A DNA stretch of 64,000 bases from Eledone cirrhosa. Lineage: Eukaryota. Within the stretch, counting starts at the first letter, position 1. Each line of letters begins with the position of its first letter. A program made the position numbers and the translations under genes. Below the pieces are notes generated by a model that was not told the DNA's origin, made no database searches, and worked only from the letters and a program-made list of their open reading frames with translations. The stretch spans positions 16,430,001 to 16,494,000 of the forward strand of contig OZ024743.1 in assembly GCA_964016885.1 (NCBI GenBank), written 5' to 3'. Below, in pieces: positions 1-64,000 of this stretch.

Positions 1-480
1 CGCCATCTATGCTCCTTTTGGGGCAGCGAGGCCGGACCGTTTCCAACGTCTGGAGACTTTTCTATGGACGTCCCGCTCCCTGCTTTTAGTGGGGGACTGG
101 AATGGTATCCTAAATGCAGGTTGGGACTATGTAGGGGCATGTACCGATAGAGGGGGTGTAACAGGCTCAAACGGTTAATCGGCCGATTTGACCTGACCGA
201 TAAATATCGACTAGATTTTCAGACTGCGCAACCTGGACTTGGACTAACCCCAGCGGATCATCTAGGTCGTACCTAGATAGGGTCCTAGTAAAGAAATAAG
301 GATAGGGACCTACTAATTGTCCAGAGATGAGCATGGTTGGCTATTCAGATCACAAATTAGTGATCTGCTTAGTCAACCTTGATAGAACGCATAGACAAGG
401 ATCCGGTTATTGGAAGCTGAACTTGTCCTTACCGGCAAGTAAAGCTTACAGGGATCGGATTAGCGCTTTAGTTAAGGAAC
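1..480 (+). pseudogene. L1/Tx1-type non-LTR retrotransposon ORF2 fragment (AP endonuclease), frameshifted, truncated
   Basis: Translations give AIYAP (window start), GDWN, RSYLDRVL, SDH and GSGYWKLNLSL, the ordered APE motifs of L1/Tx1 ORF2. Confidence 0.8.
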
Positions 481-1809
481 AGTTGTATTTTACTCGTTCT
501 TTTGTGTAACCCCCCCCCACCCTTGTATTTGTCCCCTTCTTTTGTGCCCTCGTGGCAATAAATATAAATTTATCAATATATCTCTCCACCATTTGTAGTT
601 CATTATCATTGGGGATATTTTGCATGTGGCTCCTTCACAAGGCTGATGCTGTGCCTTATAGAAGCTTCTATGCAAATATGAAATAACTGAATTTGTGACG
701 TTGACATGATGTTTTCTTGTAAAGCCTGTCACGATATTCGGTATTGATTGCAGTAGTATAGCTTAAAAAATAACATCGTTGTTACTTACTTTATTTTTTA
801 CAATGTTCCCTTCTACGAAATAATAGAATGGGTTTATACTTTCAAAAATATACCTTACAAAATATTTCTCCACCTACAAAGCTATAATTCTCTAATTCCT
901 AGCGCACCTTCTTAGTATTAATTACTCTATGAGATCCGCTAAAATCTTGCTTCTCCACAACACCAAATTCCTAACCAGTTAGTTAAGTTTATGGGTCTGA
1001 TTTTCACTTTATGCTCCATACATTTTATATTTCAATCTCAAGATACTTGCATTTTGGCAGTTTCATTCATACCGGGAAAAATTCAATTGCAATGATAACC
1101 AATATTTCAGTGAATCTTTATAAAACCTTTTAATAATATTTCTGAACGGTTCACCTTGAATTGTTTTCAGTTTAAACAGTAATATCCTAGACGTTTAAGG
1201 CCACGATGTTGTCATGTAGCGTGTTTTGTACTTGTTTAGGTTATTTTTTTTTATGTTTTCATTATAAATATTATACATTCATCTCTAGTTTCATGTAAGT
1301 TTTAGTGTATCACATTGTGTTACTCCCTGTACCTGAGATGTGAACAGCATAGTCTTCTTTTTGTGAAAGCTGGAGGACTTTAAATTCCCCTGTTAGTCTA
1401 CTGGATATATCATGCTTTGTTATGCAGTTTACCTTGTGGATTCCTTTATTACTTTAGTGTAGTCTGTACTGCATGGTGTGTTATGAAAGATTTGTTATTT
1501 TCCTGGGCATTAAACATATAAAATGTATGTTGTGTTGGGATGGTTGTTTTATTTTATTACATACGTTTTGTATAAAGTGTTCATGTTTTCCCCGTCCTTG
1601 ATTAATACATCTGAACAAAGTTCATGGTTATTTTATTAGATTGTACGGGTATATCCCAGACGATTCTCGCCACTTCGGAGATTTGCATATTGCCCATTTG
1701 ATATAGTCGCCAGCTTGATCATAAATGTGTATATATTCCGATTTAGAAAGATCATGGAAGTTTGGTAGAATATGGCCAAATGTCTAATTAAGCATTTGGA
1801 ATTATAATC

Positions 1810-2278
1810 CACTCCTGACGGGTCGATATTATAAAGTACTAGTAATGTACTTGGTAATTGCTGGCCTTGTGCCAATAGTAGAAACAATTATTTTATTTGT
1901 GGGCAGTATCGGTAAAGGTCGGACGATGTGCTTTGCAGCACAGAGTTACGCCCCTTTATGAACTAAATCCAAATCCTGATGTTCACTTTGCTTTTCATCC
2001 TTACGGTGTCGATAAAATAAAGCACCAATAATGCACTGGGATAATTGCTTGCCTTGTGCCAAAAGTAGAATCAATATTTTATTTGTGGGCGGTGGATTGG
2101 CAGTATCGGAAGAGTGTCGGACGTCATGATTTGCAGCACAGAGTTACGGCCATTTACATTCTGAGTTCAAATTCCGCCGCGTTTAACTTTGTCTTTCATC
2201 CTTACGGGGCGGATAAAATAAATTACCAGTAATGAACTGATAATTTTGATGGCCTTGTGCCAAAAGTAGAAACATTTA
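1810..2278 (+). mobile_element. Three head-to-tail copies (first partial) of a tRNA-derived SINE, family A
   Basis: Each ends in ggccttgtgccaa(a/t)agtagaa(a/t)ca; third copy has head gggcggtggattggcag and B-box-like gagttcaaattcc; same family at five other loci here. Confidence 0.85.
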
Positions 2279-3251
2279 TTTTATTTTTGGTCAGATATTT
2301 GGTGTGTGCAACAAGAACCATTCATTTCTCATTTGCTTTCACCTGGAGCTTCTGCGTCAAGTCTACGAGTTGACTTTGATTTAGGTTTACCTTTTCACCG
2401 ATGGTTATTGGCTGTGTAGTGAATTTTCTTTCTACCTCTTTATTATGCTTTATAATTCTGTCCTCATGTTTTTCGTCGTTTTATAGATTGTGGATTTTGT
2501 TATCAAAGATTATTGTTTCGAACGATTCGTTTTCTACCTTTTAATTTCGATGTACAAGAAGATATTGTTTCATTATTTCTTAAATAAACCATTCTTCCAC
2601 TATTTGAGTGCGTTTTCTTGTAAAACAGTTGTTATTTTAAATCTATTGGTATCAGATCACGTGCTTCGTGTATGTTGTGTTTGACTATTCTTGAGTCATA
2701 TATTCGGTAGAATTTGGTTTCTGGTTTTACTATCCATCTTTTAAACTCACCGAACTTGTAGTTTATTACATTGGAGATGTTTATAATATATATAGTTCTA
2801 TCATTTACTTCTAACAGTGACTACATATTCTAATACTTCTTTATTTTTCTCTTTCATTTGCTTATGTTTATTTTAGCTGTTTCGTTTATTCTATGGGTCA
2901 TTGTTATCCCCTATTTTAATTTCTGCGTCTATATCAAATGCATTAATTTAAGAGCTGCTTAATTTGACTCTTTTTAGAATGTCTTTGGCACATGTGTCTA
3001 ATCCCATATTCTCATTTATCTCGTTAATGAAGTTATGGCAATTTTTAGAATTTTTTAAGTTCGGTATTGCACTCTGTAAATATATTCATGTCATCCATAC
3101 ACATGAACTGGTTTCTATTTTATCGATCTGCATCCCATGTTGGTTTCATTCATCATATTTGTTAGTCGTTTCAGAGCAAGGCAAAATGCTGAATTTTAGG
3201 GATGATAACGAACCCCCATTCCATTTTTCATATTCTATACTTTTACCCTTA

Positions 3252-3464
<213 letters not shown>

Positions 3465-5422
3465 TCCTATTTTGCCATTTATTAAAATGTACTATTTCTA
3501 TGTTACAAATTTGAGGAAAGAATAGATTAGATCAAGAAAATCTTAAATAAGCTATGAAAATTCTCTACGAAATTGAAGAATATAATCTTAGGATATAAAG
3601 AGCAGTGACGAAGCAGTAAAAAATGTGGCATATAACAGAATAAGATTCGTATTGGAAAAACAATGATAGAAGAGGAAAGCACCTAGTGGATAGATAAATT
3701 GATGCAAGGTCTGTTTATATATATATGTAAAAGAAAATGGTATAGGTAAAAAGCATGGGTGCTAAAATCGATTTTTAAGAACTAATTATGGGCAATGTGA
3801 CATTGATAAAACTGTAAAATATAATAAATGATAACAACTTTCCGCCATATTGTAAGTGAATGCAGCAAACATGCACCAAATGATAAAGTTGCCAGAAGGT
3901 TAAGCGAGAAACCTAAACTGAACAGAAAATAAATGTGGTTTGTACATCAACCTTTTTATCACGAAACGCATTAGAGAAGAATTGACATTTTTATTGTTGT
4001 AATAGTAAAGAATGTGTTAGCTAATGCCTTCCTCGGGGTATAACTAAATATCACAAAGTAGGTAAAAGAAAAGGGGAATATTTGAGCCGTACCAAAATCT
4101 GAAAAAGAAAATTTACAAACTATGGAGCATGAAAAATGCTGAATCCATATTATGCATAGTGTGTGTCGAGAAAACTTTAAGGAATATAACGAAAACATGG
4201 CTTGACAATTGGATTGAGATCCACACAAAGAACGTCTTCAATGTACAGGGTCAGCATAAAGTGATTGAAAATGCCATATTGAAAACCTGATTGAAAATAC
4301 CATATATTGGATACTATATTTTTCAATGATTTAATTATTAAAATCCAATTTTAATGTTTATCTGAACATGGTATACACGTTTTCTTCTTCAAGAAGTAGT
4401 TGTAATTTTGAATATCAAAATGACACCTGAGAAATAAAACGATCATTGTGGAAAGATTTTATGCTCACGCAGTATATCGGTATTTGAAATAACACTGATT
4501 CTGGGAATGGATCTTGAAATATAACCAACCAAAGAAGTACAAAGTTGATATGACGTATAATAAAGAACACATTGAAATTGAATATACTATTTATTATGCC
4601 GAGTGTGCGAGTCATAACAGCTTCTTACTTAATGTTTTCTTTTGTTGCTTATGTTTCAAGAACGTGTCCCAGAAACAATGTTAAATCCAATATTGATATA
4701 TACCGAATAGCATGTTTGTGAATCTCAATTAAATTATATTCAAGCCATGTTCTTGATATATAATGAAAAGGATAACATTAAATATCAAACACAAGCACAC
4801 CAATATTAATAGCATCAGCACCAACACAACCACTGCTTGAAAGTGAAATATACATGTTATGAGAGATGAAAGTTAAAACTGTGACAATAATAAACTTAAT
4901 ATTATGTTTGATAAATAATTACCCATCAGATCAGTTCACATCCTACGCAAGACATTATCGCTTCAATAGAACAGCTCCTCTAACATAAATATATTCATAT
5001 AAAACAGACACCCTATACTAAAATCACCTCTAAAGTGCAGACAAAATGTAATCTAAATTATTAATACCCAATAATATCGCACTTCTTTCGTTACACACAG
5101 CAGCCACAAGAAATCAAACTTTAATGTAATACAGAAATCAACAAGACAAACCCCATAAGAAACGAATATTGATGCAGTATACAGAAAAAAACATATTTAG
5201 TACTTTTCCACCTGTATTTATATGAAGCTTCGGATATAGTGCATGACACTTAAAATATCTTGTTATAAAATCTCTCTTATACGCAACACACAAACACACA
5301 TGCACACATACACACACCACCACCACACACACATCCCCACACATACATATATATAACAACATCTGTTTTCGTTATTTACAAGGCGGATACATACTTATAT
5401 ATATATATATATATATATATAT

Positions 5423-5526
5423 AGGAACGAGTAGGACCCGACGGCTGAGCTCAAGAGTACTTTGTTGCGTTATGGTCCATTGATTCCTTACCACATTTCC
5501 TTCGTTATATATATATATGTATATGT

Positions 5527-5583
<57 letters not shown>

Positions 5584-5599
5584 TATGTATATGTATATA

Positions 5600-5652
<53 letters not shown>

Positions 5653-6387
5653 AACGAAGAAAGTGTGGTAAGGAACCAGGTGACCATAACGCACCAGAGT
5701 ACTCAATAGTTTGGGTAGTAGAGTGGGTAATAGGAAAACTTTCAAGACCCCGACGGCAGAGCTCAAGCCGTTTCGACCACTATTCCTGGGCTAAAGTAGA
5801 TTTTTTGCGTGGTAGTAAATAGCCGAACTTTTCAAGGGGTAATTCTTTTTATGGGCGTGTGATAATGATGAATTTCTTAAGATTGTAGTTGTCAAAAGTA
5901 TTGGTCAAAATGTCTTGTAAACACAATTAAATATTTCACGGCAGTGGGTGGGGAGTGGTGGTGGCTGAACGTGGCTGTAGAACAATGAGGGAGTGGGTTA
6001 AGCCGGTCAAGCATTGAAAGTGAATTCTATACAGCAAATTCTAAGGAGTGTGTATGAATTAGGCTAGCTAGAATGCAGGCGAAAAAGAAATTCTCGATGA
6101 ATCTGAGAGTGGGAAGTTATACAATTAAAAAATAAAAGGTTAATAAATAAAAAAATAAAAAATAAGAAATGAAAAATAATATTTAAAAAAATGAATGATA
6201 AAAAATAATAAAAACTAGAGTTTTGACAAGTACAATCTTCAGAAATCCATCATTATCGCACGCCCATATAAGGAATTACGCCTTGAAAGGTTCGGCTACT
6301 TACTTTACTACCACGCTAAAAATCCAATTTAGTCCAGAAGAGCCGTCGAAACGGCTTGTATTCTGCCGTTGGGGTCTTGAACATTTT

Positions 6388-6390
<3 letters not shown>
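5423..6390. mobile_element. Non-coding PLE-like remnant with internal inversions, embedded in (TA)n
   Basis: ~5730-5898 is the diverged reverse complement of ~6222-6390; 5455-5510 is inverted to 5650-5705; 5423-5454 resembles 5732-5767; (TA)n on both sides. Confidence 0.6.
6331..6375 (+). ncRNA. Degenerate hammerhead-like motif
   Basis: CAGAAGA-gccgtc-GAAA-CGGC..GCCG-TT; the inverted copy (~5745-5795) has GCCG-TC. Stem III good, stems I and II poor. Confidence 0.35.
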
Positions 6391-6466
<76 letters not shown>

Positions 6467-6491
6467 CAGGAGGCTGGACTGGTGTAAATCC

Positions 6492-6569
6492 TTCAAACGT
6501 TTATTATACTATGATCATTTCAATGACCGGGTTCCTATATGAATCCGCTGATATCATCAGGTATTTGAA
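6492..6569 (-). ncRNA. Type I hammerhead ribozyme
   Basis: Minus strand: ttcaa-atac CTGATGA t [stem II] t GAAA tgatca TA gtat..tttgaa; stem I atac/gtat plus ttcaaa/tttgaa; palindromic stem III ATGATCAT. Confidence 0.75.
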
Positions 6570-8055
6570 ATATAACAGAGGAATATGTAAAACCCATGGG
6601 TCCGAAAAATCAGAGACTAAAACATGTATTGTATTGACTGAATTCTCTAATCTATACCTCAGGGCATTTTTTGTGACTCACACTGAATTCGGAGACCCGA
6701 ACTTTACACTAGGTACCACCTGTTACTATTCCATCTCTTCCATCCTCTATATCTATATGTACAACCTGTATTATCTTACTACAACTTCAACTATATTGTA
6801 TTTCCCATTTGCTCTAATTCCTCCGATATGTTCTTATATATTTCCGTCTTACTACATCACTACCTTAGCTATGAAGACGTTTTATTTTTATCAATGTATT
6901 CTTTATTTTTGTATTTTATCTTCGTATCCTACTTTTATTTATTTGTAACTTTCCTTACTCAGGTCATTATGCACCTTTCATAGCTCCCTGCCCACCAAAG
7001 AACCACACTACTTATAACCCGGACTAACTGGGACTTAAAATAATTATAGTCTATTTGCACTCTTTATTGAGTTTTGCTCCCGTCGACTGATGTGGTGGCG
7101 TTTCGCGGCTGCGCGATGGGTGCTCGGAAAGTTCTGCCTTCATTGAGTGCTTGGAAAAATAAATTTCACCTCTTTCGGTAAACGAAATTACACAAACCGG
7201 CTTGCTTTGCACCTGGCCCACCGCGCCGCCTGTTTTGACCGCCATATTATACTTAAACCTATAAACTCTAGGCTTAGGCATAACTGTTAGCTGCATCATG
7301 CCTCTACTGGCACGTAAATAAACCCCTCATGTGTGAATTAATAGTATTCGTTTGGTATTGACGATGGCCTGTCGAAATTGTAGACTTCCCGCTAGCACAC
7401 CCGGGGCCTAGTGTAGCTACGTTCCTAGAGTACTCGGACAATTAATTTCCATATCTTCCACTGGACGATACCACTCGAAACTGGCTGACACGTGGTTAGG
7501 AGGTGCTGGCTGGGATTCACATTCGAAGGCTTTAATCTTTATCTCAACCTGATATCTTATCGAGATTAACTTTTTCATCTAAGACTCTCTGTAAGTTCAT
7601 TTAATAATTGTTTTATTTATTTTCCAATTTTCAATTTATTATTTTTTAATTTAATTTCATTCTTTAACTCGTAACATAAGTTTAACGTTCCAAATTTCTG
7701 TTCACACATTAGACCATACAGACACCAATCATATATGACTTTGGTAAAATATAGATTCTTTAGAATAACGTTTTTAGTGTGAACCTTACGCTGACTTCTT
7801 TCTTTCTTTTTATATTGTTTTTTCTTCTCTCTTTCTTTCTTTCTTTCTTTCTTTCTTCCCCTTTTTTATTTTTTATTCTTTGACGGAGAGTGGTAGTACA
7901 TTATAAGCCTTCGCCGCCTCACCCGATGGTCATTAGCAGATCGAGTTGCCATCACTTTGAGGGCGACTGGCCGACGTGAAGACAGCTAGTTGGTCAGTCG
8001 TCCTCTCTGTCTCTAATTTTTCGACCCATGTTTTTTACATATATCTTCGTTATAT

Positions 8056-8132
8056 TTCAAATACCTGATGATATCACCGGATTCATATTGAACCCGGTCA
8101 TTGAAATTATCATAGTATAATAAACCTTTGAA
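8056..8132 (+). ncRNA. Type I hammerhead ribozyme
   Basis: CTGATGA 8065-8071, stem II atcaccgg/ccggtcat, GAAA 8103-8106, predicted cleavage after A8114, stem I atac/gtat; stem III has one substitution. Confidence 0.7.
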
Positions 8133-8308
8133 GGATTTACACCAGTCCAGCCTCCTGTTATTTTTATTTATAATTAACTCCGTATTCGCACCACCAACTA
8201 CACAAACGAAGACGGGCTAACTGCAGTACGTTGAGTACTCTCCACAATCTTACACCAAGATAGACCATGCGGAATGACCAAATCTATCCAGTGGTGAACC
8301 AACAAACC

Positions 8309-8367
<59 letters not shown>

Positions 8368-8796
8368 GCTTACACAGATACATAGACACACAAAAGCACA
8401 CATGAACATAATCCATACGCACAAACGTAAGGAAATACAAAGGTAAACAAGTTGTCTATCAAGTAATTGTATATGTATTTTAATACTGATTTCGTGATGT
8501 CATTAATTATTTTTTTAATAAGTGAATAGTTGAAACGAATTTCGTAGGGGTGATGATGTGATTAACAAAATTCGATAAATTGATGCCTTTCCCGTAGGAA
8601 TTCCTGGTCTACATGGAATCCACCAGGAATCGATAACACAGCAGAGCAGTTTGCAATACATCATGGCTTGAAATATGTAATAATTTCACGAGACAACACA
8701 CGCACATATGAATTATATACATGTACATATGCATATATATGTGTGTGTTTGTGCGTGTCTGTATATATATATATATACACATATGCATCCATACAT

Positions 8797-8830
<34 letters not shown>

Positions 8831-9125
8831 TTATATATATATATAAATGGAAAAGAATGAAACGAAATTTCATTTCTCACTCTCAGTACGGCGCTTACTT
8901 AATTGTAAGTATGTATGTATGTATACGTACATACATATATGTATACAAACGTACAGTAATATGTGTATATATAAATACATGCACACATATATATATGCAC
9001 GTCTCGGTTTACCGAACATTTATTATAATGCTCGGTTGTTTGTTTGTAAACAAACAAACAGCCCAGACTACGCCGTACAGTGTCTAGGCAACAACGTCAC
9101 CTTTTTGTTCAACACTGACACAGGA

Positions 9126-9168
9126 ACGATGTACTAGTTTCAAGCTTATTAGCTATCGTCAGCATCGT
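9126..9168 (-). ncRNA. Minimal type I hammerhead ribozyme
   Basis: Reverse complement of the motif at 9642-9684. Confidence 0.8.
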
Positions 9169-9641
9169 ATACCTTCCTGCCAGATGGTTGAACGTCTGAA
9201 AGTATATACTTTCCTTATGCTTGAAACTAGTACATCGTTCCTGTGTCAGTGTTGAACAAAAAGGTGACGTGGTTGCCTAGACACTGTACGGCGTAGTACG
9301 GGCTGTTTGCTTGTTTACAAACAAACACACCGAGCATTATAATATATGTTCGGTAAATCGATACGTACATATATATATGTGTGCATGTATGTATATATAC
9401 ACATACTACTGTACCTCTGTATACATATATGTATGTACGTATACATACATTCATACTTACATTTAAGTAAGTGCCGTACTGAGAGTGAGAAATGAAATTT
9501 CGTTTCATTCTTTTCCATTTACCGTTTTCGGTACGCCCAGCCGACTGAACTCACTCGATATGCAAATTAGGCTGCTCAGCCGTTAATATGCATAAGGAAA
9601 GTATATACTTTCAGACGTTCAACCATCTGGCAGGAAGGTAT

Positions 9642-9684
9642 ACGATGCTGACGATAGCTAATAAGCTTGAAACTAGTACATCGT
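9642..9684 (+). ncRNA. Minimal type I hammerhead ribozyme
   Basis: acgatg CTGACGA t agct aata agct t GAAA c ta g TA catcgt: 6-bp stem I, 4-bp stem II, palindromic ACTAGT stem III, GUA site (after 9678). Confidence 0.85.
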
Positions 9685-9940
9685 TCCTGTGTCAGTGTTG
9701 AACAAAAAGGTGAGGTGGTTGCCTGGACACTCTACGGCGTAGTCTCGGCTGTTTGTTTGTTTACAAACAAACACACCGATCACTATAATAAATGTTCGGT
9801 AAACCGATACGTGCATATATATATGTGTGCATGTATGTATATATATACATACTACTGTATGTCTGTATACATATATGTATGTACGTATACATACATACAT
9901 ACTTATATATATATGTATATATACATATATATATATATAG

Positions 9941-10024
<84 letters not shown>

Positions 10025-10504
10025 TTACACGCACCCATATGTATGTGTCAGTGTAAGTGTGTTTGTTTTTTTGCGTGCGTGTATGTAAGCAAAACGTAAA
10101 CGGAAACAGCAAAGCAAACGTCATAATATAATGATAAAAAATGATTAACGCTTCATTTAGTAGAAACATCAGAAGATAGAGTGAGAAATAAAATATGAAA
10201 TAGAAAGATACCGTGAGAAAAGGAAAGAACGGAAGCATTTCTTTGAAAAAAGAACCGTGTGTATTCAGTCAGCCATTGGAAAATATTATTACAGGTTTGA
10301 AGCTTTTAAAATATATAAGTAGGATTTATTTATATAGTTTTTCCATTAAGCAGTTTCATATTTTGGTTCGTATTAGGCGTGGATAAAGCGAAACATGAAA
10401 AATAATATACTCCTAAAAGAAATCGCTTTGAAATCTTCAGAAGCTGCTCAGCTTAAACGGTTAGTGCAAAAACTATTTAACTCATGTCTAGTGATTATTT
10501 CCTG

Positions 10505-10815
10505 AGATATTGTAACCACATGCAGAGAATTGGAACTGTAATCTCTCAATTCGGAGTAGTAGCGGCTTTACAAGGAGTGATTCTCTGATCTTCGGTCTAC
10601 GTACTCTATCGAGTAAATTTACTCAAAAACACACCAGAGGAACTCCATTTCGGCCCATTTGCAATTATATCTTTTAGTTCATTATCCGTGAACGAAGGTA
10701 AGGTTTAGCAGGAATACCGAATTGAAAATAACTAGTTTGGCTTTTGCACCTACCTTACTCCTTTTAATTACCGAATGCTGAAGCTAGCGCATTACTGGAC
10801 CAGCTCCTTCAAATG
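10505..10815 (-). pseudogene. RTE-clade (Rex3/Expander-like) LINE fossil, post-RT region
   Basis: Minus-strand pieces read GAGPVMR*LQHSVIKRSKVGAKAKLVIFNSVF, AEMEFL and LLDRVRRPKIRESLLVKPLLLRIERLQ, resembling the RTE C-terminal region; stops and frameshifts. Confidence 0.7.
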
Positions 10816-11327
10816 TTTCATAGCCTGCTTTATCGCCCCCTTCCTCACAGCGGATACCCCTGAGCTTCTTTATCAGCTTCGGGAAGATTCAGAGATCTCA
10901 TTGAAATCTAACATCAGAATATACGAGTCAGTCTAAACTACATCTAACCCTGCAGTAAATTAATCAAGGAAGTCTCTGTATCGGACTCCTTGTTGGGTCA
11001 ATAAAATTACAACAAATACAGACAACTTATACAGCATATGAAACTGTACAGTATAAGTTGTGTCAAATTATAAGAGAAGAGAATCAGAATTCAGCTTTGA
11101 GCATAGCTGTCTACAGATATGTATTGGGATTTTGTAATTCTTAAGCAATACAGTATGCTTGTAAATAAATATTTAGAAATCTATGCATAATCAACGGCAG
11201 CTATCGAAACCTTTCGTTGTTCATACAGCTTCATATGCAATTGAGATTAATCACCTCATTTTCATAGACGAGAAAACTATATATTCTCGCCTGTTTTCAA
11301 GTACAAGCAGTTACAAGAGCGGGAGGG

Positions 11328-11371
11328 ATCGTCCTGATGAGAACCAGTTCATTTCGAAATGCATCGACGAT
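11328..11371 (+). ncRNA. Minimal type I hammerhead ribozyme, solo
   Basis: atcgtc CTGATGA gaa..ttc GAAA tgca TC gacgat: canonical core, 6-bp stem I, palindromic ATGCAT stem III, AUC site after 11365. Confidence 0.85.
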
Positions 11372-11579
11372 TGTCTCACTTGCTTCTGCAGGACACCACC
11401 AGGTGGAGATGGCTACCGGTGTTTTTGCAGAGCTACGGCTTTCTAAAAATATATTTATAAACATACCGTATACCTTTAGAAATAGGAAATTCCAACACTC
11501 ACACACACATACACACTTACACCTCCACACACGCACACACGCACACACATACACACACATACACACACACACACACACA

Positions 11580-11655
<76 letters not shown>

Positions 11656-11659
11656 TATT

Positions 11660-11878
11660 GTATATACGTAGCAAATCTCTTCCACTTGTGCGTAGTGCTG
11701 AGCGTATACAGTTAATATAAAGAGAGGTGTGATCATCCACGGAAATGCTACACAATAGATTATATAATAGGACGGAAGCCATTAGACGCGGAAAAGAAGT
11801 CAACGGCCGCTACGACGAATTGAACCTTGTAGGTCTTAGGTACTGGTTAGACACTTTGAACCATTCAGCCAAGGTCCC
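11660..11878 (-). mobile_element. tRNA-derived SINE, family B
   Basis: Minus strand starts gggacct-TGGCTGAATGG (A box) ... GGTTCAATTC (B box), ~220 bp, ends at (TA)n; no full cloverleaf. Confidence 0.6.
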
Positions 11879-12082
11879 ATAACTGTTAACATCATAATTT
11901 GTCTGAATCACAGCTTTTAAATGCGAACAGACATCGTATATACGTAGCGATATATAAATAAATAAATTATTCTCTAAAGGTTCTCCTATTCTAACATTTT
12001 GGTTTTATATAATCTACACACACACACACGCACACACACGCCCACACATACGGACTCACACACACACACACACACATATACA

Positions 12083-12138
<56 letters not shown>

Positions 12139-12239
12139 GATCAAAATATTATATATTATGTATACTCCAGTCCTACAAACTGTAGTGTACTTCTTATCCG
12201 ATATCTGCATTGCTTTATTGTACTACAATAAAACTCACC

Positions 12240-12298
<59 letters not shown>

Positions 12299-12303
<5 letters not shown>

Positions 12304-14001
12304 TTGTAGCTCTGAAATAGCAATATATATATGGATGTAAATATAATGTATTTTGCGGTCTTCAAAATGCTTTTAATTAAGCATAAAGTGTATTGCAAAA
12401 TACATTATATTTACATCCATATATATATTGCTCTTTCAGAGCTACAATTCTAATTTTTAATTTCTGCCTGACCAACAACCGCTCTGCATAATCAGCTCCT
12501 GATTATTTACTAGATTTCTGTAAGAATATAACATCATTGATCTCAGGAGACGGGCGGGGTAGTTGGCCTTGATAAGCTTCAACAAAAGCGAAACATGTCA
12601 TGTCGGCTTATCTCCTCCTGTTTGCTGAGATCGAAGTGAGTGAATTTGTCACTACTTTAAAACAATAGCTTACGGTCTTCAAAATGCTTTTAATTAAGCA
12701 TAAAGTGTATTGCAAAATACATTATATTTACATCCATATATATATTGCTCTTTCAGAGCTACAATTCTAATTTTTAATTTCTGCCTGACCAACAACCGCT
12801 CTGCATAATCAGCTCCTGATTATTTACTAGATTTCTGTAAGAATATAACATCATTGATCTCAGCAGACGGGCGGGGTAGTTGGCCTTGATAAGCTTCAAC
12901 AAAAGCGAAACATGTCATGTCGGCTTATCTCCTCCTGTTTGCTGAGATCGAAGTGAGTGAATTTGTCACTACTTTAAAACAATAGCTTACGGTCTTCAAA
13001 ATGCTTTTAATTAAGCATAAAGTGTATTGTAAAATACATTATATTTACATCCATATATATATTGCTATTTCAGAGCTACAATTCTAATTTTTAATTTCTG
13101 CCTGAGCAACAACCGCTCTGCATAATCAGCTCCTGATTATTTACTAGATTTCTGTAAGAATATAACATCATTGATCTCAGCAGACGGGCGGGGTAGTTGG
13201 CCTTGATAAGCTTCAACAAAAGCGAAACATGTCATGTCGGCTTATCTCCTCCTGTTTGCTGAGGTGGAAGTGAGTGAATTTGTCACTACTTTAAAACAAT
13301 AGCTTACGGTCTTCAAAATGCTTTTAATTAAGCATAAAGTGTATTGCAAAATACATTATATTTACATCCATATATATATTGCTATTTCAGAGCTACAATT
13401 CTAATTTTTAATTTCTGCCTGACCAACAACCGCTCTGCATAATCAGCTCCTGATTATTTACTAGATTTCTGTAAGAATATAACATCATTGATCTCAGGAG
13501 ACGGGCGGGGTAGTTGGCCTTGATAAGCTTCAACAAAAGCGAAACATGTCATGTCGGCTTATCTCCTCCTGTTTGCTGAGATCGAAGTGAGTGAATTTGT
13601 CACTACTTTAAAACAATAGCTTACGGTCTTCAAAATGCTTTTAATTAAGCATAAAGTGTATTGCAAAATACATTATATTTACATCCATATATATATTGCT
13701 ATTTCAGAGCTACAATTCTAATTTTTAATTTCTGCCTGACCAACAACCGCTCTGCATAATCAGCTCCTGATTATTTACTAGATTTCTGTAAGAATATAAC
13801 ATCATTGATCTCAGCAGACGGGCGGGGTAGTTGGCCTTGATAAGCTTCAACAAAAGCGAAACATGTCATGTCGGCTTATCTCCTCCTGTTTGCTGAGATC
13901 GAAGTGAGTGAATTTGTCACTACTTTAAAACAATAGCTTACGGTCTTCAAAATGCTTTTAATTAAGCATAAAGTGTATTGCAAAATACATTATATTTACA
14001 T

Positions 14002-14003
<2 letters not shown>
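12299..14003 (+). repeat. Tandem array of 317-bp HHR-containing units (5 full + partial) with a ~58-bp inverted 5' piece, in (TA)n
   Basis: ggtcttcaaaatg recurs at 12357, 12674, 12991, 13308, 13625, 13942; 12299-12356 is the reverse complement of an internal unit segment; no ORF. Confidence 0.95.
12539..12632 (+). ncRNA. Type I hammerhead, U3-A8 variant (first of five; others start 12856, 13173, 13490, 13807)
   Basis: gcc TTGATAA gctt caacaa aagc GAAA cat gtc atg TC ggc; distal stem I gatctcag/ctgagatc; GUC site after 12604. Confidence 0.75.
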
Positions 14004-14039
<36 letters not shown>

Positions 14040-14084
14040 TACACTCGTTATTAGTAACCACATAGCCTTGTCCGTTTTAATTCA

Positions 14085-14206
<122 letters not shown>

Positions 14207-16465
14207 TATATATGAACGCATGCATACATACACTGATAGATACATTTTCAGCAAATGTTTTACAAACGGAGAATTGCTATACAGACTCTCTCACGCAGAC
14301 ATAGATATATATTGTACGTGTGTGCAATAGTGTGTTTTCCACAAAGTACACAAAATGTATATATACCTGTACATTTATGTGCCTTATATTTAATTTAATT
14401 CATAATTTTACTAACCATGTGTTAATTATTGAATCTAGCAGATTTGAGAAGGGCTATACACTTGCCAAATTCGATTTAGCTGCTGTTTAGAAGTGTATTT
14501 ACTTCCTGCAATATAACACAGATTATGCACCTCAAGTATTTTCAATCAGTTAATTTTGTCTGCACTCTTTTCCCATGTAAGATTGTTCAGTTACTGACTG
14601 TTGCTAGTTTCTAGTGTGTCTCTGTACATACATTTATGAATGCGTACGTTTGTATGCATACAATTGTGTATAACGTTGTATAGGAATACTGATAATCTAG
14701 TGCGGAGCAGTAATTTTATGAACAATTACTGAGAATGTATAATAATCATGTTTTCACAATTTGTGTTGGCTGATTTAACAGTGTCTCCACCATTGCAATT
14801 ATTGCGTTGAAACCCTAGGGGTTACTCTTATCTCTATTTGCCAAATGCTTCATGTCTACGTATGGAAACATCTGGAAAAGTTAGTCTGCTCAGAAGATAG
14901 GTGATAAGGCTGTGTTGCAGGGCTAGCACTGTCTGCTTTCGTTTTTTAGTACAACGTTGGAATAAGTTCAACTTTATCGCCAATGAACTTGGCACATTTC
15001 ATACATTACCTGGTTTAATAACTTCTCATGGATTTGCAAGAAATTATTTTTCCAATTAAATCTACATTTAATTTTGAAATTAGGAGTCGAAATTAAATGA
15101 AAAAAATGATTCATTTGCATTGAGTTCAGGTAAGGGTTAGTCGCAAGGTGGAATCTAGTGAGTGTAGGTTTCTCTCCGCTATATGAAGCCGCTGTCTCAG
15201 AAGGTGTGAGTCGAATAGTTCGCATGTTGATATGGTTTCCTTAAACTGGGCCTCGCATAATCTTGTTCATGGTATTTTATGGTTGAAACTAGTAACAGTG
15301 TTTCCCTGCGTTTATCTCTACGTTCTGGTGCAGAAGATAGATTAGGATTGATTGGTTATTGGCATTATTCGAATTAGACTAACGGACAATGTGTACGGAA
15401 TGCTTCCTTATCTGGTGTATATAAGAGTGTATTCCGTATATACAACACAATCATTCTAATGAACTAGCAAATATTCACATGCCAACATAATTATCCTTAT
15501 GATGTGACTTACATAATATGTATTACTTTACGTTTTGAGTTTTTTAAATGATTCTTCATATTCTCCATTAGAATCCAATGTATAATCTGACACGTAAAGA
15601 TTCGTTGATTCCTCTTCGTTCTATTGTTGATCATGTATCATTGACTAAATTGCAAAATAACTCATTTTAGTATTTCTTACAACTCTTAAAATGCAAATTT
15701 AGCATTATAAGCTTGATTTTGTCTACCTGTTGTAAAGAGAATTTAAATGGATAATCCAATATGATAGCTTTGTTATAGCTCTTGATCGACTTTATAAAAC
15801 TCTAAGAGATAAATGTATTTCAAACACGAATGAGGCAGGACGTATTTGTGAAGTATGCAGTCATGTAAGAATTTATAAGGCTAAGTGAATATGATATTAT
15901 GAGGTGTTTCGGAATAAATTGATTCTATTTTATAGCTTCATAATTCATGTTTACTATGTTTTCTAACTCCTTCCCTCGTACATCATTTTTTAAAGCTTAA
16001 TTTTCGGAAATATGTTTTGCAATATTTTATCTTCCCGCACGTTGAGATGTTAGATCAAAATGCAACAATCCTCCTTTCACACGCAGAAATGGAAACAAGA
16101 GCGTTTGATCTCACACGGGAAGTCTCACTTAGCGATGAACTCAAACAGAACATTAATTTAAGTGATCGATGGCAATTATTAATTATATTGCTTTACAAAA
16201 TCTAGATGGATTTATATGTTGAGATTTAAGAGTCACATATATTTGATCTATTATTCGAAAGTGTGGAACGTTCCTCGGCTGTCCGGTACATGTAAGTTGA
16301 TATATATGCATTCTCATTTATGCTACTTTTATTATTTATTTTTTCTACTGACGTTGTCTAACCAATTCTATTTGCAATGCTGATTGCTATTGTTACCTAA
16401 ATTCAAGAAAAGTCATGTAATTAATACCGATTCGAGAAATGTGAACTCAGAAAGCTACGACAATA

Positions 16466-16648
16466 ATTGTTTCTACTTTTGGCATAAGGCCAGCAATTAC
16501 CGACTGCATTACTGGTACTTAATTTTATCGACCCCGTAAGGATGAAAGGCAAAGTTAACCTCAGCGGGATTTGAACTGATATTGGAATGGGCCGTAACTA
16601 TATGCGTCAAAGCATGGCGTCCGACCCTCTACCGATACTGCTAATCCA
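16466..16648 (-). mobile_element. SINE family A
   Basis: Reverse complement of the copy at 30679-30866. Confidence 0.85.
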
Positions 16649-17864
16649 TAATAAAACCATTTACTACGATACTTATACTCTACATTAAATATCAGGCAAC
16701 ACATTAGTGTTTTGTTTTACACCAAGCCGATCAATATTCCAAGTTAATATATATTTACATTACATCTGAACTAGGAAAATAATCAATGCGTGTATAATAG
16801 AAATGGTAATTGATTCATTAGAGAGTTTCCCTATTATTTTGAATACATAAAATCTTTATGGCATTCATACTTAGTAAGTACACACCAAGAATAAGTAAAT
16901 AGAAAATCACCCATGAGATTGTTGTATTTTGAGCACATGCAAAAAAGTATATCTTTAAAAATTAATTTCATATCTTTCTACTATCATATGCGTAACATAT
17001 GGTTTTATGGCAAGAAATATAATGGCAGGCTTGTTTCTGAAAATATATAACACTCCATCATGAATCTGCAAGATTTAATTTAAATTAGATATTTTAATTA
17101 AAACACTTCACGAAGGTGTAATTCAACAGAATTAAAAGTATATCAGTTAAATTAATATAAGTGCAATGCGTAATTATATTCTTTACTGATATATTCTCAA
17201 AATTGTTATTTCACCCCAGAAATAAAACTTTATTAAAATACAAGCAGCCATTATTTCCCATTGATATTCTTTCAGCGGAGATAATATTTATATTAGCAAC
17301 TGCTGCCGATAAGTTTCTGCTCGCTTAAGGCTAACTGTTTGATTAATTTCAAGACATTATCTTGTTAACATTGATAACAAAAGATTAAATATTTTTACAG
17401 AAAATTTCGTAAAACAAATTTTTAAAGATTTATTGTTAAATTATAGCTAGAAGAATAGTAAATCTCTATATTATTGGTAACACTTCAAATTGCATATCCA
17501 ATTTATTAATTCCAATCAAATAAAAACAGAAAATTAAAATATATTTTACAAGAAAAATATCATTACTTTATCTGACAATTCTTATTGAGATAATGGAAAT
17601 TGGAATATATAGATTGATTAATAAATAAGGACAAAAAGCTTCCAGCATTATATAATTTTGGTGAAGAGTTATGATAAAGAGAATAATGTTTATGTATTAT
17701 ATATTAGCAAAGAACAATCCAAGACTCGAAAGATATTTATACTAATTAAAATGTCATTTTTTTTTAGAAATGAAAATTCCAATCGTGTTTCTTATCAGTA
17801 GGTTAGGAATAATTAACTAATTTACTTGCACGCATAAATACATAAGTAGACAGAAAACGCACAA

Positions 17865-17925
<61 letters not shown>

Positions 17926-18786
17926 GCCAGGTATGCATAATCTTTTAGAGTTTTATGAGGGCACGCTAGTGCATCTCTTGATGCATTTGCTACACTTCCT
18001 ATATATCTTCTAGTTAGGTTGGCAATTGATGAATGAACGCGTATCACACGTCTGCTCATATGTGTATTTGTTGTTGTAATGTAGGCTCCAATGAGATATT
18101 AGACAGTAGGATGATGTGATATTTTTTTTAAAACATCTACTATTGCATGCAGTTGTCATAGGTTTTTATGGCAAGAGGAATGGATAACTGTTCACCTTTC
18201 AATCAAAATGTATTCTAGCAACAGGCCCTTATACTTTGTTATATATAAGGGGTGGAGCGGCATACGAGAAACATAGAACGCGTATGTCTCCTTTTCTCTT
18301 AGCTGATTTCACATTGGAAATGTTACATAAAAACCTTTTAACTTTTAGATGTGTCTAATGAATTTAAATTGGAGGTTACATTATAACAGCAATACGTAAT
18401 CATGAAAATCATAGAAATATATATTACGGCAGTATATGAATAAAATGAATTACTAATATCCACAACTGGCCTTCACAATTATCATTATACATGCTTGAAG
18501 AAAAAACACCCTTTGGGTGGTTTTCTACTAGAATCTGTAATATCCAAATTGATATTATACGCAAATATATATGCGTGTAGATATGATACGTCAAATGAAA
18601 TCCTACTTGACATTGTGCACCGAAATTGAAAGAAGTCTGTGTTACAGACTCTTCTGTAATCAGTAATGTAATCCATGATGCATTATAAAAAAGGCGATAC
18701 TATATATACACTTCATATATAATAAACTAAAACATTAGGAAACGAAAATGTAAAAAAATTAGTGACCTAAATATAAATCTTATATA

Positions 18787-18967
18787 ATTGTTTCTACTTT
18801 AGGCACAAGGCCAGCAATTACCAGTGCATTACTGGTACTTTATTTTATCGACCCCGTAAGGATGAAAGGCAAAGTCAACCTCGGCGGGATTTGAACTCAG
18901 ATGGTAAAGGGACGTAACTATGCTGGAAAGCATGGCGTCCGACCCTCTACCGATACTGCCAATCCAC
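18787..18967 (-). mobile_element. SINE family A
   Basis: Near full-length reverse-complement copy. Confidence 0.88.
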
Positions 18968-19176
18968 ATACAATGATGCAAATATATGAACGTTTATATA
19001 AGCGATGTAATAAGTGTTATTATATAACGGACGCTAACTGGAAGAGTTGATATTTGAAAATGTTAAAGAAATGAATCTTAAAATAAACAATGATTTATAT
19101 ATAAGAATATTTATGTTTAATCAAGAGCTACGAAATTTAGTAGATGAATTACATAATATCCATTATTTATTCCCTA

Positions 19177-19272
19177 GGTTAACTTTGCCTTTCATCCTTA
19201 CGGGGACGATGAAATAAAGTACCAGTAATGTACTTGGTATTTGCTGGCCTTGTGCCAAAAGTAGAGACAATT
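19177..19272 (+). mobile_element. SINE family A, 3' half
   Basis: ggttaactttgcctttcatccttacgggg...gtgccaaaagtagagacaatt. Confidence 0.8.
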
Positions 19273-20821
19273 ATTTATTCAAAGTAATCCAACTTATTTT
19301 GCTAACGGGATAAACAATTATAAAACGTATTTACCTACATACAGATGTTGCATATATAGTAAATCCAGAATATAAATTCACATCATCTATAGGATCTACG
19401 CTTATTTTATCTTTTTTCAGAGAGTAAAGCTCTGTCGAGATCAGCTTCCGCATGTAATGCCCATTGTCTTCTAACAGATAACCAGCAGAATATAAAGCTA
19501 GCAACGGCTATGGGAAGGCAACGGTGAATTGGTCATGCAATCTGTATAGCTAGACAAACTAAAGCTGTGCTGCTGCAATCATGTTGAACAAATGTAGTAT
19601 TGCATAGAAACAGCAATATTTTATAGAAACATACTGATATTGGTGAGTAGGAATAAAAAAGCGCCTTAACTCATACGAATAGACGGGCTTTAAAAAGTAT
19701 CGTTTTTATTGAGAAGATTTCATATGATTATATGAAAATTATAAAAGGTACTATAGTGAAAACTATCAGCTCAAGTACACTACTCATCCCAGTAAATAGC
19801 CTGACTAACCCTGATAAATGACCATTCCGATCATCTTGAAGACATTGAACAATGGGTTCCTCAAAGCTTCTTGTAATGGCAATTTTCTATAAACATAGAA
19901 ATACCTGATCAAGCCGGAAGATAAAGGGACGTTTTCGCCCTTATAGAGAAAAATATACGAAGAGATTGCTGCTGGAAACTGGTTTTAGTATAATTGGATT
20001 ACAATATGCAATTTGATTATATACAATATACCTGAATAATCGGGCATTATAGTTAAAATTGGTCCAGCAAAACATGTGCATCTTATGTATAGGCCGACCA
20101 ATAATTGATACCTCACATTCCAACATTAAAAGCAACTTGAATTTGATAACATACACTGCCGAAACAGAAAATTGCAAGATGATAGCTTTTGGGTACAACA
20201 TGTTGTCCTTTTATGGAGGCCACTATCATACGTCCCCACAAGACATAAAATAAATAACAGCATAAGCCAAAGACAAAAATAAAACTAGACAATTTACCTA
20301 ACATTTTCGATTCATTCTCAATATGCATTCTTAGTGATGAAATGCGGAATATTTCTGCTGTCGTCCGAAATTGCAATATGAACTAATTTGCAATACAACC
20401 TCAGCAGCCATATGAAAAATTTAGATTTAGTGGGCAGATTGAGAATGTTAGATATAATTGACCTATTAATAAGCTATATTATTATAAGAAAAATTCAGAA
20501 GAGTAACGGAAATATGGTCAACCAGAAACGCAAACAATAAAAAATATATTGCATATAACATTTTTGTGACCACTGGGAGAGGTGTACAGAGAGAGGTAAT
20601 GGTGATGTTCAAGGGCTATTTTTATATTTGAACTTTTCTGGTTTCAGTAGATAGATAGCATCTGTGGATAACCTCACCAGAGTGGTTCCAATGTCCGCAA
20701 AAGGTAGTGGCAGAAACATATATATATATATATATAAAGATTTACATATACACGAACAAGACAAAGTCATATATATATATTTGGCTCCCTAGGTTGAGCA
20801 CTCTACTGACTTATATTCATC

Positions 20822-23198
20822 ATGCAGAAACAACATCTGAATATTTCTACAAAGAACATACCCGTACCAAGCAGGAAAACATACCTAAAACTCCTGATAC
20901 AGAAAACAGACGCGTTCATTAAAATGTTGCGTTGGCGTGCCTTTTATTTCGATAATCCGCGAAAAGCAGACAACAAACAGGATAAATTTGGATTTAAAAC
21001 CTATAATAACCCCCCCCCCCCCCCCGTGTAACCCAGCATTGCTACCCTTCGAAAATGATGTCTTGGAACACATTCGGAGTATCAAATTTTGGAATAGGAG
21101 CAATTCCTTCCAGCAAGACCTGAAGAATAGAATTCGTTCTATTAAGGATTCTAATGCCGTGCACGTCCATTCCGACAAAACTGGCAACCTATATCAAGTG
21201 GAGCGCAGTACTTACCATCAACTACTACATAATGCTGTAACTAAGGATTACCGTAAAACTAATCAGTGCGTCATCAATGAAATCAACGATGCTGGGTTTA
21301 AAATCACATCTGATCTCAACATCCTGGACCGGACCGAAACTTTGGACCCTATTTCTCCCCACTTTACCCTGAAGGATCCCAAATCCAATTTTCCGAACAA
21401 CCCCTCTATTCGGCTTATTAACCCTACGAAGTCCGATTTAGGCAGACTTGGTAAAACGATTCTTGATAGAATTATACCTGAAATTAGAAGTTTGGCCCCT
21501 GTTGCACTGTGGAACAATTCTTTCGCGGTGATTGATTGGTTCAACGGCATATGTAACAAGGAACATTGCCGTTTTATCCAATTCGACATCAACAATTACT
21601 ACTCCTTCATCACTTTACCACTTCTCTTTAGAGCTATCAATTTCGCTAAAACACTCACAGTGGTTAAGGATTTCGAAGTTGATGTCATCCTCAATGCCCG
21701 AAAGTCGGTGATTAATTTCGACGACTCTATTTGGATTAAACAATCCAATAGTACCCCATTCGACGTGAGTATGGGCGCCAGTGATTCTGCGGAGGTTACT
21801 GATCTTATCGGCCTTTTCCTTCTTTTCTCTAACAAGGATGAATTCCCCAACGCGGGCGGTGGTTTGTACCGTGACGATGGTCTTTTGACCATGACTAAGT
21901 GCGGACCTCGTGCTTGCGACTGGTTCAGAAAATAACTCACAGCCTTCTTTAAAGGCTTCAACCACTCTATACAGCTTGAGGCCAATCTCTCGGTCGTTAA
22001 CTACCTCGACGTTACCCTCAATTTATGGAATAGGTTGTATTACCCGTGTAGAAAGCCGAATGATACGCTTAATTACATAAGTAAGCATTCCAACCATCCT
22101 GCCAGCATAACCAAGAACCTGGTAAGAAACGTTTCGTTGAGGCTTTCCCGTCTTTCCACCAACGAGCGTATTTTCAACGACCCTTCCACATATTACAATG
22201 AGGCTCTTGCTCGAAGTGGATTTGTCGATAAGGTATCATATACAGAGTGCGAAAATAGACCTAGAAGAAATAGATCCCGTCGCATTTGTTGGTATAACCC
22301 ACCATATAATATGGAGGTGGCCACACCATTAGCCAATATTTTTCTTTCCCTTATTACTAAGCATTTTCCCCCTACACATATATTAACATTTTAAATAGAA
22401 ATACTATTAAAATTTCTTACTCTACGACTCCTAACCTTGCACATAACATCACAGCTTTAAATTTAGCTAAACTACCTAGCCGTAGGAACACGTGCAACCC
22501 TGTAGTTAGTACTAACTGTAATTGTAGGAATCGGGTTGATTGCCCCCTATCCGAGAAATGCCTCTCTAGTAACATTGTCTACAAATGTAAGGTTGTAACA
22601 CCCACGTCCCGTAGGGCCTACATAGGGTTAACCGCCAATAGATTCAAGCAGCCTCTTTATATGCATACCCATTCTTTTCGTTACCCTCTAAGAAGGAATA
22701 TGACGTCACTTTCAGCTTATATCTGGAGTCTAAAAGACAACCACACCCAATATAAGTTACACTGGGAGATCCTAGCTAGGGATAGATCGTATAACGGAAA
22801 TAAAAGACCTGTGACCTCTGCGCTGAGGCCCTGGAAATACTCTACGCCACAGACCACATCTTAAACAAAAAATCTGTGGCAATTTCGGCTTGTAAACATA
22901 AAGTGCACAAAGCTTTCCTGTATTACAGACCCACGTTATACCCTAACGGATAGTACAATCTATACGTGGATATTTTACGTCTTGATGTGGGAGCTAAGTA
23001 TATGTTTTGTTTATACCATTACTTATCTGCATAGCGAACGTTTCCACGAACCAAAGTACCGTCTTCCTGTCTTCCTCCGGTTGCAACGTTTTTTTAAATA
23101 TCCACTTCTGCGTTTACAGATTGACTTTGTTAGTTTCAGAAGATCCCGTTAAGGGTGAAAGCAGCGATTCTTTGCTTAAACTTTAATCTGTTATTTTA

Positions 23199-23203
<5 letters not shown>
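20822..23203 (+). mobile_element. Near full-length Penelope-like element, Nematis type (RT + C-terminal GIY-YIG), disrupted ORF
   Basis: STKNIPVPS..MLRWRAFYF, SDKTGNLY, FIQFDINNYY, FDVSMGASDSAEV, GLYRDDGL, WYNPPY, CNC..CPL and GIY-YIG region; frameshift at poly-C ~21010, stop 21933, more shifts; HHR in 3' end, ends at (TA)n. Confidence 0.9.
23116..23191 (+). ncRNA. Type I hammerhead-like fold with CAGAAGA core in Nematis 3' end
   Basis: agttt CAGAAGA t ccc gttaa ggg t GAAA gcag..ttgc TT aaact; distal stem I acagattg/taatctgt. Confidence 0.65.
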
Positions 23204-23278
<75 letters not shown>

Positions 23279-23282
23279 TTTT

Positions 23283-24320
23283 GGCAACCATTCACGATGT
23301 GCCTCAATGACGAATTAATTAATTAAATAATCAACAATCAGAGCAATATACAATAAAATATGTCCATAGAATATTTGATAAAATATATACACCATCTCCC
23401 CCTCCCAATCAGCATAATCAATCACACAAGAAAAACAATTCAACCAGACTATAAGATTAAAAGGCACATATGAAGAAATAATAGATAAATAACGACAGCC
23501 ATCTACTCGCGATTAACAGCTATAGAATATTTACCCAGCATTTCAATAGCATGGGGAAATCGATTAAATATATTGTCAACTATACACAATTAGGTATAAA
23601 ATCAAAGTTAGAAGAAAAAATGTATATAAACATACCAAGATTACGTTTCTACACTAAGGGGTTTCATTCGCTTTTGGAAATATCCGATCAAAGATGAATT
23701 CACGAGCTTCGAAATCATCAGGAAACAAACTCACTTGGACGAAGATTTTTCCTCAATGATCCGCGCCAGAAACGAAGTCAAAATGGCTAAGAACTGTGAC
23801 GTGGCAGTGGTCAAGTCAGAAATAATGTGATTGGTGCCTTACGGCGAGTGGGCTGTTTGCCAGAATGCGCAGCCTAATATTGCCTAAATTGCATCTCAAC
23901 CATATATGAGATTATCAAATATAAATATTTACATATACACAAACTAGACAAAGTCATATATATATATGCCAACCATTCACGATGTGGCTCAATGATGAAT
24001 TAATTAATTAAATAATCAACAATCAGAGAAATATACAATAAAATATGTTCATAGAATCATTTGATAAACTATATACACAATCTCCTCTCCCAATCAGCAT
24101 AATCAACCACACACAAAAAACAATTAAATCAGGCTATAAGATTAAAAGGCACCTATGGTATGTTTATATGCATTTTTTCTTCTAATTTTAATTTTATACC
24201 TAATTGTGTATGGTTGACGATATATTTTATCGATTTCCACGTGCTATTGAAATGCTGGGTAAATATTCTATATCTGTTGATCGCGAATAGATGGCTGTCG
24301 TTTATTTATCTATTTTATTA
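23283..24320 (-). mobile_element. Non-coding PLE-like element: partial direct repeat plus inverted segment
   Basis: 23283-23472 repeats at 23968-24157; ~23477-23637 is inverted at 24156-24320; HHR on minus strand; microsatellite flanks. Confidence 0.75.
23645..23726 (-). ncRNA. Type I hammerhead with enlarged loop II
   Basis: Minus: gtttc CTGATGA t ttcg..cgaa t GAAA c..g TA gaaac; 5-bp stem I, GUA site. Confidence 0.65.
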
Positions 24321-24344
24321 TATATATATATATATATTTATATA

Positions 24345-24490
24345 ATAAAACAAACCGAGCATTATAATAAATGTTCGGTAAACCGATACGTGCATATATA
24401 TATGTGTACATTTATGTATATATATACATACTACTGTACGTCTGTATACATATATGTATGTACGTATACATACATACATACTTACATTTA
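24345..24490 (+). repeat. Fragment of the ~466-bp repeat family (no HHR part)
   Basis: Matches 9768-9905; between (TA)n runs. Confidence 0.85.
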
Positions 24491-26394
24491 TATATATATA
24501 GTTCTCATTATATATGAGAACTACATAAGGGAGTTAATAGCGATCCAAGATATTTAATTCTATAGACTACACGAATAAATCACGCTACAAAATTATCATT
24601 TTTTTTCCATAGAAAAAAAATTGATTCCAATTCTGTACCAATTATATATAAAGCGTGAATACAGGGGTAAATGAGAACATGCATATATACACCTCTTCTT
24701 TAATGATTACAGATTTTATAAACACATCTGTTGAAAATAATAGAAAACCATATACATAATAAATTATTTCAATCTATTAAATAATTATTCACTCTAGATA
24801 ATTAAGATTATATAAAATATGATGATTAGTATAAATTAGTTTCTTCACAGTAATTCATTGTTATCTCCAATGAAAACTAATGTATGCGTTAGCTGCTTTT
24901 TTTCTCTTAATGGAAACGTTTCGTAATTATACAGTATGCAACAGAAATAGCTTCCCATATGTTATTGGTTTTTGCTTACATATACACTCTCAAACTAAGC
25001 TATATTAGTCACATTCTCCGAACCTAGTCTCAATCAAAAGAAACAATTAGGAAGACGCTAGGTACAGGAGTTAGAATCAAATTACATTGAAGACACATCT
25101 ATAAATCATTTTTTAATCAGTCGTACATTCTAATGTAAGGAAACATTGAAGAAGTATTATAAAAGCTGTTAGTTAACATCTAGTAAAGAAAGCAATTAAG
25201 AATGCATATTTGTTTCGATTATGAATAATATAGCTCCAGTAACCGATATTTTCTAGGTTTATTAACCCATAAAATAAGAATAATTGCGTGAAGCTTCCAT
25301 ACTCACACTGAATTGCCTTGAAATATGCACACAGCTTTAGAGAGGATGTTTATATAGTGGGAATTATTGCATATGTCTAACGGATTACCCCAAAATAAAT
25401 TTAACTGGTTAAAAAATATATTTCTGGTTCTAATGGCTCTGCTGATTCGCAGCTTCTGATTTATATGATAACAATAAATAAATTATTTTTCAACCCAGGA
25501 AATATTTTACTGTCAATTGCACAGCTTATGTATATAAAATTCTTTGAAGTGTTTCTGCCTGCAACTCAAACGATCATTGTGTCCTTGAAAGGATTAAACC
25601 ATATGCAAACTATCAGCTACCTAGATACATTACTAAGGCCTGGAAACTATGGATATATACATACATACATACATATATGTGAATAAACACATGCACAAAC
25701 ATATGCATAAATATATACGGGGTTTCCGAAATAAAGTTGAAGTTGAGATTCTGCATCTCGCTGTTCAGTGTGCACACATACTAGTTAAATACCGAGTGTA
25801 GATATTGCGTTTTGGTAAAGATACGGTATGTATCTATCTCCTGGGCGGATTCCGTTTCTGTGCAATATTCTGCTCAACAACACTTATTAAAACTGCTGTG
25901 TGCAGCAAATTGCGCAATATCAGCAATTGTACGCCCCTCTCAAAATATTGGCCATTATTATGTGCAATACTAGCGCGTATTGGTCGGAAAATAGATCTAG
26001 CAGTTTTACGCTGATATGTCATGTGACCTCTTAAAATAGAACAGAGAAATATGAGAAGAAACAGGTTATTGTGGGTTAATTCCAAATGATAATTCAACCA
26101 ATAAGGTGCATATATATGCACACTTCGCAGTTAGATCGGTTGTATCTTTTCACTCCAGTCGCTTTCATTCCGGTTTGCAGCTATCTATCGGAAGGTCACA
26201 AATCCAATTTTCAAAATTAAAAATGACTTCTAGTGCAACTCCCGGGAAAACCGCGCAAGTTTGGTGTCATACAAAAATCACACTTGCTAAGTACTTCACA
26301 GAGTTTAAATAAATTATTATCAGTCTGAGACACTCGTAACTTTACATGACCAGATACTCCAGTTCATTTGTATATCTGCATAAATGCCTAATTG

Positions 26395-26707
26395 AAAAAC
26401 TGACGTGCCAAATTAGCTGTGTATAGAATCTACTTGCATCGATTCAACGAAAACTTACTATATATATGATGTTGAGACTATTCGAATACCATATTCCTAC
26501 TCCTTATTTCTATTATACACACGCTGACTCACACACACACACACACACATACACACACCCACACACATACGCACACGCACACATACACCCACCCACACCC
26601 ACACACGCACGCACACACACAGACACACATATAAATATAGATAGATACATAGATGGATAAATAGATAGATAAATAGAGAGATCTATATGTGTATATATAT
26701 ATGTTTA
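26395..26707. repeat. Left arm of a distant inverted duplication (partner 48612-48866)
   Basis: ~120 bp of near-identical complex sequence plus matching CA/TAGA microsatellite pattern. Confidence 0.85.
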
Positions 26708-28600
26708 GAGAAAACTGAGAAGATCTTGGTGAAATCTGACAAGACCAACAACCTCTATGGAGTGCAGAAAGACATGTATAATGGCCTCATACTGAAAGAG
26801 CTGAGGAAAAAGTACAAGGTAGCAGATAAGGCCGAGCTTGAGAAAATGAATGTTGAAGCATCTTGTATAATGCACGAGTTGGAAATTGAGAACAGAACAC
26901 AACCTTTCGTGCCCAGGAAACCGAAGATCAATATGAAAGATCATAAGCGGAATTTTGAAAATGACCTGCCAGTTAGATTGATCGCACCATCAAAATCGGA
27001 CCTGGGCAAATTAAGCAAAAACATTCTTGACAGGGTGATACAGCAAATTAAGAACTTGGATTGTGTATCTAACCTGAGCTTGTGGAAGGGAACTGGAGAA
27101 GTCGTTGAGTGGTTTAAGCAAATTAAATATAACAATAATAATAAGTTTATTCAACTTGATATAGCTAACTATTATTCTTCTATTACCCCTAATCTACTAA
27201 ATAAGGCACTAAACTACGCATTCAAACATACTGACCTAACTAGCAATGAAATGCATATTATATTATCGGCTAGGAAAACTTTGATAGAATTTAATGACCA
27301 ACTATGGACCAGAGCAGATAAAGATAGCAATTTTGACATTACTATGGGATCATCCGACTCAGCCCAGGTAACTGACCTTGTGGGTTTATTTTTAATCAAT
27401 TCGCTACATAGGAAAATACCCGGTACTACCGGAGGTTTATATAGAGACGACATGCTTTTACTTATTGATAATAATAACTCTGAACTAAATAGAAAATGTA
27501 AACAAATTACACAATTTTTTAATTACTTTAATCTTAAAATAGAAATTGAAAACAACCATAGAATAGTCAATTTCCTAGATATAACATTGAATGTCAACAC
27601 ATGTCTTCACTATCCTTTTCACAAGTTGAATGAAAACTTAAACTATGTAAACTTTAACTCTAACCACCCCAGATCTGTCAAAAACACTATAGTAAACTCT
27701 GTCCAAAAACGTATCTCTAGGATCTCGTCGAATAGAAAGATTTTCGACGAAAACGCCCAATACTACAATGAAGCATTAGCTAGAGCAGGATATGCTGATA
27801 AGATTGTGTACATAGATAATGATAGACAAACTAAACAAAGTAACAACTTTTTTAATTACGGCAACATCCTTAACAACTATAATAGAAAGCATTACAATAA
27901 TTCCAAAGGCCAAAAAAGAAATAGAACTAGGAACATAATTTGGTTTGCCCCCCCTTTCTCACTAAACATTAAAACCCACATCGCTAAACTATATTTTAAA
28001 GCTCTTGATAATCGCTTCCCTAGAACACATAGATATCACTCAATTTTCAATAGACATACAATTAAATTAACCTACTCATCCACCAAAAATTTAGCACAAA
28101 ATATCAATAGAATAAATAATAGGAACTTAAAACCTAGTGATAACAGCATAAATAATATACAAGTTAACAAATGTAACTGTAGAGATAGATCTAAATGTCC
28201 GTTAAATAACAACTGCTTAGTTAAAAATATAGTATACAATTGTAATGTTAATACTGACTCTAATTCTTTTAACTACGTCGGTTCCACATCGACGGAATTT
28301 AAACTTCGCTATAATAACCACAAGAATTCTTTCACAGATCCAAGTAAAAAATCTTCAACGGCACTATCAGGCGTACTATGGCAACTTAAGCTAGATAACG
28401 TTAGATATTCGACGGCTTGGAATATAGTCTCAAGAGGGATTCCTTTTAATTCATCCTCTGAGACATGTGACCTCTGCGCAGAGGAGATATTCTTTATACT
28501 AAAATCTAAAAATTCCCTTAATCTACGGACAAATTTATTCAGTTGTTGCAAACATAGATTAAACTCAACGTTTAAATATAAATTTAAATTTAAAATGTAG
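26705..28600 (+). CDS. Penelope-like element (Nematis type) RT-GIY-YIG ORF, 5'-truncated but uninterrupted
   Basis: SDKTNNLY, FIQLDIANYY, FDITMGSSDSAQV, GLYRDD, WFAPPF, CNCR..CPL, NIVY..YVGST..FKLRYNNHK, CDLCAEE; the predicted MCIYIC start lies in microsatellite. Confidence 0.92.
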   Translation, partial: LEKTEKILVKSDKTNNLYGVQKDMYNGLILKELRKKYKVADKAELEKMNVEASCIMHELEIENRTQPFVPRKPKINMKDHKRNFENDLPVRLIAPSKSDLGKLSKNILDRVIQQIKNLDCVSNLSLWKGTGEVVEWFKQIKYNNNNKFIQLDIANYYSSITPNLLNKALNYAFKHTDLTSNEMHIILSARKTLIEFNDQLWTRADKDSNFDITMGSSDSAQVTDLVGLFLINSLHRKIPGTTGGLYRDDMLLLIDNNNSELNRKCKQITQFFNYFNLKIEIENNHRIVNFLDITLNVNTCLHYPFHKLNENLNYVNFNSNHPRSVKNTIVNSVQKRISRISSNRKIFDENAQYYNEALARAGYADKIVYIDNDRQTKQSNNFFNYGNILNNYNRKHYNNSKGQKRNRTRNIIWFAPPFSLNIKTHIAKLYFKALDNRFPRTHRYHSIFNRHTIKLTYSSTKNLAQNINRINNRNLKPSDNSINNIQVNKCNCRDRSKCPLNNNCLVKNIVYNCNVNTDSNSFNYVGSTSTEFKLRYNNHKNSFTDPSKKSSTALSGVLWQLKLDNVRYSTAWNIVSRGIPFNSSSETCDLCAEEIFFILKSKNSLNLRTNLFSCCKHRLNSTFKYKFKFKM

Positions 28601-30205
28601 TATATTTAGTTTGATTTATAATTATATGGGAAACTAGCCGATAAATCTTTGATTCTCTTTTTACTCTTTTTATTTTTATTTTATTTATTTAAACATTCTT
28701 CATGAAAAATTAAGCTATCCTAAAAGTTGATGCTCCAAATATTTCGAATAAACGTTACACTAGATAAACTTCTATATTAAATATAAGAACACATGTAGAC
28801 CAAATTGGGCATCCTACACTTTTTGAAATGATCTTTGCTAGATGCGATTTGATAGATAATTTTTGGCTTTATCTGTTTTTCGACTCTGATGTTTATAATG
28901 AACTTGGCAATATATTGTCAATTAATTTTGAAGGGTTGATCTTTGTGGTTTATTTTATTTTTATTACTGTAGTATTTCCTAATTTTTATTTTTAATATTT
29001 TTAATATGTAAATTTTTTAATATGTAATATTTTTAATATGTAATATTCTTTCGTAATATTTCTTAGTTTTCTATTTTATTATTACTTATTATTATTATTG
29101 TTATTTTTAGTTTAGTTTTGTTTCCGATATATTTTATTTTTATTTTTATTAGTATATTGAAATCTGCTCTATCTTTGCTTGATAGATAATCTTGTAGAGT
29201 AGAGACAGAAATAGTAATATTGACTCTATATACACATATATGTATACTTAAATTTTTATACCGCATTGAGAATACTTTCCGTGAACTTAGGGTTTGCAGA
29301 ATTGATCATGTACATTCACATAGATGTTTGTAATTATCATATAAACATATGAATTTTTTAAAAAAAATTAAACATAAGATCATTAATTTTCACACATTGT
29401 GGATACATATCTCATTCAGGAATACTGATATTTACAATGCGGAGGCTGGTTTTGTAAATACTAATACCTCTACATTAAAACAGAGGTTTTTACGCCTCGC
29501 CTGTGTCTGGATATTTTTGAATTTTCTCTCTCTCTTTTTTTCTCTCTCTATATTTTTTCTCTACCTATATAACAGCTGGTTTTCCCTCCATATATCTCCC
29601 CTACATTAATACTAGAGCTAAACAAATAAATAAATAAATAAATGTATCATTGATACGTTATTCAACAGTCGTCCCACTACCTAGCTTTCTATATATGTAT
29701 CTATCTCTATTTCCTCTCTCTCTATATATATATATATATATATCTTTCTGTTTCTTTACATGAAGTTCTTCTCTTTATCTATCTTTCCATCTCTCTCTTT
29801 TGTTCCATGCATTTCTTCTTTTTCTTTTTCTTCGTTTTCTGTCTTTCTTTCCTTTTTTCTCTCTTTTTCTCTCTTTCTCTCTCTCTTTCTTTCTCTCTGT
29901 GTACAATTTTGTCACAACCAAATCAACCTTCTCAAATGCAAGTAGATGTTGTTACGGTATGTCGAATCTATTTATCTATAAAACTGTTTATATTGTATTT
30001 TGTCTGAGGAAGGCATAGCATATTGTTAATATGTTATCCCTGAAATATATATAATGAAATAAATATGGTTTTATAAATATAGTTTCCATTTATTTAATAT
30101 TGTAAATATACTCCAAATATTTGTCGAGTGCTTTTATATCAGTTATAAATATTTACTAGTTGTAACACAACAATTTAAATATAACTTTCCATATATATAT
30201 ATATA

Positions 30206-30600
30206 TATACTTGGGGAGTGTCATATTTGTGTAATAATATTGCCAGAATTAGTAACAGAACACACTCACTGTTTGGTTGGTTTTCGGTTCTGCTTTTATA
30301 TCGGTTAATTTAATTTATACGCTCCTCAATATTACCATTGACTGACCAACTGTCAAAAATACAGATATAATATAGACACAAACAGATATATATAGTCTGT
30401 TAGACTATATTTATATGTTTGTGTCTATAATATTATATCTGTATTTTTGACCGTTGGTCAGTCAATGGTAACATTGAGGACCGAATAAATTAAATTAACC
30501 GATATAAAGGACACAGAAGCGAAAACCAACCAAACAGTGAGTGTGCTCTGTTATTAATTCTGGCAATATTATTACACAAATATGACCCTCCCCAAGTATA
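30206..30600. repeat. ~395-bp foldback palindrome
   Basis: tatacttgggg...atatagtc tgtta gactatat...ccccaagtata; arms ~195 bp, tiny spacer near 30400. Confidence 0.9.
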
Positions 30601-30678
30601 ACAATATTTGTTTCGACACACGATTTCATATCAAGAACCTCGCAAAACTAATTCATCGCCGTTATATATATATATATC

Positions 30679-30865
30679 GGGCGGTGGATTGGCAGTATCG
30701 GTAGAGAGTCGGACGCCATGCTTTGCAGCATACTTACGTCCCTTTACGATCTGAGTTCAAATCCCGCCGAGGTTGACTTTGCCTTTCATCCTTACGGGGT
30801 CGATAAAATAAAGTACCAGTAATGCACTGGGTAATTTGCTGGCCTTGTGCCAAATGTAGAAACAG

Positions 30866-30866
<1 letters not shown>
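30679..30866 (+). mobile_element. SINE family A, full length, in (TA)n
   Basis: Head gggcggtggattggcagtatcgg, B box gagttcaaatcc, conserved core and tail. Confidence 0.9.
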
Positions 30867-30915
<49 letters not shown>

Positions 30916-31021
30916 CATTTCAGGTTATCAATAATGTAGTGATAATATATCGTTACGTTAGAGATGGACAGCGTACGTGCAGGTTTGCTCAACGAATATA
31001 AATTATATTCCGGAGAAAATG

Positions 31022-33790
31022 TAGAAAGGATGAATATAAAATGAAAGTGCTTTTTTTAAAAAAGGAATTTATTAGGTATTGACATATGTTTCTGTAACAG
31101 ACTGAATACCTATGTATCGCTGCTTGCGTAATCATATAATGTTAGCAAGTATTCGATAGCAAATGTATAATCAGTTGTCACTTCTTCAGAGAGTTTGGAT
31201 AAATTGGATCAAATCAGAAAAATTGAAGTATTTATATTAGTAAAAGAGGAAGAAACAGAGGGGAGAGTATATGACAGATGGTAAATTAATTTACTGCTAA
31301 ACAAGTATATAATGGGTTTCTAATGATAATACCATGAGTAAATCTAAATAAGAATTTTGGGAGTGCCAATTTTAATCTCTACTCGACCAACTGGACAGTG
31401 GACAGGGCTGGTCATTTGGTGCAGTAGTATTAATTATAAAGTGTCAATTAGGGAAGGGGGAGATTTCGATTGCTACTAAATAACATCAATGCTAGTAGCC
31501 AGCTGGTATATGCATTAGAGAATTGAATCAAGAAATCAGAAATCTCATTTTATCTATAGCAGTTTGTATTAAAAGGTAAATAATAGAAGAGTTGATAGAA
31601 TTAAGACTAATAAAGAATGTTAATATCTATTTTGACAATCAAACGGGAATAGAGACAGGCGTTCAATCCTGGTAGTATTTATAATATGAAAATGTAGATT
31701 TTAAGCGATGGTTACAGTATAACGATCGCTCTATTCTGTTATTTAATAAAATGTTTTTGGATTTCATAATACAAAATAATTCTACATTACATAATTTACA
31801 AAATTCCTGTCCATGGGATATGGGGGGGGGGGGCAGTCGCTACTATATCCCATTTTAGGTGAAATTGTTGGTTATTTTCACGCAGCTGCCAAGCCTTGTC
31901 TGTGAGTGTTGTTACATAACGCTGGTTTTCATGTTTTATCGAGTAACGATGTCTATAAAGACGTGATTTGAAGGAGGTGGCTGTAGATCCCACATAGTAC
32001 CACTTCTGTCTATCCGATTCGATAGTACATTTGTATACGATGTTGCGTTCAAAACACTGATTGTTCAACGGACACATTCCTGGTTGGACACAGTTGCAAT
32101 TATAATTTTGCGTTGTTGTATTGCCATGGATGGGTTGATGAGGTTGCTTATGTAGGACAAGATGTTGTTTGTTGTTTTGTGATGTTATAGCTAATGTTTT
32201 ACGTGTATTGTTATGTGTTGGAAGGCGTTTATACAACCGTTTTGCGTTAAGCTTTTTTATATGTTGTTCAATATTAGGGGCGGTTGAATATGAAAGTCGA
32301 ATAGTGTTAGGGTTTAATATTTTATTATATTTATGTGATGTTGGAAAGTGTTTTTTAACTAATCGAAAGAATTTTGAGGGTAGATTGGTTTTAATAGAGT
32401 TGTTATAGACCGGGTTGTACCAAATATACTCCTTACATCGCCTTCTGTTTGGTGGTGTGCGACTATTATTGTGTCTATTGCAGTAGTGTATGTATGGTGG
32501 TGATTCTGTGCTATTTCTACTCCTATGTGATTTATTTTGAGTGTTTTGGTGATCTTTGACTATATACTCTATATTATCTAGGTGACCGGCTTTCCTAAGT
32601 GCATCATCATAATATTCGGCATGTTCTTTGAAGGTTTGTTGGTTGGACGACAGGCGGGAGATTCTAAGAGAAACATTTCTAGGGATGGATTTAATTATAG
32701 AGAGTGGATGGTTAGAACTCGTATTTACATATTTAAGGTTCTCATTTAGTTTATGGAACGGTTTAATCGTATCTGTATTGAGATTGAAAGTAACATCAAG
32801 GAAATTGACCTCTTTGAGGTTATATTCAAATGTAATATTTAATCCTAGTTCCTTAAAAAGCTTTCTGATATTTTTACGCATCCTTTCTAAATTCAGGTTA
32901 TTCATATGCTTAACTAATAGGAGCGCATCGTCACGGTAGATTCCACCGTGGAGATCCTTGAATTTTCCTTGTAATCTGTGGGTGATATAAATTCCCACAA
33001 GATCTGTTACTTCCGCCGAATCATTAGAACCCATAGTGATATCAAAATTAGAAGGTCTATCTTTGAGAACCCAGTAGCTATCATTGAATTTAACTATAGT
33101 TTTCCTCGCTTCCATAATAATTTTAATTTCAGCATCCGTAAGGTCGGAATTATCCTTAGCGAACGAAAGAGCTTCATGATTGTCAAAATAGATATTAACA
33201 TTCTTTATTAGTCTTAATTCTATCAACTCTTCTATTATTTACCTATTAATACAAACTGCTATAGATAAAATGAGATTTCTGATTTCTTGATTCAATTCCC
33301 TAATGCATATATCAGCTGGCTACTAGCATTGATGTTATTTAGTAGCAATCGAAATCTCCCCCTTCCCCAATTGACACTTTATAATTAATACTACTGCACC
33401 AAATGACCAGCCCTGTCCACTGTCCAGTTGGTCGAGTAGAGATTAAAATTGGCACTCCCAAAATTCTTATTTAGATTTACTCATGGTATTATCATTAGAA
33501 ACCCAGTATATACTTGTTTAGCAGTAAATTAATTTACCATCTGTCATATACTATCCCCTCTGTTTCTTCCTCTTTTACTAATATAAATACTTCAATTTTT
33601 TGATTTTATCCAATTTATCCAAAACCTCTGAAGAAGTGAGAACTGATTATACATTTGCTATCGAATACTTGCTAACATTATATGATTACGCAAGCAGCGA
33701 TACATAGGTATTCAGTCTGTTACAGAAACATATGTCAATACCTAATAAATTCCTTTTTAAAAAAAAGCACTTTCATTTTATATTCATCCT

Positions 33791-33795
<5 letters not shown>
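31022..33795 (-). mobile_element. 5'-truncated Nematis-type PLE with ~620-bp inverted terminal copy
   Basis: 31022-31641 is inverted at 33177-33795; RT/GIY-YIG coding region lies between. Confidence 0.92.
31670..33176 (-). pseudogene. PLE RT (partial) + GIY-YIG, frameshift in poly-G ~31821-31833
   Basis: FDITMGSNDSAEV, GIYRDD, WYNPVY, CNC..CPL, NIVY..YVGST..FKSRLYRH; CKLC motif continues in another frame after the homopolymer. Confidence 0.9.
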
Positions 33796-33835
<40 letters not shown>

Positions 33836-33836
<1 letters not shown>

Positions 33837-36012
33837 TTATTAAAATAACATTAACATTTAAACAAAGAATCGCTGCTTTCAGGCTTAACGGGATCTTCTG
33901 AAACTAACAAACTCAATCTGTGAACGCAAAAGTGAATATTTCAAAAAACGTTGCAACCGGAGGAAGACAGGAGGACGATACTTTGGTTCGTGGAATCGTT
34001 CCCTGGCAAAGAACGGGAAAAAACGAATATAATATGTCATTATTTGGAGCGGTGAAAAACAATTACACGCAAAGACAAAACCACGTTTATGGTATAAAAG
34101 AAGTCATAGACTAATATCCTATTAGGTGGTTCATAGAGACGTTCTCTGGCAATGAACTGAAAAAACGAAAATAATACGTCATATGTGGAGCGGGGAGAAC
34201 ATTTGCACGCAAAGACAACACCACGTAAATGGTATAACTGAAGTCGTAGACTAAAGTTCTAACTAGGAAACCGAATGAATCTCGGCTTCAGAGTTAAAAA
34301 TAAAGTAAATAAAATACAGAGGAAATAACGGAAATAAAAGACCATGTGACCTCTGCGCCGAATACAAACACTTGGAGATCCTAGCTAGGGCTAGATCGTA
34401 TAACGGAAATAAAACACCATGTGACCTCTGCGCCGAATACAAACACTGGGAGATCCTAGCTAGGCCTAGATCGTATAACGGAATTAAAAGACTATGTGAA
34501 CTCTGCGCCGAATACAAACACTGGGAGATCCTAGCTAGGCCTAGATCGTATAACGGAAATAAAAGACCATGTGACCTCTGCGCCGAATACAAACACTGGG
34601 AGATCCTAGCTTGGGCTAGATCGTATAACAGAAATAAAAGACCATGTGACCTCTGCGCCAAATAAAAACACTGGAAGATCCTAGCTAGGGTTAGATCGTA
34701 TAACGGAAATAAAACACCATGTGACCTCTACGCCGAATACAAACACTGGGAGATCCTAGCTAGGCCTAGATCGTATAACGGAAATAAAAGAGCACGTGAC
34801 CTCTGCGCCGAATACAAACACTGGGAGTTCCTAGCCAGGGCTAGATCGTATAACAGAAATAAAAGACCATGTGACCTCTGCGCCGAATACAAACACTGGA
34901 ATATCCTAGCTAGGGTTAGATCGTATAACGGAAATACAAGACTATGTGACCTCTGCGCCGTATACAAACACTGGGAGATCCTACCTAGGGCTAGATCGTA
35001 TAACAGAAATAAAAGACCATACGATCTCTGCGCCGCTGAGGCCTGGAAATATTCTACGCCAAAGCCCGCATCTTAAACAAAAAATCTGAGGCAATTTCGG
35101 CTTGTAAACAAATTTCACAAAACTTTCCTGTATTACAGCCCCACATTATACCCTAACGGATAGTACGAACTATACGCGGATATTTTACATCTTCATGTGG
35201 GAGCTAATTATATGTTATGTTTATACCATTACTTATTTGTATAGGTAAGTATATAATACCTGTATGTTCTGTAAAGGTACGTATACTTTTTCGTACGTAT
35301 ATTTGATTGTATATGTTATGGCGTATATATTATATATTCTGGTACATATGCTTTTGGTTATGTGTATACGTGAGTTTTGTGTTTGTGTGAGTATGCGGGT
35401 TCGTACGTATGTAGGGTGTATGTATATGTGTACTTTGTGTTTGGGTTGACGTCGTCTACGAACATATGTGTATTTACATGTAGGTATGCGTGTGCGCTGT
35501 TATATACGTATTTATTTATATACGTTTATTTAATTATATGTATACACGCACACACACACATATATATATATTCTTTTCATATATATTTTATGTATATTTG
35601 GTGTATACATTCGTATGCATGCGGGTACAGGTGTTGGTGTGGGCTCTGTATGTGCGTTTTTTTGTGTACGCGCATGTATTTGTACACCTATGGCGAGTAT
35701 TTTCGCGTATGATTGTGTATGTACGTATATGGATGCGTGTATGTATTTATTTAATTTCAATTATCTCTGCATTTTATTTACTTTATTCTTAACTCTGAAG
35801 CCGATAATCATTCGGTGTCCTAGTTAGAATTTCTACGACTTCAGTTACACCATTTACGTGGTTTTGTCTTTGCGTGCAATTGTTCTCCTCGCATCACATA
35901 TGACGTATTATCTTCGTTGTTTCCGTTCATTGCCAGAGAACGTCTCTATAAGCCATCTAATAGAATATTAGTCTACGACTTCTTTTATACCATAAACGTG
36001 GTTTTGTCTTTG
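33836..36012 (+). mobile_element. Rearranged 3' fragment of the Nematis family seen at 20.8-23.2 kb, with inverted 5' pLTR
   Basis: 33836-34010 is inverted to 23035-23203; 34071-34322 is inverted to 35762-36012; 35036-35243 matches 22822-23032. Confidence 0.85.
34325..35035 (+). repeat. ~9.5 tandem 75-bp units derived from the GIY-YIG C-terminal coding sequence
   Basis: Unit starts at 34366, 34441, 34516 ... 34966; encodes HWEILARARSYNGNKRPCDLCAEYK; single copy at ~22750-22823. Confidence 0.95.
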
Positions 36013-39000
36013 ATTCAACAGAATCAGAAAGAATTATAAAGGAGATATCATCGAAATTATCAACACTTATCACGATGATGGACACACAATCCTCTATTTT
36101 AAAGGAAATAGAAAAACAATCTACAGACGGAAAACTTATAACTGAACATATAAACTCTGAAATTAAGAATTTAGCTGAAATTATACCAACAGTTATCAAA
36201 GATACAAGAGAAAGCCTACCACAACCCCCTTCGTGTCAGAAATAAACGAAAGAAATTTGGAAAACAAAACACATCGAATAAGAAAAGAAATGTGGAAGAC
36301 ATGGAAAAAATTCCTTAACATAAGAAAACAAAATTTCTGGAAGGCATACAAATGCGAAAAGTATGTCGAAACACATTCGAAATGGCTCTCTCTAACGGCA
36401 CCCATACTGCCTCGTAAATACCTAATTACAGAAATTGCAGGAGAACCAGAAGAAGAAACAAAACTCCGATGGGAACTTACATTGACAATATTCAGGACCG
36501 ACATCTCCATTTCTGAATGTAAACAATCCCGCTACAAAGCCAAATATGAAGCTATTGATGACCAAATTGAAGTTGAAATTCAAAGCTAACGACTGGTATT
36601 ATAGCTGAAAAACTCCGAGAACTATGGATCAGAGATATCTCAAAAGAAGAAAACAAATCAAGAAAGGTATGGCAGCAGAAACAATTATTTCTCGACGAAT
36701 ATGCTGCAAATTACGGTAAAGACTCTGGAACCCTGAGAAAAAGCATTAAAAGTGGACAATCTCATCAACACAACATACGCCAGAACACGTGCCAACACAA
36801 ACACTCACATTACCTTGAATCAAAGAAGAACTACGGTAATAACTCTTCGCTTTTTCTACAAAAACACCCTAACGCACACAACATGAACAAAAAGCACAAA
36901 CACAATAGATATTATTTTGACCAGACCATGAGAAGTAGTAAAACCAGGAGATCATTCTCAAGATCTCAACAGAGACTACCCGCAAGGAACGGGGAAACAA
37001 AACATAGAATAACCAGATCACTCTCAAGATCTCAACAGAGATTGCCCACAAGAAACTGGACGAAAAAACGATATAAACCTGAAAGCAAACCTAGGTCATT
37101 TCCCCAGATTGTTAAAAATAATGCTAACAGGAAGAAAAATAATATACAGAATACCAAAAATAGGACAAAATACATAACGAAACCAAATATAATATCACGA
37201 CCCAAAGTTCATCAAGCGAACACCAACAGGAATATAAATCCTGAACAGAGAAAAATCCATTTTTTAACGTCAGGACAACAAAAACCGGAAAAAGAAGAAC
37301 TCCAGGATGAAATATACCCAAAACAACTGTACACGTAGATCCTAAAATAATTAATTTATCTAAAAAGAGATCTTGACAATGATGAAATGCAAATTCTGTC
37401 AAAAGGACTGAATTCACACCGACTCCAACAGTCAACCACCAAGAACTGAAGGAGAATACCCAAGAATTCTGTCGAAAATTACGTCTTGTAGAATTCTTCG
37501 CTGATAAAAGTAATGAGAGTGATGAATAACTAGTAAAGAATAAATCAAATTTCACTCCGCCAAAAGGAAGAAATATCTATCTCGAGCAATACATTGACAT
37601 CCTGTCTAAATTTCCTCCTAGACGTAATATTAATGTTAGGCCAAACATTAACAAATCAGAAATGTCTGCACTTAAACGTATACAAAATGATAAAACAATA
37701 ATAATTAAACAAGCAGATAAAGGGGGTGCAGTTGTTATAATGGATACTGAATACTACAAGGATTTGGTTGAGGAACAACTGAAAGACACAACATTCTATC
37801 ATGAAATACCGTCAAATATAGACCACAACATCATGAAGAAGATCAACAACCTGGCTTCAAAATACCACAACTCACTTACTGATAAGGAAAGAGACTACAT
37901 CACCAATTTTGAGCCAAAACCCAGCAACCTGTATGGCCTACCGAAAGTTCATAATCAAAAGAAATACAACTGGCAGTAAGAGAACAAAACAGTGAGTACA
38001 TTAAATTATTACACCCAAAAGACTTAAAACTTAGACCTATTATAGCTGGTCCAACATGCCCCACCCACCGTCTAAGCGATTTTGTTGACATTATTTTGAA
38101 ACCACTATGTATTCACATACACAGTTTCATCCGTGATGATATCGACTTCCTGTCCCATCTTCCCAAAACCACGGAAACGAATTCACTTCTACTCAGTTTT
38201 CATGTGGTAAGCCTTTACACCAACATTACACATGATTTAGGAATAAAGGCGGTTAAATACTAGGTGGAAAAACATAGAGAAGGGATTCCCATCAGATTCA
38301 CAGCGCCATTTATATTAGACGCAGTTAAACTTATTCTGGAAAACAACACTTTCTTCTTCAATGGAAAGAATTACATCCGAATTAGAGGCACAGCGATGGA
38401 AACGAAGTTTGCTCCCGTTTACGCGAACTCTGTAATGGGATACTTAGAACAACAACTCTACCAAGAAATACAAGAAAAATATAGTACTGACTTTAGAAAG
38501 TACATTGAAAAATCTTGGAAGAGATACCTTGACGACTGTTTCATCATCTGGACAGAATCTCTAGATACTCTGGATGAGTTCAATATCCTCCTGAATAACC
38601 TACACCCATCTCTCCAATTCACAAAAGAGATGAGTAGGACCAAATTACCATTCCTAGATATAATGATAATCAAAAACGACACCACCATTACCACGGATAT
38701 ATATTATAAACACACAGACACCCATCAATATCTGAATTTTAAGTCGTGCCATCCACCTCATACAAATCGCAATATCCCATACTGCCTAGCCAGAATAATT
38801 TGTACCATTGTAGAAGATACGAATACCAGGTACAGCCGCCTAACAGAACTAAGAGAATTTTTGCTCAAACAAAAATACCCATCTCTACTTATAGAAAATG
38901 GCATACAGCGGGCTATAAAAATACCTATACAACCACTTAGGACAACCCAAGGAAGAAGAAACCAAGAACTGGTCATACCATTTATAATGAGATACAACCC

Positions 39001-39618
39001 ATGTCACCAGAATATCTTCAACACTGCCAAAGCAAACCTACCGATCATTGCTCAAAGTAATGAATTAAAAGGCTTAATCACAGATCGATCTTTGACTCTT
39101 AGTAAAAGACAGCCGAAAAAGTTGAAGCAATTACTAACAAAAGCAAAGTTTGACCTTAACAACAAAGACCAATCATTCACTGTATCTAAATGCAATGATA
39201 GTCGATGCGGCACATGTCAATCCCTACACGCCGGTCAATATATGAAAACAAAAACTGGAAAAATATTCCCAAATGCAATTATGAACTGCAAAAGCAGAAA
39301 TCTAATTTACTGCATTAAATGCCCGAATTGTGAAGAACTATATGTCGGTCAAACTGGAAATGCACTATCGGAACGTGCACGGGTACACCGTCAACAAATC
39401 AGAGACCCACATGTCCGTTAGATACCCCTAAGTAACCATCTAGCAACATGTGGTCAGGGAATATTTATAATATTCCCATTCTACAAATTACACAGCCCGA
39501 GTGAAATCAAGAGAAAAATCAAAGAAAAGAATGTTATTGATAAATTCAAACCCAAGCTAAATGAACAATAATAACGCTTAGGGGTATTACTTCTACTACC
39601 ACTATGACTACGACCACT

Positions 39619-39663
<45 letters not shown>

Positions 39664-40129
39664 AATAATAATAATAAAAGTGATGTTGATGGTGATGATT
39701 AATAGAAAATGCTATTTTCATCATTTCTAAAAATAGCAAAACAATTGATGCTTTGGATATGATCAATTATTGGTCGTTAGACATGCTCAACCAACCGTGA
39801 CGCTTAAACCAATCAGCTTTAGTAATTCAGCGAAACTACACACTGATTGGTCGAAATACAGTTTGCAGGGCTTAGCATTCTGGAGCCACTTTTCCCTGTA
39901 TAAAATGTATAAAAGGTAGGAAATTTACCCATCTTATTACAGTTGAAAATTGCAAACTTGTCTGTCACCACATATTATGAACCCGAAGATTGCGAAAGCA
40001 TGAAAGTACTTGTTCAATTAACACTTAGAATTTAATATTCCATCATACTATTTCATTATAATACCATTATCAATTTTAAAGGATTGTAAATAAAACGAGT
40101 AAATCAGACAACGTTGGAATTCCTCTTAT

Positions 40130-40130
<1 letters not shown>
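36013..40130 (+). mobile_element. Penelope-like element, Neptune type, degraded
   Basis: IINLS..FTPTP, IKQADKGGAVV, LYGLPKVH, RPII, GTAM.TKFAP.YAN, RYLDD, LPFLD, CxxxRCxxC, NLIYCIKC..C..LYVGQT (GIY-YIG); stops and frameshifts; long basic N-terminal region; HHR near 3' end; ends at (TA)n. Confidence 0.9.
39978..40016 (+). ncRNA. Minimal type I hammerhead, CCGAAGA core, in Neptune 3' pLTR
   Basis: tgaac CCGAAGA t tgc gaaa gca t GAAA gtac TT gttca; palindromic AGTACT stem III. Confidence 0.7.
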
Positions 40131-40213
<83 letters not shown>

Positions 40214-40247
40214 TGGTTAGATTATCAATATTAGTATTATTGGGGCA

Positions 40248-40374
40248 CTCACTGATGAATTATAGGAGCCCACTTGAATATATATCTATTGATGGTATAC
40301 AAGCTCCTACATAAATTGGTATAATTTCACCCAAATTGTAGGAATCCTATAATGAAACGAGATGTCCGTCTGGG
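40248..40374 (+). ncRNA. Type I hammerhead candidate with large stem II insert, in a ~340-bp island between microsatellites
   Basis: ctca CTGATGA attatagga..tcctataat GAAA cg..cg TC tggg; 9-bp stem II base, GUC site after 40370. Confidence 0.6.
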
Positions 40375-40545
40375 AAGAGATATATTAGATATGTTTCATT
40401 TTAAATAATACACCCAATTTTCGACGCAATACAATTTAGTTAGCACCCCGAATACATAATTGGGAATATAATCAGTTATTTCCTAATGTTGTTGATTGTG
40501 TTGGCATTTGGCCGGATTATCGCTAAAAAGCTTTCTCCGATATTG

Positions 40546-40704
<159 letters not shown>

Positions 40705-40807
40705 TGTGTATATATATACTGTATATATATATAATAAATTTAATCTGAGTTTCAGATTACATTTATTGTATTCAGCAATGTAGTCCTAGATTTTATATAT
40801 ATATAAG

Positions 40808-40881
<74 letters not shown>

Positions 40882-41458
40882 TTGTAATATAATGAAACGA
40901 AATTTCATTTCTCACTCTTAGTACGGCACTTACTTAAATGTAAGTATGTATGTATACGTACATACATATATGTATACAGACGTACAGTAGCATGCATATA
41001 TATATATATATATATACATATATACATACAGGTACACATATATATATGTACGTATCAGTTTAGCGAACGTTTATTATACCGCCCGCTTTGTTCGTTTGTA
41101 AACAAGCGAACAGCCTGATTTATGCCATACGGTGTTAAGGCAACCACGTCACCTTTTTGTTCAACATTGACACAAGAACGATGTACTAGTTTCAAGCTTG
41201 TTAGCTATCATCAGCACCGTATACCCTTCTGCCAGATAGTTGAACGCTCGAAAGTATATACTTTCCTTATGAAAATTAACGGCTGAGCAGCCTAATTTGC
41301 ATATCGAGTGAGTTAAGTCGGCCAGGCGTACCGAAAACGATAAGTTGTAATATAATGAAACGAAATTTCATTTCTCACTCTTATAACGGCACTTACTTAA
41401 ATATAAGTATGTATGTATACGTACATACATATATGTATACAGACGTACAGTAGCATGC

Positions 41459-41489
<31 letters not shown>

Positions 41490-42380
41490 TACATACAGGT
41501 ACACATATATACATGTACGTATCAGTTTTACGAACGTTTATTATAACGCCCGCTTTGTTCGTTTGTAAACAAGCGAACAGCCTGATTTATACCATACGGT
41601 GTTAAGGCAACCACGTCACCTTTTTGTTCAACACTGACACACGAAGGATGTACAAGTTTCAAGCTTGTTAGCTATCATCAGCACCGTATACCCTTCTGCC
41701 AGATAGTTGAACGTTCGAAAGTATATTCTTTCCTTATGAAAATTAACGGCTGAGCAGCCTAATTTGCATATCGAGTGAGTTAAGTCGGCCAGGCGTACCG
41801 AAAACGATAAGTTGAAATATAATGAAACGAAATTTCATTTCTCACTCTTAGACGGCACTTACTTAAATGTAAGTATGTATGTATACGTACATACATATAT
41901 GTATACAGACGTACAGTAGCATGCATATATATATATATATACATATATACATACAGGTACACATATATATATGTACGTATCAGTTTAGCGAACGTTTATT
42001 ATAACGCCCGCTTTGTTGGTTTGTAACCAAGCGAACAGCCTGATTTATGCCATACGGTGTTAAGGCAACCACGTCACCTTTTTGTTCAACACTGACACAA
42101 GAACGATGTACTAGTTTCAAGCTTGTTAGCTATCATCAGCACCGTTTACCCTTCTGCCAGATAGTTGAACGTTCGAAAGTATATACTTTCCTTATGAAAA
42201 TTAACGGCTGAGCAGCCTAATTTGCATATCGAGTGAGTTAAGTCGGCCAGGCGTACCGAAAACGATAAGTTGTAATATAATGAAACGAAATTTCATTTCT
42301 CACTCTTAGTACGGCACTTACTTAAATGTAAGTATGTATGTATACGTACATACATATATGTATACAGACGTACAGTAGCA

Positions 42381-42418
<38 letters not shown>

Positions 42419-42869
42419 CATATATACATACAGGTACACATACATATATGTACGTATGAAACAAAATTATAAGTAAGTGCCGTAAAGAGTGAGAAATGAA
42501 ATTTCGTTTCATTATATTACAACTTATCATTTTCGGTACGCCTGGCCGACTTAACTCACTCGATATGCAAATTAGGCTGCTCAGCCGTTAATTTTCATAA
42601 GGAAAGTATATACTTTCGAACGTTCAACTATCTGGCAGAAGGGTATACGGGGCTGATGATAGCTAACAAGCTTGAAACTAGTACATCGTTCCTGTGTCAG
42701 TGTTGAACAAAAAGGTGACGTGGTTGACTTAACACCGTATGGCATAAATCAGGCTGTTCGTTTGTTTACAAACGAACAAAGCGGGCGTTATAATAAACGT
42801 TCGCTAAACTGATACGTACATATATATATATGTGTACCTGTATGTATATATGTATATATATATATATAT

Positions 42870-45800
42870 ATGTAAGTATGCATGTATACGTACATACATA
42901 TATGTATACAGACGTACAGTAGCATGCACATATATATATATATATACATATATACATACATATGCATACAGGTACACATACATATATGCACGTATCAGTT
43001 TAGCGGCGCTAACGTCGCTTTGTTCGTTTGTAAACAAACTGAACAGCCTGAATTTATGCCATACGGTGTTAAGGCAACCACGTCACCTTTTTGTTCAACA
43101 CTGACACAGGAACGATGTACTAGTTTCAAGCTTGTTAGCTATCATCAGCACCGTTTACCCATCTGCCAGATAGTTGAACGTTCGAAAGTATATACTTTCC
43201 TTATGAAAATTAACGGCTGAGCAGCCTAATTTGCATATTGAGTGAGTTAAATCGGTCAGGCATACCGAAAACGATAAATTGAAACAAAATGAAAACGAAA
43301 TTTCATTTCTCACTCTTAGTATGGCACTTACTTAAATGTAAGTATGCATGTATACGTACATACATATATGTATACAGACGTACAGTAGCATGCACATATA
43401 TATATATATATACATATATACATACATATGCATACAGGTACACATACATATATGCACGTATCAGTTTAGCGGCGCTAACGTCGCTTTGTTCGTTTGTAAA
43501 CAAACTGAACAGCCTGAATTTATGCCATACGGTGTTAAGGCAACCACGTCACCTTTTTGTTCAACACTGACACAGGAACGATGTACTAGTTTCAAGCTTG
43601 TTAGCTATCATCAGCACCGTTTACCCATCTGCCAGATAGTTGAACGTTCGAAAGTATATACTTTCCTTATGAAAATTAACGGCTGAGCAGCCTAATTTGC
43701 ATATTGAGTGAGTTAAATCGGTCAGGCATACCGAAAACGATAAATTGAAACAAAATGAAAACGAAATTTCATTTCTCACTCTTAGTATGGCACTTACTTA
43801 AATGTAAGTATGCATGTATACGTACATACATATATGTATACAGACGTACAGTAGCATGCACATATATATATATATATACATATATACATACATATGCATA
43901 CAGGTACACATACATATATGCACGTATCAGTTTAGCGGCGCTAACGTCGCTTTGTTCGTTTGTAAACAAACTGAACAGCCTGAATTTATGCCATACGGTG
44001 TTAAGGCAACCACGTCACCTTTTTGTTCAACACTGACACAGGAACGATGTACTAGTTTCAAGCTTGTTAGCTATCATCAGCACCGTTTACCCATCTGCCA
44101 GATAGTTGAACGTTCGAAAGTATATACTTTCCTTATGAAAATTAACGGCTGAGCAGCCTAATTTGCATATTGAGTGAGTTAAATCGGTCAGGCATACCGA
44201 AAACGATAAATTGAAACAAAATGAAAACGAAATTTCATTTCTCACTCTTAGTATGGCACTTACTTAAATGTAAGTATGCATGTATACGTACATACATATA
44301 TGTATACAGACGTACAGTAGCATGCACATATATATATATATATACATATATACATACATATGCATACAGGTACACATACATATATGCACGTATCAGTTTA
44401 GCGGCGCTAACGTCGCTTTGTTCGTTTGTAAACAAACTGAACAGCCTGAATTTATGCCATACGGTGTTAAGGCAACCACGTCACCTTTTTGTTCAACACT
44501 GACACAGGAACGATGTACTAGTTTCAAGCTTGTTAGCTATCATCAGCACCGTTTACCCATCTGCCAGATAGTTGAACGTTCGAAAGTATATACTTTCCTT
44601 ATGAAAATTAACGGCTGAGCAGCCTAATTTGCATATTGAGTGAGTTAAATCGGTCAGGCATACCGAAAACGATAAATTGAAACAAAATGAAAACGTCTGT
44701 ATACATATATGTATGTACGTATACATGCATACTTACATTTAAGTAAGTGCCATACTAAGAGTGAGAAATGAAATTTCGTTTTCATTTTGTTTCAATTTAT
44801 CGTTTTCGGTATGCCTGACCGATTTAACTCACTCAATATGCAAATTAGGCTGCTCAGCCGTTAATTTTCATAAGGAAAGTATATACTTTCGAACGTTCAA
44901 CTATCTGGCAGATGGGTAAACGGTGCTGATGATAGCTAACAAGCTTGAAACTAGTACATCGTTCCTGTGTCAGTGTTGAACAAAAAGGTGACGTGGTTGC
45001 CTTAACACCGTATGGCATAAATTCAGGCTGTTCAGTTTGTTTACAAACGAACAAAGCGACGTTAGCGCCGCTAAACTGATACGTGCATATATGTATGTGT
45101 ACCTGTATGCATATGTATGTATATATGTATATATATATATATATGTGCATGCTACTGTACGTCTGTATACATATATGTATGTACGTATACATGCATACTT
45201 ACATTTAAGTAAGTGCCATACTAAGAGTGAGAAATGAAATTTCGTTTTCATTTTGTTTCAATTTATCGTTTTCGGTATGCCTGACCGATTTAACTCACTC
45301 AATATGCAAATTAGGCTGCTCAGCCGTTAATTTTCATAAGGAAAGTATATACTTTCGAACGTTCAACTATCTGGCAGATGGGTAAACGGTGCTGATGATA
45401 GCTAACAAGCTTGAAACTAGTACATCGTTCCTGTGTCAGTGTTGAACAAAAAGGTGACGTGGTTGCCTTAACACCGTATGGCATAAATTCAGGCTGTTCA
45501 GTTTGTTTACAAACGAACAAAGCGACGTTAGCGCCGCTAAACTGATACGTGCATATATGTATGTGTACCTGTATGCATATGTATGTATATATGTATATAT
45601 ATATATATATGTGCATGCTACTGTACGTCTGTATACATATATGTATGTACGTATACATGCATACTTACATTTAAGTAAGTGCCATACTAAGAGTGAGAAA
45701 TGAAATTTCGTTTTCATTTTGTTTCAATTTATCGTTTTCGGTATGCCTGACCGATTTAACTCACTCAATATGCAAATTAGGCTGCTCAGCCGTTAATTTT

Positions 45801-47592
45801 CATAAGGAAAGTATATACTTTCGAACGTTCAACTATCTGGCAGATGGGTAAACGGTGCTGATGATAGCTAACAAGCTTGAAACTAGTACATCGTTCCTGT
45901 GTCAGTGTTGAACAAAAAGGTGACGTGGTTGCCTTAACACCGTATGGCATAAATTCAGGCTGTTCAGTTTGTTTACAAACGAACAAAGCGACGTTAGCGC
46001 CGCTAAACTGATACGTGCATATATGTATGTGTACCTGTATGCATATGTATGTATATATGTATATATATATATATATGTGCATGCTACTGTACGTCTGTAT
46101 ACATATATGTATGTACGTATACATGCATACTTACATTTAAGTAAGTGCCATACTAAGAGTGAGAAATGAAATTTCGTTTTCATTTTGTTTCAATTTATCG
46201 TTTTCGGTATGCCTGACCGATTTAACTCACTCAATATGCAAATTAGGCTGCTCAGCCGTTAATTTTCATAAGGAAAGTATATACTTTCGAACGTTCAACT
46301 ATCTGGCAGATGGGTAAACGGTGCTGATGATAGCTAACAAGCTTGAAACTAGTACATCGTTCCTGTGTCAGTGTTGAACAAAAAGGTGACGTGGTTGCCT
46401 TAACACCGTATGGCATAAATTCAGGCTGTTCAGTTTGTTTACAAACGAACAAAGCGACGTTAGCGCCGCTAAACTGATACGTGCATATATGTATGTGTAC
46501 CTGTATGCATATGTATGTATATATGTATATATATATATATATGTGCATGCTACTGTACGTCTGTATACATATATGTATGTACGTATACATGCATACTTAC
46601 ATTTAAGTAAGTGCCATACTAAGAGTGAGAAATGAAATTTCGTTTTCATTTTGTTTCAATTTATCGTTTTCGGTATGCCTGACCGATTTAACTCACTCAA
46701 TATGCAAATTAGGCTGCTCAGCCGTTAATTTTCATAAGGAAAGTATATACTTTCGAACGTTCAACTATCTGGCAGATGGGTAAACGGTGCTGATGATAGC
46801 TAACAAGCTTGAAACTAGTACATCGTTCCTGTGTCAGTGTTGAACAAAAAGGTGACGTGGTTGCCTTAACACCGTATGGCATAAATTCAGGCTGTTCAGT
46901 TTGTTTACAAACGAACAAAGCGACGTTAGCGCCGCTAAACTGATACGTGCATATATGTATGTGTACCTGTATGCATATGTATGTATATATGTATATATAT
47001 ATATATATATGTGCATGCTACTGTACGTCTGTATACATATATGTATGTACGTATACATGCATACTTACATTTAAGTAAGTGCCATACTAAGAGTGAGAAA
47101 TGAAATTTCGTTTTCATTTTGTTTCAATTTATCGTTTTCGGTATGCCTGACCGATTTAACTCACTCAATATGCAAATTAGGCTGCTCAGCCGTTAATTTT
47201 CATAAGGAAAGTATATACTTTCGAACGTTCAACTATCTGGCAGATGGGTAAACGGTGCTGATGATAGCTAACAAGCTTGAAACTAGTACATCGTTCCTGT
47301 GTCAGTGTTGAACAAAAAGGTGACGTGGTTGCCTTAACACCGTATGGCATAAATTCAGGCTGTTCAGTTTGTTTACAAACGAACAAAGCGACGTTAGCGC
47401 CGCTAAACTGATACGTGCATATATGTATGTGTACCTGTATGCATATGTATGTATATATGTATATATATATATATATGTGCATGCTACTGTACGTCTGTAT
47501 ACATATATGTATGTACGTATACATGCATACTTACATTTAAGTAAGTGCCATACTAAGAGTGAGAAATGAAATTTCGTTTTCATTTTGTTTCA

Positions 47593-47596
<4 letters not shown>
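42870..47596. repeat. Near-identical 466-bp units: ~3.9 copies then ~6.2 inverted copies (switch at ~44694)
   Basis: ORF track repeats with a 466-bp period; one unit is 468 bp (extra TA). Confidence 0.97.
44919..44963 (+). ncRNA. Minimal type I hammerhead (representative; also starting 45385, 45851, 46317, 46783, 47251)
   Basis: aacggtg CTGATGA t agct aaca agct t GAAA c ta g TA catcgtt; outer stems ctggca/tgtcag and gttcaac/gttgaac. Confidence 0.85.
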
Positions 47597-47635
<39 letters not shown>

Positions 47636-48068
47636 TGCTACTGTACGTCTGTATACATATATGTATGTACGTATACATACATACTTACATTTAAGTAAGT
47701 GCCGTACTAAGAGTGAGAAATGAAATTTCGTTTCATTATATTACAACTTATCGTTTTCGGTACGCCTGGCCGACTTAACTCACTCGATATGCAAATTAGG
47801 CTGCTCAGCCGTTAATTTTCATAAGGAAAGTATATACTTTCGAACGTTCAACTATCTGGCAGAAGGGTATACGGTGCTGATGATAACTAACAAGCTTGAA
47901 ACTAGTACATCGTTCCTGTGTCAGTGTTGAACAAAAAGGTGACGTGGTTGCCTTAACACCGTATGGCATAAATCAGGTTGTTAGCTTGTTTACAAACGAA
48001 CAAAGCGGGCGTTATAATAAACGTTCGCTAAACTGATACGTACATATATATATGTGTACCTGTATGTA

Positions 48069-48106
<38 letters not shown>

Positions 48107-48154
48107 TGCTACTGTACGTCTGTATACATATATGTATGTACGTATTCATACATA

Positions 48155-48200
<46 letters not shown>

Positions 48201-48319
48201 TGCAATAGCTATTCTCAATTTACTACATACGTAGTGAATGGAGAATAGATATTACACAATTATGGTGCAAATTCTATATAATTAAACTAAGTTTAATGAT
48301 TCGTTCTCTTTCGTGAATC

Positions 48320-48600
48320 AGGTACTGGGAAGATGTGAGGATGAGGGTGTCGTCCACGTACCTTGAGAAAAAGGCGACGGCGTTGGGGTGGCATGTGTTG
48401 AGTGCCTCGCGCTCGAGGCTGTCCACGTATGAGATCGCTAGTGCACCCGACAGGCTTGAGCCCATGAGCAGCCCCGAGGTTTACCGGTATGTTTGGTCGA
48501 GAAAACCGAAATACGTGTTGTCAACGTCGACGGATAGGAGCTGATGGATGTCAATGGGTGTTAGCCCGAAGCAGTTTAGGTCGGATGTAAAGAGCGACCA
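48320..48600 (-). pseudogene. GC-rich Penelope-like RT core fragment of another clade
   Basis: NTYFGF..YR*TSGLLMGSSLSGALAISYVDSLE..FSRYVDDTL; internally deleted, between microsatellites. Confidence 0.7.
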
Positions 48601-48611
48601 CATATATATAT

Positions 48612-48678
48612 ATAAACATACATATATTCATATATATCTCTCTATTTATCTATCTATCTATCTATGTATCTATATATC

Positions 48679-48730
<52 letters not shown>

Positions 48731-48866
48731 AGTGAGCGTGTGTATAATAAAAATAAGGAGTAGGAATATGGTATTCGAATAGTCTCAACATCATATATAT
48801 AGTAAGTTTTCGTTGAATCGATGCAAGTAGATTCTATACACAGCTAATTTGGCACGTCAGTTTTTC
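48612..48866. repeat. Right arm of inverted duplication (partner 26395-26707)
   Basis: Reverse-complement match. Confidence 0.85.
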
Positions 48867-50703
48867 GTTTCAGTAGCACCAAGTTATCACTGATGCGTCT
48901 TTCATGAAAATTAATTGATTCTTTTGAATCAAAGTATATAATGACTACCATTTTTCTACTCCATTAAAACTACTTCCAACTTGACCTCACTTCTTTTCAA
49001 TATTTCATTTTTGTTGTCATTTTTTTCTTCTGTATACTTGCACTGCATAATATCAGTACCCTTCAGGAATGATGTAATTATCATATAGATTTCATATCTC
49101 GGTTAATTCCATTACACTTAACTCGCATCTAATATAATTCTCTCTATTCGTAAATGTTCTTGTTGTTGACAATTTCGCTATTTCTGATTCTGTTACCATT
49201 ATATGATTTAATATTCGGTTTAGGTCTGACGAATCAGACATAAAATTAAAGGCCCTCTAGCTATTACATTTGAGCATATATTCAAACGTTTCTAATATAA
49301 CAGTTGCTCGACATGTTGGAGGGGTGAACATAACCTTAGAGGAACTGCGTGTGGCCTTTAGTCAAGCTTTTTAGTTGAGACATTTACTTTATTGACGTGG
49401 TCAAAATTCCTTTCGCTTCAGATTCGATAAGATACGAAGCTGATGTCACGTAGCATTTGAATTAATAGTCCGTCCGACAAGATGCCTGTGGCAACTTCTC
49501 TCTTTCTTTCTATATTAAGTTGAAATCTTATTGTAATATTCCTGAATTGTAGACCGAAACCGTCATAATGTTAACAGCAGCGTCTTGTCTTTCGGTGTTT
49601 TATGATTAAACGGTTGGCCCTCCTGTACTAAATGTTATATCAATGTATTCTACGCATTTATAAAGTATATTCATAGCAAATGTTTTAAAAAACAATGTCA
49701 TTTTTAAAGTTTCTTTTCTTATTTTGCTGGAATGACGTAAATAAAATATGGAGAGACACATTCGTTTGACGGTTTATTATACTCTACCCTAAAATCCTAT
49801 TATTCTCAATAAAGGTGAATAACATACGGACTTTCATTTGTATCAGTTGCGGCTTCTATTCCGTCTTTGTGATACTAGGTCTATTTCACGTTCCTGTTAA
49901 TATATTATGTTAAATATGTACACTGTTAATTAGCGCAGAAATCAAAATACAATATCTCCTATAAAGAAACGATTGTAAAAACATTACATTTTCTAATTAT
50001 CGTATTGTAAAATTAGAATCGGACATTCATTCTCATCTCTTTGATTATTAAAACTGCAATTTGACTTTGGATGAATAACTGAGATGTCATGTGTTCGAGA
50101 GAACCTTGCCAGTGATTATGTAGCTTTCCATTGAAAACACCCCCCCCTGCACAAATGTTCATTGTAGATGTTAAGATTTCAATAATGTAGATTCATATTA
50201 TGTATCTGATGTATCTGTGTCATGAAATTACTAGGAAGCAAATTATACATTACTTAACTTAAATAGCTTACCAATATAGTTTCTGTAACAAAATTACATT
50301 CCCCCGAAGAATCGACTGTGATTGGTATACATTTGAAGAAATATATAGATTTCCTAAATATACAGCTCTTTAGAGACAGTGTTTGGTTAGCTAACGTAGG
50401 TGTTAACAGCTGTCAATAGTCGTCAGTGGAGTGGCATTTCTGAACATTATGACTTACTTATAGAATTGAAAATATAATCCCTCAAATGAAACTAATTCGT
50501 CATTGCGGTTTGGATTCTGATTTGCTAGTCACTCATGCAATTGTAGTCTGCAATATTTATACGTTTTTATTAAGAGACATTGTGCATAGTAAACATATTT
50601 CATTATAGACTGACGCACGATCAAATAATTTTCAGCCGTATGTTCTCAAATGAACTTTGCTTTCGATAGATCAGAACACATATAATTAACTATTATTACT
50701 AAT

Positions 50704-50816
50704 AGTTCAAATCCCGCCGAGGTTAACTTTGCCTTTCATCCTTACGGGGTCGATAACATAAAGTACCAGTAATGCACTGAGTAATTGCTGACCTTGTGCC
50801 TAAAGTAGAAACAATT
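50704..50816 (+). mobile_element. SINE family A, 5'-truncated
   Basis: agttcaaatcccgccgaggttaactttgcctttcatcc...tagaaacaatt. Confidence 0.85.
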
Positions 50817-52223
50817 ATTACTAAGTGAATCGGTTCAAACAACTCATTCGCGACTGAACATCATTTTGGATATATATATTATTCCATCCAAAAGTATTAC
50901 GTTTTTTAGCCTTATGCAAGATCAAAGATAATTAAATATGTCTTTCCTTGATTAATTTTAAGAGGATTTGATTGCTAGTTCTACCAGGTAGATCGAGCGC
51001 CCTCTGTTTATATATTACAATGATTTCAGTTGTAGACAGATTTTTATGCGTTTTACGCAGGATATTTTAACTGCCATTTTACTACAAACATTGTTCGTTT
51101 CCACATATGTCTATTTTAAAGTTCTGTATGGAATAATGTGTTAACTAAGTATATCAATAATTATTCTAAATCTTTACTTGGCCCTTTCGTTAGAAGACCC
51201 AGCATATTCAATTATTCTATAATCTATGACTCTATAAATGTTGAAACACGTTTTATTTTCTTTGTTTTTTAGGTGGTGAGTTAGTTGTACAGATGAAAGT
51301 ATTTTCATCCATGCTATTAGGTAATAAAGCTTTCATCATCTTGAATGTTATTTCGGTTTTCATGTCTATATTGTGGTTTATGATTTTTTATACCAACAAC
51401 CAAAAACAATAATTTTTAGTGTAAAATTAATACATCCATATATATCTATTTCTTAATAATTATTTCATTCCCGGATGTTATTTCCGTTTGCTTTTCCTTT
51501 TCTTACTTGTGGTCGATATAATCGACTTTCCTCTACCACAATTGTTAATCATGTGACGTAATTAGAGATCATTATCATTTCACTACAAAGATGTAATTAG
51601 AGGATTATGATTATCTGACTCCGAAATTTGACTTATCATATCGTACATTGAGTTAAATTTTCGAACAATTTATCATGCCTTTATTTATAGCAGGTTTCTT
51701 ATATTCAGGTATTTAACATTCAGAATCTGAACAAAATAATTCTAATTTGAAAGAAACAAACGTGTATGTTTTGTTGGTAAATCAAACTTTCATTGCCAGT
51801 GACAGAAGCCGCTTATTTGTAAACGTGAATGCATTTGATGTGCATAAATATGCTTCATTTACATTGTAATAAGTTACATTCTTTTACAGTTTCTCAATAT
51901 TAAAATGTTTCGGTGTCAACTTATTACTTATGAAAATATAATTACATATTAAAACATAATACAATATTCTAACATGTGAACAAAAATCTACTTTAGATGT
52001 AAATCATTAATCTTTAATATCATGATTGAAAAAACATTTTCAAATACGAATAATGCACAAATATGTTTTAGAATGTTGTTAAATGTTCTCTGGATAGATC
52101 ATTTACAATCACATTTAAGTATTTTGCCCTGCATTTTAAACAGATTATTTATGTGCATGTCGATAGATGCTTACTCAAATAGAATTCTTATATACCCTTA
52201 TAGTTTCTAGTTGTCAAATCTCT

Positions 52224-52366
<143 letters not shown>

Positions 52367-53789
52367 ATTTGAAAATGTTTAAATCCAAACACGGAATTAC
52401 TACAATGATGCTATCTTTAGAAAATCGAGTAAAATATCCTTAGGGACAAAACCTATATGGCCACAAGACACTACAGATACTCGAACATTATATCTCTTGA
52501 GTTCCGGTGAAGCTCGTTATTTACTACGCGACATGGTAGCTGATAACAATTATCCTTTAAATTAGGAAATATATATAATAGTTTAAGAGTTTAAACCCGG
52601 TAGTAAACAAATATTTTATGTATGGAGGTATTTGGATAATTTCAAATTTCACTTCTACAATCAATGATGCTTTTTTCCTTGCGTTACCACTTACATAATT
52701 TACATCATAGTGTCCCTTGCTTCATTTCAGTTGTAAAACATTGTCTAATTGTTTGTGCACTTCACTGTTTTATTTTAAAAGCACTATAGTTTAATTTTTT
52801 GCCTGTTTCTTTGTTATTATATCGTTACAGATGCACCTATTTAGCAGCATGTTCTTTCAAACCTGCTTGTAATTTGCGAACAACAATTATTCAACTTAAT
52901 CATTTTACAGAAAAAATATATTTTGCAGGTCTTGACGATGCAGAATGTATGATATTGTGTTATTTCTACCAACTTCTCCATACTTATATTCTCCAAGTTT
53001 TAAATATACACATATATATATAAATGTGTGTGTGTCTGTGTGCGTTTGTGTGTGTATGTGTGTGTATATGTGCGCGTGTGTGTGTATGTGTGTGCATGTA
53101 AATATATATATTTATACTCAAACATATGTACAATTTGTTTTAATGTTACATCTGAGAATGTAGCATCGTCTCATCCATGGATTGTACGCTTTGCGTTTTG
53201 CCTTTTGTGGTTTTTCTTTTATTTTCTGATATAATGTCTGTCCGTTTCTATTGTAGCACACAATTCCTATCTTCTGTAAAATATTTCAGTTACTTTATAA
53301 GATTTTCCTAACCCTTTGTCTTGTTCAATCTTCTTGCATGAATATTGCTTTCTTTACACAATGTGTCAAATTCCATTGTAGCACGTTTCGTAATTTATTA
53401 TTGCTACTTAATTACTAAATTTGTTTTATGTATCTTTCTACTTTCTACATTTTCCCCACTAAAAACATACTCTTCTTTTATGGGGACAATTGAAATTAGT
53501 TTAAACAGTTGTATATCTTTCTCAGAATATTTAAGCTTATTTAATTTCTTGCATATTTTCTCAAACATTTTAATGATTCTCGTTTTACTCTCCTATTTGA
53601 TTAATCTCTTTTCCTATTTTTTGTTTCACATGTCTGATACTTAATTTAAACTTCCTATAAAGAATTGCTATTTTGTAGTTGATAATCAATGTTATTATTT
53701 TTTTTTTTGTTTGGCGATTTATTATAATATTGCAGTACATTTTGAAGATTTGTGAGAGGCAGTTTTTAATATAGATTATTTTGCTTTAT

Positions 53790-56700
53790 ATTATTATTAT
53801 TATTACAGTTGCATTTATCTTGCTTTATGTTCATACGAGTTATCACCAAGTCACAACCAGTGACCTCAAGAGACAACAAGGTCCGCCATGTTCAAGAAAG
53901 AACATACATATTCACACATGCATCTTTAGTGTTTAGACTTGTGATGTACTTATATTGACAGAATCTTCCTTAGTATATGAGCAGTTCCCATTAGTACTAT
54001 CTTTTGTATTTCTCCTATACGCGGGTTTCCTGGGGTTTGCGATATGTAATCATTAGACCCCTTAGGTATCATTCCCAGAGCGCCTACAACCACTGGTATT
54101 GTTTTAGTTCTCAATTTCCACATTTTTCCAATTTCTATCTCCAGGTCCTTATACTTGCTCAATTTTTCAAATGTTTTTATAGATACATTCTTGTCTATTG
54201 GAACAGACATATCAATTAGCAGGCATACCTTCTTTTGAAAGTCTTTCAATATTATATCAGGTCTGTTTGCATCTATTTTTCGGTCTGTTTTGATGCTAAA
54301 GTTCCACAATATTGAGATGTGATCTTTTTCAAGTATGGGAGGTGGTTGATGCTCCCACCAATTATTTTGATGGGGCAGGTCAAAATGCTTACACATTATC
54401 CAATGTATGTATTGTGCAGCTCTGTCATGCCTGTTTAGGTATTCGGTTGGAGCTATAGGACTGCACATTGAAATTATATGGTCAATGGTCTCTCGTTGTT
54501 TTTTGCATACACGGCATAATGGGCTGCACCCATTTTTTATTATGTTGGCTTGGTAATTTTTTGTTGGCAGACACTGATCTTGTGCCGATATAATCAGTCC
54601 TTCAGTCTCCGATATCAGTCCAGAGGATGCCAACCACTGATGGGTTAAAGTTTTGTCAACATCAGGATTGTTAGCTCGCTCTGGGTATTTTCCATACAGA
54701 GGCTTTTCTTGCCATTTCTTAGACAGTTTCTGTAGCAGTTCTTTCTTTGCAGTTACTTTTACCTACTTCGCTTTTTCTGTGTTTTCCATTTCAGCAGTAA
54801 ATGGGACTTCTGAAATTTGTAGTCCATTACTGTATCTTTGTGCATCTTTTGTAATGGAATATGATCTTTTGATGCTTTCGTGTTTCAAAACGAGTTTGAT
54901 CATCCAATCATGTGATTCCCTTAGATATGTAGATAATCCAATTGTTGCAGTTTTCAACGCAATGTCTAACTGGATTAACCCACGTCCTCCTTCTTTCCTA
55001 GGGATATATATTCCATCTATATCTGCTTTAGGGTGATGCATTCTGTGCATGGTTAAGAATTTTCGAATTTTTGTATCGAGCCTACGGATCTCTGTACTTG
55101 ACCAGTTGATGACATTGTAACTGTAGGTTACTACTGGTATGGCAAGCGTGTTTATGGCATAGATCCTATTCCTTGCATTCAATTCCGTTTTTAAGATTGC
55201 TCTCACTCTGCGGTAACATTCCTTCCTTATCCTTTCCCTCATTGTCGAGTGCTTGATTCCATCTCCTTCACAAACACCTAGATATCTGTAAGTTTTTTCT
55301 TGATCAAGTTCTCTTATCACATTCCCCCGATCAAGATTAATGTCTGAACTCTTCAGCAGCTTTCCTCTGGTGAACGTTGCTTTGGCGCATTTATCTAGTC
55401 CAAACTCCATTTTAATGTCATCACTGAACTGCTTCACAGTGGATAATAGCCCTTGCAATTGTTCATCATTTTTTGCAAATAGTTTCAGGTCATCCATGTA
55501 GAACAGGTGATTAATGGTTTTGTCATAGACTTTATATCCATGATTTGTTTCATTGAGCATTTTACTTACTGGTATAAGTGCGATGCAGTATAAAAGCGGT
55601 GATAAAGAGTCACCCTGAAAAATTCCACACTTAATATTAACTTCTCCAGCTTCCAGTGATTTTGTTTCACTATTCAAAAGGAGTGTCGTTTTCCATGTCT
55701 TCATACTGAATGACAAAAACCTCCTGACAACGGGGGATACTTTGAAAATCTCTAAACATTTTTCAATCCAACTGTGTGGCAAACTATCAAATGCTTTTTT
55801 ATAATCTATCCAAGCAATCGATAGATTTTTGTGTCTATTATGACAATCTTCCAGTATCATTTTGTTAACCAGAAGCTGATCCTTACAGCCATATGAGCCT
55901 CCTTTACACCCTTTCTGCTCAATGGGAAATAGGTCATTTGTTATCAGGTGGTCATATGTGTATTCAGTTAGGACTGATGATAAAAGTTTATACATTGTGG
56001 TCAAGCAAGTTATCGGTCTGTAATTTTTGGGATTGTTTGTCTCATCATTCTTCGGAAGCAGGAATGTAATGCCGTTAACTAGCCATGAAGGTATCTTTTC
56101 TGGCTCCTTAACTATTTCATTGTAAAGGTGGGCTAACAGCTCATGAGACTCTGTGAAGGCATTTATCCAAAAGTTTTGTATTTTGACTTTTCCTGGGGAT
56201 TTCCATTTGCTGGTTTTTCTTAACTGTTATATTTTCCCATGTTTGTTCCTCAAGGTGAGCTGTATCTTTCATTTGTCTGTCTATCCATGGGGCATGTATG
56301 TTATGAACTTTTTCTTCGGCCCAGATCTTTTCCCAGAATTCTTGCACTTCCTCCTAGGGTGGTATTGATTTAGCAGTTATTGTTGACTTACCAATTTTTC
56401 TGTAGAAGTTTGTTTGGTTGTTTTTTGAACATATTATTGTCCTTATAGAATCTAGATCGTTTTTCAAAGCGCCTTATACGAGCAGCTTTGGTCGACACTT
56501 TTTGCTTGATTATTTCTATCAGAATGTCTATGTCACATGTTGATTTTATACCGTACTTTTTTTTCAATTTTCTAAGTTTAGTTTGTTTAACATGTTCACC
56601 TACTTTATAGCTTGTTAAAATTTCTATGTCAGATCGGAGAAGGTTTATTTGGCGATTGATGTTCTCTTGCCAAGTAGATTTCTTGTGGGAATTCCTTTGT

Positions 56701-57727
56701 TTTTTCATCTTCACTCCACATAAGTGAGTGGTGACTTTAGCCGATGCATAATAGAGATGATTTAAATCAGTAATGTTTAGTTTGTTTGTGATGATAATGT
56801 TTTTGTGAATTATGTTAGTCTTGTGTATTATCTTTTGGTTCTGTTTGGAGTTCTGGATCTTAGGGAGGGTGTCTCGTTGCCCCATGTCAGTTTCTTTCAT
56901 TTTCATCCATTCGATCATAATTTCATCCTTCAAGTTGGCAAGTTCATTCTCATTCATTTCTTTATCATTTACGATCTCATTATTTTCATTTGGTGTTTCA
57001 TCCTGAGCATGCACTCCCTCCACTTTTTCGATCCTTTCTTTAATTTTTTCTGTTGCCAGTGATTCCGCCCCAACCCTGAGATTCGAAGTGTTACAGTTTA
57101 CCTCGTTTTCACTGACACATGTTTCATTTTCCCTTCGCTGACTTTGTGCTAATAGCTTGATCTGATCAATTTCTATATCAGTTAGTAACTTTTTTCTTAC
57201 AATATTTCTTCGTATATTGGCTAGTTTGTTACTGTCAATATAGCCACTGTTTTCGGGATGTTTCTTTTTCCAGTTGATATATGTCTGTTCTGTATTCGAT
57301 GTATTTGATGGGTAGTACATGGCAGTGTAGAAAGCCTCAAGGACTTCTTTATTATCTTCCCTTGACCATTTTTCTCTCTTTTTCTTTGGATTTCTTGGTG
57401 GTGAGTATGGAGGGCCAACAGTAGGAGTATTCCGGTTATGGGAGGTCTCCAGCTCCGAAGTGATGGGAAGGTTTGAACCATTAGCTGATTTTTCGACCCC
57501 AGTCTCGTTCCTCTCTGAGGGACGTGGCCGTTTTTTACGCGGGTGACGGCCGATCCGGTATGAGATTTTATCATTAGACATTTACTTTATTTTGTCGCGT
57601 TTTATCCTTATCCCCCAAGGGGTAATCATTTCGTGTTACCACTTCTAGAACGAGTGTCAACCAAGACTAGAGGGGTCGTTCTCCCCTAGAGACACGGCTA
57701 TTCCCCGCCGGCCGCCATCCCGGTATT
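53790..57727 (-). mobile_element. Full-length R4/Dong-type non-LTR retrotransposon (RT, CCHC, restriction-like endonuclease), copy 1, disrupted
   Basis: WIDYKKAFDS, GIFQGDSLSP, HLFYMDD, CRVC..ETIDHIISMC, RHD, RPD..LID..K..KY; 3' end runs into (TAA)n; ORF 57581-53950 broken by shifts and a stop. Confidence 0.93.
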
Positions 57728-57749
57728 TCTTCTTCTTCTTCTTCTTCTT

Positions 57750-57838
<89 letters not shown>

Positions 57839-57857
57839 CATTATTATTATTATTATT
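57727..57857. repeat. (TTC)n(TTA)n spacer between the two R4/Dong copies
   Basis: Directly visible. Confidence 0.97.
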
Positions 57858-60800
57858 ACAGCTGCATTTATCTTGCTTTATGTTCATACGAGTTATCACC
57901 AAGTCACAACCAGTGACCTCATGAGACAACAAGGTCCGCCATGTTCAAGAAAGAACATACATACTCACCCATGCATCTTTAGGTGTTTAGACTTGTGATG
58001 TACTTATATTGACAGAATCTTCCTTAGTATATGGGCAGGTCCCATTAGTACTATCTTTTGTATTTCTCCTAGATCCGGGTTTCCTGGGATTTGCGATAAG
58101 TAATCATTAGACCCCTTAGGTATCATTCGTAGAGCGCCTACAACCATTGGTATTGTTTTAGTTCTCAATTTCCACATTTTTCCAATTTCTATCTCCAGGT
58201 CCTTATACTTGCTCAATTTTACAAATATTTTTATAGATACATTCTTGTCTATTGGGACGGACATATCAATTAGCAGGCATATCCCCTTTTTAAAGTCCTT
58301 CAGTATTATATCAGGTCTATTTGCATCTATTTTTCGGTCTGTTTGGATGCTAAAGTTCCACAAGATTGAGATGTGATCTTTTTCAAGTATGGGAGGTGGT
58401 TGATGCTCCCACCAATTCTTTTGATGGGGCAGGTCAAAATGCTTACACATTATCCAATGTATGTATTGTGCAGCTCTGTCATGCCTGTTTAGGCATTCGG
58501 TTGGGGCTATAGGACTGCACATTGAAATTATATGATGAATGGTCTCTGGTTGTTTTTTGCATACACGGCATAATGGGCTGCATCCATTTTTTATTATGTT
58601 TGGCTTGTTAAATTTTTGTTGGCAGACACTGATCTTGTGCTGATATAATCACTCCTTCAGTCTCCGATTTCAGTCCAGAGGATGCTAACCACTGATGGGT
58701 TAAAGTTTTGCCAACATCAGGATTGTTAGCTCGTTCTGGGTATTTTCCATACAGAGGTATTTCTTGCCATTTCTTAGTCAGTTTCTGTAGTAAGTTCCTT
58801 CTTTGCAGTTACTTTTACCTGCTTTGCTTTTTCTGTGTTTTCCATTTCAGCAGTAAATGGGACTTCTGAAATTTGTAGTCCATTACTGTATCTTTGTGCA
58901 TCTTTTGTAATGGACTATGATCTCTTGATGATTTCGTGTTTCAAAACGAGTTTGATCATCCAATCATGTGATTCCCTTAGATATGTAGATAATCCAATTG
59001 TTGTAGTTTTCAACGCAATGTCTAACTGGATTAACCCACGTCCTCCTTCTTTCCTAGGGAGATATATTATATCTGTATCTGCCTTAGGGTGATTCATTTC
59101 GTGCATGGTTAATAATTTTCGAATTTTTGTATCGAGCCTATGGATCTCTGTGCTTGACCAGTTGATGACATTGTAACTGTAGGTTACTACTGGTATTGCA
59201 AGCGTGTTTATGGCATCGATCCTATGCCTTGCATTCAATTCCGTTCTTAAGATTGCTCTTACTCTGCGGTAACATTCCTTCCTTATCCTTTCCCTCATTG
59301 TTGAGTGCTTGATTCAGTCTCCTTCACAAACACCTAGATATTTGTAAGGTTCCTCTTGATCAAGTTCTCTTATCACATTTTCCCGATCAAGATTAATGTC
59401 TGAACCTTTCACCAGCTTCCCTCTGGTGAACGTTGCTTTGGCGCATTTATCTAGTCCAAACTCCATTTTAATGTCATCAATGAACTGCTCAACAGTGGAC
59501 AATAGCCCTTGCAATTGTTCATCATCTTTTGCATATTGTTTCAGGTCATCCATGTAGAACAAGTGATTAATGGTTTTGTCATAGACTTTATATCCATGTT
59601 TTGTTTCATTGAGCATTTTACTTAATGGTATAAGTGCGATGCAGAATAAAAGTGGTGATAAAGAGTCACCCTGAAATATTCCACAATTAATATTAACTTC
59701 TCCAGCTTCTAGTGATTCCTTTTCACTATTCAAAAGGAGTGTCGTTTTCCATGTCTTCATACTGAATGACAAGAACCACCTGACAACGGGACATATTTTG
59801 AAAATCTCTAAACATTTTTCAATCCAACTGTGTGGAAAACTATCGAATGCTTTTTTTATAATCTATCCAACCAATTGATATATTTTTCTGTCTATTATGA
59901 CAATCTTCTTGTATCATTTTGTTAAACAAAAGCTGATCCTTACAGCCATATGAGCCTCGTTTACACCCTTTCTGCTCAATGGGAAATAGGTCATTTGTTA
60001 TCAGGTGGTCATATGTATATTCAGTTAGGACTGATGTTAACATTTTATACATTGTGGTCAAGCAAGTTATCGGTCAGTAATTTTGGGGATTGTTTGTCTC
60101 ATCATTCTTCGGAAGCAGGAATGTAATGCCGTTAACTAGCCATGATGGTATCTTTTCTGGCTCCTTAACTATTTCATTGTAAAGTTGGGCTAACAGCTAA
60201 TACGACTCTGTGAAGGCATTTATCAACAAATTGTTGTATTTTGTCTTTTCCTGGGGATTTCCATTTGCTGGTTTTTCTAAGAGCCAAACGCAACTGTTCG
60301 ACTGTTATATTTTCCCATATTTGTTCCTCAAGGTGAGCTGTATCTTTCATTTGCCTGTCTATCCATGGGGCATGTATGTTATGAACTTTTTCTTCGGCCC
60401 AGATCTTTTCCCAGAATTCTTGCACTTCCTCCTTGGGTGGTATTGATTTAGCAGTTATTGTTGACTTACCAATTTTTCTATAGAAATTTCTTTGGTTGTT
60501 TTTGAACATATAATTGTCCTTATAGAATCTAGATCGTTTTTCAAAGCGCCTTATGCGAGCAGCTTTGACCCACACTTTTTGCTTGATTATTTCTATCAGC
60601 ATGTCTATGTCACTTGTTGATTTTATACTGTACTTTCTTTTAAATTTTGTAAGTTTAGTTTGTTTAACATGTTCACCTACTTTATAGTTTGTTAAAATTT
60701 CTATGTCAGATCGGAGAAGGTTTATTTGGCGATTGATGTTCTCTTGCCAAGTAGATTTCTTGTGGGAATTCCTTTGTTTTTTCATCTTCACTCCACATAA

Positions 60801-61806
60801 GTGAGTGGTGACTTTAGCCGATGCATAATAGAGATGATTTACATCAGTAATGTTTAGTTTGTTTGTGATGATAATGTTTTTGAGAATTATGTTAGTCTTG
60901 TGTATTATCTTTTGGTTCTGTTTGGAGTTCTGGATCTTAGGGAGGGTGTCTCGTTGCCCCATGTCAGATTCTTTCATTTTCATCCATTCGATCATAATTT
61001 CATCCTTCAAGTTGGCAAGTTCATTCTCATTCATTTCTTTATCATTTACGATCTCATTATTTTCATTTTGAGTTTCATCTTGAGCATGCACTCCCTCCAC
61101 TTTTTCGATCCTTTCTTTAATTTGTTCTGTGGTCAGTGATTCCGCCCCAACCCTGGGAATCGAAGTGTTACAATTTACCTCGTTTTCACTGACACGTGTT
61201 TCATTTTCCCTTCGCTGACTTTGTGCTAATAGCTTGATCTGATCAATTTCTATATCAGTTAGTAACTTTTTTTTTACAATATGTGTTCGTATATTGGCTA
61301 ATTTGTTACTGTCAATATAGCCTCTGGTTTTGGGATGTTTCTTTTTCCAGTTGATATATGTTTGTTCTGTATTCGATGTATTTGATGGGTAGTACATGGC
61401 AGTGTAGAAAGCCTCAAGGACTTCTTTATTATCTTCCCTTGACCATTTTTCTCTTTTTTTCTTTGGATTTCTTGGTGGTGAGCCTGGAGGGCCAACAGTA
61501 GGAGTATTCCGGTTATGGGAGGTCTCCAGCTCCGAAGTGACGGAAAGGTTTGAAACATTAGCTGATTTTTTGACCCCAGTCTGGTTCCTCTCTTAGGGAC
61601 GCGGCCCTTTTTAACCCGGATGACGGCCGATCCGGTATGAGATTTTATCATTTGGCATTTACTGTAATTGGTCGCGTTTTATCCTTATCCGCAAAGGGGT
61701 AATCATTTCGTGTTACCACTTCTAGGACGATTGTCAACCAAGACTAGAGGGTCGTCCTCCCCTAGAGACACGGCTATTCCCCGCCGGCTGCCATCCCGGT
61801 ATTTCT
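57858..61806 (-). mobile_element. R4/Dong-type element, copy 2, full-length, more disrupted
   Basis: Colinear and highly similar to copy 1 including both UTRs; (TAA)n tail. Confidence 0.93.
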
Positions 61807-62780
61807 TGGTCACGGGGTTTTCTTTTTTGTTGTTTTTTTTAAATTGTTATTATCATGAGTAGTTCCTTAATGTGAGCATTGTATGGCTTAATAATGAAAT
61901 TATTAATAATATAATATACTTTTTGCTGAAGTTGCCTGTTATTGTTGTTGGCTATGTCAGTGGTGGTGCTGGGGCTTTTTCTATTGTTGGTGGGGAAGGG
62001 GGAACCAGCAGTGCCATAGCGTTGACATTTGGCCGGTGGCGGGGTCACTAAGTCAATCTATTTATATATTTTGCTAGCCTCTCCCTTGTCTAGTGATATC
62101 GCCATTTTCCCCTCTCTTAAGTTAACAGATGTTAATGGGGGAATAGTGGTGGTAGCAATGAAGGAATGGTGGCGGCGGTGATGGGATAGTGGTAGCAATG
62201 ATGGAAGGAGTGGTGGCGGCGGTGACTATAGTAATGGCGTTGTCGTTACTGAGTTTTGTTGAATAGATTGTAGTTAGTTTGATCTGTGTATCTATACGGT
62301 TTGTCGCGTATGTTTAATATATGTGTTGACATATTTTCTTAATATTGGAATTAAACATTTTGTGAAAACTTGAGACAATAATAATAGTAATTATTATTAT
62401 TATGCTGGGATTGGTGGTGGTGGTGGTGAAATTGCTGTTATCTGGCTGTTGTATTTAATGTACACAGAAGGGTGATGGGATAGGTGGTGTATTTCGTTTG
62501 TGGTGTTGGTGAAATTGCTGTTATTTGGCTGTTCTATATAGTGTAGACAGAGGGGTTTTTTTCTTCCATTTATAACCATTTTCTTTTTTTAATATTTATA
62601 ATACAAAATTGAATATTTGAGCGATATAACAGGATATTATGGATCCGAATTTCCTGAGAGCTGGGTCTGGTGCTTTATGTACCATTTATACTAAGAATTG
62701 TTATTTCACAATTGATTTAAATATGTTAAAAATCAAAAACTTACGGGAGCGATTTCATGACCTTCTATCCACCACGTGCG

Positions 62781-62837
62781 TTTTCTTCTTCTTCTCCTTC
62801 TTCTTCTTCTTCTTCTTCTTCTTCTTTTCTTCTTCTT

Positions 62838-62868
<31 letters not shown>

Positions 62869-62885
62869 TTATTATTATTATTATT
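62781..62885. repeat. (TTC)n(TTA)n microsatellite
   Basis: Directly visible. Confidence 0.95.
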
Positions 62886-63127
62886 GAATGCTATGGTTGA
62901 CGGAGGCTCGGTTCTGTAAGGTATTGTAAATTTTGAACGCTATAACAATTGTAAATTGTTTAAAACTTTAACGAACTTGTAGACAAAAACACCCTCCTCC
63001 TCGTGAGAGGCATCTTTCTGCCCGTTATTTGGCCCTTCGGGGTTAAATAACTGCTTATTGGGGTTTTGTGCCCAATATTTATTTTAAACAAAAAAAACAA
63101 CATGGCTACGAAAAAGAATTTTCATAG

Positions 63128-64000
63128 GTCACTCCCACTTATCCGTCTTCTTCTTCCTCAATCATCACTACAGCAGAGAGAAGATTGTCTCTCTCCCTCC
63201 CTTCTTTAAATGTGTCTCTCTCCCTCCCTTCTCTTTCGCAAGCGACGACAGAAAAGAAAAGTCTCGTGCAAAGCGTGCAAGATTTCTCCACGACGACGAC
63301 GACAACGACGAAACAGGTGTGCGGGATACACGAAAACCTATTTCATTCGTCGGACGTCAGGAATAATAGCAGTAGCAGCCGTAATAACAACAGCAACAGT
63401 GACAATGAAAACAACAGTAGCAGCCGCAACAGCATCACCAGCAGCATAAACAACAACAGCATTAGCAGCAGCAACACCAACAACAACCACAGCAACAGCG
63501 GCGGAGGCAGTAGTCGTAGTACCTGCAGCGACAAAAAAAGTAACAGCAGCTCTGACGACAACAACAACAACAGCAGCAAAGAAAAACCAATCTCGTTTGC
63601 AAGTATCGCGAAGAACCTGGAAACAATCCTCATAACAAATGAGGAATTAGAGGAAGCGAAGAAGATGGTGACAAAGACTGGACACCGAGCAATCTGCAAG
63701 GCAGGGGGAAAATTTTTCGAAACCCAACAGCACTGTACGGTCACGTACCGTACAGTAAGTACAAAATCCCATAGTGTTGAAAGAGCCACAGAGGCTGAAA
63801 TACAAAAAGCCTTGGGGTTTGTGTGGCAGCGGAAAACGCACATCACCCGAGGCAAAAAATATGCCACCGTAGACGTACTTTTTGCCACACCCCAGGAGGC
63901 AAAGGCTCAATCCATAGTGACCCTAAGGAGCGAGGAAATGGTGTTGGTGCCCTCCTACTGCGGGCAAAAAATTGTGAGGGTCAAACTGACCCACGTCCCC
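63128..64000 (+). CDS. Open frame running off the window; probable non-LTR (L1/Tx1-like) ORF1 with N/S-rich N-terminus
   Basis: Manual translation shows no stop from 63128: ..KEKPISFASIAKN..YATVDVLFATPQEAK..PSYCGQKIVRVKLTHVP; SFA..A and RRM-like segments as in LINE ORF1; ATG at 63102 is out of frame. Confidence 0.55.

What the first reader, a model, noticed from the sequence alone, without database searches (positions are those of the whole stretch)
42870..47631. Young array inserted into the internal (TA)n of an older array of its own family
Seen: the older-variant unit breaks at its internal TA tract (~42850-42870) and resumes in register at 47632 (atgcatgctactgtacg); between lies a block of almost identical younger units. 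Inference: the unit carries its own target site, so arrays grow by repeated self-targeted retrotransposition rather than only unequal crossover.
Basis: partly seen in the sequence, partly recalled or inferred. Interest (0 to 1): 0.72.

Follow-up and report, generated by a model that had tools for sequence, protein, structure and literature searches.

The report
Ribozyme repeat nested inside itself
A fresh ten-copy block of a ribozyme-bearing repeat sits inside the TA stretch of an older copy of the same repeat, likely pasted in one step by a Penelope-type enzyme, but such self-nesting is only about as frequent as random landing in any TA stretch and is not how these arrays get their length.

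Summary
The nest is real. Removing 42870-47598 rejoins an older unit in register and leaves one complete older insertion. The young block is not a plain array: it is 3.9 inverted plus 6.2 direct units of 466 bp, joined 5'-to-5', with no substitutions. Each unit carries a minimal type I hammerhead (10,391 exact copies of the 36-base core), so this is an animal non-LTR retrozyme showing the known Penelope footprint: tandem plus inverted arms, two fixed start sites, (TA)n targets. Five of 821 young insertions were found in the family's own TA tract, against about 5.9 expected if all genomic TA tracts are equal targets. None of 60 sampled young arrays continues into family sequence beyond its tail. 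Arrays are likely born at full length in one event. The scan has already reported this two-armed design for other families in this genome. New here are the nesting rate and rare TA-bounded reiterations that may reflect re-priming. No RNA run, long read or partner enzyme could be tested.

The parts
40877..42457 (-). Old host insertion, arm A: about 3.4 units, outer end at the tail site (unit position 107) against (TA)n
42458..42469 (.). 12-base filler at the 5'-5' junction of the old insertion
   Evidence: sequence
42470..42870 (+). Old host arm B, first part (unit position 48 to the internal TA tract), broken here
42853..42871 (.). Left TA run (19 bases) of the target tract
42870..44695 (-). 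Young insertion, arm A: 3.9 units, exact; outer end at the short site (unit position 46), inner end at position 85
44693..44695 (.). 3-base overlap at the 5'-5' junction of the young arms; the same junction recurs once elsewhere (L219)
44693..47598 (+). Young insertion, arm B: 6.2 units, exact but for one extra TA; outer end at the tail site (unit position 108)
45386..45428 (+). Minimal type I hammerhead motif (one example; present in every full unit): 6-pair stem I, conserved core, 4-pair stem II over a U-U mismatch, palindromic loop 3; predicted cut after 45422
45594..45610 (.). Internal (TA)n tract of a young unit (17 bases; one example)
47596..47632 (.). Right TA run (37 bases) of the target tract
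47633..48158 (+). Old host arm B, remainder: resumes in register, ends at the short site (unit position 43) against (TA)n

Best explanation
The block is one recent, two-armed insertion of a 466-bp non-coding hammerhead repeat into the internal (TA)n of an older insertion of the same family, likely written in a single event by a Penelope-type reverse transcriptase/endonuclease, and self-nesting occurs at about the rate expected from plain TA targeting. Shown: the anatomy, two outer end sites about 60 bases apart, scattered inner ends joined over microhomology, TA flanks, homogeneity within arrays, and the nesting rate. Inferred: the enzyme cuts both strands of a (TA)n tract; each free end primes cDNA at one of two internal start sites (unit positions about 43-49 and 108); each runs a variable number of units, likely round a small RNA circle made by the hammerhead; the two cDNA ends are then joined. 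The internal TA tract is a landing pad like any other. It also yields rare TA-bounded duplications.
For: Removing the block leaves one host with one tail end and one short end, the usual complement. Of 60 young loci picked by their tail end, 48 have an inverted second arm, 43 of those 48 end at unit positions 40-49, and 40 of the 43 abut at least 8 bases of pure TA; the tail end is fixed by selection, the second end is not. Inner ends are scattered; 13 of 48 junctions overlap by 3 or more bases against 6.8% at random. In 11 of 60 the last sense segment is the tail alone, starting at 44-53, against 1.3 expected (includes L137, where more sense sequence precedes it). In 26 arrays (130 units), 17 variants are shared by all units, 62 are private and 4 are partial. 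A 7-base deletion is in all five hammerheads of L158 and nowhere else in G000. The old host's 27 variable cases are 26 private and 1 shared. Hammerhead variation falls at free positions (N7, loop 2) and one stem I pair reads G-U, A-U or U-G. Five more nests rejoin on both sides: L100, L102/L179, L103 (with a 176-base foreign piece), L105, L230. PMC11167929 shows a Penelope-like protein cutting and extending both strands from two internal RNA start sites. PMC8557442 describes tandem, inverted, tail and (TA)n features.
Against: No autonomous partner sharing the unit's ends was found among the loci held. The Rfam hammerhead match is below threshold (18.5 bits against 52, E 0.049). The tail is about 60 bases, longer than the 30-40 in print. 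The L139 variant, shared by both arms, is not private: 97 copies at many loci, so homogeneity can also come from a uniform multimeric transcript. Three of 26 arrays have partially shared variants (L128, L130, L164), pointing to some local duplication or dimer templates. In PMC11167929 ribozyme cutting was not needed for insertion in vitro. The nest counts are lower bounds: the patterns need exact context and a gap of about 75 bases at most, and one older nest (L230) was missed. A roughly twofold self-preference is not excluded on a per-base null.
Confidence: 0.8

Rival explanations
1. Arrays grow by repeated, preferential self-targeted retrotransposition into the unit's own TA tract.
For: Six self-nests with both host halves exist (window, L100, L102/L179, L103, L105, L230). 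On a per-base null the expected number is about 2-3 against 5 seen. PMC11167929 proposes nicking within an element's own repeat.
Against: 5 of 821 matches the per-tract expectation of 5.9. 0 of 60 sampled. Units inside arrays carry no insertion scars, and arms reach 14.9 or more units without them. Foreign elements use the tract as well.
Confidence: 0.06
2. The block was copied as DNA from a donor array by recombination between TA tracts, or arose by unequal crossover.
For: The young 5'-5' junction occurs a second time in G000. TA-bounded duplications exist at five loci (L101, L222, L223, L224, L225-228).
Against: The twin (L219) has only 0.9 plus 0.2 units, a different tail end and no shared unique flank. 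L151 and L177 share a junction but differ in sub-variant, so junctions recur independently. Crossover does not make an inversion with two fixed ends.
Confidence: 0.06
3. Assembly chimera or collapsed repeat.
For: Ten identical units; no reads were examined.
Against: Both ends are canonical element ends, the host halves complement each other, and five other loci show the same design. The unit count could still be off.
Confidence: 0.04
4. A rolling-circle DNA transposon of the Helentron/DINE-1 kind (recalled: internal microsatellites, tandem copies).
For: Tandem multimers, an internal microsatellite, hairpins in the unit.
Against: Two opposed arms, each truncated at the inner end; a conserved hammerhead; ends as described for Penelope-like elements. 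Helentron termini were not tested directly.
Confidence: 0.04

Closest known systems
Animal non-LTR retrozymes (PMC7229834: passages and Discussion; bioRxiv 10.64898/2026.07.22.740005: parts 1-3 of 5)
   Same: Non-coding tandem units of a few hundred bases, low GC, a type I hammerhead in each unit, Penelope-like elements in the same genome.
   Different: The text read does not describe two opposed arms with fixed start sites or nesting. The preprint attributes tandems to local amplification; here they look born at insertion. The hammerhead is of the minimal, Penelope-associated type.
Penelope-like elements, Hydra/Neptune/Naiad clades (PMC8557442: passages and sections 11, 15; PMC3846280: passages; PMC4209133: part 1 of 4)
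   Same: Partial tandems, inverted 5'-truncated copy, tail at one end, (TA)n targets, minimal hammerhead with palindromic loop 3, secondary insertion into other Penelope copies.
   Different: No open reading frame; both arms are multimers (up to 8.7 and 14.9 or more units); the tail is about 60 bases.
Poseidon PAc in vitro (PMC11167929: parts 1-2 of 4)
   Same: Both strands cut and extended, two internal RNA start sites that define the tail, AT-rich target, own repeat usable as target.
   Different: PAc is autonomous and its start sites are 30-40 bases apart; here both start sites end in a TA or AT dinucleotide that merges with the target.

Membership tests
Animal non-LTR retrozyme | Short non-coding tandem unit, low GC | tested here: met
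   466 bp, about 37% GC, only repeat-derived frames of 92-114 codons
Animal non-LTR retrozyme | Type I hammerhead in consecutive units | tested here: met
   Core, stems and palindromic loop 3 by motif scan; variation at free positions; Rfam hit only below threshold
Animal non-LTR retrozyme | Self-cleavage of the RNA | not testable with these tools
   Needs in vitro transcription of a dimer
Animal non-LTR retrozyme | Expression as circular RNA | not testable with these tools
   No RNA run was available to lay
Penelope-mobilised element | Partial tandem with inverted 5'-truncated copy | tested here: met
   48 of 60 young loci
Penelope-mobilised element | Tail at one end (two start sites) | tested here: met
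   43 of 48 second ends at positions 40-49 against the tail at 108; about 60 bases rather than 30-40
Penelope-mobilised element | (TA)n target | tested here: met
   40 of 43 unselected ends abut pure TA
Penelope-mobilised element | Target-site duplication | tested here: inconclusive
   Hidden by TA; one candidate of about 38 bases (L151), others at most 8-13
Penelope-mobilised element | Ends shared with an autonomous partner | tested here: inconclusive
   None among loci L001-L178 and the window; the genome-wide DNA search returned nothing for a common word set
Autonomous Penelope-like element | RT plus GIY-YIG open reading frame | tested here: not met
   No such frame in the unit
Helentron/DINE-1 | Subterminal inverted repeats and fixed ends on both sides | not tested
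   Inner ends are scattered; termini were not compared with Helentron models

The most novel reading that the evidence does not exclude
Two reverse transcriptases copy one RNA circle from both ends of a double-strand cut. When a growing cDNA has just copied the unit's internal (TA)n, its end looks like a fresh target and re-primes at the start site, in telomerase-like fashion. That would explain the 2-5-fold TA-bounded reiterations at L101, L222-L228 and the stutters at L122. The nests would also date subfamilies directly.
Probability: 0.2. Interest if true: 0.65.

Novelty: new member of a known kind. Interest (0 to 1): 0.4.

Why it matters
It separates two ideas about how retrozyme satellites form. 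Array length appears to be set at insertion, not by later self-targeting, and only slightly by crossover. A family with about 800 near-identical young insertions gives fixed start sites, junction statistics and nested pairs that order subfamilies. These are usable for the open question of how Penelope-type enzymes make tandem and inverted insertions.

Tried and rejected
A DNA similarity search of G000 returned nothing (common words are skipped), so exact patterns were used. Rfam on the whole array gave only TA-driven microRNA hits below threshold among the 150 rows listed of 304. Short folds did not single out the hammerhead (z -0.35 for the young copy), as expected for a minimal motif. Of the 8 hits, three were dropped: L101 (TA-bounded duplication), L104 (a different family in the tract) and L099 (ambiguous). 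Of the 9 hits at 6 loci, one was already known, one was a new nest (L230) and four loci were short reiterations. The idea that all-unit variants are locus-private held for L158 and failed for L139. A Hydra-type element beside a tail fragment in L147 is not a partner: the adjoining sequence is an inverted copy of the flank. Sequencing runs: no RNA holder listed. Paper searches listed no paper on a retrozyme nested in its own microsatellite; 20 of 50 hits were listed, and no supplements were seen.

Full report
Observation. The region 40877-48158 holds one repeat family in two versions. The young block has two opposed arms: 42870-44695 (minus strand, 3.9 units) and 44693-47598 (plus strand, 6.2 units). 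Both match a single 466-base unit exactly, except for one extra TA. Around it lies an older insertion: a minus arm 40877-42457 and a plus arm that starts at 42470, breaks at its internal TA tract, resumes at 47633 and ends at 48158. The two versions differ in 33 of 350 core columns. The five old units carry 26 private changes and one shared change, which is decay after insertion without homogenisation. With the block removed, the host has one tail end and one short end, like other family members.

What the unit is. Each unit holds a minimal type I hammerhead: six-pair stem I, conserved core, short stem II and palindromic loop 3. Rfam finds it only below threshold. The 36-base core occurs 10,391 times exactly in G000, with 0 control matches. 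Across 187 distinct copies the variable positions include N7 and loop 2, and one stem I pair reads G-U, A-U or U-G. This is the motif described for Penelope-like elements, thought to work as a dimer (PMC4209133, part 1). The window also carries a frame with the Hydra motifs DKT and CxCx5C (26669-28600), with a hammerhead downstream at 30004, and a Neptune-like element with a GIY-YIG match below the Pfam cut-off (motifs from PMC8557442). Neither was shown to be the partner.

How insertions are built. There are 821 young tail ends running into TA, and 2,809 across subfamilies. I fetched 8 kb for the first 60 of the 821. Of these, 48 have an inverted second arm, 43 of the 48 end at unit positions 40-49, and 40 of the 43 abut pure TA. 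The tail end is fixed by my selection; the second end is not. Inner ends are scattered and overlap more than chance (13 of 48 by 3 or more bases, against 6.8%). Several one-armed cases show a stub of the second arm or an inverted copy of the flank. In 26 arrays with two or more full cores, 17 variants are in every unit, 62 in one unit and 4 in a subset. A 7-base deletion fills all five hammerheads of L158 and occurs nowhere else. The L139 variant, by contrast, marks a small subfamily of 97 copies. This anatomy matches the in vitro behaviour of PAc, which extends both cut strands from two internal RNA sites (PMC11167929), and the circular-template model for retrozymes (PMC7229834). The enzyme, the circle and the cleavage are inferred, not shown.

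Is self-targeting special? Gapped patterns for a tail end followed by the rest of a family tract gave 8 hits. Five are young self-nests that rejoin on both sides: the window, L100, L102/L179, L103 and L105. One is a duplication, one a different family and one ambiguous. A pattern from the other end added one older nest, L230. The family offers 12,955 internal tracts. Fifty-two arbitrarily placed 10-kb stretches give 1.79 million TA tracts of 12 or more bases genome-wide (95% range 1.32-2.31 million) and 91 Mb of TA. That predicts 5.9 nests among 821 per tract, or about 2-3 per base; 5 were found, a lower bound. None of the 60 sampled tails continues into family sequence. Unrelated elements sit in the same tract in L100, L103, L104 and L161. 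Self-nesting is therefore real, recurrent and rare, with no clear preference.

Side effects of the internal tract. Five loci show duplication of the segment between an internal tract and an end: about 60 bases repeated 2-5 times (L222-L228) or 1.3 units (L101). Slippage between TA tracts explains this. Re-priming by the reverse transcriptase is the bolder reading and is untested.

Rivals. The young junction recurs once, in a 1.1-unit insertion with no shared unique flank. L151 and L177 show that junctions can recur independently, so a DNA donor is not indicated, though a parent-daughter link is not excluded. An assembly chimera is unlikely but was not tested on reads.

Verdict. This is a new retrozyme family with a known Penelope footprint. 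Earlier notes of this scan report the same design for other families in this genome; none was returned for this sequence or for self-nesting. The nest is a clean illustration of TA targeting, not a growth mechanism. Interest 0.4.

Noticed in passing
window 8843-9905: Older two-armed copy of the same family (about 80% identity) in (TA)n; its hammerhead has A-U in stem I where the young type has G-U.
   Followed up: partly
window 12299-14013: 317-bp array (5.2 copies, 99%) with a short inverted piece, between TA tracts, with a hammerhead-like variant; a similar end sits in this family's internal tract in L104.
   Followed up: no
window 26669-30190: Hydra-type Penelope-like frame (643 codons stop to stop) with a long 3' region holding a minimal hammerhead at 30004; relatives at 20898-22864 and 31796-33238.
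   Followed up: partly
window 35964-39421: Broken Neptune-like element (DKG motif, cysteine linker, GIY-YIG).
   Followed up: partly
window 34325-35035: 75-bp array (9.5 copies) resembling the endonuclease end of the Hydra-type element near 22759-22826.
   Followed up: no
window 53789-61807: Tandem pair of a 4-kb non-LTR retrotransposon (94% identical, RVT_1 match).
   Followed up: no
window 11334 and 48290-48600: A third minimal hammerhead family, and a Penelope-type RT fragment on the minus strand.
   Followed up: no
L158:unit positions 257-263: A deletion that removes hammerhead loop 3 is present in all five units and nowhere else in G000, so a ribozyme-dead unit was still multiplied.
   Followed up: partly
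L120, L147, L165: In place of a second arm there is an inverted copy of flanking DNA, suggesting fold-back priming on the target.
   Followed up: partly
L219:6985-7516: A minimal insertion with the same 5'-5' junction as the window's young block; recurrence or parent-daughter link unresolved.
   Followed up: partly
The unit is held by runs under 15 coded organism labels plus one metagenome, so the family extends beyond this genome; none was laid.
   Followed up: no
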